DNA of 64,000 bases, taken from contig CACOUL010000002.1 in the NCBI GenBank assembly GCA_902630355.1, positions 59,605 to 123,604 on the forward strand, written 5' to 3'. How positions within the stretch are numbered: the stretch's first letter is position 1; every line of letters starts with the position of its first letter. The stretch comes from Planctomycetaceae bacterium (GTDB lineage: Bacteria > Planctomycetota > Planctomycetia > Pirellulales > UBA7805). This document shows positions 1 to 64,000 of this stretch, in pieces. The notes beneath the pieces are model-generated. The model saw only the letters and a list, made by a program, of their open reading frames with translations. It made no database searches and was not told where the DNA came from. The translations under genes and the position numbers were made by a program.

Positions 1-402
1 ACCACCGAAAGCCGCATTGAAGCGGTATTTATTCAGCGCCTGCTTGAGCGCATCGGTTTTCATGATTTCCGTGTGCTTGTCGCTATCTTCGAGCGGATGT
101 ATCCCGTGCTTGCGGCCCTCCTGGTTGATGTAAGTGATCACATCGAGCCCCAACTCCTTCTTGGCATATTCCTCGCGGAAGGCAATCATTTCCTTGAATT
201 TCCACGTCGTATCGACGTGCAGCAGAGGAAATGGGGGCTTCGCCGGATGAAACGCCTTGAGTGCCAAATGCACCATCACCGAGGAGTCTTTACCGATCGA
301 ATAGAGCATGACAGGATTGTCAAACTCGGCAACCACTTCGCGAATGACATGGATGCTTTCGGCTTCGAGTTGCTTGAGATGTGTGAGGCTGTAGGACGTC
401 AT
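1..402 (-). CDS. cysD: Sulfate adenylyltransferase subunit 2 (CysD), N-terminal 134 codons; the gene runs off the left edge
   Basis: My own minus-strand translation from the ATG at 402..400 reads [82 protein letters not shown]... This shows the PP-loop SIGKDS and a collinear CysD N-terminus. It is absent from the ORF track because there is no stop in the window. The 73..588(+) ORF is its antisense shadow. Confidence 0.85.
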
Positions 403-466
403 GGGGCGAGTCGTCGGGATTGGCAAAGCGGCAATATAAAGGAAAGTCCATACGGACTCAATCCAC

Positions 467-1156
467 TCAATCTGTGGGACATTGGAGAGAAGGCCGAGAC
501 GAAGGATGCCGCACGCGTAAAACCACGCATTCGGCACCCGAATTTGCTGGCGAATAACGAGCAAGCAGCCGAAGTTCCAGATCTTTGAGTAAACCTGCCT
601 CGCGAGCCTCGAGCCGCTCCTCGACCCACGCTGGCCCCTTCACCAATAAAAGCTGTCCTATCGCCGACCAGTGTGGGCCAAACCATGTGAGCACTTTTTG
701 CAATCTTGCCACGGCACGCACGGTCAGCACATCAAAAGACTCTGTCGCCAGGATGTCCTCGGCCCGGGCATGGATTGTCCGGGATGATACACCCACCCTC
801 GCCACAATCTTTTCCAACACGTTCGCTCGCTTCGCAACCGATTCGGAAAGCGAAATCTGCAGATCGGGACGCAGGATCGACAGGAGAACCCCCGGGACAC
901 CTCCTCCCGTTCCGACATCGAGAATGCGGCCGCGCGGTTCTAAAAATTGATTAAGCATCATGGTGTCCCGCACATCGCGATCGACGAATTGCTCGATTGT
1001 GAGATGTCGCGTCAGATTAATCTTTTTGTTCCACTCCAATAATTCACGACGGTAACAGTCGAGTTGCAGAATCTGATCTTCCGAACATGCGAGTCCCAGT
1101 TCTGCAATTGCTGTCCGCAGAGAGTCAATTTCACTATTTGATTCGGCCATACACAA
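467..1156 (-). CDS. rsmG: 16S rRNA (guanine527-N7)-methyltransferase RsmG/GidB
   Basis: 229-aa ORF with the SAM-binding motif [17 protein letters not shown], an RsmG-like N-terminus ([11 protein letters not shown]) and typical length. The likely true start is MAESN at 1150. Confidence 0.85.
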
Positions 1157-1239
1157 TCTGAAAAACGATTCAAACTATTTTTATATTTCGTCGGTCAACC
1201 AAATTGGCATCGCGGCACGCGGCTGCTCGGAGGATTCAC

Positions 1240-1704
1240 TTAATTGGTTTCCATATCCTCTGGATAGATGCCCAACTCAAGGCAATTCCCATCGGGATCC
1301 TGGAAAAAAATTTGCTGAAAACCTGCGGCATTGATTTGCCGCTCATAAGGAATCTTGTGCTGCTTGAGTCGTTCTTCGATCACATCCAAATCGGCCACCC
1401 TCATTGCAAGGTGGGGGGCCAGCGTATCGATCGCCCCCCGCTCGCCACGGGCTGAGGGATGCTCGATCAAATGGATTTGGATTTGTGCAGATGGATGATA
1501 AAGCCACGCCCCCGCAAAAGAAAATGCGGGGCGGGCAATACGCTTTAAGCCGAATACACGAACGTAAAAATCGCAAGTAACTTCTGGATCGCGCGTCGGC
1601 AGAGCAATGTGATGGAGTGCGTGGGGGGCAAGCGGTTCAGCCATGAATCGTAAATCGCTCTCGGTTGAACAATGGAAATCGAGCAGTCGAATGAGAATCC
1701 GCAC
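1240..1704 (-). CDS. VOC/glyoxalase-bleomycin resistance family protein
   Basis: Contains HHIALPTRDPEVTCDFYVRVFGLK ... HLAMRVADLDVIEERLKQ ... FFQDPDGNCLEL, the paired beta-alpha-beta-beta-beta VOC modules. An alternative start, MAEPLAP, lies at 1644. Confidence 0.7.
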   Translation of the reverse strand: MRILIRLLDFHCSTESDLRFMAEPLAPHALHHIALPTRDPEVTCDFYVRVFGLKRIARPAFSFAGAWLYHPSAQIQIHLIEHPSARGERGAIDTLAPHLAMRVADLDVIEERLKQHKIPYERQINAAGFQQIFFQDPDGNCLELGIYPEDMETN

Positions 1705-1961
1705 TATAGCTGCATGCTAGCGTGCCGGAAACAGGCAGGCTTCGCGGTGGCGAGTTTAGCGACTGGGGGAAAATGAGAATTTATAACGATTTTCTCGATT
1801 TTGCCGATTTTATGTCCGATAGAAGAAAGCGGGTGGGCTCGATAGGACTCCTGGCTTCTTTGCGCCAAAGACTTCGGCGCGCACCCCTGCTATTTCGATT
1901 AGTCGTGTTTTGGATCGGCCTCCCATGTGAAAACCGGGGGGTGGGGGAAAGGGATTCTGAG

Positions 1962-2378
1962 ATGCAGCGCACACTACTTATTTTAAGCCTCGCTTTCGTT
2001 GCCGTATCGATACATTCGGGATGCTGCGGGTCTCATTGGCGCGTCGGGTTTTACCGCGAAGCGGGTACCGGGGCCGTTCCGATGGCATGCAACGCCTGCG
2101 GACAAACTTCCTGCCAAGGCGATTGCATGACGTGCGGTGGGGCAACCTGGTATCCTGGCAAACATATCGTCCGCGGCTTCCACCACGTCTGTAGCCTATT
2201 TACCTGTTACGGTTGTGGAGGCACATGTTACGGTTGTGGAGGATACGCTGGTGAGGGCTGGAGTCCCTCCACCGAAATCCTCGGTGGTGAGAATCAATTG
2301 GAACCGATTCCCACACCCACAAACGCGATAAGCCCGACTCCGAGTGCTCCTGCCACTCCCACAGAGTCCGGCAAATAA
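1962..2378 (+). CDS. Small secreted cysteine-rich protein (12 Cys in about 75 aa) with a Pro/Thr-rich tail; function unknown
   Basis: Internal ATG at 1962, preceded by the purine-rich ggggaaaggg, within the 1722..2378 ORF. The signal-like N-terminus MQRTLLILSLAFVAVSIHSGCC is followed by CNAC, CQGDC and a repeated TCYGCGG motif. The C-terminus reads PIPTPTNAISPTPSAPATPTESGK. Confidence 0.5.
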   Translation: MQRTLLILSLAFVAVSIHSGCCGSHWRVGFYREAGTGAVPMACNACGQTSCQGDCMTCGGATWYPGKHIVRGFHHVCSLFTCYGCGGTCYGCGGYAGEGWSPSTEILGGENQLEPIPTPTNAISPTPSAPATPTESGK

Positions 2379-2412
2379 AGATCGCTGTATCGCAAGCAAG
2401 CGCAAGCAAGCG

Positions 2413-3126
2413 TTAGGTGGGCTCGATTTCCGCAATTTGCCAATTGCGGGAATCGCCTGCCTGGTTCGCTTGCCAGTACTCGCCACTCTCCACATCGAGA
2501 CAGGTGAGCCAACCATCTTCGAGATAAACCCCGGTATCCAAACATATCGCATGGCCATGATTTGCCGGCAAGCCATCTTCTTGAGGGGTGTGCCCGCAAA
2601 TCATCGTTTTGCCCGAGCAATGTGGTGCGTGTGCCACGACACGATCCCAGAACAACACCTGGTCGTACTGCCGTGCGAGGGGCAAATTCGGATGAAGACC
2701 GGCGTGCACAAAGATATGTTTTTCAGTTTCGTGCCAGGAAACGCAGTTCTCATCGATGAATTTCCAGTCTTCCTGCGGAATCGCATCGAGGCTCAATTCA
2801 TCTTCCGGTGATGTGTAAGCCTCTAATGTTTCCCGGCCACCAAAACTCAACCAGTCGCGAAAAACATCTTCATTTGTTCTACTTGCCTGCAACATCTTTT
2901 CATGGTTGCCGAGCAAAGGAACCAAGCGGCCCATCCGATACCGATCGCGGAGCCACGACAACACTCGAGGAACCTCGGGACCACGATCCACGTAATCGCC
3001 GAGCGTGACCAACTGATCGTCAACAGAGATTTGTGCTGCCGACACCACGGTTTCCAACGCTCTGAAGCACCCGTGGATATCTCCAATCGCCAGGGTTCGC
3101 ATAGCCCTTCCCCAGGAGTTATTCAC
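2413..3126 (-). CDS. PPP-family metallophosphoesterase (Ser/Thr, possibly dual-specificity, protein phosphatase, PrpA/ApaH-like)
   Basis: All PPP motifs are present: IGDIHGC, GDYVDRGP, GNHE, VHAG and GHT. The likely start is MRTLAIGDIHG at 3102. It lies 21 bp downstream of the TPR gene on the same strand. Confidence 0.8.
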   Translation of the reverse strand: MNNSWGRAMRTLAIGDIHGCFRALETVVSAAQISVDDQLVTLGDYVDRGPEVPRVLSWLRDRYRMGRLVPLLGNHEKMLQASRTNEDVFRDWLSFGGRETLEAYTSPEDELSLDAIPQEDWKFIDENCVSWHETEKHIFVHAGLHPNLPLARQYDQVLFWDRVVAHAPHCSGKTMICGHTPQEDGLPANHGHAICLDTGVYLEDGWLTCLDVESGEYWQANQAGDSRNWQIAEIEPT

Positions 3127-3147
3127 ACCGATTCACCGACCTGCCGC

Positions 3148-6100
3148 TTAAAGCCGCAGCCACCTTTTGAGTTTTAGGTATTTTTCGCGGTCGATGCCAT
3201 CGATCTTTTCCCCGGTGAATTTCAACTCCTCCGCTTTTTCCAGTGCCGCGAGGGCCGCATCCCGGTCATCTTTGCCTTGATGTGCGAGGGCAAGGTGGAA
3301 GTAATAGACACCGGAACTCACATCAAAAAGGGTTGCCTCGTTGAGATCTTCGATCGCCTGATCATACTCACCTTCTTCGATATGGATAATCGCGCGCGTA
3401 TCGAGCAATTCGATGCGAGGCCCGAGCAGTTTGAAGGCCAGGTCGATATTCTCACGTGCAACGTCAGAATCACCTCCCGTTTTTACCGTCATGTAGGCGA
3501 GATTGTTTGCCAGCAGGCCTCGTTGATTTTCATTCATTCTTTCTGTGGGAACTGCTTGAATTAACTTCAAAGCCTGTAGGTAACTATTCTTGGAATCTTC
3601 TGCGTTGCGCGTCGAAGCGATAGCCGAGAACAGAGCAGCCTGCTGCGTGACTAAGTCAATCGAATTCGGATACTCTTTTTTTGCAAGAGCAATCCATCGT
3701 TTAACCTGTTTTATCTCTTCATCGGTCACGGTATTGGCATGCCGCACTGCACCCCCGATACCGATCGCACAAATTTCGAGTAATATTTCCTTGTTTTCAA
3801 TTGCGTCACAAATGCGATACGCTTCATCGAGTTCTCCTTGCCTTGAGAGAAATGCGGCCAGATTGATTCGGTATTTAAAATCTCGATCGGCCACGGCACG
3901 GTAGGCCGCCTCGGCCTGCTCTTGCAGACCGATTTCCTCGTAAAGGGCTGCCGCTGCTAATACTTTTTCTTCGTCTGCCCTCTCGACACCATCCGGGATA
4001 AAACTCTCGATGGCCGTGATTGCGGGGCGATCTTTTCCGCGACCCTTCGCATCCTTGGCAGTGAGTCGAATGGTCTCCCGCCCTTTCGGGTCACGTCTCT
4101 GTAACTGCCGCATCCACGGCCCGAGGGTTCTCCATTCCTGCTTATCGATAAGCATCTCCACATACTTGATGAGGAAACGTGTATCTTCCGGATAATCGAC
4201 CAACAATGACTGCATTGTTTCTCGACACTCGGGCCACTGATCCGAGATATAGTAAAGCTGACCAAGCGCCAATCGCTCTTCAGGTTTAAGATCCTCGCGC
4301 GGGATATCTTGTAGAATCTCGATTGCCTTCTGCCGGTAGATCGGTTCGGGACGCACTGCCAGAATCAAGCCCTTGAGATTCAGGTCTGGTGATTTCAAAT
4401 CCCCTTCCTGGCGATTTCCTTCGACTAGTGCCAACGCCTGCTCAAAAAAGCGATGCGTTCGCATCGATGCGAAAACGCGAGCGAGGGAACGCCGAGCCCA
4501 AAGAGAAATCTCACTGGGAGCCCCTTCCGATTCCAAGCTATTTTCAAGAATCGTGTTAAGGTGAGGAATTGCCCGCCGCAAGCGATTGTTGATCATATGA
4601 TATTTTGCCATGGCGCGTTCACGCTCCATGTCTGCTGGATTGTTCGCAATCGCCGCAGCCAGATAGTGTTCCGCCATCATTCGATTTCCCAACCACGCGT
4701 AGCACTGTCCCATCACCTGGGCAGCCACGTCTTGCGAAAGTCGATTTTCAATATTCCGAATTTCTATTTCCGCTTCCTTGGTCCGCTGCGTCTTCAAAAG
4801 GTACTCCACGAGTGCCAACGACGGTTGCGGGAGTTGCGGCGCCAATTGAACAGCCCGACGGAAGGCGGTTTCTGCCTCACCTATTTTTTCGAGTCTAAGA
4901 AGGACTCGTCCGCGACGCACCCAATCTTCGGCATTTTTCGAATCGACTGGTGCTGCCTGATTTAGCGAGGTCAGCGCGGCCTCGCGATTGCCGGTCAATA
5001 AGTCCAGCGTAAGTTGTTCTTTTTTTAGCGATTGGGGAACGTTATTGAGTCGAAGCAAAACTTTTCTCGCTTCATCGTATTGCCCTTGTTGTACGAGCAG
5101 TTCCACAAGGTGTCGAACCGTCATCGCATCCAGAGGGCCTGCATCGATCGACTCTTGGTAAAAATCAATTGCCGCATTAAAGTCACCCTGCAATTCTTGG
5201 ATAGATCCCTTCAATTCCAACAATCGCTGCCACTTCGGTCGCTTCTTGGCAATTTGATCGGCAAGTCGGTCGGCCGTTTGCACCAGTCGCATCCGCTTTC
5301 CCTTCTCGGGATCTTGCTGATATTTCCAAAGTAAGTATCGCGCTTCGAGAAACTGTGGAACCGGTGTATTTTTTCCAAAGCGGTTCGACGCCTCGTCTAC
5401 CTGCGCCTGCATCTCAAGCTCGTTGCCGGATTCTCTCGCTAATTCAAATAGTGCGACGGGGTAGAGCTGATCGGCATCTTTCTCCCCGGCAGTCCGCAAG
5501 CAGCGCATTGCGTCTTCGCGCCGTGACGGCGTGAGTTGGTAATAAATACGGGCAATCTTTTTCCACAGTTTTCCCTGCTCATTCTCTTTGTAATTTAAAA
5601 TTTCCTTCTCGATCGCTTTAATTTTCTCTCCTTGCTCGGGTCCCCCGACGAGTACAATGAGTTCCGCTTGGCGAAGAAACAGTTCCGGTCGGTCGGTCCA
5701 GGGATTCTCATCCCGCGTCGTGGCAGTTTTCAGATATTCGAGCGCCGCTTCTGCACCCTGCTCACGGACCATGAGCGCTAAATAGGTGTTTTGCAGACGG
5801 GCCGCATCAGGAAATTCAATGAGTGCTTCGTTAAGGCGGTTAAATGCCTCTTCGATGCGTTCGCCGCGAATCAGACTTTCTACTTCAACAACCGCCTTGT
5901 CCGAACCTGCAACATCTTCGCGCGTTACATATTCCTGCTTTACCCCCTCCAGTCGATTGCGATATTCGCTATTTTTTTGTGAGAGAGAAGCCAGTGTGGC
6001 CAGATAGAGCGAACGAAGTCCCTCGTCGCTATCGAAATCTTCCGCGCCCATCACACTTTTGAGTTGAGTCAATTTTTCGAGCGCCTCGGGCATCCGCTTG

Positions 6101-7542
6101 AGTGCCACGAGCGCCTCTGCTTGGCCTGCCAAGGCAATCCTCGACTCGGGTCGCTCAGCCAAGGTTCTGCCATACGCTTCAATCTGCCGATCAGGCTGAC
6201 CCAAGGCCTTGTAGCAGCGTCCAAGCAAGTGATCGAGAGAGTAAATCACGTTCGTAGAAAACGACATGCGCGGTCGTAAGGCCTCAAGCTTGGTACTCGC
6301 CTCAAGCCACTGCTCTTCGATGCAGAGGACTTTCGCTTCCGAAAAAGCAATCCACTCCGGTCGGAAGTTGAGTTCCTTCATCCTCTCGATGGTTTGCTTT
6401 GCTTCTTCCGATTGCTTGTCTTCTAACTGGGCATTGAATAGCAAATTAACCAAGGTACCGTTGCTCGGAATGGCCTCTAAACCTTGCTTAATGGCTGCCA
6501 GTTCCTCCTCGCGGTTTTCCAATTGCCGTGCAAGTCGCGACTCGCGAACGTAGATTCGAAAATCCTTGGGGTCAATCTCACGAGCGGAGGCGAGGTCATT
6601 TCGCGACCGCGCCGCGTAGTCTTCTCGCTTTGAGTCGTCAACTTTGTCCATCCAGTAAATGTATTCGTCGACCACATTAATCAGCGTGTCCATGTTGTTC
6701 GGATCGAGTTCTCTTGCACGAAGAAAGTCATTGAGTGCTTGGTGACGGTCCGATTTATTTGAAGATTCACTCTGTGCTAAACGGCGGATGTAGATGCCAC
6801 GACTGACGAACGCCTCTGCATTCTCCGGATTCAACGCAACCATTCGATCGATCATGCGGTCGGCAATTTTTTCGTCATCTCGCCCTCCGGTTCCCCTCCG
6901 CCTGAAAATATCCGCCAGCAGCGTATACGCCTTAATCATGTGGGGAGCTTTTGCGTTTTCGTCATCAAAATTTTGCAACTTCGGGTCGTAGCCGACTAAC
7001 CCACTTAATTTTTCAATCGCAGTATTGTGTCTCTCCAGTTTTTCGGCACATTGCGCATAGAGATAGTCGACTTCCGGATCTTCCTTCTGTTGGGAACTGA
7101 GTTTCTTCAACTCTTTTTCCGCCTCGATGAAGAATGACCGCTCGACCTCCGATCCGGAGCTCAACTCGCCCAAAGCGACAAGCCCATCCACGTAATTTCG
7201 CCGGATATCACTTCTTCCGGGAGAACCTCGCAGCGCCCGGGCCATGAGCATGTACGCGGCCCGCTTCTTTTTCGAATCCTCAATATGCTCCTCATCCAAA
7301 CAGTGACTACCGACTATTGCCGCCTCACAAATGATCTCCTGGTCGGTTGTATTTTGGGCAAGGTAACGCTGGTAATTCTCTACCGCCTTATCGTAATCTC
7401 CCTGCTTATCCGCCTCTCTCGCTGCCGCAAGGTACTCTGATGATTTATCTGATTTCACATAGAGCACAGCCCCAATGCCCGCCCCGACAATGAGCAATGT
7501 GCCAAGAAAGATAATGAGAACCTTGACGTTCAGCTTACGCAT
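3148..7542 (-). CDS. Giant membrane-anchored TPR-repeat protein (1464 aa), paralog A; PrsT-like (PEP-CTERM system TPR protein) but much longer
   Basis: One N-terminal TM segment (VLIIFLGTLLIVGAGIGAVLYV) is followed by continuous TPR-like helical repeats. It is collinear with the upstream paralog at both ends. Confidence 0.85.
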   Translation of the reverse strand: MRKLNVKVLIIFLGTLLIVGAGIGAVLYVKSDKSSEYLAAAREADKQGDYDKAVENYQRYLAQNTTDQEIICEAAIVGSHCLDEEHIEDSKKKRAAYMLMARALRGSPGRSDIRRNYVDGLVALGELSSGSEVERSFFIEAEKELKKLSSQQKEDPEVDYLYAQCAEKLERHNTAIEKLSGLVGYDPKLQNFDDENAKAPHMIKAYTLLADIFRRRGTGGRDDEKIADRMIDRMVALNPENAEAFVSRGIYIRRLAQSESSNKSDRHQALNDFLRARELDPNNMDTLINVVDEYIYWMDKVDDSKREDYAARSRNDLASAREIDPKDFRIYVRESRLARQLENREEELAAIKQGLEAIPSNGTLVNLLFNAQLEDKQSEEAKQTIERMKELNFRPEWIAFSEAKVLCIEEQWLEASTKLEALRPRMSFSTNVIYSLDHLLGRCYKALGQPDRQIEAYGRTLAERPESRIALAGQAEALVALKRMPEALEKLTQLKSVMGAEDFDSDEGLRSLYLATLASLSQKNSEYRNRLEGVKQEYVTREDVAGSDKAVVEVESLIRGERIEEAFNRLNEALIEFPDAARLQNTYLALMVREQGAEAALEYLKTATTRDENPWTDRPELFLRQAELIVLVGGPEQGEKIKAIEKEILNYKENEQGKLWKKIARIYYQLTPSRREDAMRCLRTAGEKDADQLYPVALFELARESGNELEMQAQVDEASNRFGKNTPVPQFLEARYLLWKYQQDPEKGKRMRLVQTADRLADQIAKKRPKWQRLLELKGSIQELQGDFNAAIDFYQESIDAGPLDAMTVRHLVELLVQQGQYDEARKVLLRLNNVPQSLKKEQLTLDLLTGNREAALTSLNQAAPVDSKNAEDWVRRGRVLLRLEKIGEAETAFRRAVQLAPQLPQPSLALVEYLLKTQRTKEAEIEIRNIENRLSQDVAAQVMGQCYAWLGNRMMAEHYLAAAIANNPADMERERAMAKYHMINNRLRRAIPHLNTILENSLESEGAPSEISLWARRSLARVFASMRTHRFFEQALALVEGNRQEGDLKSPDLNLKGLILAVRPEPIYRQKAIEILQDIPREDLKPEERLALGQLYYISDQWPECRETMQSLLVDYPEDTRFLIKYVEMLIDKQEWRTLGPWMRQLQRRDPKGRETIRLTAKDAKGRGKDRPAITAIESFIPDGVERADEEKVLAAAALYEEIGLQEQAEAAYRAVADRDFKYRINLAAFLSRQGELDEAYRICDAIENKEILLEICAIGIGGAVRHANTVTDEEIKQVKRWIALAKKEYPNSIDLVTQQAALFSAIASTRNAEDSKNSYLQALKLIQAVPTERMNENQRGLLANNLAYMTVKTGGDSDVARENIDLAFKLLGPRIELLDTRAIIHIEEGEYDQAIEDLNEATLFDVSSGVYYFHLALAHQGKDDRDAALAALEKAEELKFTGEKIDGIDREKYLKLKRWLRL

Positions 7543-7640
7543 TTTCTTAATTCCAAATAGAAACAGGGAAAATCAATGGATAATGATGGAAACTCGGCCG
7601 CTGTGAATCTCTCATAAAAACCGTGTGACAGGTGGAAAAA

Positions 7641-10600
7641 CTAGTTTTTCAGCCAGGCCTGCAATGACTCATACTTCGAATTTTCATCGGGATTTAAATG
7701 CTCGGGAAGCAGTCCGATCGATTGGGCAAAATCGAGCGCTTCACGTGCGGACGACTGATCATCGCGACCCTGATGGGCCAAAGCGAGATGGAAATGATAG
7801 CGTCCCGTACGTGGCTGGAAGAGGGTTGCCTGTTGTAAATCGCGAATTGCCTCATCGAATTGACGATTTCCCATGAGGGCCATCGCCCGCGTGTCGAGCA
7901 ATTCGATTTTCGGTCCGAGCTTTTTAAATGCCAGTTTCAAATCCTCCTCTACCAAGTCGTCACTTTGGCCGAGCTTGATATTAAAGTAGGCTCGATTGTT
8001 GGCGACCATCCCCTGCTCATATTCCGAAAGTTTATCCCAGTCCATGGCATCGAGAAGAGCAACCGCCTCCGTTGTGTCTCCTTGCATGTCGCGTACGAAC
8101 GCCTCTTGAATCCTCACCCGCCAATCGTCCGGGTATTCTTTCTTTGCCAAATCAAGCCATTCTGAAAGCTGTGATATATGGGCGGGACTCGCATCTTGTG
8201 GCTTACTCGTCATCGCCGAAAAGAGGAGTGTGCAGATCGCTCTCACATTTTTTTCATCTACCATTTCGTTACAAATGGACATTGCCTCGTCCGGTTTTCC
8301 ATGCCGCAAGTGATACGATGCCTGCTGGAATCGCAACGGCGGACGCTGTTTCGCGGCAAGCTCATACTGCTTTTCACTCGCTTCCAACAAGCCTGCCGTC
8401 TCAAGGACCTTTCCAATTCGAACTCGTTGGTTGGCCGGCACTGGGTCACCATACTGTGCCAAGGAATCCAGCATCTTTTTCTCAAATTTCCTGAGTTCAA
8501 CCGGGCCTCCGAGTTTCGCCTCAAGCGCCATCATCTGCATCGTCGGAAGGCTCGTTGGGGCCACGCGCTTCAGCTTTCGCAACCAGTTGCGACCCGAATT
8601 GGATTCCCGCTGTTCGAATAACATTTCGCAATATCGGGCGAGTAAATCGATATCGTCCGGATATTGAATATTGAGTTGCTCCATCAGATTCTTGCACTCC
8701 CTCCAGCGATCACTCATGTAATAGAGTTCCGCAAGCGCCAGCATCTCCCGCCGCTTCAGGGCACGATCCGGCAACATTTCAAGCAGGCGGATGCCATGCT
8801 GTCGATAAATCGGTTCGTCCCGCTGCGCCAGCAAAAATCCCTTGAGCCGCGTATCGTACTGCGACAACTGTCCTCCCACGCGATTTGCTTCAATCAACCC
8901 GAGGGCTTGCTGAAAGGACTGGTGGTTCGGTTGCGACGAAAGTACGCGAGCTAATGTTTGCCTCGCCCATACAGCGAGTGGTTCATTCTGTTTTTCTTCT
9001 GTTTTGTTTTCCTCCAGGATGCTGCTCAAATGCGCAATTGCCGCATCGAGCCGCTGGTTGTCCACACAAAAATTCACGTACTTGGTTTGAACGTTCACAT
9101 TTTCCGGGTCCGCCTCGACCGCCCGATAAAGATAGTGTTCATTAAGGAGTCTAGGAGTATATCTGGTGAACCGACTGTAAATATCGGCCAACAGGGTTTG
9201 CGCCTCAGGGGATTCGGAAAGCCTATTTTCCGCAAACTGCAAATGCCGAAAGGTCGAAAGTGGGGGGCGATTTTTTGCAAAAAAGTCGATCAACGCTCGG
9301 GCCGAATTCACATTATTTTCATCGAGTTGTACCGCTCGCTCCAGCGATTTTTGCGCGGCGGCTTGGTCTCCCATGAACGAGAGAATACGTCCACGCCAAA
9401 TCCAATTTGAGACGTTCTCCACCTCGTCCCAATTGATTTTTTTCATCCACTCGCGGGCCGTTGCATTGTCTCCGGACAACGCATGTAAAAGAATCTGCGT
9501 TTGAATCATACTTGCCGGCACGACGTCGAGCCGATCCATCACATCCTGGGTTTCTGATACACGCCCCTCGCTGATTAACAAATTGGTTAGCGTTTTCGCA
9601 ATCTCCATATCCATTGGGCCGAACTCTAGTGATCGCTGATAGTGTTCGATCGCTTCCTCTGTTTTTCCCTTCAAGTCCGCGATCAGCCCCTTGAGTTGGT
9701 GTAACCGGTGCCACCGTGGCCGAATGTCCTCGATGGTTGCCGCCAAGGCTTCAACCTCCTGAAGCCAATCCAATTCTTCTGTTTCAAGGCTATTGGACCA
9801 GATGAGATAACGAGCCCGCTGATGAGTCCAAAGGTCGCTGCCACGACCAAACGTCTTTTCCGTTTGATCAAGCGCTTGGAGTAGCGCGTTTTCCGAATTC
9901 TTAAGTAAAGCCGACTCGAAACGAAGTTCCGCAATCTCTCGGCTGACGGGGCTCAACTTCTGAGCCTCCGCTAAACAATGGTCGACTTCCTGCATTCCGC
10001 GGGCAAGCGCAAAATGTGCGCGAGACAGACTCAACCAAAGTGAGATTTGATCCTCCGCTTCATAATTCCGAATCAAGGGCTCAAGCGATTTTATCTTCTT
10101 CACCGCATCGAAGCCTCCCAAAGCAGAAATCCACTCCATCCGGGCCGCGAGAAAACGAGGCCGGTCTTTCCATGGATTCTCTGGCCTTGTCGTTACCTGC
10201 TCCAAATACTCGAGGGCTTCACCAGGTCCCGATATTTTCGTGACACTCGCAAGATAAAGGTCCTGGATATCCTCGCTGTCTGGATACTCCACCAGATAGC
10301 TTTCAAGTTTTGCCAGGGCTTCATCATTCTTGTCCTCTGCAATCAATGCGCGAACCTCGACCATCGCTTTATCGATCGCCTCGATATTCTCCGATTCATA
10401 AATACCGCGTTGCAGGCGGCGCAACTGCTCGTTGTACCTCGGAGACTCCTTGCCGAGTTCGAAGAGCAATTCCATATAGGTATCGCGTAATCCCGTATCA
10501 GCAAAGAATTCTTCACGACCGATCAGTTGCTGAAGTCGGTTGAACACGTCCATCGCTTCGTCGTACTTTTGCATTGCCATGAGCGACTGGCCTTGGGTGC

Positions 10601-11981
10601 GAAGGCCTGCGGGGGATCGCGGAAAATTACTCAAAAGACGTCGCGATGTAGCCAATTGCCTATCCCACTGACCCAGATTCTGATAACAGAGAGCCATCAG
10701 GGCATCGATTTCGCCAACCGAATTTTCAGAAATTGCTAACATCCGTGGCCGAAGATCTCCGAGACGCATCAATGCCAGGGTCCATTTCCCTTCGTGCATC
10801 AGCAGTCGGGCTTCTGCCATATCGATCGATTCGCGATTGATGTTCAATTCTTCCATGACCTCAATCAGGTCGCGAGCCTTCTCGGGTTGATCTGCCACGA
10901 GATGCGCTAAGAACAACTCCACAATTAACTCGGGATCGTCCGGAAGTGCCTCCAACCCCTTCTCTATATAGGCAATACCATTTTCTCCAGCACCACTATT
11001 GCGGGAGATCCGCGCCTGATCGATATAGAGTTGTCTATTCTTCGGTTCGATTTTCTGAGCCCGCTCAAGATATTCGAGCGCCTTGTCGTACTGTTTCTCC
11101 CGACTTTCCAAAACGGCGATGCTCCGGAGACACTCGATATGCTCGGGGTCAATGTCCAGGCATTTTTCAAAGCTTGACCGCACCTTCTCGTAGTGTTTTC
11201 GTCGATGCTCAACCGAACCCTCTTCGTAGTATCTTCCCCGGATATGAAAAGCCTCTGCGGAATCGGGGTTGAACTCAACCATTTTTTCAATCCCTTGATC
11301 GGCAATCTCCTCATCCTTGCGGCCCTCACCCCGCTCCCGGTAGGCCATCGCAAAAAGCAAATAGGCCTTGGGCATATCCGAGACCAGCGCTTGCCGAGGA
11401 TTGAATACTGCGGGAATGTCATCCTTGACCTTGATGTAGCCTATCAGGTCGTTTGCCTTATCGATTGCCTTATCATACTGACCGAGCGCGCCAAAACTAT
11501 TCGCGTAGATGTACTGTAGTTCCGGATCGACAACATCGCGGGCATACAGGGCCTCCACCTGCTTTTGCACCAGGGCATAGGAACCCTGTGCAATCAGCAC
11601 ATGGATCAAACGACGGCGAAGATCGTCACGTTCCGGTTGACTTCGAAGCAACCGCGACAACTGACGGAATGCCCGCCGCTTCTCTGTGAAGGTGGCGTCG
11701 TCCAATTCGGCAATATCGGCGGCCAGCACGGCAACGTGCTCGCGAGTCTCCTGGTCGGACGGCCTGAGCGCAAGATACTGGTTGAATATGGGCAAGGCTT
11801 TTCGCAACTCACCCTTGGCCTCTTTCTTCTCCGCACGCTCGCGGATTAACGATGCGGAGCGTCCCGAGTTCAGGTACCAAAAACCGTATCCGGCGCCGCC
11901 CGCGATCACAAGGCTGATAGCAAAAATAACTAAAAACTTGAGATTGATTCGCCGCATCTCTTTTCCTTCATTCCCGTTCAT
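7641..11981 (-). CDS. Giant membrane-anchored TPR-repeat protein (1446 aa), paralog B
   Basis: N-terminal TM segment FLVIFAISLVIAGGAGYGFWYL. It shares blocks with paralog A, for example EEIADQGIEKMVEFNPDSAEAF vs EKIADRMIDRMVALNPENAEAF, and LLDTRAMALMGNRQFDEAIRDLQQATLF...YHFHLALAHQGRDD vs LLDTRAIIHIEEGEYDQAIEDLNEATLF...YYFHLALAHQGKDD. The likely start is MRRINLK at 11957. Confidence 0.85.
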   Translation of the reverse strand: MNGNEGKEMRRINLKFLVIFAISLVIAGGAGYGFWYLNSGRSASLIRERAEKKEAKGELRKALPIFNQYLALRPSDQETREHVAVLAADIAELDDATFTEKRRAFRQLSRLLRSQPERDDLRRRLIHVLIAQGSYALVQKQVEALYARDVVDPELQYIYANSFGALGQYDKAIDKANDLIGYIKVKDDIPAVFNPRQALVSDMPKAYLLFAMAYRERGEGRKDEEIADQGIEKMVEFNPDSAEAFHIRGRYYEEGSVEHRRKHYEKVRSSFEKCLDIDPEHIECLRSIAVLESREKQYDKALEYLERAQKIEPKNRQLYIDQARISRNSGAGENGIAYIEKGLEALPDDPELIVELFLAHLVADQPEKARDLIEVMEELNINRESIDMAEARLLMHEGKWTLALMRLGDLRPRMLAISENSVGEIDALMALCYQNLGQWDRQLATSRRLLSNFPRSPAGLRTQGQSLMAMQKYDEAMDVFNRLQQLIGREEFFADTGLRDTYMELLFELGKESPRYNEQLRRLQRGIYESENIEAIDKAMVEVRALIAEDKNDEALAKLESYLVEYPDSEDIQDLYLASVTKISGPGEALEYLEQVTTRPENPWKDRPRFLAARMEWISALGGFDAVKKIKSLEPLIRNYEAEDQISLWLSLSRAHFALARGMQEVDHCLAEAQKLSPVSREIAELRFESALLKNSENALLQALDQTEKTFGRGSDLWTHQRARYLIWSNSLETEELDWLQEVEALAATIEDIRPRWHRLHQLKGLIADLKGKTEEAIEHYQRSLEFGPMDMEIAKTLTNLLISEGRVSETQDVMDRLDVVPASMIQTQILLHALSGDNATAREWMKKINWDEVENVSNWIWRGRILSFMGDQAAAQKSLERAVQLDENNVNSARALIDFFAKNRPPLSTFRHLQFAENRLSESPEAQTLLADIYSRFTRYTPRLLNEHYLYRAVEADPENVNVQTKYVNFCVDNQRLDAAIAHLSSILEENKTEEKQNEPLAVWARQTLARVLSSQPNHQSFQQALGLIEANRVGGQLSQYDTRLKGFLLAQRDEPIYRQHGIRLLEMLPDRALKRREMLALAELYYMSDRWRECKNLMEQLNIQYPDDIDLLARYCEMLFEQRESNSGRNWLRKLKRVAPTSLPTMQMMALEAKLGGPVELRKFEKKMLDSLAQYGDPVPANQRVRIGKVLETAGLLEASEKQYELAAKQRPPLRFQQASYHLRHGKPDEAMSICNEMVDEKNVRAICTLLFSAMTSKPQDASPAHISQLSEWLDLAKKEYPDDWRVRIQEAFVRDMQGDTTEAVALLDAMDWDKLSEYEQGMVANNRAYFNIKLGQSDDLVEEDLKLAFKKLGPKIELLDTRAMALMGNRQFDEAIRDLQQATLFQPRTGRYHFHLALAHQGRDDQSSAREALDFAQSIGLLPEHLNPDENSKYESLQAWLKN

Positions 11982-12579
11982 GGTGTGCCTTGGGCATCCC
12001 GAAATCTTCGCTCATTACAATCATCTCTCTCCATGCGTCTCCGGTCTACTAGGCACTGACCCGTAACCGCATGGCATGGGTGAACGGTTCGTTTCAGCGT
12101 TTCTCAATTACCCGCCGTCCCACCGGTACCGGGCAACAAACCGACCGACCTGCTAGGAATAAGGGGCAAAAAGGACGGAAATTTACTAGGCCGCGTGTTA
12201 CGAGGGCGAATGCATGACGCCAGCACACCCAGCGTCGGTGCCCACCCTGCTCAGTGGCAAGAGGGGCAGGTCGTTGACACCAGTGAAACATCAAAGCCAC
12301 CACCCCCAAAAACCGGGCGAAAACGCGAAAACTAAGTGAAACACCCACTTTTCCAATGGTAACCACCACTCGATGGGTGTCAAATAATCGGTTCTCATCC
12401 ACGCAAGCATTCAGTGCGTGCAGTGCGTGCGTTGCGCAAAAAAGGTAAAACCGGTCCTAATTACGCTCGATGTTCACGATAAGTTCTGCCGATAACAACG
12501 ATCGTAACGAGTACGGCGAGTTCTAGGGGGGAATCGCCGGACCACGGGTGTACCGCAGGAAGGACATGGCATTCCCCCG

Positions 12580-14244
12580 ATGTGTAACTCTCTAATTCTA
12601 AATAAGTTAAAGGATCCGCGCGTCCACCGCTCTCGCGGTGAGGGACGGTCCAGCCGGGTGAGAGTCCCCGGAACCTTTGTCTGCCTTACCCTGCTGCTCG
12701 CATCTCTTGCCCCGTCGCTTGTAGAGGCCGGGATGCCGCACCGTCGTGTCGTGCAACCAAGAATTGAAGGCCCCGTGGTCCCGGCACCGAAAAATTGGGG
12801 GTATCGTCCCACACGTTGGATTCGCTGGGAAACCGACATCATCCATCCCTCGCTCGGCCCAATTCCTGCGGATGCGAAGAAGGAAAGCAAACAGGCCGAG
12901 GAATCCGGAGACGCGTCTGGCGAAGATCAGCCGGGTACTGCTCCAAAAGCGGACGATACAAAACAATCGAACGGTGATTCGCCGATCAGCGACTCAGTTT
13001 TGCCGCCGCTTCCGGGTGATGATTCCACCCTCCCGCCTCTGCCGAATCTCGATGAAGATTTACCACCCTTACCCGGGGAAGACTTCAACAAAAAGCCCTC
13101 CGGCTCCTCTCAAAAAACGGGGCCTGACACCGCGCCACCGCCGTCGCCACCGCAAGGGCCGCAGGGGCCTGCGTTCCGCGATCCGGACACCAGCTTCGCT
13201 CCACCGTCAACCACCGACAAACCGGGTGACAACGCCAGACCAGTGCCCTCACAGAAGCAAGGCGGCTCGATAAAGCCGGAAACAAAAAAACCGGCAGCGA
13301 CTCCGGGTCCGCCTGCCGGTCAGCCTGCCCCACCTGCGAGTGAGTCGCCGAAGAACAAGCCTGATGTCCCATTGCCTGAACCAAAAAAAGATGATGGGTC
13401 ATCCGGCGACACCCGTTGGGAGAAGCGGACTCGAGAGAAACCGGTACCAGCAGAGATCAAAAAAGAGACTCCGGATAAAAAGCCCGGAGAACCCTTTTAC
13501 GATCCTGATTCGATTTTTGATGAGCGAGCCGCGAGGATGCAGCACAATTCAAACCGGTGGCAAAAAGCGGGTACGGCACGAGAAGAACCGCAATCAACAC
13601 AGCAAATCGAGCGAACCGCACAACGGATGCCGGAGGACGATGGTATATTCAGTCCCATCACTCTCTCGGCGCCAGCCCACCACAGAACGGGCGGTAACAA
13701 TCAGAAGGCGGCAGAAGTGTTACAGCCAGCACAAGAGAAGAACTTCCCCGAGCAGGATTGGGCACGAGAGCACGGCAGTCGCAAATCCAATGCCAGCGGA
13801 TCGTGGAAGCCGGCAGGCCGAGGATCTGTCGCACCGCGGACGCCGCGGATCGATCACGCCGTGCGGCCTGCCAGCTTTGAGATCCCGATCACTCCCACAT
13901 CTAGCGCCGGTGCCAAACCGGTCGCGCAGAACGATCGGCCAGAGGCTGATCGCCCACCGGGTACGGCACCTGTAGCCGTAACCGCTGAGGGGCATCCCAC
14001 TGGACTGTTGCCACAAAGGGCTCCCACAGATTCTCACGCCGAGCTGCAGAAAAGCGAGGCAACGACGATCGTACCCAAGGCTCCTCTCGCAACCCAAAAC
14101 CCGAGGGTCGTTCGAAATCCGATGCGCGATCCCCCGGCCGGAGATACCGAAGACCGAGTCTCGGGGAAAAACCCTTTGCGAGCCCGTCGGCATCAAGAAA
14201 CTGCCGCGGATCTCGAGCACAAACGTTCCAATCCGCTCCGTTAG
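12580..14244 (+). CDS. Proline-rich, probably secreted, intrinsically disordered protein; function unknown
   Basis: 554-aa ORF with the signal-like VPGTFVCLTLLLASLAPSLVEA; an in-frame GTG at 12658 would give MRVPGTF.... It has a triple LPPLP motif (VLPPLPGDDSTLPPLPNLDEDLPPLPGEDF) and long P/K/E/G/S-rich stretches. The region is GC-rich and several frames are open, so the coding call is only moderate. Confidence 0.45.
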   Translation: MCNSLILNKLKDPRVHRSRGEGRSSRVRVPGTFVCLTLLLASLAPSLVEAGMPHRRVVQPRIEGPVVPAPKNWGYRPTRWIRWETDIIHPSLGPIPADAKKESKQAEESGDASGEDQPGTAPKADDTKQSNGDSPISDSVLPPLPGDDSTLPPLPNLDEDLPPLPGEDFNKKPSGSSQKTGPDTAPPPSPPQGPQGPAFRDPDTSFAPPSTTDKPGDNARPVPSQKQGGSIKPETKKPAATPGPPAGQPAPPASESPKNKPDVPLPEPKKDDGSSGDTRWEKRTREKPVPAEIKKETPDKKPGEPFYDPDSIFDERAARMQHNSNRWQKAGTAREEPQSTQQIERTAQRMPEDDGIFSPITLSAPAHHRTGGNNQKAAEVLQPAQEKNFPEQDWAREHGSRKSNASGSWKPAGRGSVAPRTPRIDHAVRPASFEIPITPTSSAGAKPVAQNDRPEADRPPGTAPVAVTAEGHPTGLLPQRAPTDSHAELQKSEATTIVPKAPLATQNPRVVRNPMRDPPAGDTEDRVSGKNPLRARRHQETAADLEHKRSNPLR

Positions 14245-14309
14245 CAGCAAGCGATGCAATACACACCGCCCCCTTCCCGTCGCTTGCGACGCCTGCTGTA
14301 CTGAGGTGC

Positions 14310-14804
14310 ATGTTCCTCTCTCCCGATGCACCTGAAGAAGAAGCGGCCCACGCGCAGTACATGCAGCTTGCCCTCCATGAGGCAGAGCAAGCTGCAAAAT
14401 CGGGGGAAGTCCCGGTCGGAGCGGTGATTGTTCGCCGTAGCCAGGTGATCGCCAGCGCGCACAACCAGCGCGAAACTCTCGCCGACCCGACGGCCCACGC
14501 GGAAATGATTGCCATCACGCAGGCTGCAGGCGCAATCGGAGATTGGCGGCTTACCGACTGCGTCCTCTTCGTCACACTCGAACCATGTCCCATGTGTGCC
14601 GGGGCCATCTTGCAGGCACGCATCCCCAAAGTTGTCTTTGGAGCACTCGATCCCAAGGCCGGTGCGGTCACTTCACTTTATCAACTGCTGGAAGATCGGC
14701 GATTGAATCACACGGTGAGCGTTACTGACGGAGTCCTTGGTGAAGCGTGCGGACAGATCCTCAGCGACTTTTTTGCAGCCCAGCGACAACTGGGAAAAAA
14801 ATAA
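14310..14804 (+). CDS. tadA: tRNA-specific adenosine deaminase TadA
   Basis: Shows the CDA zinc motifs HAEMIAI and PCPMCAGAI, the TadA-like VPVGAVIV, and a typical length of about 150-164 aa. Confidence 0.9.
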   Translation: MFLSPDAPEEEAAHAQYMQLALHEAEQAAKSGEVPVGAVIVRRSQVIASAHNQRETLADPTAHAEMIAITQAAGAIGDWRLTDCVLFVTLEPCPMCAGAILQARIPKVVFGALDPKAGAVTSLYQLLEDRRLNHTVSVTDGVLGEACGQILSDFFAAQRQLGKK

Positions 14805-14835
14805 ACCGCCGCCCACACAGGCTTACGGCGAGTGG

Positions 14836-15696
14836 CTACTGCGTCGCGTCGATCCCGTTGGCGGCACCCGCCGGGGTCATCATATTGCCGTACAACATCG
14901 ACATCCTGTCCAAATCTGCTTGGTCGACAAAAAAGAATTCGACACTCCCGTCGCAGTAGGCAACATTAAAGCCTTCCTGATGAAAACTACTCGGCCGACC
15001 CGTGGCCGAAGCATCGGAACCGGTCACATCGTTGAGCGTATTGGTTCCGCCCAGTTCGGCGACCAGCCCCTGACTCGTCTCGCCCGACGTATTCCAATTG
15101 GTGAGACTGGCACTCTCCGAGAGCAACATGGTCTGACGTTTCCCGTCCCGGATATCCTCCAGTCCGACCGAAGGAGCACCGGTTTGGCTTCGATCATGAA
15201 AAACGGCCGTCCAACGTTGATCCGTGGTATTTCCCGACGCGGTCGTCGGCTCTGATCCACCAGAATCTGCTTGTCCCGCGTTCACGGCATAACCGAGTTT
15301 CGCCTCGGTGCCCGTCTCTGCCGGATTACTGGGACAAATAAACATCTCAATTTGGTCTGCGGTGGTCGTGCCGGAACCCCATTCACGGTACCGCTGCTGC
15401 ATATCGAGATACGGCATAATCTGGACAGCCCACGGTTGCGCGGTCGCTCCGGAGCCGGACCACCACCCGGCAAATCGGCCTTTTTTGATCGCGTGATTCA
15501 GGTGGGCACCTGCGAGGTCCTTCATCTGTTTGGAACATTGGGTCTGACGGGCCTGCTCCTGGCCACTCATCACGGCGGGCAGCAGCAAGGCCACGAGCAT
15601 GCCGATGATGCCGATCACAACCAGAAGTTCCACGAGCGTAAAACCGACGTCCCGCTGGGGACATCGCCGAATGGGAGTCGCTTGCTTGTGCATCAT
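14836..15696 (-). CDS. DUF1559 / H-X9-DG prepilin-type N-terminal cleavage-methylation protein (pseudopilin-like)
   Basis: Prepilin site RDVG|FTLVELLVVIGIIGMLVALLLPAV and the C-terminal H-X9-DG motif HQEGFNVAYCDG. The 286-aa size is typical of the Planctomycetes DUF1559 expansion. Confidence 0.85.
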   Translation of the reverse strand: MMHKQATPIRRCPQRDVGFTLVELLVVIGIIGMLVALLLPAVMSGQEQARQTQCSKQMKDLAGAHLNHAIKKGRFAGWWSGSGATAQPWAVQIMPYLDMQQRYREWGSGTTTADQIEMFICPSNPAETGTEAKLGYAVNAGQADSGGSEPTTASGNTTDQRWTAVFHDRSQTGAPSVGLEDIRDGKRQTMLLSESASLTNWNTSGETSQGLVAELGGTNTLNDVTGSDASATGRPSSFHQEGFNVAYCDGSVEFFFVDQADLDRMSMLYGNMMTPAGAANGIDATQ

Positions 15697-15997
15697 ATGC
15701 CTCGACTTGCTCTGATTGGTTCCGCTGCCCTTTTGCTCCGTCGGATTTACAAGGCTTGGAGGTCACCCTGTAGTGCCATTGTGACAGTTTCCGGCAAATC
15801 ACGCCAGTCTTTGCCCGATATACCCCAAAAAAGGTTCGTTTTCTCCCCCGCGCGGAATGTTATACCGCGGGCAACCCTGCGGATAAATCTCTGCGGCGAC
15901 GGAATTGCTTGACCGGTTCGGCCCCCGATTGCTAGGCTAAGAAAGGTCGGTCCGCAGAGGGTGTGATTATCCTTTCTGCGAAAATCCCCAGGGCAGT

Positions 15998-16789
15998 TTG
16001 GACAGAGGCGTGTCGATGCAAACCGATACCCGCTCGCACCCCCACACACGGGGCCTACCCTCCGCTCGCACCCGCACCGGTTTCACGCTCGTGGAACTTC
16101 TGGTGGTGATGATGATCATCGCGATGCTTGCGTCGATGATCAGCTTCGCCATGTTTCGCTCGATGCAGGCGGCCCGCGAGGCGAAGACGCAAGCGCTGAT
16201 CTCCAAACTGCACAATGTCGTCTCTCGCCAGTGGGATACCTACGTCACCCGGCAGGTAGCGGAAGGTACGCCGGAAGAGCAATTGGCGGCAATTCGAGAA
16301 CTGATTCAATGGGAAATGCCCGATGCGGCGGGCGATTTGGTCGACGCGCCCGCATCGCTGATCAATCAAAATATTACGGGGACTGTCAACGGTGCATCGG
16401 GGTATGTCGATGCCCAATGCCTCTATCAGTTGGTCCTGCAAATTGCGGATGATGACCTCGATCGGATCAACTTTTTTTCTGACGATGAAGTGAAAGATCT
16501 CGACGGCAACGGCAGTCCGGATGTCTTTATCGACGGGTGGGGTGAGCCAATCAGCTTCATCCGCCGACCGACCGGTTTTCCCGCGACGCTCTCCGATCTG
16601 AACGATCCCGACAGCCCCGATCCATTTGATCTCACCGATTCGCCGGCAAACGGAGTTTATTTCCCCCTCATATTCTCCGGTGGTCCCGATAAGACGGGCG
16701 GACTCGCCGCGTCGAGCGGAACGCCCAATGCGGGAAACGCCCACCTCGATAACATCCACAATCATCGGATCGACGCGCGTTTGCGTTGA
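15998..16789 (+). CDS. Type II secretion GspG-like pseudopilin (prepilin-type N-terminal domain)
   Basis: Prepilin site RTG|FTLVELLVVMMIIAMLASMI, with the GspG-like elements DGWGEPISF and SGGPDKTGG. The start is uncertain: the track start at 15998 or MQTDTR at 16016. Confidence 0.75.
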   Translation: MDRGVSMQTDTRSHPHTRGLPSARTRTGFTLVELLVVMMIIAMLASMISFAMFRSMQAAREAKTQALISKLHNVVSRQWDTYVTRQVAEGTPEEQLAAIRELIQWEMPDAAGDLVDAPASLINQNITGTVNGASGYVDAQCLYQLVLQIADDDLDRINFFSDDEVKDLDGNGSPDVFIDGWGEPISFIRRPTGFPATLSDLNDPDSPDPFDLTDSPANGVYFPLIFSGGPDKTGGLAASSGTPNAGNAHLDNIHNHRIDARLR

Positions 16790-16922
16790 GCGCAGAATCG
16801 ACTGCTCCCGGCAATAAGTCCCCACTGGAAATTCGGGAATCGGGGGGAGCCGCGGCCTCTCCCGGCCGTTAGCTGATGGTAGAGGTGGCAACGCGAGCTA
16901 AAGGTCACGTGTTGCGATCGGG

Positions 16923-17456
16923 CTAGCGATCGCTCGTTCGCGGCACGCGTCCGATCACTTGCGTATCGTTGACCCGCCGGCGATGTCCCGTGGGCCGCGT
17001 GTTGTAAGAATGCCCTTTGAGCCGATTGGCACTGTAGCCACCGTGCGCGCTCCGTCGGACCGGTCCGCCGACACGAGGGTCTTCCAGGCCTCTACCACTG
17101 CCACCGGCACTCTGGCGACCTTGCGGAGATCCCTGCCGCGCCTGCCGCTCTTGCTCCAGTTCCTTTTGCTGCTGTTCGAGCTGGTACTGTTGTTCCTGCA
17201 GCTTGGCTCGATCGGCCGTAATGCCCGCTCGGGTTTCTTGCTCCTGCTTGACAAAGTTGTAACGCATGAAGGCAGGGCCGAGCAACGGATTCACCATATT
17301 GACGTAGGGACTCACCTTCGGGCGCGTGTAGAAGTCAGGCTGGCTAGGGTTGTACCGATCCTGCGCGTCTGCCGGGCCGTTGATTCCAAGCACCAGTAAA
17401 CCGAGACCACCCCAAAGAATAAAATCGCCCAGCCAACCACGTCGATGAGTACGCAT
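16923..17456 (-). CDS. Secreted hypothetical protein with a Gln/Glu-rich coiled-coil segment
   Basis: Signal-like N-terminus GWLGDFILWGGLGLLVLGINGPADA, the coiled-coil segment KLQEQQYQLEQQQKELEQERQARQ, and a basic Gly/Arg-rich tail. It lies 73 bp downstream of the wza-like gene on the same strand. Confidence 0.5.
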   Translation of the reverse strand: MRTHRRGWLGDFILWGGLGLLVLGINGPADAQDRYNPSQPDFYTRPKVSPYVNMVNPLLGPAFMRYNFVKQEQETRAGITADRAKLQEQQYQLEQQQKELEQERQARQGSPQGRQSAGGSGRGLEDPRVGGPVRRSAHGGYSANRLKGHSYNTRPTGHRRRVNDTQVIGRVPRTSDR

Positions 17457-17529
17457 CGAATTCCTCCGTTTAAATCGGAAACGCCCGTTCCGCTAGGTGA
17501 ATTGTACCTTCGCTTTCCCCTGAGGACAA

Positions 17530-18888
17530 TTAATTTCTACTCTTGGCCTCGACGGTTGCCGCAGCCGGTAGCGTAACACCTCGCCGCAGACGGTTTTCCG
17601 CCGCCACCTCAGCCGGTGTGAGTTCGCGGAATTCAACATCGAGCAATCCGTAGTTGACCATCAGATAACCGTTGTCCGCCCGGACCACCGCAGCGGACCG
17701 GTTGGCAAGCAGGTCTTGGGCAATCACACCGCGATACCACTGCATCTGACCGCGATAGCGGAAGTGATAGACTGGGATTCCCGAGGGACTCGTGGCAACC
17801 TGCCGGATGTCGGTTTTGAGGCGGCGATCACTGAAGAAGTTACCGAAGTTGTTGTTGCCACTGTCGCGGAACGAACCTCCGAGGTTACGTATCGTGGCCG
17901 TTGCCAGGAACATGGTTCCAGCAATCCGCTCGACCGGGGCAGTGACTCGTGCAATCGTGGCGTCCAGTCGGTTCAATTCGCTGGCGCGGATGTAGATGCG
18001 ATCACCCGGAAAAACCTGGTAGTTTGTCGCCGTGATCCCCTGCTTGCAGATTGCATCCCAATTGACCGGGAGCCGCTGCTCGTAGCCACCGTGATCCGGA
18101 CTCGGTCGGGCAATCCAGATATCTTTGGTCGCCTGGCCACCGAGGCCGCCGATTTCACTGATGGCATCCAAGACCGTTTCGCCACCATTGATCGGTAAGC
18201 GCACCACCTGATCACCCAATCCCGCACCGTCGGAAATGACGTAATAAAATTTACTGTTGTAGGCCGACACATCGACGATCACTTCGGGCGCTTCGAGATA
18301 CTCGTCGAGTTTCTTCTCGATCGCATCTTTGACCTGTTCGAGGGTCAGGCCGGCGACATAGACCTGCCCGTAGGACCCTAAATTGACCATCCCGTCCGGG
18401 GCCACCTGATGTTCTCCGGCAATCTGTTGGCTGCCGGCCGTCTCTAGCAGATTGACCGTGGTAACCGGATTGACCAGAAGTTCGAGCAGTTTGTCCTGAA
18501 TGGCCGTTTCGGCTTCGTCGATTGTCTTGCCTGATATCGTCACTTTTCCATATTGGCTGCCCAAATTGACGCGACCACTCGCATCGATTTGGTATTCCCC
18601 TGTGATCGGATAATCGGGAAGCACGTTCTCCGATTCGATCTGGACGATATCGAGCGGCTCGAGACGATAAGGCGCTTTGGGAATCACCCTCAACGCATCG
18701 ATCAGCAAAATGTCGGGCGGTTCGACCACATACAACGGAAGCGTTGTTTTAAACTCTTCGTTGGGAATGCGAGCCTCGGGTGGAATATGCTGTTCGAGTT
18801 TGAAATTGCGCGTACCGAGCGTATGGCAACCGGTCGCAAAAGCGACGAGAACAGAAAGAGCCAGCAGAAAGGCCGGTTTTGCTCGCAT
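17530..18888 (-). CDS. Outer-membrane polysaccharide export lipoprotein (Wza/OPX-like, SLBB repeats) fused to a C-terminal Peptidase-S74 intramolecular chaperone domain
   Basis: Lipobox LVAFATG|C and the Poly_export-like YRLEPLDIVQIES. SLBB-like repeats appear as GRVNLGSQYGKVTISGKTIDEAETAI and GMVNLGSYGQVYVAGLTLEQVKDAI. The C-terminal segment SDRRLKTDIRQVATSPSGIPVYHFRYRGQMQWYRGVIAQDLL...YLMVNYGLL is the S74 signature. Confidence 0.85.
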   Translation of the reverse strand: MRAKPAFLLALSVLVAFATGCHTLGTRNFKLEQHIPPEARIPNEEFKTTLPLYVVEPPDILLIDALRVIPKAPYRLEPLDIVQIESENVLPDYPITGEYQIDASGRVNLGSQYGKVTISGKTIDEAETAIQDKLLELLVNPVTTVNLLETAGSQQIAGEHQVAPDGMVNLGSYGQVYVAGLTLEQVKDAIEKKLDEYLEAPEVIVDVSAYNSKFYYVISDGAGLGDQVVRLPINGGETVLDAISEIGGLGGQATKDIWIARPSPDHGGYEQRLPVNWDAICKQGITATNYQVFPGDRIYIRASELNRLDATIARVTAPVERIAGTMFLATATIRNLGGSFRDSGNNNFGNFFSDRRLKTDIRQVATSPSGIPVYHFRYRGQMQWYRGVIAQDLLANRSAAVVRADNGYLMVNYGLLDVEFRELTPAEVAAENRLRRGVTLPAAATVEAKSRN

Positions 18889-19371
18889 GGGGGCTGCTCG
18901 GTTGAGTTCCAGTTAAGACAATCACTAGCGTGGCTAGCATTTGCCCAGCGCCGCCCCCCGGAGACGCTGATAATCCTCACAGCACCCCCTATCGTCATTA
19001 TCAGGATGATTCTTTGACGAAAAATAATTTTTGCGACTCCCATGCAAGTCTAGGGAAGTCGGGTGTTTTGGGGCCATTGCGCGCATTGCTGCCGTAAGGC
19101 TTTAACTCCATCTAACCCCTTGGCCGTGCGGGTTTACTGCATTGCCGCAGGGGAAGGCCCGATGAACGCGACGAACCCGCACTTTTGCAGAATTTCCCCG
19201 GCGTTTGCGGCTGTGGTAAGGTAGACCTGAGAAGGCGTTTTGGCGCATTTTGTGCCCGGTGGGCACCGAACGATCCAATCTGAACCCGAATACGTATATA
19301 CCCGCAGCAGGGCCTCCCGAACCGGCAAACGCGGAAGGCTGTTTGCTGGGGTCGATAGCACGGCTTGCACT

Positions 19372-20286
19372 ATGAACACTGCTTCCGAAAGCACACTTGG
19401 GCCAACCAAGCCAATCCCCACCGTCTCGCTTGCCATCTTGATCGGCTTGTTGGGGATTCTCTGCTATTCCTTTTACAACTCACTCTCGCGACTCTGGCTC
19501 GTCTTCTGGAATACCGATGAGTATTCACACGGTTACATCGTGCCGGTGATCGCGGCCGTACTCCTCTACATGCGGTGGAAACCAGAATATCTGGAGAGTC
19601 TCCGGAATATCGCACCCTCCGCAAAAATCTGGGGAATCCTTCTGCTCTCACTCGGGCTGGTATTGCGTTTGTTGGCCACCCGCATGGGCATGGAAACACC
19701 CGATATGATTGCCTTTCTTCCATGCCTGGCAGGCGTCGTTTTGATGGCCGGAGGCTGGACCCTTTTTCGCTGGGCCGGCCCGATCATTCTCTTTTCTGTA
19801 TTTATGTTTCCGCTTCCGCACCGCATTCAGCAGGCGATCCTCGTTCCCATGAAAGAGGTTGCCACGACGTGCAGTTTCTATCTTTTACAGATTATGAACT
19901 TCGATACCTCGAGGGAGGGCAATATTCTCTTCATTTCGGGAATTCCTATGGGGGTGGTCGACGCTTGCAGTGGCCTGCGGATGCTCACTGTCTTTCTTGC
20001 GCTTTGCGGAGCGGTTGCCATGACGATCAACAAACCGCTTTGGGAGCGGACTCTGATCTTTCTGAGTGCCATCCCGATCGCAATCGCGGTCAACGTACTG
20101 CGCATTACATCGACTGGCATCGCGTACTCGATTGCCGGTGAAGATAGCGACTGGGTGCACTATGTGTTCCACGACAATGCAGGGTTGATGATGATGCCGC
20201 TGGCCATGGTGATGCTCTATCTGGAAATCGCCCTGTTGGGCATGCTGTTTATTGACGAAGACCTTCCGGCAACAAGTAGCGAATGA
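19372..20286 (+). CDS. Exosortase (EpsH/Xrt family transpeptidase)
   Basis: Polytopic membrane protein with the family catalytic signature: Cys in VVDACSGLRML, Arg in AVNVLRITS and His in FHDNAGLMMM. The ATG at 19372 (MNTASES) is preferred over the track start at 19240. Confidence 0.85.
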   Translation: MNTASESTLGPTKPIPTVSLAILIGLLGILCYSFYNSLSRLWLVFWNTDEYSHGYIVPVIAAVLLYMRWKPEYLESLRNIAPSAKIWGILLLSLGLVLRLLATRMGMETPDMIAFLPCLAGVVLMAGGWTLFRWAGPIILFSVFMFPLPHRIQQAILVPMKEVATTCSFYLLQIMNFDTSREGNILFISGIPMGVVDACSGLRMLTVFLALCGAVAMTINKPLWERTLIFLSAIPIAIAVNVLRITSTGIAYSIAGEDSDWVHYVFHDNAGLMMMPLAMVMLYLEIALLGMLFIDEDLPATSSE

Positions 20287-20606
20287 GAGGGAGAAAAGCG
20301 GGAATTGTCTGGCGAGCCGGTCGTCATGCTGATCCGACAGATCCCAGATCACCAGAAAGAGGGGGAACCGACATTCCCAGGGCCGAGTCCGGATTTTTCC
20401 GATTCTGACGATCCAGAGGGTGAGTGTGAAAATCATGCTCCGAGGAAAAGAGCAAAACAGACAGAAACGCCCGACTGGGGGCCAATTCGTTGCCCCGGGG
20501 GGGAAATCTAACCTAGACTACCAGGAACCGGGGCGCAATCACTTTCCATACGATTGCAACAGAGACTCGCGTCAATTTGGTGATTTTGACTAACTGAGGA
20601 AGCACT

Positions 20607-22958
20607 ATGGCACCTCCAGAAGACGATCATTCGGGCGAAAGCCAAGAAGGACAACCGAACTCGAGCAAGGGTGAACTCGGTCCAGTTCGCGAGGATGCGA
20701 CCGGTACGGCACTGCAGACTGCGGAAATGCCGGGCGGTCCACTGGTCCCGTTGAGTACCCGGCCGAAGATTCTCACCGTGCCTCCGAATGTCACCGAAAT
20801 TTTGAATTCATTCCGTAGGCAATGGCGTCTGGCGGTCATTCTGGGGATTTCCTTCGCCATTCCCGTGGGATTGGCAACATGGTTTTTGGTGCCCATTCAA
20901 TACACCGCACAGTCGCTGATGCAGTCGAGAAGCAACACGCTTATTTTCGACGATTTACAGAATGCCGAAGAGAGTGGTTGGGAAGCGCAGGAACAACTGA
21001 TCCGCGGCTTCCAGGTTCTCAATACGGCGCTGAACGATGGCTTGATGGACCTTGAGTACATCAAGGAAGCTCAAAAAGATGGGATCGATCCGGTCGATTA
21101 TCTGGCGAAGACCCTGCTTATCACCGTACCGGATGATGAGAAAGAGCGTAAAGGATATGGTGGACAAATTCTCCGCATCGCGATGCAAGGGGATGATCCA
21201 CAGCAGCTGAAAAAGATTTTAGAGGCCGTTACCGATGCCTATCTCTCGCAAGTTGTCAATGAAGAGCGTCTGGAGTGGTTGAAGCAAAGAGACGAGTTGA
21301 AATCGCAATACGATCGCTCATCGGATATTTTGCGGATCAAACGTGAAGATTTACAGGTCTTGGCCAAGCAGGTCGGCACTTCCGACCCCGATACGGCAAG
21401 TGCGACTCAGCAACTGCTGATCGATCAGGTTCTTTATCTCCGTCGGCAGATCAGCGAAGCGCGGGAGCAAGTGGTCCAAAAAGACCGCGAGCTGAAAACC
21501 TACGAGCAGCAGGTCGGCTGGGTTGCTCACACAGGGAGCATCTTACCGGAAGATATCGAGGTAGAAATCGCACAGAATGAAGACCTGGCAGCGTATAACG
21601 AAAGGCTTGCCGAACTTGAGGAAGATCTGGAGACCTATAGGCAAATCTATCGGGATCCGAAAGCTGAGCCGATCCAGGCGCGCGAAAAGGTAATCGCCCA
21701 ATTGCAGGATGAACAGGCGGCTTTTGCCCAACAGCTGAGAAATGAGATCTTGGCATCCTTCCGTCGCGGCGAAAGGAAAAGCGATGTTGAATTGGAACAT
21801 GAACGACTCGCCGCAGAAGCGAATGAGTCGAAAGCGTATCTTGAAACATTGACGGCAGAGTACAAAGAATTGGCAGATGATGTCGAAGAATTGGCCAATT
21901 ATTCCGCTGAGCTTGAGACGAAGCGAGATGAACTCACCTTTCTTACCGAGGTCACCGGCGAGTTGGGTTACAAGCTGGAAAAACTCGAATTGGAACTCAA
22001 TGCGAATCAAGGGCGTGTGCGAAGAATTCCGGGCGGTATCCGCCAACCGAAAACGGGCGATACCAGCAAGCGAGACCAAATGACATTCGCTGCAACACTT
22101 GTGGCCCTGGCTCTGGGAATCGCTGTGCCGACGGGTCTCGACGTGATCAAAAGGAAGGTCTCAACGGTCGAACAAATGTCCGAGGGACTCGGGATCCGTG
22201 TCCTGGGCAATCTCCCGCTGCTCGATAAGCCCAAGCGAAAATGGGGTTTTCGAGCGCCCACTCCCGAAGCGATCGAGGAACTGCAGGTGGCGATGGAAGA
22301 GTCGATTGATGGACTCCGAGCCATGCTCTTACATCTCCCTGCGGCAAAGGATGTCCGCACCCTGATGGTCACTAGTGCGATTGAAAACGAAGGCAAGACA
22401 ACGCTCGCCTCCACGCTGGCAATGAGCATGGGACGGAGCGGTCGACGCACGCTGCTTATCGACGGAGATCTCCGACGACCATCCGCACATCGATTTTTGG
22501 AAATGCCGCTCGAGGAGGGCCTCGCCGAGGTATTGCGGGGTGACGTGGCGATCGAAAGGGCCATACGCCCCAGTCCGATGCCGGGTCTGCGGTTTCTCTC
22601 CGCCGGACACTGCGACCCCACGAGTCTGCAGGCGCTTACCAAAGATAATCTTGAAGAGGTTTTCGAGAAGGTAAGAGAAGAATTTGATTTTATTGTCGTC
22701 GACTCAGCACCCGTGCTTGCAGTCGTCGACGCCCTGCTTATCGGTAAACAGTGTGATGCGGCGATACTCAGCGTAACACGCGACAAGAGCCGCGTGGCGC
22801 CCATCTACGAAACCAGCGAAAGGTTGCGGGCGACGCGGATTCCCGTACTCGGTTGTATCTTTAACGGAAAGCAATCCAGCGTATTTGCACCCGATTACTA
22901 CGCGTATGGGTACAGTCCGGCAGCGGTTGCGACAGAGGACACCTCCGATGAAGCATAG
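20607..22958 (+). CDS. Polysaccharide co-polymerase / BY-tyrosine autokinase (Wzc/GumC/EpsG-like)
   Basis: Wzz-like N-terminal domain with a TM segment and a long coiled coil. The second TM segment (FAATLVALALGIAV) precedes a kinase domain with Walker A ENEGKTT, A-prime LLIDGDLRRP and Walker B DFIVVDSAPVL. The C-terminal Tyr cluster reads APDYYAYGYS. Confidence 0.9.
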   Translation: MAPPEDDHSGESQEGQPNSSKGELGPVREDATGTALQTAEMPGGPLVPLSTRPKILTVPPNVTEILNSFRRQWRLAVILGISFAIPVGLATWFLVPIQYTAQSLMQSRSNTLIFDDLQNAEESGWEAQEQLIRGFQVLNTALNDGLMDLEYIKEAQKDGIDPVDYLAKTLLITVPDDEKERKGYGGQILRIAMQGDDPQQLKKILEAVTDAYLSQVVNEERLEWLKQRDELKSQYDRSSDILRIKREDLQVLAKQVGTSDPDTASATQQLLIDQVLYLRRQISEAREQVVQKDRELKTYEQQVGWVAHTGSILPEDIEVEIAQNEDLAAYNERLAELEEDLETYRQIYRDPKAEPIQAREKVIAQLQDEQAAFAQQLRNEILASFRRGERKSDVELEHERLAAEANESKAYLETLTAEYKELADDVEELANYSAELETKRDELTFLTEVTGELGYKLEKLELELNANQGRVRRIPGGIRQPKTGDTSKRDQMTFAATLVALALGIAVPTGLDVIKRKVSTVEQMSEGLGIRVLGNLPLLDKPKRKWGFRAPTPEAIEELQVAMEESIDGLRAMLLHLPAAKDVRTLMVTSAIENEGKTTLASTLAMSMGRSGRRTLLIDGDLRRPSAHRFLEMPLEEGLAEVLRGDVAIERAIRPSPMPGLRFLSAGHCDPTSLQALTKDNLEEVFEKVREEFDFIVVDSAPVLAVVDALLIGKQCDAAILSVTRDKSRVAPIYETSERLRATRIPVLGCIFNGKQSSVFAPDYYAYGYSPAAVATEDTSDEA

Positions 22959-23055
22959 TGGCCACGAGTCTTTTTTACTGCGGCAGTATGCGATGACAGG
23001 TGATTTTTGTACGCTGTCTCTTCAGTACGCTTGAAAAAATGATGGGGGGGGTTTT

Positions 23056-23760
23056 GTGTCTCGCTGGATACCACTACTGGTCGCAATTCCTTTGATAGGC
23101 TTGAGCACCTATCTCCAAGGATCGTGGACCGATCGCTGGTCTGATGAAAGCGATCTCCAAATGGCGAAGACCTCCAAGCGGTACGCCGACATTCCTCTCA
23201 CAATCGGTGACGGTTGGGTGGGTGAAGAGATGCCCTACTCCAAGAAAGAACTCGAGGCTGCTGGAGCACACGCACACCTGTCGCGCGTTTATCGCCATCG
23301 AAAAACGGGCGAGCGAATCACCGTATTCATGATCTGTGGATATGCGCGGGATGTTGCGGTTCATACGCCAAATTATTGTTATGTGGGTGCCGGGTTCGAG
23401 GTGGAGAATCCTCCAGTGACGTTTGCCGTCGAGATGGACGAAGGCGAGAACCCAATGACGTTTCAGACCACGACGTTTCTCAAGGAACGTCCTCTCGGCA
23501 CGATTCATCAGCGTATCCTTTGGGGCTGGACCGGAGGGGAACCGTGGAATGCACCCGACTACCCGCGTTGGAAGTATCCCGGCAACTCAACACTCAACAA
23601 AGTCTATCTCATCCACGACATTCCGCCCGGAATCGAACGCAAGCCGGACACCCTCACGCAGGAGCATCCGGCGGTCGAGTTCGGACGCGAATTTCTGCCC
23701 ATCGTTCGCGACGTACTCTATGCCCCGCAAGCTTCCAATAATAGCCTCAGCCAGGAATGA
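23056..23760 (+). CDS. Exosortase-associated EpsI family protein
   Basis: N-terminal anchor MSRWIPLLVAIPLIGL, the EpsI-type PLTIGDGWVGEEMP, and the conserved VHTPNYCYVGAGFE block. Confidence 0.8.
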   Translation: MSRWIPLLVAIPLIGLSTYLQGSWTDRWSDESDLQMAKTSKRYADIPLTIGDGWVGEEMPYSKKELEAAGAHAHLSRVYRHRKTGERITVFMICGYARDVAVHTPNYCYVGAGFEVENPPVTFAVEMDEGENPMTFQTTTFLKERPLGTIHQRILWGWTGGEPWNAPDYPRWKYPGNSTLNKVYLIHDIPPGIERKPDTLTQEHPAVEFGREFLPIVRDVLYAPQASNNSLSQE

Positions 23761-23839
23761 GTCGCGGCGTTAAAATCTCAGTCTTTGTTTGGCATTTTGA
23801 CCGCAGACTTGCAACAGATTGCTATTTTTGAGATGATGA

Positions 23840-25750
23840 ATGTGGTCCGGCAAGGGGCAATTCTCGTTTGGACAGAGGGAGTGTTTCGTGCGCTCTAATC
23901 GCTTGCGTCGATCAGTTCTACGTCGCGTTCCACAGGGTTTCACGCTTGTGGAACTCATGGTGGTCATCGCAATCATTGCCATTCTGACCGCCCTGCTGAT
24001 CCCTGCGGTCTCCATGGTACGCAGCTCCTCCCGCCAGACAGAGTGCGCGTCGAACTTGCATCAAATCGGCATGGCAGTGATCAACGCAACCACGGCGGGA
24101 AAACGGCTGCAGCCGGGCAAATTAGTTCAGGCATCAGATCAAGAAAACCCGATCAATCTCGGCATGCCGCGCTTGCTTGAAGACCATATGGATAAAAATT
24201 ATTCGATCTTCAAGTGTCCCTCGGTCACCGGGGAAGAAGTCGGCTATGAGACAACGGTTCACTTTGGATTCAACGGTCGTCTGGGGCGGCTCACCAGCAA
24301 CGATGCGGGCAAAGTGATTGCGATGGACTACGGAAAGGAGATCATCGACTGGACCGATGACGCCGAGTGGGACAAGTACGACTCGGAATGGACCGGCAGT
24401 GGCATAGCGCCCCTCAGGCGTCATTTCGATGGCTGTAATGTGGTCTTCTTTGATGGACATGTGGAAAGGATGGATCCGGATACGATAAGGCACGGTAAAT
24501 CTCACGATACGGCCTACGAAAATGCAACCGAATACTGGGCTCCCGAACTCGATGAGAAACGTTATGTGCAACCGGTAAACGGGTCAGGAGGTGACGGCAA
24601 CTCCGAACCGGGCGGGGCCTGGGATGGTCCTCCGGTACCGATCCCCAACATCGTGGGGGCAAGCAGCAGTTCGGGCGGAGAAGCCGATACGGGCGGGCAG
24701 GGTTCCAAATACCACCCGGAGGTTGACCCCAATGATCCCGGGAGAAAATACACTGGTGACACCAACACGTACGGCGCGAGTGTGGGTCAACCGGAGCCTT
24801 GTGAGTTTCTTCTCGTGATCGACAACGAGGATCCGGGATTCTCGAAGACCACCAACAAACTCGCGAACAAAAATGACGACACGGCAATGAATGGTAGCCA
24901 TTTTCGCGCCTACGCAAAGTTTTTCACCAGTGGAGAAGCGCGCTGGAGTGCGGCCGATCTACGGGCGGGAACTTATAAGGTCAGTGCCTCGTGGGGCACG
25001 ACGGAGAAACCGCGATTTAATGCGGTGGCCTATCTGTTGACTTCAGACACGGAAACGCAGTCGATCACAATCAATCAGAATTTAGATTTTGAATGGACCG
25101 ATGACGAAGGACGTGGGTGGACCGATTTGGGTCAAGTGGTCGTTGGCGAGGGTGGCACCCTGGATGTGCAGATGCCCGCGGTGAACACAACAGTTGGACA
25201 TCGCGTATGTGCTGACGCCATGCGGTTCGAAATTATTGAATGTGCCGACAGTGGTGGAGGCGGGGGTGGCAACGATGCTCCCGCCGAGGAGGAGCCTGAG
25301 GAACCGGTGGATGAGTATGTCGCAACAATGGACAATGAGGACGCCGCGTTTTCGCGAACTTCTTCCGTCTTCAAGAAAAAGCTCGACGCGACGGCAATCA
25401 ACGGCCATCAATGGATGGCTTATGCCAAGAATTTTACTCACGGAGAAGCGCGGTGGAGCTTTACTGATGTCCCTGAAGGCAGCTACCGGGTCAGCGCCAC
25501 ATGGGGCACTACCGATAAGCCTCGCTACAACGCAGTCGCCTACAATCTCGTTTCGGATATCGATAGTCAAACAGGAACGATCAATCAAAATATCGCCTTC
25601 GAGTGGAACGGCGATGACGGAGTGGGTTGGACCGATGTGGGACAAGTGAACGTGGGTGCGGGAGGGACGCTGGATGTGGTGATTCCGCCGGTCAATTTCA
25701 GTAAATACCACCGCATCATGGCCGATGGCATCCGGATCGAAAAGCAGTAG
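23840..25750 (+). CDS. DUF1559/H-X9-DG pseudopilin-like protein with two tandem C-terminal Golvesin/Xly-like carbohydrate-binding modules
   Basis: Prepilin site PQG|[24 protein letters not shown] and H-X9-DG motif [16 protein letters not shown] linker leads into two ~145-aa homologous modules ending ...CADAMRFEI and ...[10 protein letters not shown]. Confidence 0.8.
24800..25747 (+). repeat. Intragenic tandem duplication of a ~145-aa module (24800..25243 and 25316..25747) separated by a Gly6/acidic linker
   Basis: The copies align residue by residue. [12 protein letters not shown]...[36 protein letters not shown]...[35 protein letters not shown] matches [12 protein letters not shown]...[36 protein letters not shown]...[35 protein letters not shown]. 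Confidence 0.85.
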
Positions 25751-25885
25751 GGCCGAGGCAACACAGATTGAGCCCACAGATCAGGTCAGGGCGGTCAGAG
25801 CGAAGGGGCGGAGAGAACGGGAACTGCGTGCCGTACGTTCATCGAGAGACGTGAACCGATTTCTCGCTGCGGACTCCGCAAAGAA

Positions 25886-27835
25886 ATGCCCGTTTGTAAT
25901 CGGAGAGTACTGAATATGAAGATTGCATCCCGCTTTGTGATCCCCTCGTCTGAAAAAAATGCGCACAAAGTCCAATGCGGCAACATGCGCGGGTTCACCC
26001 TCGTTGAGCTCCTGGTCACCATGTGCGTTTCTCTGATGCTGCTCGGGGGCGTGGTCTCCCTCTTTGGATCGCTCGGTGAAAGCGTCAACGACAGCAAATC
26101 GGATACGGAAATGCTGCAGACCATGCGACATGCGGGACAGAAACTCGCCAGCGATCTGGGCAACATGTCGCTCACACCCGATCCGGCCCAGACGATTGTC
26201 GACCCACAAGGTTTTTTTGAATATGTGGAAGGACCGGCAAGTGACGCGATGCCGATTATTTCCAGCGGAGATGAACAACAACAACAAGTAGACCCAGATA
26301 GCCCCTGGTTCGTCGATGACGAGGACACCAACTACACCGAGGATCGACCTGAGGGAGTGACAAAAAACATTGGCCTCTCCAAAGCGGGCGGACCGCAAAA
26401 CAAAGCCTCATACAACAATAAAGCACGCAGAGCCTATTCAAAATACATGCACGGATACGGTCAGTGGAAGAAAACGGGGCTGAAGCCGGGGGTGTATCGC
26501 GTCAGTATCCATTGGCCTACTGGCTGGAGCAGTAACTGGGCGAGCAAGCATGAATCCAATGTTCCGGTCACCATCACGTCGGGCAGCAATACCGAAAGTG
26601 TGACGATCAACCAAACTCAGGTGCCGAGTGATTACGAGGATCCGGAAAAGGTCGATGGCAATGGAAATCCGATTGATTGGCATCACCTGGCGGAGATCGA
26701 GGTAGGAGCAGACGGTGAAATTGTGGTGCAGATTGGCCCCTGCGGTCAGGGTTACCCCAGCGGTAAATTCGTTTTTGTGGACGCCATCCGCATCGAATGT
26801 CTGGAGTTGACCGGTGGAGGAGGCGACGGTGGGCAAAAACTTGAGTTGATGGGCGACTGCGATGATGTACTCCACTTCACCACCAAGACCGACAATGGGG
26901 CCCATGAAGTGGTCTGGTTCTGTACGCCGATGGCTCCTTACAAGCCTGGTGACAAGCCCACTGAAGAAACGCGTTATCGTTTGCACCGCATACAACTGAA
27001 TGTCAATCCTGAAGAGACAGACATGGGCGCAGAGGATCTATCCAAAGGAGTTGTGTTAGATTCGAAAACGCTACTGCCATTAAACGGCACCGTGACACCT
27101 AAGGCGAATTCTTTACGAGATCTAGCAATACGTGCCAATCGTTGGGGCCATATTAACGGTGCGAGTGGAGAATTTTCGCAATTCCAACCTATTCCTGTGG
27201 AAGATTACACCGATCCAACCAACCTTTTCACTTATATGAAAGCGATGGGGGATGACTGTGGTCTGGGCGACGCACAGATGGACCACGAAGGCTGGCCCCT
27301 GGATCAAAATGTGTATGAAACATGGCTCAAAGAAAGCGGAAAAACCGTGATCCTTGAAAACGTGATCGCCTTCGACGTTCGCAGATACGATCCCCAAGCG
27401 GCACTCTACCAGGCAAGCGTTCTCTCGAACGATGCATACCAGAGGAGTTTGGCTGAAGGAGCAACCACGCCTACACCGAGAACCATTGCGCTGGGCCCGA
27501 GTGATCCCGGGTATGCAGCCGCACAAAGCACAGGAACCCTCGTTGGCCGCGGTGCGTTTATCGATTTAAATCCCGGCACCGATCCGAGTTCGCCGCTGCA
27601 GCCCGATGCGGCAGGCAACAAAACGTACGACTCCTGGTCCGGACAATACGTCACTTCGGGCGAAGTCGGTTTCGATAACGATGACGATGGAGTGATCGAT
27701 ACGGCGGAAGACCTGAGGCAACCTCCGCCCTACGCTGACGCGACCAGAGCGATTCAGGTGGAAATACGTGTGATCGAGCCCAAAAGTGGAAGCGTACGGA
27801 CCATGAAGATTCACAAGTACCTGGGAGAGAAATAA
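25886..27835 (+). CDS. Prepilin-type (PilW/GspJ-like minor pseudopilin) protein with one Golvesin/Xly-like module and a large C-terminal domain
   Basis: Prepilin site NMRG|FTLVELLVTMCVSLMLLGGVVSLF. A third copy of the module lies at about 26303..26803 (FVDDEDTNYTE...PGVYRVSIHW...VTINQ...WHHLAEIEVGADGEIVV...FVDAIRIEC). The start is uncertain: 25886, 25916 or 25985. Confidence 0.7.
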   Translation: MPVCNRRVLNMKIASRFVIPSSEKNAHKVQCGNMRGFTLVELLVTMCVSLMLLGGVVSLFGSLGESVNDSKSDTEMLQTMRHAGQKLASDLGNMSLTPDPAQTIVDPQGFFEYVEGPASDAMPIISSGDEQQQQVDPDSPWFVDDEDTNYTEDRPEGVTKNIGLSKAGGPQNKASYNNKARRAYSKYMHGYGQWKKTGLKPGVYRVSIHWPTGWSSNWASKHESNVPVTITSGSNTESVTINQTQVPSDYEDPEKVDGNGNPIDWHHLAEIEVGADGEIVVQIGPCGQGYPSGKFVFVDAIRIECLELTGGGGDGGQKLELMGDCDDVLHFTTKTDNGAHEVVWFCTPMAPYKPGDKPTEETRYRLHRIQLNVNPEETDMGAEDLSKGVVLDSKTLLPLNGTVTPKANSLRDLAIRANRWGHINGASGEFSQFQPIPVEDYTDPTNLFTYMKAMGDDCGLGDAQMDHEGWPLDQNVYETWLKESGKTVILENVIAFDVRRYDPQAALYQASVLSNDAYQRSLAEGATTPTPRTIALGPSDPGYAAAQSTGTLVGRGAFIDLNPGTDPSSPLQPDAAGNKTYDSWSGQYVTSGEVGFDNDDDGVIDTAEDLRQPPPYADATRAIQVEIRVIEPKSGSVRTMKIHKYLGEK

Positions 27836-27877
27836 CGGTTCTCTTCCCGCCGTCGACGATTCTCGGGTTCGCAAGCG

Positions 27878-28678
27878 TTAATCTGTCGCCGCAGGCTCGG
27901 CGGTGATTTTTTCAATTTGCGCCGGCACGCGCTGCTTCCAATACTCGTAAAGCCGCGTATCGTACCGGTTGTCTGCCGCGAGACGCGATTCAAGTTCGGG
28001 AGTCAAATCCAACCTTCTGGAAAAATTGCGGCCCGTCGCATTGCGCTTCTCGACCTCGCCTTCGATCCCGATCCGCCGGGCAATAATTGGCATATCTGCA
28101 CTCAGTGATTCGGTGCAGCCGACAAACCAGAAATCTTTGAGCGCTTTTTGAACCTGACTGAAAACCCATCCCCCAGATCCAAGGTGGAGCGGGTAGCGTG
28201 CAAATCGTTGTCCTTGCGCTAAGGCAATACCGAGGCGATGGCTGATGACCCGCTTGGCAAGAAACTTGGTCATCACGTCCCGCTCCTGATATCGGTACCA
28301 CGTCTCAAAAGGCGTTTGCTCATCCCACCGCGTAAAGGGCGCCGCATCGGACGTTTCATAATTAAATGCCGAGACGATCCGACTCGCCGGACTGCGAAGA
28401 AATGTGATCCGGCGGGCGATGCGATCCGGAAACAATCGCTCGGTCCGCATGAACACATCGTGACCGGTGATCACCCGGACTTTTGCCCGTTCCTCGCGCG
28501 ATCGTTTTTCAATCGACAAGCGGCCATGCTCCGCGTCGTCTTCCTGACCCGCGAGGCCCAGATCAATAAAATCGATCCCTCGCGAGAGCTTTTCATTCAA
28601 TAAATGGTTGATGCTGATGCCACCAGTCTTGGGCACGTGAAAAAAAATAAAGACTTCGCGCGAAGGAGACTCGACCAT
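27878..28678 (-). CDS. PAPS-dependent sulfotransferase (Sulfotransfer_2-like family)
   Basis: Shows the 5-prime-PSB motif FFHVPKTGGISI, the 3-prime-PB motif FLRSPASRIVSAFNY and the terminal DTRLYEYW. It is the last gene of the long minus-strand operon. Confidence 0.8.
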   Translation of the reverse strand: MVESPSREVFIFFHVPKTGGISINHLLNEKLSRGIDFIDLGLAGQEDDAEHGRLSIEKRSREERAKVRVITGHDVFMRTERLFPDRIARRITFLRSPASRIVSAFNYETSDAAPFTRWDEQTPFETWYRYQERDVMTKFLAKRVISHRLGIALAQGQRFARYPLHLGSGGWVFSQVQKALKDFWFVGCTESLSADMPIIARRIGIEGEVEKRNATGRNFSRRLDLTPELESRLAADNRYDTRLYEYWKQRVPAQIEKITAEPAATD

Positions 28679-28714
28679 GTGTTTCGACCTAGCAGTAAAT
28701 CTGTTCTCTCGTGC

Positions 28715-29881
28715 TTATTCGACCTTCCGCCATGCTGCGGACTGGGCTCCGGCGAGAAAGGCAAAAAACCCGAAAATCGAACCCAGGTTGGCAGTGACAA
28801 AATAAAAGGGAATGGCCGTGAGCGGTAGGTACCAGTGCATGCGATCGGCCAAAAGCCCGAGGAGCGCCGTAAAATAGAATGCGATTTGTATCCAAAGTGT
28901 CCAAAAATAGAACGGGGCATCGCCCCCCAGACTCACGAGCAGGATATTCGCTGCCAGGGCCAACAAAAGAAACCAGGGTACGAGTACTGGCATCACCGAG
29001 TGAGAAAAATAGATCCAAAATCGTGCGATCGGCCAAGGAAAAAGCATCCGTGGAAAACGGAAAAAGTTCTGATACTTTCCCGATTGACTGCGAACCTTCT
29101 GCCTGAAAAAACGTCGCGTTTGCTGCAGCACATCACCACGGGCTACCGCTTCAGGTTCAAAGATCACGCGCTTGCCCTGCTGAATAATGCCCAGCGGTAC
29201 CGCCACATCGTCGTTGATCGTATTGTTCACCGGCGGCACAAACCACTCTCGCCTCGCTGCGTAAATCGTACCGTCGCACATGCAAATGGTAGAAAGACGA
29301 CTTTCAATCGACTGCAGCAAGCGTTGAAAGCGCCAGTAAAAGCGTGTCCCGACACCCATGCCCGACTTTTCTTCATTGTAAATGTGATTCCCGGTGACCG
29401 CCCCAATCTGTGGATCGGCAAAGTGGCGGGTAAGTTTAAGGATCACATCGCGGTCAAAAAGTTCGGAGATGTCAGAAAAAACACACACTTCGCCGGTCGC
29501 TTCTGCCACTAACCGATTTACCACCGACATTTTGCCTCCCCGCTCGGTGTAGGGAAACAAGCGTACTCCCTGTGATACGAAGGTCTCTGCAATTTCGTTG
29601 GTGCGATCCTCCGAAGCATCTGAGCCGACGAGTATTTCTACCTTTTCCGATGGATAGTCGAGGGCGAGACAGTTTTCGAGTTTTTCGCGAATACAATCTT
29701 CTTCATTGTACGCCGCCAGAATGATGGAAACCGTTGGCTGAAAGCTGTCGACGGATTGACTTGCCGGTCGCAAAAGCAACGGCCGAATCAGCAGCAGTAG
29801 TATGGGGTAGATAATGTAGGGATAAATAATTGCTACTGCGGCAACCCAGAAACTCCAAAACCAGAAATCAGTCACGCCCAT
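28715..29881 (-). CDS. Membrane-integrated family-2 glycosyltransferase (synthase-like topology)
   Basis: An N-terminal TM segment is followed by the GT2 core VSIILAAYNEE...VGSDASEDRT...NDDVAV. A degenerate Q/RxxRW-region (RQKVRSQSG) precedes about four C-terminal TM helices. Confidence 0.85.
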   Translation of the reverse strand: MGVTDFWFWSFWVAAVAIIYPYIIYPILLLLIRPLLLRPASQSVDSFQPTVSIILAAYNEEDCIREKLENCLALDYPSEKVEILVGSDASEDRTNEIAETFVSQGVRLFPYTERGGKMSVVNRLVAEATGEVCVFSDISELFDRDVILKLTRHFADPQIGAVTGNHIYNEEKSGMGVGTRFYWRFQRLLQSIESRLSTICMCDGTIYAARREWFVPPVNNTINDDVAVPLGIIQQGKRVIFEPEAVARGDVLQQTRRFFRQKVRSQSGKYQNFFRFPRMLFPWPIARFWIYFSHSVMPVLVPWFLLLALAANILLVSLGGDAPFYFWTLWIQIAFYFTALLGLLADRMHWYLPLTAIPFYFVTANLGSIFGFFAFLAGAQSAAWRKVE

Positions 29882-29904
29882 CCCCTTACGTCTCGTAATA
29901 AATT

Positions 29905-31569
29905 TTATTCAATTTTTTTCGGTGGCACGCCTTGCTCTACGCCATCGGTCCATGACCGCAAAAGTTCGAGATCAATCCCTGGAGGCGTGCCGTCGGAGCC
30001 CAGTAATTTTTGTCCTGGCGATGTACTCATCAGGCGAAAATCTCCAACGGAAGGATCGACAAAACCGACGTCAGTCGCACGGGGAACAACAATATTTTCA
30101 GGTGGGTAGCTTTGTCCATGCACATCACCCACCAAAATATTATCTCGAAATGTCCACTGTTGCAGATATTTTTCAATGCTTGTTATGCCTGGTGTACTAT
30201 CTCTGCCATGAAATCCCACCTTACCGAGGGAAAAAATATTTTTTTCAAAAACAAATCCTTTAATAACCTTTCCAGACGACCCAATCAGCGTCAGTGCTTT
30301 ACCATGCCCCGGCACAAACAAGCCTACATTGTGAATGATTTTTACGTTCTGAGCCGGCTTCCGATCAGCACTTCCATCCAATTCAAAAAACGCTCGCAAT
30401 CCTCTGGAATTATTTTCCGCCACCTGAAGGATCAAATTATTGCGGATAAGAATATTTTTGACACTTTTACTCGGTTTATCTTGTTCGCCATCCGAGGAAA
30501 TGATTTGCAAAAAACCATTGATGTTCCGCAAAACATTATTCTCAAACACAATATCTTCCACCGTGACCCAGGGAGCCTTGCCATTCTGGTTACGCGGCGT
30601 GAAAAGGATTGCTTTGCCGGTTTGACCTGCCGGCCAACAATTTTCAAAAACGTTTCCGCGGACGATCGCCCTTTTTGCACATTTAAATTCGAGAAGATTT
30701 TTTATAATCCATCGCTTTGTGTAGTCCGGATGCCCTTTTTGCCAGCGGAGAGGTTTAAAAATATGATTCCGTTCGATCAGAATGTCGGCAGGAACCATTT
30801 GGTCGATTTTGGGATCGGCGCCACCAAAAGCGATATTTTCTCCCGCGCCTTCGAGAAAATTATTCACTATTTTGAAGGGCCCGGGCCCGTTGATGCCAAG
30901 GAGTGCCTGGGCCTCTGAACCCTTGTCGTGGAATTCGGAAAAATAGCTGTCAAATACCGCAATCTCCCGCGTATTCATTGTGATACCGGTGCGGACGGAC
31001 CCCGTCGGATTGCCGTGGATGTAGCATCGCTCGAAAACGAGCTTAAATGGTAATTCATCCACCGCCATTGCATGTGCTCTGCCCTTTAATTTGTCGAATC
31101 CCAACCTCACAAGATCGTAACACATATCCGTCTTGGTCGTAATTTCAATGCCGACAAAGTGGTAATGGTGCGCACCAAGTTCGGCTGTCACTGCCGGGTT
31201 GGTATTTTCTGTGTAAACTTTCGGCATGTGGACTGCGTCTTCAGGTCGCACTCGGTATCCTACGGGTGGCAAATCCTTGAGATCGGAAGACCTAATCGTG
31301 ATCCACGGACTTTGCCCCTCGGCCAATTGCCCTGTTTTGTTCGGCAAGATCACAGGCCCTCTAAACTCGGCGCCCGCCTGGAGCACCAGATGGTCACCCG
31401 GTTGGGCATCACGCAGTGCCGCATTGAGGTCATCATCTCCCGTGAGATTGATTACCCTACTCGGTGGCGGCGCTGCGACGGATTCGCACCGTGACTGAAG
31501 CGCGAAACAGAGAGCACTCCAGAATAGAATCCGCATCGCAATCATCGGAAACAGAAATTGGTAGTTCAT
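29905..31569 (-). CDS. Secreted right-handed parallel beta-helix repeat protein (candidate polysaccharide lyase/epimerase/hydrolase)
   Basis: Signal-like N-terminus MRILFWSALCFALQSRCESVAA. Asn-ladder rungs recur: VNNFLEGAG, IERNHIF, VRGNVFENC, FENNVLRNI, IRNNLILQV, IIHNVGLF, FEKNIFSL and FRDNILVGD. GC is markedly lower than in the neighbouring genes. Confidence 0.7.
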   Translation of the reverse strand: MNYQFLFPMIAMRILFWSALCFALQSRCESVAAPPPSRVINLTGDDDLNAALRDAQPGDHLVLQAGAEFRGPVILPNKTGQLAEGQSPWITIRSSDLKDLPPVGYRVRPEDAVHMPKVYTENTNPAVTAELGAHHYHFVGIEITTKTDMCYDLVRLGFDKLKGRAHAMAVDELPFKLVFERCYIHGNPTGSVRTGITMNTREIAVFDSYFSEFHDKGSEAQALLGINGPGPFKIVNNFLEGAGENIAFGGADPKIDQMVPADILIERNHIFKPLRWQKGHPDYTKRWIIKNLLEFKCAKRAIVRGNVFENCWPAGQTGKAILFTPRNQNGKAPWVTVEDIVFENNVLRNINGFLQIISSDGEQDKPSKSVKNILIRNNLILQVAENNSRGLRAFFELDGSADRKPAQNVKIIHNVGLFVPGHGKALTLIGSSGKVIKGFVFEKNIFSLGKVGFHGRDSTPGITSIEKYLQQWTFRDNILVGDVHGQSYPPENIVVPRATDVGFVDPSVGDFRLMSTSPGQKLLGSDGTPPGIDLELLRSWTDGVEQGVPPKKIE

Positions 31570-31593
31570 ACAGCGATGGTGTGTGTACTTGCG

Positions 31594-32700
31594 TTAAGGA
31601 ATACCGCGCACAATCGGGGGACCAATCCGGCGAGTGAGCCAAACCGGAAGTCTCTGCCACGTCTTGATCATCAGGCGATACTTTCCACTCTCGGGTCGCA
31701 TCTCCGAAATGCCACCCTTGCGATCATAATATTGCCAAACTGCTGGTTGGCTCTCGGCGCCCCATTGTTTTTTGAAGCGAAAAGTATTGCTCTGCTGGCT
31801 GCTGCGGCCAAAATCAAACGTATGCTGCCCACGTTCAATTGCCCGGCATAGCAATTGCCAATACATCAACATATTCGGATTTTGAGAGTTAAACTCTCGA
31901 AGCGCACTCGCGCTCGGTACCTGGGTCATCCCAGGGGCATGAATCAATAGCGCGCCGGCGATGGGCCTGCCCGCTGTCATCAGCGTACAAAATTCCGCTT
32001 GCTCTGGATACTCTTCAAGGATCGCCGCAAACAAATGAGGGCTGAAAACAGGCGTACCAAGATCGCGCATATTACGACTAAAAACTTGATAGAAAGTATC
32101 GAGTCGCTCTAAACCACCCCACTCGATTTCAAAGTTCTGCTTCTCACCCTTACGTACTTGATTGCGAACCTTGGGGCTCAGTCCTTTCCACAATTCTTCC
32201 GAAGAGGATGGAAGCGGGAGCCGCATGTGGACTTTATCCGTTCGCTGCTGGTTTAACTGCGGGTGCGAGACGGGCATCTCATGACGCAACTCGAGATAGC
32301 GCACATCCAACTCATCGGCCAAATCAACGGCCCTCGCGACAAGCGCCGAGGTCGCTTCGTTATCTGATGAAATGACTCCGGCCGTGTTCACATAGGGTAG
32401 CGAGACAAGAAATTTTCCAAAATAAATCGAGCGAATAAACGAAAGTGGCAAGACACCGACCCAGCGATCACCCCGCTTCGCGACGAGTCCGTAAGGCACA
32501 TGCTTCAGGCCTCGACTCGTTGCCCACAGCCATCCGAGATCACTACAAAAACCTTCAAGTTCGCCCGCGAATGCGCTCCACGATTCGGAAAATTTCTTGT
32601 CATTCAGGGCATCGCCCGAGACCAATTCGATGTGCAGCGCGTCGATTGAAGTCATAACTGCTGGCTCGGGACTGCAAGGTGGTCTCGAATCATCCCGCAC
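31594..32700 (-). CDS. FemAB-family (GNAT-fold) protein of the PEP-CTERM/exosortase-associated type
   Basis: Length is about 368 aa. The C-terminal block NPNMLMYWQLLCRAIERGQHTFDFGRSSQQSNTFRFKKQWGA is typical of the FemAB-related EPS-locus family. Confidence 0.75.
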   Translation of the reverse strand: MRDDSRPPCSPEPAVMTSIDALHIELVSGDALNDKKFSESWSAFAGELEGFCSDLGWLWATSRGLKHVPYGLVAKRGDRWVGVLPLSFIRSIYFGKFLVSLPYVNTAGVISSDNEATSALVARAVDLADELDVRYLELRHEMPVSHPQLNQQRTDKVHMRLPLPSSSEELWKGLSPKVRNQVRKGEKQNFEIEWGGLERLDTFYQVFSRNMRDLGTPVFSPHLFAAILEEYPEQAEFCTLMTAGRPIAGALLIHAPGMTQVPSASALREFNSQNPNMLMYWQLLCRAIERGQHTFDFGRSSQQSNTFRFKKQWGAESQPAVWQYYDRKGGISEMRPESGKYRLMIKTWQRLPVWLTRRIGPPIVRGIP

Positions 32701-32709
32701 ATGCTTTTG

Positions 32710-34008
32710 CTATGCGTTGACTCGCTCGTGATCGGGGGTCACCAGGCATCGCCTCAGATCGACAATCTCGTCTTCACTGCGCGCCTTGAGGTCAACGTCA
32801 TCTGCAATATCGTTACCGAGAACCAGCAATTCACCGTGCGAAAGCAATTGATCCAATTCTTCTACCAACAGAGCCGCCAGGTGGGGTAATCGCTGATCGA
32901 TATAAGCCAGATTGCGACCCTTTAGGCGACTGATTGAAATGCCGGGGTCGAAAATTTTAACGTCGTATCCACGACCGATCAACGTTTCGACCAAAGTAAC
33001 AAACGGACTTTCCCGCAGATCATCAGTGCCTGCCTTAAAGCTGAGCCCAATCAGCCCAATCTTCTTTTTACCCCGATCTTCAATTAAGCGAATTGCGCGG
33101 TCCAAGTGTTCCTGATTGGACGGTAAGATCGATCGCAATAAGCTCACTTTCATGGCGGCCTCTTCCGCATGTCGCGTCAGCGCGCGTAAATCCTTTGGCA
33201 AGCAGGATCCGCCAAAAGCAAATCCCGGTCGCAAGTAAGCTCGCGATACATTGAGCTTCGTATCGCGACAAACCAAATCCATCACCTGCTGTCCATCGGC
33301 ATCGAAAGAACGTGCGAGGGCACCAATTTCATTGGCAAAGCCGATCTTAGCGGCATGGTACGCGTTGCAAGCATACTTAAGCATCGCTGCGGTGGCAGTG
33401 TCGGTAACCACTTTCTCAGCATCAATACTACGATAGAGATTCAACACTTCTTCTCCGGCTGCCGGGTTTGAGGCTCCGGCAATCACAAACGGCGGAGCAT
33501 CGTAATCCCGAATTGCCACACTTTCACGAAGAAACTCGGGGTTGTTGCAAATCTGAATACGGTCACCCAGTACGGAGTCTGCGGACTCCGCCAAAAGTGG
33601 CGTCAAGCGATTTTCCAGGATTCCTGGCAACAACGTCGAACGAACGACGACGTTGTAGGATTGATCAGTCCCACGCAACGACTGTCCGATCGATTCAATT
33701 ACCTTTTCAACTGCTATTGTTGAAACCGCTCCCGTTCGATCGGATGGAGTTCCCACGGCAATCATCGCAATATCCGTTTCGGCAATCGCCTCACGAAAAT
33801 CCTCTGTTGCTCGCAATCTGCCCGCAGCAACTTGCTCGGCCACCAACTCGGCAAGACCCGGTTCGGCAACAGGCGAATCGCCCGCATTCAAAGCAGCGAC
33901 TTTCTCGGCGTCGATGTCGACGCCGATTGTCTGAAAGCCATCACGACTCAAACAGGCAGCCGTGACACATCCCACATAACCGGTTCCAAATACAGCAATG
34001 CGACTCAT
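32710..34008 (-). CDS. Nucleotide-sugar 6-dehydrogenase, AlgD-like (probable GDP-mannose 6-dehydrogenase)
   Basis: Contains FGTGYVGCV (NAD), NPEFLRESVAIRDYDAPP, KLNVSRAYLRPGFAFGGSCLPKDLRALT and GLIGLSFKAGTDDLRESPFVTLVETLIGRGYDVKIFD. These blocks are collinear with the AlgD blocks as I recall them: NPEFLRESTAIKDYD, GGSCLPKDVRAL and SFKAGTDDLRESP. Confidence 0.8.
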   Translation of the reverse strand: MSRIAVFGTGYVGCVTAACLSRDGFQTIGVDIDAEKVAALNAGDSPVAEPGLAELVAEQVAAGRLRATEDFREAIAETDIAMIAVGTPSDRTGAVSTIAVEKVIESIGQSLRGTDQSYNVVVRSTLLPGILENRLTPLLAESADSVLGDRIQICNNPEFLRESVAIRDYDAPPFVIAGASNPAAGEEVLNLYRSIDAEKVVTDTATAAMLKYACNAYHAAKIGFANEIGALARSFDADGQQVMDLVCRDTKLNVSRAYLRPGFAFGGSCLPKDLRALTRHAEEAAMKVSLLRSILPSNQEHLDRAIRLIEDRGKKKIGLIGLSFKAGTDDLRESPFVTLVETLIGRGYDVKIFDPGISISRLKGRNLAYIDQRLPHLAALLVEELDQLLSHGELLVLGNDIADDVDLKARSEDEIVDLRRCLVTPDHERVNA

Positions 34009-34085
34009 TTAATTTGCTTCCTCATTCCGACCCGAAGGTTCTTCAAAAATGAAAAGTAAGTATCCTCTCCATCCCACTCTCTATC

Positions 34086-35282
34086 CTATCGCACCACAGC
34101 TTCCTGACATACCGCGTCAAACTGGCGGGCGACCGGCTCTGCGGCAAATTCCCGGCAAACCAACTCCCGAGCAGTTTTCCCCATCTGTTCCCGCTCTTCC
34201 TGGTGGCTTAAAAGTCGATTGACGGCATCTGCGAAGTCCACAACCGAATCAGCTAATAGTATGTGCTTTTGGTCGTCAACTTTCAAACCTTCGGCTCCGA
34301 TCGAGGTACTCACGACAGCTTTTTCCATCGCCATCGCCTCAAAAATTTTGATGCGCGTCCCCCCACCGACCAGCAGCGGAGTCACTACCACCGCCGCTTG
34401 ATCCAAATAGGGCCTCACATCGGGGACCGTCCCCAGCACCTCGACCCCCGCTTCATTAGTGAGTGTTTCCACCTGACGCGATGGATTTCGGCCCACAATC
34501 TTAAATTGGGCATCGGGATGCGCCTGCCTTACTCTCGGCCAAACCTGTTTTACAAACCATTCAACACCTTCTTGATTCGGCAACCAATCCATCGAGCCTA
34601 CGAACGTAACTTGGTTTGGTAATGCCTCCGCGCGAGGCTGAAAAAATTCGGTGTCCACCGCCGTATCGATCACGTGGACGTGTTTCCAACCGTAGTCGCG
34701 CTCAAATTGCTCACGATCCTGATCGCTAACGGCGATTACGGCATCAAAATATTGGCCCGACTCTTTTTCAAATCGCACCATTTTTTTCCATTGCAAATAC
34801 ATCACGAGGCGCCGCACCCAATGAGATGCGGTTTCGATATAACGCCTGAAAATTTGTGCCTCGACATTGTGCTGAAATAAAAGGCGGCCGCGACAAGGCA
34901 ATCCTCGGGCGATCGGCACCATCTGACAAAAATCGCAGACAATCAAGTCGTAATGCTCTTGAGATGCAAGTTGCTCAGCTCTGGCGCGCAATGCAGGATT
35001 ATTATCCTTCGCTACACTGAACGGTAGCTTCGAAAACATATTTAAAGCCAGGCCAAAATAAAACTTCCATTCACCCAGCGCGGGGCTTCGCCAGGGGATC
35101 GTTTCTAGCTGCACACCGATCTCCCGCATCGCATCACAATGCGACTCTTCGCCCGCCTCGAGATTACACAGGTACGTCACATCGTGCCACTTTGCCAAAT
35201 ATCGCAACACATTAAGCGTACGGATTCTTCCTCCGGTATTGGTGGGGAAAAGAATTCGGTTCTGGATAAATAGGATTTTCAT
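34086..35282 (-). CDS. GT4-family glycosyltransferase of the PEP-CTERM/EpsH1-associated sugar transferase type
   Basis: The N-terminus MKILFIQNRILFPTNTGGRIRTLNVLRYLAKWHDVTYL is typical of that subfamily. The E-x7-E region reads FEAMAMEKAVVSTSIGAEG. Confidence 0.85.
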   Translation of the reverse strand: MKILFIQNRILFPTNTGGRIRTLNVLRYLAKWHDVTYLCNLEAGEESHCDAMREIGVQLETIPWRSPALGEWKFYFGLALNMFSKLPFSVAKDNNPALRARAEQLASQEHYDLIVCDFCQMVPIARGLPCRGRLLFQHNVEAQIFRRYIETASHWVRRLVMYLQWKKMVRFEKESGQYFDAVIAVSDQDREQFERDYGWKHVHVIDTAVDTEFFQPRAEALPNQVTFVGSMDWLPNQEGVEWFVKQVWPRVRQAHPDAQFKIVGRNPSRQVETLTNEAGVEVLGTVPDVRPYLDQAAVVVTPLLVGGGTRIKIFEAMAMEKAVVSTSIGAEGLKVDDQKHILLADSVVDFADAVNRLLSHQEEREQMGKTARELVCREFAAEPVARQFDAVCQEAVVR

Positions 35283-35304
35283 TTGACGACTGGTTGGCCC
35301 ACTT

Positions 35305-37395
35305 TCATTTTAAATCTCGAAATACAAACCCAAAACCGCGCGGCAGCACCATTTCGCCCCAAATGCGGATCACCGGGGCCCGTTGCCGAAAGCCGTACCC
35401 GGTACCGATCCAACCACGATCAGGACCTTCTCCACCCTCGATCACCTCAATCTGGGAATCGGGCCAATCCAAGATCTCAAACTCGACTTGGAGCCCATCC
35501 TCGGTTCGAATCAAAAGCCCTGATTCACCGGTGCCACGACTTACGGACGATGGTGCCAGATGGAAAAAGACTTCGATCTGTCGCGTACCGCTTCCCTCCA
35601 AGTGATCCAGAATCAACCAAGTCCCCTGGCGATCGTAATAAATTCCACGGCGGTGCGTTACCGGGGGCGACACACCAAAAAATCCCGCGTGCGAAGACTC
35701 GCAGTAATCAAACAGAGTGCCGGAATGCGAACGCAATGGTCCGGGAACAGCCACTGAGGACCATGCGTTGGATCGATGATAGTTGGCATGCGATGCCCCA
35801 TCGACCAACACCGTGTTGTGGGCAGACGCTTCCCGAAAGTAACGATGCCATGCTGGATCTTCATCGTACGTGTAAAAACCACCGTCCACGAGAAGTGGCT
35901 TTCCGCCGATTGTGAGCGTTAAGGATAAAAGATCGCTATGCCCGTGGGCAGAAGAAGGAATGGCCGAGGTATGCAGGCCAGCAGCCAACGGACCACAATC
36001 GAATGCCAGATGGCTATCGTTTTCGTTCCAACCGCTACGCATCACGTAATAACCACTTGCCGGGAACACCGCTGTTTTCTCCTGCGGTGTACGGGACGCA
36101 AGATTTTTGAACTTGGCATAACCCTCGGCCCCGAGTAACCACAGTGCGTCCTCGTAAAACTCTCCGGCCACAAATTTCATGTCTGGCCGTTCGAAAAGCA
36201 CACTTCCAATCGCGAGTAGATTTCTGAAATCCCACAAAGGCAGTTCGCCAAAACAAAACGCACGGGCATTGTCCGCGTCGCCGATCCTTGGAACCGTACC
36301 ATCACCCCTGGTCATCCAAAGGGTAAAGTCGAGCCCTCGCTCGATGGCTTGCTTCAATCCTTCCGGAACTTGCTCGCCCCGCGCCTGCCGTACGAGTAGT
36401 GCCAAAATCAAAAACCCGAGACAGTAATTGTGGTAGAACGTGGCCTGCTCGGTGCTCCCGCCATCCTCGTAGTACTGCTGCCCATAGAAATCTTCAATCA
36501 CTTTCCATCCATGGAGTCGCCACGCTTCCGATTCGTCAAATTCGGGAAAAAAGCAACCTAGGATAAAGAGCCCTGTTGCTTCGGCAATGATATGGTTGTT
36601 GGGACTGTAGTAATACGAGATGTGCCGATGCAGGTAGGCGCCATGGTGATAGAACGCTTTGATCCAATCTAAATGGTCGTCTGGCGAAAGGCACTCTTGA
36701 TCGCGGCATAACTGGTACACCCAAATCCAATTCAGGGCCCGCACAGCCACCTCAATGGCACTGCTCCAGTGAATGCCCTCCAAATAAGGATTGCCGGCAA
36801 TCCAACTCTGGACGAGTTGATTCACTCTGATCGGGTAGCGTTGATCGCTTGTGAGTCGGTATGCAATGGCACACTCGATCAAAAAATCATGCCGCGAGAG
36901 CTCCCAAACATATTTGACATCGCCCCCTCCTTCTCGACAAAAAGAAAAATCGAGATCGCCGTGGAATTGCGGTTCCCAGCGATAGCCCATTTTAGGGTCC
37001 GTATGCCAATCAATCGGATCCTCCAGCGCCACATCGAGCCCGAGAAAAGAAAATTTGCCGTCGCAGACTTTATCCGCGTTTTCCGTAACTTCTTGCACTT
37101 TGTCGGGAAAGATCTCGTGATACAGCACACTTGCGCTCGCGACTGTGCCGCTTGCCAGAAGCATGGGTGGCTCGTCGCGGGTTTGCATGTGACGCTCCCA
37201 CCACGCAGCCAACGTGTGGGAGTCGGGCACCACCGGACTGGCACCACAGAGTTTCTTCGCCCACTCCGCATGAGACCAGCCGAACGCACCCATACGAAAT
37301 TTCCTGCGCTCCGCGACAGTCGCAGCTCGGTGCTTGAGACGAAAAAGAATTTCCCCTCCCGACATGCCCATCAATTTGCGAAGACGGAGGTTCAT
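35305..37395 (-). CDS. Heparinase II/III-like protein (alpha/alpha toroid plus beta-sandwich); no signal peptide
   Basis: Shows the toroid-domain block NNHIIAEATGLFILGCFFPEF and the Hepar_II_III block HGHSDLLSLTLTIGGKPLLVDGG. The N-terminus MNLRLRKLMGMSGGEILFRLKHRA is not signal-like. Its start overlaps the upstream stop as ATGA (37392..37395). Confidence 0.8.
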   Translation of the reverse strand: MNLRLRKLMGMSGGEILFRLKHRAATVAERRKFRMGAFGWSHAEWAKKLCGASPVVPDSHTLAAWWERHMQTRDEPPMLLASGTVASASVLYHEIFPDKVQEVTENADKVCDGKFSFLGLDVALEDPIDWHTDPKMGYRWEPQFHGDLDFSFCREGGGDVKYVWELSRHDFLIECAIAYRLTSDQRYPIRVNQLVQSWIAGNPYLEGIHWSSAIEVAVRALNWIWVYQLCRDQECLSPDDHLDWIKAFYHHGAYLHRHISYYYSPNNHIIAEATGLFILGCFFPEFDESEAWRLHGWKVIEDFYGQQYYEDGGSTEQATFYHNYCLGFLILALLVRQARGEQVPEGLKQAIERGLDFTLWMTRGDGTVPRIGDADNARAFCFGELPLWDFRNLLAIGSVLFERPDMKFVAGEFYEDALWLLGAEGYAKFKNLASRTPQEKTAVFPASGYYVMRSGWNENDSHLAFDCGPLAAGLHTSAIPSSAHGHSDLLSLTLTIGGKPLLVDGGFYTYDEDPAWHRYFREASAHNTVLVDGASHANYHRSNAWSSVAVPGPLRSHSGTLFDYCESSHAGFFGVSPPVTHRRGIYYDRQGTWLILDHLEGSGTRQIEVFFHLAPSSVSRGTGESGLLIRTEDGLQVEFEILDWPDSQIEVIEGGEGPDRGWIGTGYGFRQRAPVIRIWGEMVLPRGFGFVFRDLK

Positions 37396-39395
37396 TTCGT
37401 TGAACCCACTCCTCCCGCTTCAACTGCCGCACCGCTTTGTTCGCAGCCCGCCATGATCTCCGCAGAGACATCGTCGTAACTCCCACTGTCCAGAAACACA
37501 CGTGCCCAAATCTCAAAATTCATCAACGTCCAAAGGGCATCTGTATGGTCTCTCCGGCCCCGTTGGTTTTCACTCAGAAGACGATTGAGAAAATCCACAT
37601 TAAAAATGTTACGCTGTCGAGTTTTCTCGCTTGCCAGTACGCTCGCAAACAACCCCCCGTAACTTTCATGCAGCCACTGCCTGAGCGGAACGGGAAATCC
37701 CATTTTCTCCCGCGTCAAAATAGACTCGGGCACGATCTTCGATACCGCTTTTTTGACCAGATACTTTTCGCATTTTCCATTGAGTTTCAATCGATTCGGC
37801 ACTCGCGCGGCAAACTCGACCATTTCGTGGTCGAGGAATGGCACGCGACTTTCGATCGATGCTGCCATACTCATGCGATCTTGCTTCATCAAAAGTTCGA
37901 CGAGATACGTTTTCTGGTCGACGTATAACAGTCGATCTAAATCATTTTTGCCACCACGACCCTCATAAAGATTCATCACGTCACGATACGGATTCTCATC
38001 CTTTACCTCCGCATAAAAATCGGCGCTGAAGAGCGATTCGTGTATCCGCTGGGGGAAGATCGCATGAAAATTATCAAACACTAATTCCTCGGGCCGCATC
38101 GCGTGATTCAAAAATGTATGTGAAATCTTCTTTTTCACGTTCAGCGGTAGAGGCCACTTCCAGAGCAACGGTCGCAGACACTTCTCGCGCAACCAGTGTG
38201 GAACCAGCTTCTCGTAGAGCGATCCCCATTTTAAATTAAAAAGCGTTGCCCAATAGCGAGAATACCCCGCATAAAGCTCATCGCTTCCTTCCCCCGTCAG
38301 CACCACCTTGACCCGCTCACGCGCCAATTCCGCCACATGATAGAGTGCTACGCTGGAGGGATTTCGAATCGGTTTATCTTCGTGCCAGACCAATTTTGGT
38401 ATCGATGCGATCAGATTCTCTGCGCTCAGTACAACCTCGTGATGTTCTGCGCCGATCGATTTGGCGACCTCACGCGCGAACGAAAACTCACTATAGTATT
38501 GTGAATCGAAGCCTACCGAAAACGTCATCAACGGATCGGCCATCTGTTTGGCCATCGTCGCTGCAATCGCACTTGAATCGAGACCGCCACTTAAAAATAC
38601 TCCTAGCGGTACATCGCTCATCAGCCGCAAGCGAACCGTCTCCTCAAACAAAGCGGTAAACTCGTCGACCCACTCTGATTCTTGCTGTTCGGTCACCTTG
38701 TCTTCCGGTGGCGGAACATCCCAATATTGTTCGATTTCCAACGTTCCGGATCGCCACAGCATGCGGTGACCGGGCGGGAGCACATCAATGCCTCGAAATA
38801 GCGTTTCTTGACCCGAAATGTACCCAAACGTGAGCAACTCTGGCAGACGCTGTTCATTGAGTTCGGCCGGGCAGAGTCCGGAAGCGACGATTGACTTCAT
38901 CTCCGAGGCACAAAGCAGACGATCTTTTGCAACGGCGTAGTACAACGGCTTGATGCCCAGCTTATCCCGCGCAGCAAACAGCGTCTGCCTCTTTTCATCC
39001 CAGATAACAAAGGCAAACATGCCTCGAAAACGGTGAACGCAATCGGGTCCCCATTCTTCGTACGCGTGAACGATCGTTTCTGTATCGCTCTGCGTCTGAT
39101 AGCGATGTCCCCGCTGGATCAATTCGTTCCGCAATTCGAGATGATTATAAATCTCCCCATTGTAAGTGACCCAAACAGTTTGATCCTCGTTCGACATCGG
39201 CTGGATGCCGCCTGCCAGGTCGATGATGCTCAGTCGTCGATGACCGAGCCCAACGTGCAAATCACCGCGGGAGAAAACTTGTTGCCCCTCAGCATCTGGG
39301 CCACGGTGTGTTTGGATATCGGTCATCGCGCGCAGCTTCGATTGAAGCTGCGGTGGCGTCGATGAGCTCAATAAAATAGAGGCAATTCCACACAT
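37392..39395 (-). CDS. Asparagine synthase-family glutamine amidotransferase (AsnB-like), paralog 1
   Basis: N-terminal nucleophile MCGIASIL, PP-loop FLSGGLDSS, 667 aa. Confidence 0.9.
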   Translation of the reverse strand: MCGIASILLSSSTPPQLQSKLRAMTDIQTHRGPDAEGQQVFSRGDLHVGLGHRRLSIIDLAGGIQPMSNEDQTVWVTYNGEIYNHLELRNELIQRGHRYQTQSDTETIVHAYEEWGPDCVHRFRGMFAFVIWDEKRQTLFAARDKLGIKPLYYAVAKDRLLCASEMKSIVASGLCPAELNEQRLPELLTFGYISGQETLFRGIDVLPPGHRMLWRSGTLEIEQYWDVPPPEDKVTEQQESEWVDEFTALFEETVRLRLMSDVPLGVFLSGGLDSSAIAATMAKQMADPLMTFSVGFDSQYYSEFSFAREVAKSIGAEHHEVVLSAENLIASIPKLVWHEDKPIRNPSSVALYHVAELARERVKVVLTGEGSDELYAGYSRYWATLFNLKWGSLYEKLVPHWLREKCLRPLLWKWPLPLNVKKKISHTFLNHAMRPEELVFDNFHAIFPQRIHESLFSADFYAEVKDENPYRDVMNLYEGRGGKNDLDRLLYVDQKTYLVELLMKQDRMSMAASIESRVPFLDHEMVEFAARVPNRLKLNGKCEKYLVKKAVSKIVPESILTREKMGFPVPLRQWLHESYGGLFASVLASEKTRQRNIFNVDFLNRLLSENQRGRRDHTDALWTLMNFEIWARVFLDSGSYDDVSAEIMAGCEQSGAAVEAGGVGSTK

Positions 39396-39494
39396 GATCT
39401 TGGTAAAAAGCTATAAGCTTCCCTTAGGACTCTTTTTCTTTCCCTGTTGCTCGGCAACGCACTCGATTAAAGAAATTCTCTCTAAACGCGCAGC

Positions 39495-41360
39495 TTACTG
39501 CGAGTTGATATTTTTATGCCACCATCTTCTAAAAAAAAGATACCTCCAAAGCACCTCTGTGCGATCACGCGTACCCGCCCAATGCTCTTGGGCTAACGCC
39601 TTGAGGTCCTCGGTGGAAAAAATTCCCGCCTCTCGCATGCAAGGATCGTTTAAAGCCTCCTCCAAAGCGGGCCGAAGTTCCTTCCGCAACCAATGTTCCA
39701 TTGGCAATGCAAATCCCCACTTCCGTTGTTTCATCACTTTTGCCGGCAACTGCCGTCCAAAAAGATCCTTGAGTATTACCTTGGTCACCCGATTGTCAAT
39801 TTTCCAGCTTGCGGGCAGGCGAAAAGCAAATTCAACGATACGATAGTCCAGAAAAGGAGCCCTCAATTCGAGTGAATGTGCCATGCTCATGCGATCCACT
39901 TTGACATTGATGTCGTCCGGGAGGTAATACTCCAAATCAAAACTCGTGTACGGTCGTAGACAATCCCCATGATCGACCATTTTGAGGTCTCGACCGATTG
40001 CATCGTAGGTGGAAAATCGGTGCGTTGATTCAACGAATTCGCGGGACAAAATTTCTCGCGTCTCAAATTCATCGGTACCCACAATAAAATGCTGGTGGTG
40101 ATCGAGACCAAGGGAGCGAAAATACCGACGCCCGGGAGCGCTGCGGGGAAGGCAGTGGTGTACCGCTTTGCCAAAGCGTCCGATGATCGATCGAACCAAA
40201 CCGGGCCACGATGGCCGATTGAGAATTCGAAGGTAGCGTTCGTATCCACCAAAACTCTCATCTCCTCCGTCGCCCGCAAGGGCCACGGTAACGTGCTTTC
40301 GCGTCATCTCCGAGACGTACCAGGTGGGAACTGCCGAGGAATCCCCGAACGGTTCGTCAAAAGCATCAACCAAATCGTCGAGAACATCGACTGCCGAGGG
40401 ATTGACCACCAGTTCATGATGATCGGTTCCAAACTTTTCGGCGACCGCCCGGGCATATTGTTTTTCGCTATATTCGGACTCAGAAAAATCGATGTGAAAC
40501 GTCTTCACGGGCCCACTGCTGTGGCGGGCCATCTGAGCAACAATGATGCTCGAGTCGAGACCGCCACTTAAAAATGCCCCCAGAGGCACATCGCTGATCA
40601 TCCGCAACTTGACGGAATCCTCGATGAGCTGAAAAAGCTCTTCGCTGGCATCTTCACGCGATCGCGAAAAATCAATTTCTCCCTCCAACTGCCAATAGCG
40701 ATCAATATCTATCTTCTGTGAATTTCCATCAGCGACCAGTCGCCCAGCGGGGGGAAGTTGGCGTACGCCCTTATAAATGCTCCAAGGATGCGGGATATAA
40801 CCGAGCGTGAAGAAGTGGTGAACCGATTCCGGATCCATTTCGCGAGGAACGGCATCACAAACCATCAGACACTTTAATTCAGACCCGAAATAAAGACCAT
40901 CTTTCGTTGAAGCGTAGTAAAGCGGCTTTTGGCCGAGCCGGTCGCGAACGATGGTAAGCTTCTTTTTTGGTGCATCCCAGACCGCAATGGCAAACATGCC
41001 ATTGAGTTTTTTGGCAAAGTCGACTCCATACTCTTCGTAAAGATGCACGATGACTTCCGTGTCTCCCTGAGTGGAAAACTTATGCCCGCGCTTGATTAAA
41101 TCGCTCCGCAGGCTTTGGAAGTTATAGATCTCACCGTTAAATACGGTGCAAATTGTCCGATCTTCATTGAATATCGGCTGCGATCCAGTGACCAGATCAA
41201 TAATACTTAGTCGCCGCATCCCCAGACCAACAGGCCCGGAAACGAACATCCCCTGGTCATCAGGGCCGCGATGCACAATTCTCTTGCACATGGCATCGAC
41301 TAGTCCCTCAGGAACCGGGTCGGATGAAAACAGTCGGTAAGCGCCCGTAATACCACACAT
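39495..41360 (-). CDS. Asparagine synthase-family glutamine amidotransferase (AsnB-like), paralog 2
   Basis: N-terminal nucleophile MCGITGAY, PP-loop FLSGGLDSS, 621 aa. Confidence 0.9.
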   Translation of the reverse strand: MCGITGAYRLFSSDPVPEGLVDAMCKRIVHRGPDDQGMFVSGPVGLGMRRLSIIDLVTGSQPIFNEDRTICTVFNGEIYNFQSLRSDLIKRGHKFSTQGDTEVIVHLYEEYGVDFAKKLNGMFAIAVWDAPKKKLTIVRDRLGQKPLYYASTKDGLYFGSELKCLMVCDAVPREMDPESVHHFFTLGYIPHPWSIYKGVRQLPPAGRLVADGNSQKIDIDRYWQLEGEIDFSRSREDASEELFQLIEDSVKLRMISDVPLGAFLSGGLDSSIIVAQMARHSSGPVKTFHIDFSESEYSEKQYARAVAEKFGTDHHELVVNPSAVDVLDDLVDAFDEPFGDSSAVPTWYVSEMTRKHVTVALAGDGGDESFGGYERYLRILNRPSWPGLVRSIIGRFGKAVHHCLPRSAPGRRYFRSLGLDHHQHFIVGTDEFETREILSREFVESTHRFSTYDAIGRDLKMVDHGDCLRPYTSFDLEYYLPDDINVKVDRMSMAHSLELRAPFLDYRIVEFAFRLPASWKIDNRVTKVILKDLFGRQLPAKVMKQRKWGFALPMEHWLRKELRPALEEALNDPCMREAGIFSTEDLKALAQEHWAGTRDRTEVLWRYLFFRRWWHKNINSQ

Positions 41361-41384
41361 AAAACTAGAGATTTCTTTCCTGGC

Positions 41385-42776
41385 TTAAGCCCTACCTAGG
41401 GCAAGTTCTCGCAGCAAATCCTGATCGCCCTCTTCTGCCTGTTGTTGCGTTACTTTTGTATCGGAAAGAACGCCATAATTCGCTTGACCAAAAATTTTGG
41501 TGTAACACACTGATAAAATAACAAGCCAAAATCCCCACTCGAGATAAAAGAAGTCCCCTACCAGACACCCCATCAACCACGCTGCGAATCCACCTATCAG
41601 GCATGGGCCATAAAAGGCACTGGCAAGGTCACCAATTTTTTTACGGAACTGCATTGTTTTAAAAACAGACCACATTGCAGAGAAAACGAAACCGAGATGA
41701 ATAACGAGTCCCTGCACGCCCCAGTCGAGCGCTTCGTTGATATAACCCTGATGTACCGAGTTATTATAGAAAGACGAGCCTCTACTTTTCATGATCTGCC
41801 GTGCTCTCTTGGTGTCGAAGGCATCTCCTCCGGAACCGAAGGGGGTCTGTTGAATCATGGTCAAACCAACGCCCCAGAAAAATTCTCGCGATTCAAAGGA
41901 ATTTTGATCTCTTTTGCCTTCGTATGTACTTTTGTCACTCGTAAATGTGCGCATGAAACGAGCCATGATCTCCGGGTTTCCGGCAAGAATGACAAAGCCG
42001 AGGACGCCCAAAGCAACACCCTGCAGGGCACGTTTACGCACGCGACCGGAAGATACGAGTAGAATCGCGACGCCGGCGGAAATGAGGCCTACAAAACCAC
42101 CGCGACTCTGCGTCATCATCATCAATTCGATGGCGAGAAGAACAGCTCCCGTCACGATAATTTTTTCTTTCCATTTAACGAATGCCATGAAGCCTACATA
42201 GACGGGCATCAACGATACGCAGATGTTCGACAATTCATTCGACTTCGCACAGCCCGGTCCACCGAAATTCTCAAGACGCCCCTGCACCATCGTGAAATGA
42301 CCAAGGACCCTCGCTTCGAAACCCCAATAAAATAGACCCAACGCAAAAAACCAATTTAAGAGCATAAAGTCTTTTCGCGATTGAACGGCCTTTTGCATCA
42401 CAAAGTAAAGGACCACAAATTTGGCCATTTCGACAAAAATAGGCCAGCTTTTCTGGAAGTTCATCGCAAAGACATATTGGACGATTAAGCCGTTGACGGC
42501 TAACAAGATTGCAAACATCGAAACTCGTTTGATATTGCGATCTTCACGAAACTCTGCCTCTTGCCCATTAAGATAAACACTGCCTAACATCAGCCAGGCG
42601 GAAATGAGGCTCCACCGTATGCCGCCCGGCAATACATTACCCCAAGCCCAATATTGCGGCTGCATAAAGAAATTGAGCAGGTAATACCCTACACCCCAAA
42701 TGGATCGGTTGAGCGCCTTGTAGAGCATAAACCCGGAAAGGACGAAATAGAGAGCGAGTGTGAGCAGAGGAATCAC
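41385..42776 (-). CDS. O-antigen ligase/polymerase-like (Wzy_C/WaaL family) polytopic membrane protein
   Basis: About 10-12 predicted TM helices. A Wzy_C-type loop begins MMMTQSRGGFVGLISAG, followed by a large periplasmic loop (TSDKSTYEGKRDQNSFESREFFWG). The gene is AT-rich, like many wzy genes. Confidence 0.8.
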   Translation of the reverse strand: MIPLLTLALYFVLSGFMLYKALNRSIWGVGYYLLNFFMQPQYWAWGNVLPGGIRWSLISAWLMLGSVYLNGQEAEFREDRNIKRVSMFAILLAVNGLIVQYVFAMNFQKSWPIFVEMAKFVVLYFVMQKAVQSRKDFMLLNWFFALGLFYWGFEARVLGHFTMVQGRLENFGGPGCAKSNELSNICVSLMPVYVGFMAFVKWKEKIIVTGAVLLAIELMMMTQSRGGFVGLISAGVAILLVSSGRVRKRALQGVALGVLGFVILAGNPEIMARFMRTFTSDKSTYEGKRDQNSFESREFFWGVGLTMIQQTPFGSGGDAFDTKRARQIMKSRGSSFYNNSVHQGYINEALDWGVQGLVIHLGFVFSAMWSVFKTMQFRKKIGDLASAFYGPCLIGGFAAWLMGCLVGDFFYLEWGFWLVILSVCYTKIFGQANYGVLSDTKVTQQQAEEGDQDLLRELALGRA

Positions 42777-42790
42777 TGCGGATCTCTTTG

Positions 42791-44221
42791 TTAATTTGTG
42801 ATCTGATTCATCACATCCACCAGCTGGGAAGTGAGATTCCTACTGTCGAAGGCATGGATTGCGCGATCCCAATCACCTCGAAACGATTCGGCCTTCATTT
42901 GCAAATCAAGTTCTCGGATCGCATCGGCAATCTTCACCGGATCTGCTGGATCGGCGATTAAGCCGATTTTATATTCTTTAATCACGTCTGCCGTCGCTCC
43001 ATCCTTCGTAATCACAAGAATTGGCTTCCTAAATGTTAGCATCTCGTACAATTTAGCCGGAACCTGCAATGTCGACATAGGTTGAATCACGACCAAAACA
43101 TCGGATTTCGCCATTTGCATGAGTGTTTCCTCGTGACTCAGACGGCCGCGAAGATGAACTTCCGGTAGCTCCCACTCCACCAATCGTTCAGCAAGGTCTG
43201 GCGGGTGATCGACCAAGCCAATTTGCTCAAATTGCACCTGTCCTCCCGATTGTTTCAGGTGCTGTATCGCCTCGATCATCGGCATCAGACTACGATGCCA
43301 GTAGATGCTACCCGGGTGGCACAGCGTGAGCGGAGAACCTTCGCTCCGTTGATCTGCATCGCGCAAATAGCCTCGCACCGGTTCCACAATGTAATCGTCG
43401 ACTCCGTTTGGAATAGCTATAAATTTATGGTGCCATCGCTGCGGATACGCGTTTACAAAATTCTGCCTCAGTCGCTCTGTATTCAATATGACCCGATCTG
43501 CAAAACGCACACACAGTCGCTCAAGCTTTTTTTGGAGCCACATTCGAAAGCGATAGTCTTCTTGGTTGAGCCATTCATCGCTCGCCCACGGATCACGCAA
43601 ATCGATTATTAGCGGAATACGCGTCAAGAAGTGGATACCGAGGCCTGCCAGATGTGCGCTATGGGGAGGCCCGGAGGAAAGGATCACTTGCGGACAATGT
43701 CGACGTGCCAACCGACATCCGGCAATCACGGCCGGGCCGACCCAGTTGACGCAATTATCCGGGGTGTAAAAGAGCGTCTCTTTCACAGCAAATAGAAAAT
43801 CACGCATTCGTGACATAAGGCTTCGACCGGTCACTGCGAAATTTTGCTCCGAAACGGATTCGTCGGAACCTCCGGCCGGGCGATCTGCTGGTGTCTTTGG
43901 CTTAATTTTCGTTATCAATCGCTTGACCCATTTAATCAAGCGATCAAGGGGACGCCAAACGCCAGTACGCTCGACGACGGCACCCTGAGGAATGCGGTCG
44001 CACAAACTGTGGTCGACTGGATGGCCGATAACGGCATCCTCTTTCATTGCCACTACAATCCCTTCCCAGCCGAAGGAAGGCATGTGATGCATAAATCTCA
44101 AGGTGCGATAAATTCCCACCGCTGCAATCGGCGGAAACGTATGACACACAAACAAGCATTTGCTTGGCAGTTTGTCTCGCGATTCGCACTTCGTTTCATC
44201 CATCGCTTCACATTCAATCAT
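42791..44221 (-). CDS. GT4/GT-B-fold glycosyltransferase
   Basis: 476 aa with GT-B C-terminal features (VVIQPMSTLQVPAKLYEMLTFRKPILVI). Confidence 0.7.
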   Translation of the reverse strand: MIECEAMDETKCESRDKLPSKCLFVCHTFPPIAAVGIYRTLRFMHHMPSFGWEGIVVAMKEDAVIGHPVDHSLCDRIPQGAVVERTGVWRPLDRLIKWVKRLITKIKPKTPADRPAGGSDESVSEQNFAVTGRSLMSRMRDFLFAVKETLFYTPDNCVNWVGPAVIAGCRLARRHCPQVILSSGPPHSAHLAGLGIHFLTRIPLIIDLRDPWASDEWLNQEDYRFRMWLQKKLERLCVRFADRVILNTERLRQNFVNAYPQRWHHKFIAIPNGVDDYIVEPVRGYLRDADQRSEGSPLTLCHPGSIYWHRSLMPMIEAIQHLKQSGGQVQFEQIGLVDHPPDLAERLVEWELPEVHLRGRLSHEETLMQMAKSDVLVVIQPMSTLQVPAKLYEMLTFRKPILVITKDGATADVIKEYKIGLIADPADPVKIADAIRELDLQMKAESFRGDWDRAIHAFDSRNLTSQLVDVMNQITN

Positions 44222-44342
44222 GGGACGCGGTATTTTTTGGGGAACAAAGCGTTTGGAGAGGCAGGACTCTCCTGCCCCTCCGACACGCAGAGCAGCAACT
44301 GGACAGGCACCCCACGCCCTTCTGCGTATCCTCGCGGCTCCC

Positions 44343-45626
44343 TTAGACTGGGGTCACTGACCACTCGGATTCCAGAAAGATTTTTTGCGCTTTTTTGGGA
44401 TGCTTTCCCGTCCCAAATACATCGGCAGGAATGATCTCAAAATCGACCGCACGCTCGACATGATCTACAGCCTTCAGGTTATAACCGCTCCGGATTTCAA
44501 TCGATACGGCATAAATGCCCGGATGTAAATTCAAACGAGGCAAACGACAATCAACCGTTTGCCTCTTACCCGGCACCAAATCAAACGTGGTATCCCCTTG
44601 ATCACTTCCATGAATAATCGTGATCAAATCACCTCGCGAATCGGAAATAATGAAATTGATAAATGCGCCCCGAATCTCTTGATCAGCGTTTACCACGGTA
44701 TGGAAATGTATCCCGTCGCCCATGCCTAGCTTTCCGGCCGAAGCGCCGGCGAGATTTTTCAACTCGATATGCTCAAACTTTGCTTTACCGGTGCCACCCC
44801 GCGCAATGGTCGGATCGGTCAGATCTCGCTGCCCGGTCGTGGTTCCAAGTCTCGAAAGATACGTTGAGACCACGTCTCGACTGGTGGAATCCATCAGGAG
44901 ACGTCCGTGATCAAGCAGGATCGCACGCGGACAAAGATTTTCGACTGCAGCCATATTGTGACTTACGAATAAGACCGTGCGACCCGATTGGGCAACTTGG
45001 TCCATCTTACCCAGACACTTGCGCTGAAATTCCGCATCACCCACTGCCAGTACTTCGTCGATTAATAGAATTTCCAAATCGAGGTGAGCAGCAACCGCAA
45101 AACCGAGTCGCACTTTCATGCCACTCGAATACCGCTTCACGGGTGTCTCAATAAATTTTTCGATCCCCGCGAAATCTACAATTTCATCAAACTGGGATTT
45201 GATCTCCGAACGTGTCATCCCCAAGATCGAGCCGTTAAGAAAAATATTCTCGCGTCCCGTCAACTCGGGATGAAAACCTGTGCCCACTTCCAGCAAGCTT
45301 CCGACTCGGCCTTTTAAATCGGCGTGGCCTTTGGTCGGCGTTGTTATTTGGGTAAGAATTTTGAGCAACGTCGACTTACCAGCTCCATTGGCGCCCACAA
45401 TTGCCAAAGCATCGCCTTCGTTAACCTCAAAGCTTACATCACTGAGCGACCAGAATTCTTCCACCCGACCCAGCGCGGCACCACTGCGCAGATTGCGTAT
45501 TGGGGCCTTGATTGCATCCATCAGGACATCGCGCAGCATTCGATAACGAGGGTCATTCCCGCTCGCGGACTTCTGGCCAATGCGGTAACACTTCGAGATG
45601 TTTTCTACTTTGATGCGAGGAGCCAT
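44343..45626 (-). CDS. Polysaccharide/O-antigen ABC exporter ATP-binding protein (Wzt/TagH-like) with a C-terminal glycan-binding-type extension
   Basis: Walker A GANGAGKSTLLK, signature YSSGMKVRLGFA and Walker B ILLIDEVLAVGD, plus a ~170-aa beta-rich C-terminal domain. Confidence 0.9.
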   Translation of the reverse strand: MAPRIKVENISKCYRIGQKSASGNDPRYRMLRDVLMDAIKAPIRNLRSGAALGRVEEFWSLSDVSFEVNEGDALAIVGANGAGKSTLLKILTQITTPTKGHADLKGRVGSLLEVGTGFHPELTGRENIFLNGSILGMTRSEIKSQFDEIVDFAGIEKFIETPVKRYSSGMKVRLGFAVAAHLDLEILLIDEVLAVGDAEFQRKCLGKMDQVAQSGRTVLFVSHNMAAVENLCPRAILLDHGRLLMDSTSRDVVSTYLSRLGTTTGQRDLTDPTIARGGTGKAKFEHIELKNLAGASAGKLGMGDGIHFHTVVNADQEIRGAFINFIISDSRGDLITIIHGSDQGDTTFDLVPGKRQTVDCRLPRLNLHPGIYAVSIEIRSGYNLKAVDHVERAVDFEIIPADVFGTGKHPKKAQKIFLESEWSVTPV

Positions 45627-45652
45627 GGGACACTTTTATAGTGAACGTGGTA

Positions 45653-46714
45653 TCAGATGATATCCGCAAATTTTGGCTCAAGCCGATAGAAGTACATGCA
45701 GCCAAAAATAAAACCGAGAATCACCATCAGAGTGGAATAACCGAGTTCCTTCCACGGCAACGGGTGCCCGAGCAGTGCCGCCCGGAAACTTGCGATAAGG
45801 CCGTTCATTGGATTGAGCTGCAATGTTTTTTTCACATAGGCCCAAATCCCCAACTCCGCATCAGCCGCACCACCAGCTTCGTTCTGAACGACTGGATTTT
45901 CCGCCTTGACTTCAGTTTCAGTTTTGGCGGCGTTTGCATCTTGCTGAGTGACGGATGGGGTGGATGCCTCGGCAGACGGCTCATTAACCGACATGTAAAT
46001 CGCCGGCGTGGAGAACATCCAGAGCTGAACCAAGAATGGAATCGTGTGCTTGAAGTCGCGATAGGCAACGTTTAAAGCGGCAAGCATTGTGCCCACTCCG
46101 AGCGCCAACAAGATGGTCAGAAAGAGTATCGGAAACACCATCAACATGATCGGCCCGACTATGACTCCTGAAGTATCGGCCGACGAAAAATTGATGTAAA
46201 ACACCATCACCAGCAGGAGCACCGAAAATGCCACGAAAAAATCGAAAAGTGCAGAGCCTACCGATGCAAACGGGATTGTGAGTCTGGGCACATAAACCTT
46301 GGTAACCAGCGGTGACGACATCAACAAACTATTGCCTGCCTGCGCAATACCGACCGCATAAAAATTCCAAAGAATCAGCGCCGAAAACGAGAACAACGGA
46401 TAGGGTATTCCATCGGTCGGCACCTTGGCCATTTTTCCGAAAATGATAGTGAATACGACCATGTACAAGGTGGGCTGAATGACGGCCCAAGTGATCCCCA
46501 ACAGGGATTGCTTGTAACGAATCTTCACATCGCGCCAGGTGAGAAAAAACAGCAATTCCCGGTAGCGCCACAGCTCGCCGACGTTAATGAACGCCCAACC
46601 GGAGCGTGGCCGAATGACGGTGCCACGATTTGCTTGAGGGGGCTTTGCCAGCGCGGCATCGGCCTGCGCAGCGTTCGTTTCCGCATCTTCCATCAACATG
46701 TCGCCCATCAGCAA
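45653..46714 (-). CDS. ABC-2 type polysaccharide exporter permease (Wzm-like) with a low-complexity loop insertion
   Basis: Contains LWRYRELLFFLTWRDVKIRYKQSLLGITWAVIQP, the classic ABC-2 entry motif, six TM segments and LNPMNGLIASFR. A ~45-aa insert lies at 45851..45988. Confidence 0.85.
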   Translation of the reverse strand: MLMGDMLMEDAETNAAQADAALAKPPQANRGTVIRPRSGWAFINVGELWRYRELLFFLTWRDVKIRYKQSLLGITWAVIQPTLYMVVFTIIFGKMAKVPTDGIPYPLFSFSALILWNFYAVGIAQAGNSLLMSSPLVTKVYVPRLTIPFASVGSALFDFFVAFSVLLLVMVFYINFSSADTSGVIVGPIMLMVFPILFLTILLALGVGTMLAALNVAYRDFKHTIPFLVQLWMFSTPAIYMSVNEPSAEASTPSVTQQDANAAKTETEVKAENPVVQNEAGGAADAELGIWAYVKKTLQLNPMNGLIASFRAALLGHPLPWKELGYSTLMVILGFIFGCMYFYRLEPKFADII

Positions 46715-47586
46715 GCACTCCCGGTCACGCTCGTGTATTCAGACACAATGTGATCGACGCGATCGAATTCGAACTCTTGGAGTAACATCTGAAGCTTGGT
46801 TTCGGTACGGTGGAGGTTCACGTAATGACGCATTCTCGACATTGCCGAAGGACCCGACAAGCGGGGCTGCTGCGGATCGACTTCCCATGGATGAATATAG
46901 AACATAAACGGGTGGTTTGTGCGTTTATTTACTTGGGATAGGCAATATCGCGTGAGTGCAAATGGATAAAGACGAAAGTATCCGCCTCCCGATACGGGCA
47001 AATTCCACCAACCGAGCTTAAAGACGGAAGGAGGAAATTCTGCCAGTTGGCCGCAGGTCGTCTTTTGAAAATGAATATCGGGGCGTGCACCCGCAATACC
47101 GTAACGATCGTGATAAACGGGAAAGACCGATGAATCGATTTGAAAGCCCTCTTCGGCCAAAATATCGAGAGCCCAAAGCGACTTCTGTGTGATCGAAAAA
47201 CTGGGCGCTCGATAAGAGATGACCGGCTCTCCCAGAATGTCCTGCAGCACGTCCCTCGATCGCTTCACATCGTCTCGAAATTCTTCCGGTGACTGAGAAT
47301 AGATCAGACGATGCCAATAACTGTGAGATCCAATTTCATGGCCCCGGGATCGCAGTTCTTGTACCAGGGCTGGAAATCTTTCGGCAACCCAACCCAAGAT
47401 AAAAAAAGTGCCGCTTACGTTTGCACTTTCCAGAAGATCGGCGATCCGCAAGGTGTTGGCTTCGACGCGACTTTCGAATTCAGGCCAACGCTCCCTCTGC
47501 ACGCACGACTCGAAAGCCGATACCTGGAAGTAGTCCTCTACATCAACCGTAAAGGCATTGCGGATAGGCAACGATGACGATTCCAT
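46708..47586 (-). CDS. Polysaccharide deacetylase (CE4), PEP-CTERM-locus subfamily
   Basis: The N-terminus FTVDVEDYFQVSAFE is diagnostic for that subfamily. Also present are GHEIGSHSYWH and YRAPSFSI. Confidence 0.85.
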   Translation of the reverse strand: MESSSLPIRNAFTVDVEDYFQVSAFESCVQRERWPEFESRVEANTLRIADLLESANVSGTFFILGWVAERFPALVQELRSRGHEIGSHSYWHRLIYSQSPEEFRDDVKRSRDVLQDILGEPVISYRAPSFSITQKSLWALDILAEEGFQIDSSVFPVYHDRYGIAGARPDIHFQKTTCGQLAEFPPSVFKLGWWNLPVSGGGYFRLYPFALTRYCLSQVNKRTNHPFMFYIHPWEVDPQQPRLSGPSAMSRMRHYVNLHRTETKLQMLLQEFEFDRVDHIVSEYTSVTGSAC

Positions 47587-47598
47587 GGGCAGCCACCA

Positions 47599-48585
47599 TC
47601 AAGTGGACAGAGATCCCAGAGAATCCGAATCGGCATCATCCACTTCGCCGAGTCTTCCCGGTTCAGATAAGGGCTCTGCAACAAGGTCCTCGTTGGCAGA
47701 GTCATCCAAGATATCGTCACTCACTGCCACGACCTCCCGCTCGGCTTCCACTACTCGACTCTTTTCCGAGTTTCCCTCCACCAATTCGTCAAGCGAAATA
47801 CTGCGTCGCTCTGTTTTCTCCACATCGTCCATGGCGCAATCCGTTTTCAGAGGAGAAAAATCGTTGACTACGATCGGTGAGCCATTGAGATTCTTCGCAA
47901 AACTGGTGTGTTTCATCACACCCATCCAATGCGCCGCATCATTCGAGCGGAGGCCTACCATCTTGATGGCCGTGCAAAGGGCGATTTTGGCGTCCAAAAT
48001 CAGGGTGCCTGCCTGGACGTATTCCAGGTCCAACGCAAGTTTTTTACGGACACTCTCCAGGTCACTATCGGCCGGCAAAATGATCTGCGCAAGACCGGTA
48101 ATCCCCGGCTTCACGCTGAGCCGCCCAACATATCCGGGAATTTCCCGTGCAAGAAACTGGGTAAATTCGGGCCGCTCCGGCCGCGGTCCAATCAACGCCA
48201 TCTCCCCCTTCAGAACATTGAAAAGTTGGGGCAATTCGTCGAGGTGAGAAGCCCGCATGAACTTACCCAACGCTGTGACACGAGGGTCCGAAATGCCTGC
48301 GGTCCAGACGGGCCCACTTTTCGATTCGGCGTCGTTTGCCATCGTGCGGATTTTGTAAACCGTGAAAACCTCACCTTTCAGGCCAACGCGGGTCTGGCGG
48401 TAGATGCCCGGGCCTCGAGAGGTAATCTTCGTGAGAAGCACCAGACCGATAATAAAGGGCAAGGCAAAAATCAACATCAGGACCGCAAGCGGCAGCGCCA
48501 ACCAACTGAAGCGGGCAAAATAGGCCGCCGGATTCGGCAGATTGCTCGTGGTATCTACGGATTGCTCAGACAACGCAGCCTCCAC
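47599..48585 (-). CDS. Polyprenyl-phosphate glycosyl-1-phosphate transferase (bacterial sugar transferase, PglC/WbaP-C-like) with an acidic C-terminal tail
   Basis: A re-entrant helix (LPLAVLMLIFALPFIIGLVLLTKI) is followed by YKIRTM and DELPQLFNVLKGEMALIGPRP. It is the first gene of the 15-gene minus-strand operon. Confidence 0.85.
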   Translation of the reverse strand: MEAALSEQSVDTTSNLPNPAAYFARFSWLALPLAVLMLIFALPFIIGLVLLTKITSRGPGIYRQTRVGLKGEVFTVYKIRTMANDAESKSGPVWTAGISDPRVTALGKFMRASHLDELPQLFNVLKGEMALIGPRPERPEFTQFLAREIPGYVGRLSVKPGITGLAQIILPADSDLESVRKKLALDLEYVQAGTLILDAKIALCTAIKMVGLRSNDAAHWMGVMKHTSFAKNLNGSPIVVNDFSPLKTDCAMDDVEKTERRSISLDELVEGNSEKSRVVEAEREVVAVSDDILDDSANEDLVAEPLSEPGRLGEVDDADSDSLGSLST

Positions 48586-49037
48586 AGCCTAAGTCTGTCG
48601 AAAAATCGAGTGAGGAGAAATGAAAGGAAAAGAGACAAATTCAAAACCACGAGTGCCTAGGACTCACTCCCTTACGAAAGGCGACGATCGTCAGTTCTCC
48701 TAGACTACTCTCAGGATAGCTATCTCAACCCGCTAGTTCAAATATTTTGCACGAAATCGCGGGTAAACCGGCCGACAAAATCGGAAAAATTTGTTTTATA
48801 GGAATCCCAAGCAGAGTGCCGGGCATACTCGTTCTTGCAGCCGGAAAACAAGCCGCGCCGGCAGAAGCGGCAATCGCCTCTCCACCATGAGTGCCGAAAA
48901 TCAAGTCCTATCGAGAAATAAAGAAAACGTGACCGAGGCGAGCGACTTTCCCCTTACCTCCGTGGGGGGAGGCCCCTGTTTGAAAATAGGCTGTTTTTCC
49001 GATATCCTGAATCGCCAGTGGAGGCCTAGGCGGCGTA

Positions 49038-49073
49038 GAAAATGAGAAAACAGTGTTTGAAATTCTCGTTTTC
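49038..49073. promoter_or_regulatory. 11-nt inverted repeat (10/11 complementary) 64-99 bp upstream of the RiPP precursor start; candidate operator or RNA hairpin
   Basis: GAAAATGAGAA (49038..49048), a 14-nt spacer, then TTCTCGTTTTC (49063..49073). The single mismatch would be a G-U pair in RNA. Confidence 0.3.
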
Positions 49074-49136
49074 TGACCCGGGCCATTTCGCGTACTTGGT
49101 CAGTTCCTTGGTTCCCCCAGAGAAGGAGACACTGTT

Positions 49137-49559
49137 GTGAAGTTGAATAATCTCAATCGACGTGAATTTGCAAAACTCACCGCCGCTGCCGTCGGTGGTG
49201 TTGTGGCAGGGACCGCAGTGAGCGGTGTCGTGGAAGGCTCGATCGTGGACGAGAGTCCTTTGCTCTCCGGAAAGAATGTGTGCCGGGGGCTGAATCCAAA
49301 ATGCGGTGGCCACAAAGGTGGCAACAACGCATGTGCAGGACAGGGTGCATGCTACACGGCGAATAAGCATACATGCCACGGATCCAACGACTGTAAGGGT
49401 CAGGGTGGTTGCGGGGCACGTCCCGGAGAGAACGCGTGCAAAGGAAAGGGCGAATGTGGCGTTCCGTTGAGCGACTCCGCCTGGAAAAGGGCCCGTGCCA
49501 ACTTTGAAACTGCTATGAAAGCAGCGGGCAAAAAATTTGGTCCTGCTCCGGCAAAATAG
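49137..49559 (+). CDS. Cys-rich RiPP precursor candidate (bufferin-like) with a twin-arginine signal peptide
   Basis: A GTG start at 49137 sits 7 nt after the strong SD GAAGGAGA (49122..49129). The Tat motif is NRREFAK plus the hydrophobic LTAAAVGGVVAGTAVSGVV. The core holds 9 Cys in Gly-rich C-x-G contexts: CRG, CGG, CAGQGAC, HTCHGSNDCKGQGGCG and CKGKGECG. It lies immediately upstream of DUF692 and DUF2063. Confidence 0.7.
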   Translation: MKLNNLNRREFAKLTAAAVGGVVAGTAVSGVVEGSIVDESPLLSGKNVCRGLNPKCGGHKGGNNACAGQGACYTANKHTCHGSNDCKGQGGCGARPGENACKGKGECGVPLSDSAWKRARANFETAMKAAGKKFGPAPAK

Positions 49560-49581
49560 GCGGGTCGGGAAACAAGCTCAT

Positions 49582-49620
49582 ACTGTGCCGTGCGGCGATT
49601 TAGACGTTGCACGGCACAGT
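49582..49620 (+). terminator. Perfect 12-bp stem hairpin between the precursor and MNIO genes (candidate attenuator / partial intrinsic terminator)
   Basis: ACTGTGCCGTGC (49582..49593), a 15-nt loop, then GCACGGCACAGT (49609..49620), followed by GTGTTTTCG. It lies 23 nt after the precursor stop and 33 nt before the MNIO ATG. Confidence 0.45.
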
Positions 49621-49652
49621 GTGTTTTCGCGTAATCAGAAGGTGGTCGCTCT

Positions 49653-50573
49653 ATGGTCGAACCACGTCTCGGGCATCCTAATTTGGGCCTCGGAGTGGGC
49701 CTGCGTACGGTCCACTTCCCCTACATTCTGGAAAAGCATCCCCCCGTCGATTGGTTTGAGATCATCTCTGAAAACTTTATCGACTCCCAAGGGCGGCCGC
49801 GTCATACGCTGGATCAAATCGCCGAGCGGTATCCGATCGTTATGCATGGCGTATCGCTTTCGATCGGTAGTACCGATCCGCTCGATTTTCAATATTTGGA
49901 AAAACTTAAGAAACTCGCAAGCGAAACTGATGCTCGCTGGATCTCCGACCATCTCTGCTGGACCGGTGTGGCAGGTCGCAATACGCACGATTTGCTCCCT
50001 GTGCCTCTCAATGAGGACACGCTTCGGCACGTCTGTTCACGTATCGAGACCGTGCAGGATTATCTACAGCGACCTTTGATCCTGGAAAATCCAAGCAGCT
50101 ACGTCACGTTCGCCGAATCGACAATGTCGGAATGGGAATTTCTGACTTCAATGACCGAGGCAACGGAGTGTGGTCTTCTGCTCGATGTGAATAATGTTTA
50201 TGTGTCGAGCGTCAATCACGATTTTGATCCTTACGAATATCTGGGACACATTCCCTACGACCGCGTGGTCCAGTGCCATCTTGCAGGGCATACTCACTGT
50301 GGCACCCATTTAATTGACACTCACGACGGAAAAGTAATTGATCCGGTGTGGCAACTCTATCGAGAGGTCCATCGCGGCACCGGGGGAATCTCAACACTCT
50401 TGGAATGGGATGCACAAATTCCACCGTTTGAGGTAGTGCACGCGGAGGTGCTCAAGGCAAAACTTTACATGGAGGAAAATCTCCCGACCGATGGTCCTCA
50501 GACACAAGGCGAATCGACCGGCGAAGCTGTCCTGCCCCACCCGCTTCATTTTGTCGCACCGGAAGTGCAATGA
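49653..50573 (+). CDS. DUF692-family multinuclear non-heme iron oxidase (MNIO; MbnB/BufB-like)
   Basis: TIM-barrel DUF692 blocks are present: [48 protein letters not shown] and CHLAGH. The SD GAAGGTGG lies upstream. Confidence 0.9.
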
Positions 50574-50622
50574 GTGGTCGCCCTGAAGAAAACGTCACTG
50601 GACTTTCAACCCCCATGAACTG

Positions 50623-51534
50623 ATGCAAGAAAACGAAGATTTTGATCTGGGAAAGTTGCAAACGTGGATGCAGACGGTCATTTCTCACGCAGGGGGGATT
50701 GAAGCGGGAATTGCTTCAGAGGAAGCGCAGCGGGAATTCAAAATAGCTCCCGATACCTTAGAGAAGATTATTTGTCGATCGAACAATCTGACCAGCACAG
50801 AGCGACTGGGAATTTACGGCAACGCCTATTTCGCAAGACTCTTGGAATGTTTGCGAGAGAGTTTTCCTGCCCTCGCCTACGCACTAGGCGACGAATTATT
50901 TGACGAATTCTCCCTGGAGTATCTACAGAGATATCCATCTCAAAGTTACTCGCTCTGTGAACTGGGCGGGCACTTTGCCGCGCATCTTCAGGAAACACGC
51001 CCCGATGCGGAACAACGGGCGGCGGGACAAATTGATTGGCCCGATTTCCTCATCGACCTCGCCACACTCGAATGGAACATTGAGCAAGTCTTCGATGGGC
51101 CTGGAACCGAGGGAAAACCGTCCCTGGCGATTGCGCAAATTGAATCGATCTCGCCAGAGCAATGGTCGCAAATAATCTTGCAGCCTGGTCCCAGTTTGAG
51201 GATTCTGGAGTTTCAATTTCCGGTCAACGATTACTACACGGAATTCCGCCAGGAAAAAAAACCGGAAATGCCAGCGCCAAGACCTCAATACATTGCGCTG
51301 AACCGACGCGAGTATGTGGTTCGTCGGTTGGAAATCGAACCCTTGGAGTATCGATTGCTTGAGCGGATACTTTGTGGCGATTCTCTGGGCGATGTCATTC
51401 AAAGAGTTGCCGCTGAGGCGGAAGTTCCCCTCGAACAATTCGCCGAATTATTACAGCAGTGGTTTCAGAAATGGACAACAGCCCAGTTCTTTTCCTCCAT
51501 CAGCTCGCCACAAGCAGAGACACCGATCGACTAG
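50623..51534 (+). CDS. DUF2063 protein (MNIO partner, BufC/MbnC-like)
   Basis: Contains TSTERLGIYGNAYFARLLECLRESFPAL, the hallmark DUF2063 N-terminal block. The 303-aa size and the position directly after DUF692 both fit. Confidence 0.85.
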   Translation: MQENEDFDLGKLQTWMQTVISHAGGIEAGIASEEAQREFKIAPDTLEKIICRSNNLTSTERLGIYGNAYFARLLECLRESFPALAYALGDELFDEFSLEYLQRYPSQSYSLCELGGHFAAHLQETRPDAEQRAAGQIDWPDFLIDLATLEWNIEQVFDGPGTEGKPSLAIAQIESISPEQWSQIILQPGPSLRILEFQFPVNDYYTEFRQEKKPEMPAPRPQYIALNRREYVVRRLEIEPLEYRLLERILCGDSLGDVIQRVAAEAEVPLEQFAELLQQWFQKWTTAQFFSSISSPQAETPID

Positions 51535-51541
51535 TGGTCGA

Positions 51542-52429
51542 TCACGCGGCCAATCGCGCCCTGGAGCCATCTCCCAGGCGGTCCTCAAGGAGTTCGGCCG
51601 CCATCTGCCGATAGTCTACGGCACCATTCGATTCCGGTGCGTAATTAAAGATGGAACGTCCAAAACTGGGAGCCTCCGCCAAGCGTATATTGCGGCGAAT
51701 CCGCGAAGCGAACACTTTTGCTTCTGCCCAGGGTACCTGCTGACCGCGCGATTGATCAAAAAACTGCTCGACATCACGACTTACTTCAGCAGCCAGTCGC
51801 GTTCCCGAATCGAACATACAAAAAGCGACGCCCATCAATTGGAGACTTGGATTCAACTGTTGTGCCACCAGGTGAATTGTTTGCAGAAGCTTGCTCAGTC
51901 CATGCAGCGCAAGAAAATGTGGTTGCATCGGCAAAATAACTTCATCAACCGCTGCTAGTGCATTGATGGTCAGAACGCCAAGGGAAGGAGGACAATCGAT
52001 AATCACGAAATCGTATTCGTCGGCAACCTCTTGCAGGCGATTTCTGAGAATCAGATCCCGCCCTTCGACATTTGAAAGCTCCATTTCGGCGGCCGCCAGG
52101 TCAATGTGGCTCCCGGCGCACGATAAATGTTCCTCCACCTTGCGGGTGGCCTCTACAAGAGACATTTTTCCGCAGAGGACTTCATAAATCGAAGCCTCGC
52201 CTGGCGCAAGTTCAATTCCCATGTGCAACGTTGCGTGCGCTTGGGGATCCATATCGATGACTAGCACCCGTTGGCCACTCTCAGCCAAGGCAGCCGCCAC
52301 ATTGACTGTGGTGGTCGTTTTACCAACACCACCTTTTTGGTTGATCACGGCAATCGATCGCATCGACTTCTCCGGTTGCAGTCCGCTGAGTGATAACTTG
52401 AACCTGGCGCCGCGGGATTGTAGAGACAC
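51542..52429 (-). CDS. parA: ParA/Soj-family ATPase
   Basis: Deviant Walker A in IAVINQKGGVGKTTTTVNVAAAL, plus VLVIDMDPQ and IIDCPPSLG. The likely start is MRSIAV at 52363. No parB gene is adjacent. Confidence 0.9.
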   Translation of the reverse strand: MSLQSRGARFKLSLSGLQPEKSMRSIAVINQKGGVGKTTTTVNVAAALAESGQRVLVIDMDPQAHATLHMGIELAPGEASIYEVLCGKMSLVEATRKVEEHLSCAGSHIDLAAAEMELSNVEGRDLILRNRLQEVADEYDFVIIDCPPSLGVLTINALAAVDEVILPMQPHFLALHGLSKLLQTIHLVAQQLNPSLQLMGVAFCMFDSGTRLAAEVSRDVEQFFDQSRGQQVPWAEAKVFASRIRRNIRLAEAPSFGRSIFNYAPESNGAVDYRQMAAELLEDRLGDGSRARLAA

Positions 52430-52534
52430 CGCTGCAGAGAAGATAGGCCAATTGCGGCATCCTTCTGCAGGGAGTCAAGAGGGCGAAGCGACGCGGTTGC
52501 TTGCATTGCCAGCAAAAAAGTCCTGCGCGCTTTT

Positions 52535-53644
52535 CTAACTTGCAAAAAGCGAATCGTACGGAAGGTCAAAAGTCTCAGCGACTGCCCGATTGGTGACGAC
52601 TCCATCTGCAACATTGATGGCGCTCGCAATTTCTGGATATCGATTGGCAAGCCTCTGAAGATTGCCCTCCGCCAATCGCAGGATCCAGGGCAAGGTCACA
52701 TTGCATAGCGCAAACGTACTAGTCCTACCCACCGCCCCCGGCATATTCGTGACACAATAGTGCAAGACTTGATCGATGAGAAAAGTCGGCTCGCGATGGC
52801 TCGTGGGCCGGCTCGTTTCCACGCAACCACCCTGATCGATCGCCACGTCGATCAACACACTCCCTGGCTTCATCAACCGAAGTTGCTCCCGCTCAATCAG
52901 GCGCGGCGCCTTGGCACCCGGAATCAAAACGGCACCGACAACGAGATCTGCCCGCTGCAATTGTTCGCGGATTGTATGTCTATCGCTAAAAAGGACATTC
53001 ACATTGGCCGGCATAATGTCATCGAGGTAGCGCAGTCGATCCATATTAATGTCGAGAATGTTGACATCCGCACCGAACCCTGCGGCGATCTTGGCTGCGC
53101 TCGCACCGACCACCCCGCCGCCCAGAATAGTGATGTGGGCCGGTGCCACTCCGGGAACCCCTCCAAGGAGAATACCCCGGCCCATCTGAGGTTTTTCGAG
53201 ATACTTTGCACCTTCCTGAATACTCATTCGCCCGGCAACTTCGCTCATCGGGGTCAGCAACGGCAGTCGCCCCCGATCATCTGTAAGCGTTTCGTACGCG
53301 AGCGCCGTGCAGCCTGAACTGATCACTGCCTCGGTGAGGGCCCGACTCGCAGCAAAGTGAAAAAAGGTGAAAACCCATTGTCCCTTTCGCAGCAGTGGCC
53401 ACTCCGGTTCAAGGGGTTCTTTCACCTTAACCACCAAGTCGGCCCGCGCGAAAACCTCCTGTGCCGTCGGTACAATTTCAGCACCGTGCGTGAGATATTC
53501 GTGATCGGGCAAACCTGAACCCAATCCTGCTCCCGCTTCCACTACCACCTGATGACCTGCCCGCACCAACTCTTCTACCCCGACTGGCAGCAGGGCGACT
53601 CGATACTCGTCCTGTTTAATTTCTCGGGGAAGACCTACAATCAT
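52535..53644 (-). CDS. ald: Alanine dehydrogenase
   Basis: N-terminus MIVGLPREIKQDEYRVALLP, NAD motif ILGGGVVGASAA, and AVLIPGAKAP; 369 aa. Confidence 0.9.
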   Translation of the reverse strand: MIVGLPREIKQDEYRVALLPVGVEELVRAGHQVVVEAGAGLGSGLPDHEYLTHGAEIVPTAQEVFARADLVVKVKEPLEPEWPLLRKGQWVFTFFHFAASRALTEAVISSGCTALAYETLTDDRGRLPLLTPMSEVAGRMSIQEGAKYLEKPQMGRGILLGGVPGVAPAHITILGGGVVGASAAKIAAGFGADVNILDINMDRLRYLDDIMPANVNVLFSDRHTIREQLQRADLVVGAVLIPGAKAPRLIEREQLRLMKPGSVLIDVAIDQGGCVETSRPTSHREPTFLIDQVLHYCVTNMPGAVGRTSTFALCNVTLPWILRLAEGNLQRLANRYPEIASAINVADGVVTNRAVAETFDLPYDSLFAS

Positions 53645-53658
53645 CGCTTCCGTTTACT

Positions 53659-55041
53659 CTATTCGGAGGAAACGCCTCGGCTAGAAGATTTATTAATTTC
53701 ATCTCGCGAATCTTCTCGATCACGACTGCGAAGATAAAGCTTTATCGGCACCTCACCACATTCGAGGTTGTCGCGCATTGCCCGGAGAAGATAGCGACGA
53801 TACGTTGCAGAAAACGATTTGGGATCCTTGCAGAACATGACAATCGTCGGAGGGCAGGTACTCACCTGTGTCGCGTAGTAAATTTTTGCTTGGTGGTGAT
53901 GGTCGAGCGGTGGAGGGTTATATTCCAGTGCACTGCGAACAACCCGATTGAGCATCGCCGTCGGTGCCCGCGACTGAGACTGTTTGAAGAGCATCTGTGC
54001 ATGATTCATCAGCGTCTTTACGTTCCGTCCGGTTTGTGCCGTAATGAAGGCAATCGGAACATATGGCATGGTGCGGAAGGTGTCGTGCAGGTAGCGCACC
54101 CATTTCTCGGTCGGCATACTCGAGGCAGTCAAATCCCACTTATTGACAACAAAAATACACGGCTTGTATTGCCCGGCGATGGTTTCGCAGAGTTGTTTGT
54201 CAACTTTACTAATGCGCTGAGTCGCATCAAAAAACATTAAGACGACATCGGCACGTCGAATGCTGCGCTGCGCTCTGTGCAGGCCGTAGAAATCGATATC
54301 GGTCTTGACACTTTTTCTTCGTCGCAGCCCCGGAGTATCGATTGCGGTAAAGACCTTGCCATCCATCTCAAAACGGACATCGACACTATCGCGGGTTGTG
54401 CCGGGCACTTCGCTCACGATCATCCGCTCTGCTCCGGCAAGCCAATTGATAAAAGTACTTTTCCCGACGTTTCTTCGCCCGACAATGGCAATTTTTGCGT
54501 TTTCCTCAAGCACCGGCGCGATTTCGTCATCTTCCGTGGTCTCTGGCAACCGCTCGACGATCAAGTCGAGAAGTGCTTGCCTGCCACGATTTTGTTTGGT
54601 GCTGGTTCTTATCAGACGACCGCGCCCCAACTTGTAAAACCCGTCCGCACTGGGGTCGAGTGCTTCGTTATCAGTTTTATTTGCCACGCAAAGGACCGGA
54701 GTATCGACCACGTGACGCAACCGCTTCGCTACTTCGTCATCGAGTGGCATGGCCCCCGTTTGAGTGTCGACGACAAACAAGATCAAATCGGCCGAGTCAA
54801 TTGCCGCCTGAATCTGTTCCTCTACCTGCTCCGTCAAGTTGTCGACATCTTCACAACCGATGCCCCCGGTATCAACCAACTCAAAATAGCGGCCGCCATG
54901 ACACATGAGGTACGAAACCCGATCACGAGTTACGCCGGCCTGGTCGTCGACTATCGCCAACCGTTTTTGTGCGAGCCAATTAAAAATGCTCGATTTGCCC
55001 ACATTCGGGCGACCCACGATAGCTACTTGCGGAAGTCCCAT
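53659..55041 (-). CDS. der: Ribosome-associated GTPase Der (EngA)
   Basis: Two tandem G domains (GRPNVGKSS...DTGG; GRRNVGKST...DTPG) plus a KH-like C-terminus. Confidence 0.9.
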   Translation of the reverse strand: MGLPQVAIVGRPNVGKSSIFNWLAQKRLAIVDDQAGVTRDRVSYLMCHGGRYFELVDTGGIGCEDVDNLTEQVEEQIQAAIDSADLILFVVDTQTGAMPLDDEVAKRLRHVVDTPVLCVANKTDNEALDPSADGFYKLGRGRLIRTSTKQNRGRQALLDLIVERLPETTEDDEIAPVLEENAKIAIVGRRNVGKSTFINWLAGAERMIVSEVPGTTRDSVDVRFEMDGKVFTAIDTPGLRRRKSVKTDIDFYGLHRAQRSIRRADVVLMFFDATQRISKVDKQLCETIAGQYKPCIFVVNKWDLTASSMPTEKWVRYLHDTFRTMPYVPIAFITAQTGRNVKTLMNHAQMLFKQSQSRAPTAMLNRVVRSALEYNPPPLDHHHQAKIYYATQVSTCPPTIVMFCKDPKSFSATYRRYLLRAMRDNLECGEVPIKLYLRSRDREDSRDEINKSSSRGVSSE

Positions 55042-55233
55042 GGCTCTCTATCGATTAAAAATTTCAGCGGGTGCGTAACGTTTATATGAAATCTTCTGCA
55101 CACTCTCGACTTGCGACCGGACCAAAGCAGACAGAAACGAACAACGTCAGCAATCCTCATGTACTCTGTGTGACCACCAAGCCGGTCAAGGTATTCCTTC
55201 AGGAACCGTCATGATACCCCATGAGGAAACAAA

Positions 55234-56292
55234 GTGCCAACGACGGCGGCTGGGCGCAACACTTCGTTAACCCGTATAATTTGCCAAACCAACAACAGTT
55301 TATCGCCTCGAGGAGTAGAGTCGTTTAACGTGGATACAACTCAGAAAATCCGGCGATCGTTGCTCAATCAATTGGCCAGCTTAAAGATGGCTGGAGTACA
55401 ACACATTCCAACCAAAGGGATCGAAGCAGAGGTGCCTTCCTCAGATGGTGTATCCAATGAGAAACAAAACGTGTTTACAGACACAGGTGCGGATCCCAAA
55501 GACGGTCACGATTCCAACCGTAACAAGGTGAGCGAACGACAGAATGCGACACGATCTGACCGGGGCAATCAGGCGGAAGATGAGACCGCTCACCCTCCAA
55601 AAGCTGTCACCGCCGGTCGCAATATACAGATTGAGACGAGTTGGAAAACCCGACTCGCCGATCCTTTCAACGCATCCTACATGACGGCCCTCAGTGAATT
55701 TTTACGAAAAGAAAAATCAGAGGGGAAGCGAATCTACCCCCCTGGCAATGAGATTTTTAGAGCGTTTGAACTCACTCCATTTGATGACGTGAAGGTCGTC
55801 ATCCTTGGACAAGACCCTTACCACGGTCCGGGTCAGGCACACGGACTGAGCTTTTCAGTGGCGGTGGGGGTGCAGCCTCCGCCATCCCTGCGCAATATCT
55901 ATCGAGAGTTGGAGGCGGACCTTGGGATCAGTCACCCGGGCCATGGAAACCTGGAGGGGTGGGCACGGCAAGGCGTGCTGCTTTTGAATTCCTGTCTCAC
56001 GGTTCAGGAAGGCCAAGCAGGATCACATCAGGGTAAGGGCTGGGAACTATTCACCGATGAAGTGATTCGCTGTTTGAATGATGATCGTCAAAATCTTGTT
56101 TTTATTCTTTGGGGGCGTAAAGCACAGGATAAAGGCACAGAGATTGATCGTTCTCGGCATTGTGTGCTCAGTAGTGTTCACCCATCACCATTGTCCGCAT
56201 CGAATGGATTTTTCGGCAGCAAACCTTTTTCTCAAGCAAATGCATATCTCGAGGAGACCGGCCAGAAACCCGTCGACTGGAATCCTGGGTGA
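55234..56292 (+). CDS. ung: Uracil-DNA glycosylase (family 1) with a long low-complexity N-terminal extension; start uncertain
   Basis: Shows the UDG core motifs GQDPYHGPGQAHGLSFSV and HPSPLSA. The core begins around residue 136 (SWKTRLADPF). Confidence 0.85.
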   Translation: MPTTAAGRNTSLTRIICQTNNSLSPRGVESFNVDTTQKIRRSLLNQLASLKMAGVQHIPTKGIEAEVPSSDGVSNEKQNVFTDTGADPKDGHDSNRNKVSERQNATRSDRGNQAEDETAHPPKAVTAGRNIQIETSWKTRLADPFNASYMTALSEFLRKEKSEGKRIYPPGNEIFRAFELTPFDDVKVVILGQDPYHGPGQAHGLSFSVAVGVQPPPSLRNIYRELEADLGISHPGHGNLEGWARQGVLLLNSCLTVQEGQAGSHQGKGWELFTDEVIRCLNDDRQNLVFILWGRKAQDKGTEIDRSRHCVLSSVHPSPLSASNGFFGSKPFSQANAYLEETGQKPVDWNPG

Positions 56293-56388
56293 TCCAACGC
56301 ATGCTGCGTTGCAGGGAAAAATTGCGGACTTCGTGCACGTGGTCCACATCGAAACCTCAGAGGGACTAGCAATCCCATTGCATTGAGC

Positions 56389-57906
56389 TTAGGCGATCGC
56401 GTGGGGCACGAGTCGATCGAGCACTTCGCGCAGTTTGCCTACCGTGATCGGCATCTGCAGGACGACGTGGTGCTCGCGACCGTCCGTTCGATTCATCCAC
56501 GCAGAGTGCTCCTTCCCGAGCAGAAGGACGCTCGGAATCCCCATCGTGGCGGGATTTGTCGTGAATGACTCATATGCCTCCACGGCACGCTCGCCGAGTT
56601 CCACCGCACTGAAGACAAGACACTGGGCCGGCAATTCGTCGCCACCGAATCGACTCAACGCGCGGCGTGGATCCTCCGTCATCAGCACGCGAAACCCACG
56701 ACCCTTCAGATGCGAACGTATCATTTTCTGCATCATCGCGTCCGCTTCGATAAGCATGACTGATCGCTGTGGTTTTGTCCGCCTCGCCGTTCGGGACTCT
56801 TCCTCCTCGATCACAGTATCATCGTCTTGGTATGACCACTGATTGGGGTCCGGTTCGCTCAGCGTTCGTTGTGCCGATTCGAGATCGATGAGAAATTCCT
56901 TGGGCGATTGGTAGCGACGCTCCGGATCGTATTCCATTGCACGCTCAACGACCGAAAGCACTGGTCGGGGCAACTTGGGCATCAATCGGTGGAGCGGCTT
57001 CACTCCCTCGAAACGCTGTTTGTTGAGTCGATTGATACGGTTTTTTGTGTCCGATAGTGGCGGTTCTCCACTCAGCAAGTGGTAAAGCATGCACCCGGTA
57101 AAATAAATATCGCTGCGCGGATCGTTTCGACGCACACCCGTGGACCTTTCGAGGGCCGCATAATCGATCGTCCGTGGGTTGGCGTGTTCCGACATGTTGT
57201 CGACTCCCTCCACGCCGCCTGCCAATCCGAAATCGGCCAATTTTGCAATCCCGCGACCCGACACCAACACGTTGCTCAGCTTGATATCTCGGTGGGTTAC
57301 ACCTTTACGATGTGCATAATCGAGCGCTGCAGCCACATCCTTCATCAGCCGAATTGCTTCGTCCGGTTCGCAACGCTCGCGAATCTTGATGAATTCCCGC
57401 AAGTTGCGGCCTTCGATAAACTCCATGACGAGAAAGTACGGTTTCTCGTGAGTGGCAACTTCAAAAATGGAAACGATATTCGGATGACGAAGCGTCATTC
57501 CGGTGGAACCCTCTCGACGAAAATCTTCAACTTTATTTTCGTCTTTGGCACAACTTCGGCGCATTACTTTAAGCGCTACAATTTCTCCCGTCACATGATG
57601 GACCGCTCGGTAGACGCGTGCAAAAGAACCGCGGCCGACAAGGTAGAGAATTTTGTAATCTCCGCAGAAGTAGCCTTTCTTCTCACCGCGAAGAACCCGG
57701 TTGAGTTGGTAACCGGTTAGCAACTCTCGGCCGACCAGTGCTTCAGAGAACTCATCCAGCGATACGACCCGACTGCCAAGCAAGCCCCACACATCCTGCA
57801 GTTGCCGCTCATTGATCAAGCTAAGATCAAAAATCGCTTGCGCAAGCTTTTCCGCCGTATCAATCGACATAGGCCAAACACCAGGGAGTGAACTTACCAC
57901 GGACAA
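56389..57906 (-). CDS. Ser/Thr protein kinase with a C-terminal receiver-like (pseudo-receiver) domain
   Basis: Hanks motifs are present: GRGSFARVY, VALKVM, HRDIKLSNVLV, DFGLA and ALE. The C-terminal ~120 aa has a CheY-like pattern: VMLIEADAMM...VFSAVEL...LQMPITVGKL. Confidence 0.85.
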   Translation of the reverse strand: MSVVSSLPGVWPMSIDTAEKLAQAIFDLSLINERQLQDVWGLLGSRVVSLDEFSEALVGRELLTGYQLNRVLRGEKKGYFCGDYKILYLVGRGSFARVYRAVHHVTGEIVALKVMRRSCAKDENKVEDFRREGSTGMTLRHPNIVSIFEVATHEKPYFLVMEFIEGRNLREFIKIRERCEPDEAIRLMKDVAAALDYAHRKGVTHRDIKLSNVLVSGRGIAKLADFGLAGGVEGVDNMSEHANPRTIDYAALERSTGVRRNDPRSDIYFTGCMLYHLLSGEPPLSDTKNRINRLNKQRFEGVKPLHRLMPKLPRPVLSVVERAMEYDPERRYQSPKEFLIDLESAQRTLSEPDPNQWSYQDDDTVIEEEESRTARRTKPQRSVMLIEADAMMQKMIRSHLKGRGFRVLMTEDPRRALSRFGGDELPAQCLVFSAVELGERAVEAYESFTTNPATMGIPSVLLLGKEHSAWMNRTDGREHHVVLQMPITVGKLREVLDRLVPHAIA

Positions 57907-58413
57907 TCGCGGTGCCCCTAATATGCGATTGCAGAGAAGGGCCGCGGTCGCACCACCCTACTGCCATGATAGGCAGTGGCAGTGCCCAGAGCAATGCAGC
58001 AGCATTTTTTGCCCACATGGCATCGCTCAAAGCGACTTTATCGCGGGGGAAAAAAGTGTTTCGATGGCGTTTTTTTCGCATCGTTATCACCCTCTTTTTT
58101 GATCCCAGCGGTAAACCATCGGATGCAATAAGGCGATGACCACCACGATGATCGGCCCGCCTATTGCCTCGAATGCCTCGAAATCGAAACAACATGCTCG
58201 GATCAATGCAAATGCAAGGAGCTACTCATCACCTTGCGTTACACAAATTCTCAACAGTCATCCGGTACCCAGAAAAGACCCACGAAGGGCAGAGTACCGA
58301 ATCGTAGCGGCAGATCCACAAAGCGGTGGAGTCCCCTGCCGAAAGAAACCGACCACCATTATCGCCACACCGGCACTTGCAAGACACACATGCCGGCAGT
58401 CACCAAGTTTGCT

Positions 58414-58698
58414 TTAATAATGCTCTTCCAATTGCTCGCGATAGGTATCGCGCTCGCGTCGCGTTGCCTCAAGATCAAACATCAAATACTTCATATCCAA
58501 ACGAAGTTGGCTCAATGCATCCTGCACGAGAGAAAGAATCCGACGTCGTCGCTTGGTACTCGCGGCAACGCGCATCAAGGCGGGCTCTAACTGCTCCCTG
58601 TAAGGCGCGGGCAGCGCGGCCACAGCCGACATGAGTTGGCGAACGTCGGCTGGTAGTTCGGAAGATTTTTCAACAACAAGAGGCTGTGTCTCACTCAT
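58414..58698 (-). CDS. Small hypothetical protein (94 aa), helical/charged
   Basis: An ORF with protein-like composition and no competing gene. The C-terminal half looks like a coiled coil (LDMKYLMFDLEATRRERDTYREQLEEHY). I recognise no family. Confidence 0.4.
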   Translation of the reverse strand: MSETQPLVVEKSSELPADVRQLMSAVAALPAPYREQLEPALMRVAASTKRRRRILSLVQDALSQLRLDMKYLMFDLEATRRERDTYREQLEEHY

Positions 58699-58970
58699 CT
58701 TAGGTCGTTCTCCAGGATTGCGGTGATGCCATTTGCTACCGCAGCGCGTGTGCCAGTCGCTCTGGCTCTAACTCTATCCTAATGCCGTAACACTAGGCTT
58801 GGCAAGCATTTTGTCAAATTTTGACCTGCTGTCACGAGATGGCGGGCGGGGGCGAATTTGGACTGGCAGATTGTCGCAAATCCTGATACAAGCGCACCTT
58901 AGCTATCCCTTGGTGTCTGTGGAGCCGATGTGGCGTTTTTGCCACACCGTTACCGCTTTGTTAAACGCGC

Positions 58971-61532
58971 ATGTCGCTATCTTGCAACAAAACCGACCGA
59001 TCGGCTGAGTTGACACCTCCTCTGGGGGTCATGCATCTCGCTCCCCTTCGGTTGGCCTCATTTTTTGTACTGTTCGTGGCCGGTCTGGCGGCGGACACAC
59101 AGGCAAGTACGACCGTCGTTGATTCGCTCGAGGGGCCTGAAACCAGTTGGGAACTGGGGGATTCTGATACCGAGATCGAAATCCAACACCACGCGCGGGT
59201 TCGCCATCCCGTTCACAGCGGATCGTGGTCGGAGGAATTCCGCCTTTTCTGTGCCGGTGGATCGTTTGCCTACGCGGAAACAAAAATCGATCCTGCCGCC
59301 GTGATCGACGAGCTAACCTACTCGGTTTGGATTCGCGGAAATCGTCCCGGCTTCCAACTCTCCGCCCGCGTGGTATTGCCCCGATCGATTGATCCCGAAA
59401 GCGGCAACGCACTCACCCTGAAAATTTACGGGGATTCGTACCAGGATGTGGGACGATGGCAACAAGTCTTCATCCATCGCGTCATGAAACAGGTTCGGAG
59501 GCAAGCGCGGGTTTTGCAAAGCGGACAGTTAGCGCGGATTGATACGCGAGAGGCATACATTGATCGAATTATGATCAATCTTCACGGTGGACCGGGTGAA
59601 ACCAATGTCTGGATCGATGACCTGACGACCGAGGGGTTTATCGTCAGCCAATCCGCCTCTCGGGAACTCGCGCTGCAAACTCGGCAACACGAGCGGCAGG
59701 CACCCCGCCTACCGCTCGCCGACGGGAGCGCCGTGGGACCCCGCGTCGCGAAAATTATCGAATACCAGGGCGAACCTCTCTCCTTACTCAAAGCAATCGG
59801 TTTCAATGCGGTGTTTCTCAGAAAGCAGCCTACAGACCAACAGCGCATCGAGGCAAACAAGCACCAACTTTGGTTGCTCGGACCAGTCGCGGAGGGAGCG
59901 ACTCGGGCCTCGACCGCGACGAGGAGCGGGAGACGCTACTTATGGTACAAACCGCACCGATTCGATGGCGCAATGAGTCGCCAGCCCCTGGAAATTGATC
60001 CACTGATATTTCAGCACCCACTCTCCTCCGTACCCTACTCAAATCCGCGGAGCATAAAAATACAGACACAAAGTCTGTCTTCTGCGGATCGGCCCCTCGC
60101 CCTGGCAGACGTCTTCGCTGACGTGACATCTGCGAGGAATGATCTTTCGTATGCCGAAATACGGAGCCAACTATTGCAGAAGTTGGGCCAGGGAAAGCGC
60201 CACTTTCTATTTTGTTCCCGAATGCCGCTGAACCATCCGGATGCGGCAAACGAGAGAAGGTGCAAGGCAATCGAACTGATTTTGCTGGAACTCCAATTAC
60301 TGACACCCTTCTTAACCGAAGAATTCACGACCCACGCATTTTCGAGTCGTGATTCTCAAAATCACTCGTCGATGCTTTCGCACGAAAAATTTTCGCTCGT
60401 AATCCCGACGCCATCCAATATCGCAGGGACGTGGATGGTGAAGCCGAATGAGCCGTTGCCCCGAATCGTACCTGGCGTTTCAATGACTGCGAGGGCCTTC
60501 GCCATCGATCTGCTTCAACTGCGACCAATTCAAAGCAAACGTGTTGGCGGGGGCATTCAATTGGAGCCATCGCTTCACGATTGCGATACTATTTTTTTGT
60601 TGACAGAGGATCCCCAAACGACCCGCCGCACCGCAAAGTCTATCGCGGCAAACGGAGAGAGAGCCCAAAGCCTTTTTCACTGGCTCGTTGCCGCGGAAGT
60701 GGATGTTTATTACAACACCTGTCGGCAGATCGCCCAATCGCAGCCGAAGCGGGCAACCATGCTTTACGCGTCCGATTTACCGCCGGCAGGACACGCAGAT
60801 CGCAAACAAATCGCTTCGCATCGCGACCGACACAGTCAGTGGACGTCGGATGTGGCGACCCACCACAAGTTACGGTCGAAGCAGTGGAATCTTTGGCAGC
60901 AAATCAGTCGCCGCTTGGGGTTTCCGTCTCGCGCCATCGCTCTTACGCGCTTCGACGACATTCCTGAAGCGTTGGCATGGGAGCAATTCGTGGGCACTGC
61001 AACGCGCGGCCCCAACCTTTTGCATGGGGGCCTCTCTTCAGCAGCAGTGGCAAAAGCGACCGGATGGCACGGGATCCCTACATCCGCGGAGGACGCCACA
61101 TTTGAATTCGCTGGAGGGGATGCCAAAACGGACTGTATGGTGCGAGTGAAAACGCTGGGGCAGCCGGAACGCACCCTGCTGCTGGAAAGCCCTGCGGTCA
61201 ACATTCCAGCCGGAGAGATTTACACGGTGGAAGCAGAAATTCTTGCCCGATCGGCCGCTGCCGAGCGGCTCGAGCCGCTCCTCATTTTCGATTCGTGCCG
61301 TGGCGTCGATCTGGCACGTCGCGTGCCAAAGGCCACCGATTGGCAACGCATCTGTCTCTACCGCCGAAGCCCTGCCAATGGACAAATTACCGTATCACTG
61401 GCAATTCGTGGCGATGCCGACATATCGATCCGCAATCTTGCCATCCACAGACTTGTGGGCGAGAACGCCGGCAATCCCGATCGTTCCGATTCTATTTTCG
61501 CAAACTCGCAGGGCCGCACCACGGCCCGCTGA
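58971..61532 (+). CDS. Large secreted hypothetical protein (about 830-853 aa)
   Basis: A long uninterrupted ORF. The probable start is MHLAPLRLASFFVLFVAGLAADTQA (59031), which has signal-peptide character. I recognise no family. Confidence 0.6.
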   Translation: MSLSCNKTDRSAELTPPLGVMHLAPLRLASFFVLFVAGLAADTQASTTVVDSLEGPETSWELGDSDTEIEIQHHARVRHPVHSGSWSEEFRLFCAGGSFAYAETKIDPAAVIDELTYSVWIRGNRPGFQLSARVVLPRSIDPESGNALTLKIYGDSYQDVGRWQQVFIHRVMKQVRRQARVLQSGQLARIDTREAYIDRIMINLHGGPGETNVWIDDLTTEGFIVSQSASRELALQTRQHERQAPRLPLADGSAVGPRVAKIIEYQGEPLSLLKAIGFNAVFLRKQPTDQQRIEANKHQLWLLGPVAEGATRASTATRSGRRYLWYKPHRFDGAMSRQPLEIDPLIFQHPLSSVPYSNPRSIKIQTQSLSSADRPLALADVFADVTSARNDLSYAEIRSQLLQKLGQGKRHFLFCSRMPLNHPDAANERRCKAIELILLELQLLTPFLTEEFTTHAFSSRDSQNHSSMLSHEKFSLVIPTPSNIAGTWMVKPNEPLPRIVPGVSMTARAFAIDLLQLRPIQSKRVGGGIQLEPSLHDCDTIFLLTEDPQTTRRTAKSIAANGERAQSLFHWLVAAEVDVYYNTCRQIAQSQPKRATMLYASDLPPAGHADRKQIASHRDRHSQWTSDVATHHKLRSKQWNLWQQISRRLGFPSRAIALTRFDDIPEALAWEQFVGTATRGPNLLHGGLSSAAVAKATGWHGIPTSAEDATFEFAGGDAKTDCMVRVKTLGQPERTLLLESPAVNIPAGEIYTVEAEILARSAAAERLEPLLIFDSCRGVDLARRVPKATDWQRICLYRRSPANGQITVSLAIRGDADISIRNLAIHRLVGENAGNPDRSDSIFANSQGRTTAR

Positions 61533-61553
61533 CGCCCCTCGGCCTGCTGCTTT

Positions 61554-61587
61554 TCAAAGCAGCACAGTGGTCAAAGCAGCACAGTGG
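61554..61587. repeat. Perfect tandem duplication of a 17-bp unit in a convergent intergenic spacer
   Basis: TCAAAGCAGCACAGTGG occurs at 61554..61570 and again at 61571..61587. The preceding GCTGCTTT can pair with AAAGCAGC of either copy. Confidence 0.85.
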
Positions 61588-61595
61588 ACGGGCAC

Positions 61596-62111
61596 TCACG
61601 GTTCCTTTTTGGTGATTTGTTCCGGCGAATTCTCCACCACATAGCTGTCGATCACCACATCCCGGCCGAACGTTTCACCGGTTTGTTTGCTTGTTGAACT
61701 CGAACCGAAATCGTCAGGCAAGCCGAACGACACGGCAATCTTTTTGCGAATTCGCTTCTTCACCCAGGTCCTGAAGGTCGGCACCAACAGGCCAAAGCCA
61801 ACCACGTCAGTGAGCACTCCGGGTGTCACCAACAGTGCTCCGGCGAGAAAGATCAACAGTCCGTCAAAAATACCATCCGCGGGCATTTCTCCACGCTGCA
61901 ACTGACGTGCCATCGTTTCCCGCCACCGCATCCCTTGATTGCGAGCAAGAAACGCACCCACAATCCCTGTACCGATCACGATGAGGATTGTGATTTCCAG
62001 TGAGGTCAATTTCCATAAAATTGCCAGTTCGATCAATGGAATGAGGGTGAAGAGACAAATCAATCGAAGCAGCATGACTTCAACCTCGCCGCGCGAAATG
62101 CGGGAAAACAA
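61596..62111 (-). CDS. fxsA: FxsA-family inner-membrane protein
   Basis: Contains LIPLIELAILWKL...GTGIVGAFLAR...LLIFLAGALLVTPGVLTDVVGFGLLVP, the FxsA/UPF0716 pattern. The likely start is MLLRLI. Confidence 0.8.
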   Translation of the reverse strand: MFSRISRGEVEVMLLRLICLFTLIPLIELAILWKLTSLEITILIVIGTGIVGAFLARNQGMRWRETMARQLQRGEMPADGIFDGLLIFLAGALLVTPGVLTDVVGFGLLVPTFRTWVKKRIRKKIAVSFGLPDDFGSSSTSKQTGETFGRDVVIDSYVVENSPEQITKKEP

Positions 62112-62203
62112 ATGGAACGCACCATTCTAACCGGAGTTCGCAAACCGAATAGAGCGGACGGCACAGTCTCAAGCCACCACACGGGCGGCTGAAAGCTTTA
62201 GCG

Positions 62204-62773
62204 TCACGTGTAACAGACGGTGCGGCGCGGTTTTGATTTTCCGGGTTCCCCGGATTCCTCAGATTCCTCCGACGACTCCTTGTCGGTCGGTGCGGACACC
62301 AGCACCACTTCCCAATTGACTCCGGAAAGAGGGCCGCGTTGACGGTAGGTAACGCGCCGCAGATGGTCATCGGTGATCACCAGACTGGGAATTTCGGGTG
62401 TCCTGAATTTCTGTGCCAGATCGCGGCCCGTCTCCGCTGTGCCATCGACTCGACAGAGAACATAGTGTTCCCCCAGCCCTGAAACTGCTTCGACCCCACG
62501 AAGCAAAGAGGACTTAGATCCCGGCCGCTCAAAGACGACGAGCAGCGGTTTGCTCAACTTCTCCGCCTGGCGGTAGGCCGTGCCGTAATCGGTAACCCAG
62601 TGTTGCTCGCCCGGCTGATCGGCAAGCAAACCGGTTTGAAGTGTGCAAAGCACCGCCAGGAGAACCATAAGCCTTTTGACTGTTAGGCTGAGCATCAGAA
62701 ACATCCCTCGGGTGAGCAGAAACGGAATGACTACCGAATACCGGACGCCCTGTGTTACCAAGCAACGCAACAC
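62204..62773 (-). CDS. Secreted hypothetical protein, possibly thioredoxin-like fold without a CxxC motif
   Basis: The probable start is MLSLTVKRLMVLLAVLCTLQTGLLA (62692). WVTDYGTAYRQAEKLSKPLLVVFERPG resembles thioredoxin_7-type proteins but lacks the active-site cysteines. The tail is acidic and Ser-rich. Confidence 0.45.
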   Translation of the reverse strand: MLRCLVTQGVRYSVVIPFLLTRGMFLMLSLTVKRLMVLLAVLCTLQTGLLADQPGEQHWVTDYGTAYRQAEKLSKPLLVVFERPGSKSSLLRGVEAVSGLGEHYVLCRVDGTAETGRDLAQKFRTPEIPSLVITDDHLRRVTYRQRGPLSGVNWEVVLVSAPTDKESSEESEESGEPGKSKPRRTVCYT

Positions 62774-62863
62774 AGGACAAGTAGGAAAAGTGGGGGCTCT
62801 TTGTGGTACCCGAAAGATATAAAAAACAGGCTGTTTTACGCACCTTTATAAATCAATGGCTGC

Positions 62864-64000
62864 TTATGTGTTTTGGCTGCATCTTCGGTGGCCGAGCAGT
62901 TCGACTTTCAACAGGTCCGCTGCGCGTTCCCCCTCGCCAGCATGAAGTTCCCGCTGGGCCTGCCTGAGAAGTTTCGCTTGAGCATCGGTAAAGGGAACAG
63001 CCTCTTGGGATTGTGGCGTGAAATCGATCATGCGTGATACAATCTGCCGGCAGAGCCGGTCCACACCGCTTGAGGTCGTGGCAATGGTTTCCACTCCCTC
63101 GGGCCGCTCTGTGGAAACCGCATCTGCCAGATCCCATTTGTTGTGGACGATGAGGGTCCGGGGAAATTGCCGCTGCCACCGCTTCTCCTGATCCGTCCAT
63201 CGGCGGGAAGCATCGGAGACGAGTAGGACGAGATCGGCATCAGTGGCTTCGTGGATTGCCAGTCGCATACCCGCCTCCTCCACCGCCTCCGCCTCGGCCC
63301 GCACTCCTGCCGTGTCGACGAGTTCCACCGGCCACCCATCGAGTGCGGTCGTGGCAGCGACCATATCGCGCGTGGTGCCAGGACCGGAGAGAACAATCGA
63401 TCGCTCGTATCCCAATACGGCATTGAGCAGGCTGCTCTTACCCACATTGGGATGACCTACCAGTACCACCCGCCAGCCCGATATCAAATGCGATCCAAAG
63501 CGGGCCTTGGCGAGCAAATGGTCGAGAGATTCTTCCGCTTCGCGATTTTCTCCCTTACCGACATGATCCACGATCCGAACTACCGCTTCGCGAAATGCTC
63601 CCCGCAACTGGTCGTGAAGCACCATCGCCACCTTTGTGGTTTTTGCCCGAGTCAACGCGTTGGTCGCTGCCGCTTCGATCGGATCCGCAGCATGCTCCAT
63701 GATCCAATCTTCCCAGTTCATCAATTGGCATCCTGTCGCAAGCAAAGATTCGATCAACTGCTCGCGGGAAACCAACCCGCCGTGACAATGAATCTCAACC
63801 GCATCACCCGTCAAACGGCTGGCGACGACTTCCTCGCCATCCTCTGCACCCCAGTGGCCAAAGACCAGATCACCGACTTGGCAACGACTCCAGGAAAGGG
63901 AACCGGAAGGCCGTAGAAATTCTCCGACTCGTGCGACCGCACCGTTGCCCTCGAGTCGTAAAGAGGCGAGGGCCGCGTAGCCGCCACCCGAGAGCGGAAT
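62864..64000 (-). CDS. mnmE: tRNA modification GTPase MnmE (TrmE); the N-terminus runs off the right edge
   Basis: My own translation continues in frame upstream of the track start (TTG at 63814): ...GGGYAALASLRLEGNGAVARV...LTGDAVEIHCHGG. The G domain shows GHPNVGKSSLLNA, GTTRD and DTAGVR. Confidence 0.85.
   Translation of the reverse strand: MPLSGGGYAALASLRLEGNGAVARVGEFLRPSGSLSWSRCQVGDLVFGHWGAEDGEEVVASRLTGDAVEIHCHGGLVSREQLIESLLATGCQLMNWEDWIMEHAADPIEAAATNALTRAKTTKVAMVLHDQLRGAFREAVVRIVDHVGKGENREAEESLDHLLAKARFGSHLISGWRVVLVGHPNVGKSSLLNAVLGYERSIVLSGPGTTRDMVAATTALDGWPVELVDTAGVRAEAEAVEEAGMRLAIHEATDADLVLLVSDASRRWTDQEKRWQRQFPRTLIVHNKWDLADAVSTERPEGVETIATTSSGVDRLCRQIVSRMIDFTPQSQEAVPFTDAQAKLLRQAQRELHAGEGERAADLLKVELLGHRRCSQNT

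Follow-up and report, generated by a model that had tools for sequence, protein, structure and literature searches.

A bufferin 2-type gene cluster with a conserved twin-arginine leader in a planctomycete

Gene content and expression signals of the locus

The 64 kb window (the whole stretch of DNA that was analysed) contains a three-gene operon at positions 49137-51534, where the open reading frame list gives, all on the + strand, a small Cys-rich precursor followed by an MNIO (DUF692) enzyme and a DUF2063/RRE-type partner, in the order and at the coordinates reported in the first-pass annotation. The bufA2-like precursor gene (49137-49559, + strand) starts with GTG and encodes 140 aa with nine Cys; the bufB-like MNIO maturase gene (49653-50573, + strand) encodes 306 aa and is recognized by PF05114 and NF050167; and the bufC-like partner gene (50623-51534, + strand) encodes 303 aa and combines PF09836 with PF22106. 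Unrelated genes of the - strand flank the operon on its 5' side (a sugar transferase, 47599-48585) and its 3' side (a ParA-like ATPase, 51542-52429). As previously noted, no DoxX, protease, or transporter gene lies within the three-gene operon; in addition, no second precursor copy was found in the 64 kb window and no SigF/NrsF regulator genes near the cluster. A mobile-element or other foreign origin of the operon was rejected because it does not stand out from the window in GC content and its neighbors are polysaccharide-biosynthesis and housekeeping genes.

A consensus scan identified a candidate sigma-70-type promoter (48980-49008, + strand) ~130 nt upstream of the precursor start codon, composed of a -35 element TTGAAA (48980-48985), a 17-nt spacer, and a -10 element TATCCT (49003-49008). 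Upon alignment with the orthologous loci L001-L003, these hexamers and their spacing fell within the best-conserved block (CCCTxTTTGAxAA ... TTTxCGATAT..TGA) within intergenic DNA that had otherwise diverged. A ribosome-binding site, AAGGAG, can be read at 49123-49128 (+ strand), 8 nt 5' of the GTG start, and both elements are invariant in the four aligned orthologous upstream regions. A mis-called start that would create the twin-arginine motif discussed below was thus rejected, since AAGGAG and GTG are kept in the orthologues and the homologues begin at the same position.

Between the precursor stop and the MNIO start lies a strong stem-loop with a 19-bp stem (49579-49623, + strand), followed by GUGUUUUCG. 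The RNA fold of 49557-49655 reaches -42.3 kcal/mol (z = -4.77), and none of 200 shuffled sequences folded as well. Across 42 related loci, the position of this hairpin is conserved and its sequence is not, with the best 60-nt fold of the gap having a median of -27.5 kcal/mol (length-matched controls, -19.3 kcal/mol) and beating all six controls in 22 of the 42 loci (Mann-Whitney p = 5e-7). The hairpin was not flagged as a terminator by a simple terminator scan, and neither it nor the 5' UTR matched a riboswitch or known RNA in Rfam at E up to 1. It probably acts as a partial terminator or as an mRNA-stabilizing hairpin.

Affiliation of the enzymes and the precursor

Profile comparisons of the MNIO and its partner strengthened the proposal of a bufferin-class architecture. 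The MNIO scored 362.2 bits against the NCBIfam equivalog MNIO_BufB (NF050167; cut-off 310) and stayed below the cut-offs of the HvfB (257.5 bits; cut-off 360), ApyH, ChrH, and MbnB models, while Pfam PF05114 (MbnB_TglH_ChrH) covered it at model positions 2-261 of 263 (E=7.5e-110). A search of PDB sequences returned 3bww, 8hci, and MbnB, as expected, the closest solved structure being 3bww (E=8.2e-46), and comparison of 57 orthologues showed conservation of 97% or more at 103 of the 306 positions, 22 of them His, Asp, or Glu. The partner exceeds both of its Pfam cut-offs, with an N-terminal DUF2063 domain (PF09836; 63.7 bits, cut-off 27.2) and a C-terminal RRE-type NGO1945_C domain (PF22106; 34.8 bits, cut-off 27), and falls below the NCBIfam HvfC cut-off (69.7 bits; cut-off 142); its only PDB sequence matches, to TALE repeats, were discarded as spurious. 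This combination of DUF2063 and an RRE-type domain corresponds to the "PME-type 1" partner of a published survey (PMC12452194).

The precursor itself shows the length, the Cys contexts, and the Lys/Ala-rich tail that had been described for it. Its Cys-rich core (residues 48-110; 49278-49466, + strand) carries C49, C56, C66, C72, C80, C86, C92, C101, and C107 in the spacing C-x6-C-x9-C-x5-C-x7-C-x5-C-x5-C-x8-C-x5-C. A 26-sequence alignment keeps all nine Cys and H78 without exception; across 98 homologues eight of the nine Cys are still invariant, C56 being so only in the smaller set, and among the 120 closest homologues 92 have nine Cys and 23 have ten. We read the core as a tandem duplication of a 5-Cys module whose first copy has lost its third Cys, a pattern that occurs intact (2 x 5 Cys) in the relative P0205. 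The core is followed by a conserved C-terminal tail (49473-49556, + strand; SDSAWKRARANFETAMKAAGKKFGPAPAK), comprising an amphipathic helix (residues 113-129) and the segment GKKFGPAPAK, in which W116, R120, and E124 are invariant and F123, M127, K132, G135, A137, and P138 at least 90% conserved among the 98 homologues; this tail is missing from P0205 and P0218, two relatives with Sec-type leaders. In an AlphaFold2 model built on the 98-sequence alignment (mean pLDDT 56), helix 113-129 is the sole part modelled with confidence (block pLDDT 80-83) and the core is unreliable. No PDB sequence matched the precursor profile.

The earlier reading had found no clear match to the bufferin precursor families, and this holds at the level of model cut-offs: DUF2282 gave no match at E up to 1, and the NCBIfam BufA2 model NF050166 matched the precursor at 17 bits (E=0.0051), below its cut-off of 60. 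The same model matched all 26 aligned family members (best E=2.2e-12), none of which reached 60 bits, and the best of ten further relatives scored 54.3 bits, again below the cut-off. The claim does not extend to the family as a whole, since the Buf2 cluster of the 2025 survey ("Buf2 (yellow)" column, sheet Fig1C, Table S1 of PMC12452194; BUF_6/12Cys) includes two close relatives, namely WP_144997642.1 (P0074), which is 60% identical to the precursor, and REK25741.1 (P0367), which belongs to the same 90% cluster as P0031 (66% identical). The window precursor is itself absent from that table, so that membership was assessed indirectly, through the accession numbers of these homologues. The precursor family has therefore already been catalogued as bufferin 2 and the cassette itself is not new; judged by profile and homologue matches, the precursor is a distant BufA2 relative and not a protein outside the known families.

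These relatives are numerous and widely distributed. The precursor has homologues in at least 1447 clusters, a core-only profile search returned 453 clusters at 50% identity, and the twin-arginine clade spans at least 544 species genomes; all named homologues that we encountered are annotated "hypothetical protein." A tblastn search of the core against plasmids for canonical BufA2 genes yielded only one unannotated Kitasatospora match. Among 80 related loci, the MNIO adjoins the precursor gene in 61, mostly directly downstream, and the partner gene does so in 53, an association far beyond chance, with the order precursor, MNIO, partner kept in most of the 61. Roughly 14-19 of the 80 loci have no MNIO within 7 kb of the precursor, and some of these stand-alone copies share a genome with an MNIO-linked locus (e.g., L006 and L016 of JTS-AC191). 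DoxX is the only recurrent extra neighbor (~9 of 80 loci); transporter, protease, sigma/anti-sigma, copper, and Tat genes do not recur beside the cluster in these 80 loci, where other apparently recurrent neighbor groups proved to be antisense ORF artefacts. Consecutive accessions of Planctopirus limnophila (Table S2, PMC12452194), whose precursors were not among the best 120 of the second homologue search, fit the layout precursor-MNIO-DoxX-precursor-DUF2063, which L013 and L026, among other loci, also show.

The twin-arginine leader and the export route

The N terminus of the precursor has the features of a Tat-type signal peptide (residues 1 to ~34; 49137-49238, + strand), as judged by its motif and conservation, and the twin-arginine motif followed by a hydrophobic stretch that the first-pass annotation had pointed out proved to be a property of the whole clade. 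It consists of an n-region (MKLNNLN), the motif RREFAKL, and a Gly-rich h-region (LTAAAVGGVVAGTAVSGVV), with the motif proper running N7-R8-R9-E10-F11-A12-K13-L14 and the two arginine codons at 49158-49163; a signal peptidase I site is probable after G30 or G34 under the -3/-1 rule. Across 98 homologues R8, R9, F11, L14, A18, G21, and G25 are invariant, A17, A18, G20, G21, and G25 of the h-region are at least 90% conserved, and this level of conservation is reached by nine signal-peptide positions in total (RR, F, L, AA, GG, and G). The clade motif is [NST]-R-R-[DE]-F-x-[KR]-L followed by an uncharged stretch. It is present in all 120 closest homologues, of which 115 match RR[DE]F with a longest uncharged run of 13-30 residues behind it. 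Of 89 gene copies from 80 genomes that span Planctomycetota, Verrucomicrobiota, and Acidobacteriota, at least 87 carry it (82 by the strict pattern and 5 more by eye). Among the 150 best 50%-identity representatives it was found in 81, many of the others being N-terminally truncated fragments. Both arginines are invariant in more than 300 sequences.

The physical character of the h-region points in the same direction. Its mean Kyte-Doolittle value is 1.51 (n=303) compared with 2.0-2.35 in four Sec-type relatives, and its G/S/T fraction is 0.35 compared with 0.21-0.29; lower hydrophobicity is the direction expected for Tat signals, and the motif fits the Tat consensus S-R-R-x-F-L-K (PMC7317946). 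Tat profile models gave sub-threshold scores for the precursor, at 16.4 bits for TIGR01409 (just under the cut-off of 16.7) and 18.9 bits for PF10399 (E=0.00097; cut-off 24), and at E up to 0.1 PF10399 matched 11 and TIGR02811 matched 9 of 26 family members. Classical Sec leaders occur on the same core in a few distant relatives (P0205, P0218, P0208, and P0233), so the twin arginines are a trait of the clade and not a requirement of the core. The 64 kb window contains no tatA or tatC gene, and a search of it for TatA-like motifs gave none; TatA/B and TatC have been reported for a different planctomycete, Kuenenia (PMC2881027). A lipobox is also present in many of the second or stand-alone copies, which are thereby Tat-lipoprotein-like.

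Taken with the affiliation of the enzymes, we regard it as probable that the locus is a bufABC-type cluster for a Buf2-class bufferin metallophore whose precursor leaves the cytoplasm by Tat and not by Sec. Published work describes Buf2 leaders as Sec signals (PMC11626156, PMC12452194), and canonical BufA2 leaders were compared here through those descriptions and through the four Sec-type relatives. We found no mention of Tat in the bufferin and MNIO papers examined, and the locus would represent a Tat-type export variant, apparently not reported before, of a known RiPP class, insofar as an export route can be read from sequence.

A different function of the same leader also has to be weighed, as conservation beyond what export needs and the internal motif of the DoxX-bufferin fusions suggest that the leader may be recognized by the maturase complex, either alongside a role in export or in place of it. 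In its strong form, which we consider unlikely, the cluster is still a Buf2 cluster, and N-R-R-D/E-F-x-K/R-L-T-A-A-A-x-G-G is mainly a RiPP leader recognized by BufB-BufC, with export by Sec or by either pathway and the twin arginines serving as a positive n-region. Conservation that runs past the arginines into the h-region would be unusual for a plain signal peptide, and the fusions (P0140, P0151, and P0154) retain the motif where an N-terminal Tat role is impossible; the survey moreover reports preliminary evidence that the sequence recognized by BufB-BufC includes the signal peptide (PMC12452194), many Tat signals can engage Sec too (PMC7317946), and the sub-threshold Tat scores given above are consistent with such a role. 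Against this, the motif agrees with the Tat consensus wherever that consensus is informative (polar, RR, x, F, x, K/R), and both arginines are strictly retained, whereas Sec n-regions interchange Lys and Arg. The motif also persists in stand-alone copies without a nearby maturase gene, the Gly-rich h-region has a lower hydrophobicity than that of the Sec-type relatives, and the signal peptide of Caulobacter BufA1 is dispensable for modification (PMC11626156). Recognition by the maturase complex and export by Tat are, in any case, not mutually exclusive.

Proposed pathway and comparison with known systems

Under the favored reading of a Tat-exported Buf2-class bufferin, transcription would start from the conserved sigma-70-like promoter, and the hairpin 3' of the precursor gene would allow precursor mRNA to exceed enzyme mRNA. 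Modification would take place in the cytoplasm, where the BufB-type multi-iron oxidase, together with the DUF2063/RRE partner, would oxidize several of the nine Cys to 5-thiooxazoles, each with a shift of -4 Da, by extension from the characterized Caulobacter Buf1 and Buf2. The twin-arginine leader would then take the finished, possibly folded product of ~106 aa to the Tat translocon, which acts strictly after translation, and signal peptidase I would trim the ~30-34 leader residues. By homology, the mature peptide may serve as a periplasmic copper-binding buffer.

Cofactor-containing Tat substrates of the TorA/TorD type, which are served by signal-binding proofreading chaperones, offer a parallel in their N-terminal S/T-R-R-x-F-x-K signal on a protein that is completed in the cytoplasm before export and in a dedicated cytoplasmic partner encoded beside the substrate gene. 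They differ in that here a post-translational modification, affecting backbone and Cys side chains, would take the place of the "cofactor," and the analogy, with the DUF2063 partner as signal-peptide binder, is only a hypothesis. A more far-reaching version, in which the bufferins of the clade are exported by Tat finished, folded, and possibly copper-loaded, carrying cytoplasmic Cu(I) out as cargo, with the partner as a proofreading chaperone that masks the leader until all Cys are modified, appears to us quite improbable.

Least probable of all is that the Cys-rich protein is a small Tat-exported metalloprotein and not a thiooxazole RiPP, with a metal or iron-sulfur cluster acquired in the cytoplasm by its nine Cys and single His and the MNIO and partner performing other chemistry or serving another substrate: classical Tat substrates are indeed cofactor-containing proteins folded in the cytoplasm (PMC7317946), the invariant Cys and H78 could form a cluster-binding site, ~14-19 of 80 loci have no nearby MNIO, and core relatives occur fused to ferritin-like and DoxX domains, but a BufB-type MNIO sits beside the precursor in 61 of 80 loci, the enzyme scores above the cut-off of the bufferin-maturase equivalog, homology links the core to BufA2, whose central Cys have been experimentally converted with -4 Da shifts (PMC11626156), and some of the stand-alone copies come from genomes that also have an MNIO-linked locus.

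Among characterized systems, bufferin 2 of Caulobacter vibrioides (BufA2/BufB2/BufC2; Leprevost et al., PNAS 2024, PMC11626156; Microb Genom 2025, PMC12452194) is alike in its precursor-MNIO-DUF2063 order without DoxX, in its BufB-equivalog MNIO and DUF2063/RRE-type partner, and in its small, secreted, Cys-rich and Gly/Lys-rich precursor matching the BufA2 model. The characterized product contains a CysI-CysVI disulfide and four central Cys that are each shifted by -4 Da (PMC11626156). The window precursor differs in its invariant twin arginines in place of the described Sec signal, in its nine conserved Cys (read as a degenerate 2 x 5-Cys duplication) compared with the six or twelve of the BUF_6/12Cys family, in its additional conserved C-terminal amphipathic helix, and in its low score on the BufA2 model (17 bits against a cut-off of 60); its family resides in Planctomycetota, Verrucomicrobiota, and Acidobacteriota, and SigF/NrsF genes are lacking near the window cluster. 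Bufferin 1 (DUF2282 BufA1; bufABCD) follows the same enzyme-plus-partner logic, with the same proposed conversion of Cys to 5-thiooxazoles and the same proposed role in periplasmic copper buffering, but the window precursor has no DUF2282 match and the operon has no DoxX (bufD). Oxazolin (HvfA-HvfB-HvfC) and the other "captophorins" (fontiphorin, gonophorin, bulbicupramide) likewise derive from clusters of an MNIO and a PME-type-1 (DUF2063-RRE) partner, which turn Cys residues in secreted copper-binding peptides into 5-thiooxazoles and have been proposed as a single RiPP class (PMC13097082). Relative to oxazolin, the window enzymes fall below the HvfB and HvfC cut-offs and the precursor has no EGKCG repeats.

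The survey presents general Sec signals as a hallmark of bufferins and asks how export is delayed until modification is complete (PMC12452194). The invariant twin-arginine leader suggests one natural answer to this question because Tat is strictly post-translational and accepts folded cargo. Were the more far-reaching version above correct, with finished, folded bufferins leaving by Tat under the control of the partner, no natural RiPP would have been shown to use this pathway earlier, and the version would also explain how premature export of unmodified precursors is avoided. A small but real consequence is that genome-mining rules that insist on Sec-type leaders or on the NCBIfam cut-off for BufA2 will miss or mislabel such precursors. 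The clade also offers material for natural comparison, since homologous cores occur with Sec-type and with Tat-type leaders, and soluble and lipoprotein forms occur together in single operons.

Operon organization and bufferin assignment

The operon at 49137-51534 comprises three ORFs, all on the forward strand, encoding a 140-aa precursor read from a GTG start (49137-49559), an MNIO of 306 aa (49653-50573), and a partner protein of 303 aa (50623-51534), and these positions agree exactly with the three-gene cassette proposed in the first-pass annotation. The genes on either side are unrelated and lie on the reverse strand: one encodes a bacterial sugar transferase (47599-48585), with which an extended polysaccharide-biosynthesis cluster ends, and the other a ParA-like ATPase (51542-52429). 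Genes for alanine dehydrogenase, EngA/Der, uracil-DNA glycosylase, and a Ser/Thr kinase lie farther downstream. Gene annotation of the operon and its flanks bore out the earlier statement that the operon stops at three genes and lacks genes for DoxX, a protease, or a transporter, and no second precursor copy was found within the 64-kb window. The base composition of the operon is unremarkable. Among the matches listed from public genomes, the nearest relative is locus L001 from a marine “Pirellulales bacterium” MAG (99% identity), followed by “Planctomycetaceae bacterium TMED10” (~87% identity), which identifies the window as planctomycete DNA.

The wider window holds further features. A long gene run on the reverse strand (27878-48585) lies upstream of the operon, and its four nearest annotated genes (44343-48585, reverse strand) code for an ABC transporter pair of the Wzm/Wzt type, a DUF3473-bearing polysaccharide deacetylase, and the initiating sugar transferase; the run looks like a locus for polysaccharide biosynthesis and export that is unrelated to the bufferin operon. 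Two adjacent, very large ORFs of 1464 and 1446 aa (3148-7542 and 7641-11981, reverse strand) sit beside a segment of raised GC content (12001-18000; 0.58 against ~0.52 elsewhere in the window).

The identity of the maturation enzymes is supported by profile comparisons. The MNIO matches Pfam PF05114 (MbnB_TglH_ChrH) from end to end (E = 7.5e-110) and passes the NCBIfam equivalog “MNIO family bufferin maturase” (BufB; cut-off 310 bits) with a score of 362.2; it stays below the NCBIfam cut-offs for HvfB, ApyH, ChrH, and MbnB. When 57 orthologues are compared, 103 of the 306 positions are conserved at 97% or more, and 22 of these are His, Asp, or Glu, as an intact multi-iron enzyme would be expected to show; the closest solved structure by sequence is 3bww. 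The partner carries a DUF2063 domain and an NGO1945 C-terminal (RRE-type) domain, both over the Pfam cut-offs, and corresponds to “PME-type 1”, the partner that accompanies bufferin-type MNIOs.

The precursor itself had been described as resembling, without clearly matching, the known precursor families. By profile, the precursor reaches only 17 bits against the NCBIfam BufA2 cut-off of 60, no Pfam family is matched at threshold, and the BufA2 cut-off is reached by none of 26 aligned family members and by none of 10 further relatives in a separate scan. All 26 aligned members nevertheless match the BufA2 model (best E = 2.2e-12), which places the family, by this model, as a remote BufA2 branch. 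The question of membership was settled by homologues listed in the tables of a 2025 MNIO/bufferin survey (PMC12452194). The “Buf2 (yellow)” column of its Table S1 (sheet Fig1C) contains WP_144997642.1, the Polystyrenella longa homologue P0074 that is 60% identical to the window precursor, and likewise REK25741.1, which is homologue P0367 and shares a 90% cluster with P0031 (66% identical to the window precursor). In Table S2 of the same source, the consecutive Planctopirus limnophila accessions WP_013111510 to WP_013111514 comprise two Buf_6-12Cys hits and a single representative each of MNIO, DoxX, and DUF2063, and a similar accession run is given for Opitutus terrae. The P. limnophila run matches the precursor-MNIO-DoxX-precursor-partner layout of related loci such as L013 and L026, and the identity of DoxX was confirmed for L026. 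Since the survey lists close homologues under Buf2, the precursor family is, going by these tables, already catalogued as bufferin 2; the window cassette is a further member of this published family and, for that reason, ordinary as a cassette. We regard the bufferin assignment, taken on its own, as very likely. The window precursor departs from the stated features of Buf2 in having nine Cys in place of six or twelve, and a twin-arginine leader where a Sec signal is described.

The family is large, with at least 1447 clusters of precursor homologues at 90% identity, the named homologues among the clusters listed being annotated “hypothetical protein”, and with relatives in at least 544 genomes when each species was represented by a single genome. 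Among the genomes listed, the hosts are mostly Planctomycetota, with some Verrucomicrobiota and Acidobacteriota and a few others, and a profile of the core alone recovered 453 clusters at 50% identity. In the alignment, a conserved leader is joined through a variable linker to a short hydrophobic motif, PLL, which is also conserved and sits directly ahead of the Cys-rich core. Nine Cys and a single His are invariant in this core, which is followed by a conserved C-terminal helix carrying W116, R120, and E124, the sole part modelled confidently by AlphaFold2. Two intact copies of a 5-Cys module, C-x5-C-x5-C-x8-C-x5-C, occur in the relative P0205, and the Cys spacing of the precursor reads as a tandem duplication of this module, with nine Cys because the first copy would have lost its third. 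Nine Cys are found in 92 of the 120 closest homologues and ten in 23. Separately, DUF7640 (Pfam PF24646) gave sub-threshold matches in 8 of 26 family members (best E = 5e-6), and precomputed PF24646 matches are present in several database homologues of the precursor.

The twin-arginine leader

The feature that sets this clade apart is its leader. The twin-arginine motif reported in the first-pass annotation is correct and clade-wide, with R8, R9, F11, and L14 invariant across 98 homologues. An RR pair near residue 8 is present in all 120 closest homologues, nearly always within [NST]-R-R-[DE]-F-x-[KRQ]-L, behind which 13-30 residues in a row are uncharged. The strict RR pattern fits 82 of the 89 gene copies that were taken straight from the sequences of 80 genomes; five of the other seven are obvious RR leaders outside it (e.g., SRRDFLKKL and SRRNFFNKL), one has P-R in place of R-R, and one is mis-parsed. 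When homologues are clustered at 50% identity, 81 of the top 150 representatives also have the motif, many of the others being N-terminally truncated fragments. Tat signals are described with the consensus S-R-R-x-F-L-K, whose Phe ranks second in conservation to the arginines, and with a Gly-rich, moderately hydrophobic h-region (PMC7317946), and the motif and h-region of the precursor fit this description. The mean Kyte-Doolittle value of the h-region is 1.51 in RR leaders against 2.0-2.35 in four Sec-type relatives. Matches to Tat models are weak but consistent with a Tat reading, all falling below threshold: PF10399 (Rieske Tat signal) at E = 0.00097 and TIGR01409 at 16.4 bits (cut-off 16.7) for the precursor, and TIGR02811 in 9 of 26 family members. 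The same core is also found behind classical Sec leaders (P0205 and P0218) and Sec leaders with a lipobox (P0208 and P0233); the RR leader is therefore not demanded by the core.

A Tat-type leader on bufferin precursors, including forms with a lipobox, would be the variant feature of this clade, and it contradicts the description of published bufferin leaders as “Sec-dependent”. The accessible text of the bufferin/MNIO literature examined makes no mention of Tat or twin-arginine signals, and a literature search for natural RiPP precursors with a twin-arginine leader returned only engineering or unrelated papers. The survey employed SignalP 6, which reports Tat classes (PMC12452194); its authors may therefore have seen Tat-type leaders without discussing them, and the field may already be aware of them through SignalP output. 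The Tat-type leader bears on a question left by the literature, namely how premature export is avoided.

A different reading of the same conservation is that the leader is chiefly what the maturase complex recognises, and that export runs by Sec or by both routes. Conservation does extend deep into the h-region, the RR motif is retained internally in DoxX-bufferin fusions, and the survey authors report preliminary evidence that the signal peptide contributes to recognition (PMC12452194). Recognition and Tat export are compatible in one leader, and a dual function is plausible; we consider a chiefly recognition role unlikely, at perhaps a one-in-five level of belief. That the precursor is instead a Tat-exported, cofactor-loaded metalloprotein and no thiooxazole RiPP is very improbable, given its synteny with the MNIO and partner genes and the BufA2/BufB homology.

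Proposed maturation route and expression signals

Under the preferred reading of a Tat-exported bufferin, the precursor would be produced in excess, BufB and BufC would oxidise several of its Cys to 5-thiooxazoles in the cytoplasm, and the twin-arginine leader would then hand the finished product to Tat, which acts post-translation. Cleavage by signal peptidase I at about residue 30-34 would leave a mature peptide of ~106 aa as a periplasmic copper buffer. The thiooxazole chemistry and the copper role are inferred by analogy with Caulobacter Buf1 and Buf2; in Buf2, a disulfide joins the first and last Cys, and each of the four central Cys carries a -4 Da change (PMC11626156). The Tat route is suggested by the leader sequence. 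Taken as a whole, a Buf2-type bufferin that is oxidised in the cytoplasm, exported by Tat, and buffers copper is, in our judgement, a probable description of this system.

Upstream of the precursor, a candidate sigma-70-like promoter on the forward strand (48980-49008; TTGAAA, 17 nt, TATCCT) is the best-conserved block in the DNA upstream of three orthologous loci, which has diverged elsewhere, and the AAGGAG ribosome-binding site and GTG start are invariant among orthologous loci. Between the precursor stop and the MNIO start lies a forward-strand hairpin with a 19-bp stem (49579-49623; z = -4.8), and related loci carry an equally strong hairpin of different sequence at the same position, often with a T-run after it. 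Folding the gap in 42 related loci gave a median of -27.5 kcal/mol against -19.3 for controls (p = 5e-7), and in 22 of these loci the hairpin surpasses each of six controls in strength. Neither the hairpin nor the 5' UTR is matched by an Rfam family. RiPP operons commonly attenuate transcription, or stabilise the message, past the precursor gene, and the hairpin likely acts in one of these two ways to set the precursor-to-enzyme ratio.

Leader variants, stand-alone precursors, and fusions

Many related loci encode two precursors, with the second copy 1.5-2.5 kb from the first (L009, L013, L023, L026, L036, L056, L060, and L065) or with two adjacent copies (L004 and L052). In two-precursor clusters, the Tat leader of one precursor ends in a cleavage site of the A-x-A type, and that of the other is followed by a lipobox (e.g., LLGCSQG or LVGCGGG). 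From its sequence, the RR-plus-lipobox form looks like a Tat-exported lipoprotein; if so, one cluster would yield soluble and membrane-anchored bufferin together. RR leaders with a lipobox account for 63 of 378 proteins, and those without for 255. At loci L015, L020, L022, L027, L032, L038, L044, L050, L053, L055, L059, L067, L069, and L071, the precursor gene stands alone, as neither an MNIO nor a partner gene occurs within distances of up to 7 kb; most of these genes encode the longer Tat-plus-lipobox type, in which the linker is acidic or rich in Pro.

Fusions were also observed. The homologues P0140, P0149, P0150, P0151, and P0154 (~357-410 aa) begin with a DoxX membrane domain (Pfam PF07681; match confirmed in P0140 and P0149), continue with an internal RREFAKL...AG segment, and end in a bufferin-like core and tail; such a chimaera is not among the fusions described in the accessible text of the 2025 survey (PMC12452194). 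In large proteins of 472-714 aa (P0210, P0221, P0267, and P0269), the Cys-rich core stands at the C-terminal end, and an N-terminal Pfam “Ferritin-like” domain (PF12902) was confirmed in P0210, P0221, and P0267. A further subgroup of 200-250 aa (P0247, P0229, P0261, P0262, P0264, P0266, P0227, and similar) carries the core at the very N-terminus (“ELHxC[AM]GLNAC...”), without a signal peptide and with a long C-terminal extension that has no Pfam match, and may be a branch of the family that stays in the cytoplasm or is targeted in another way.
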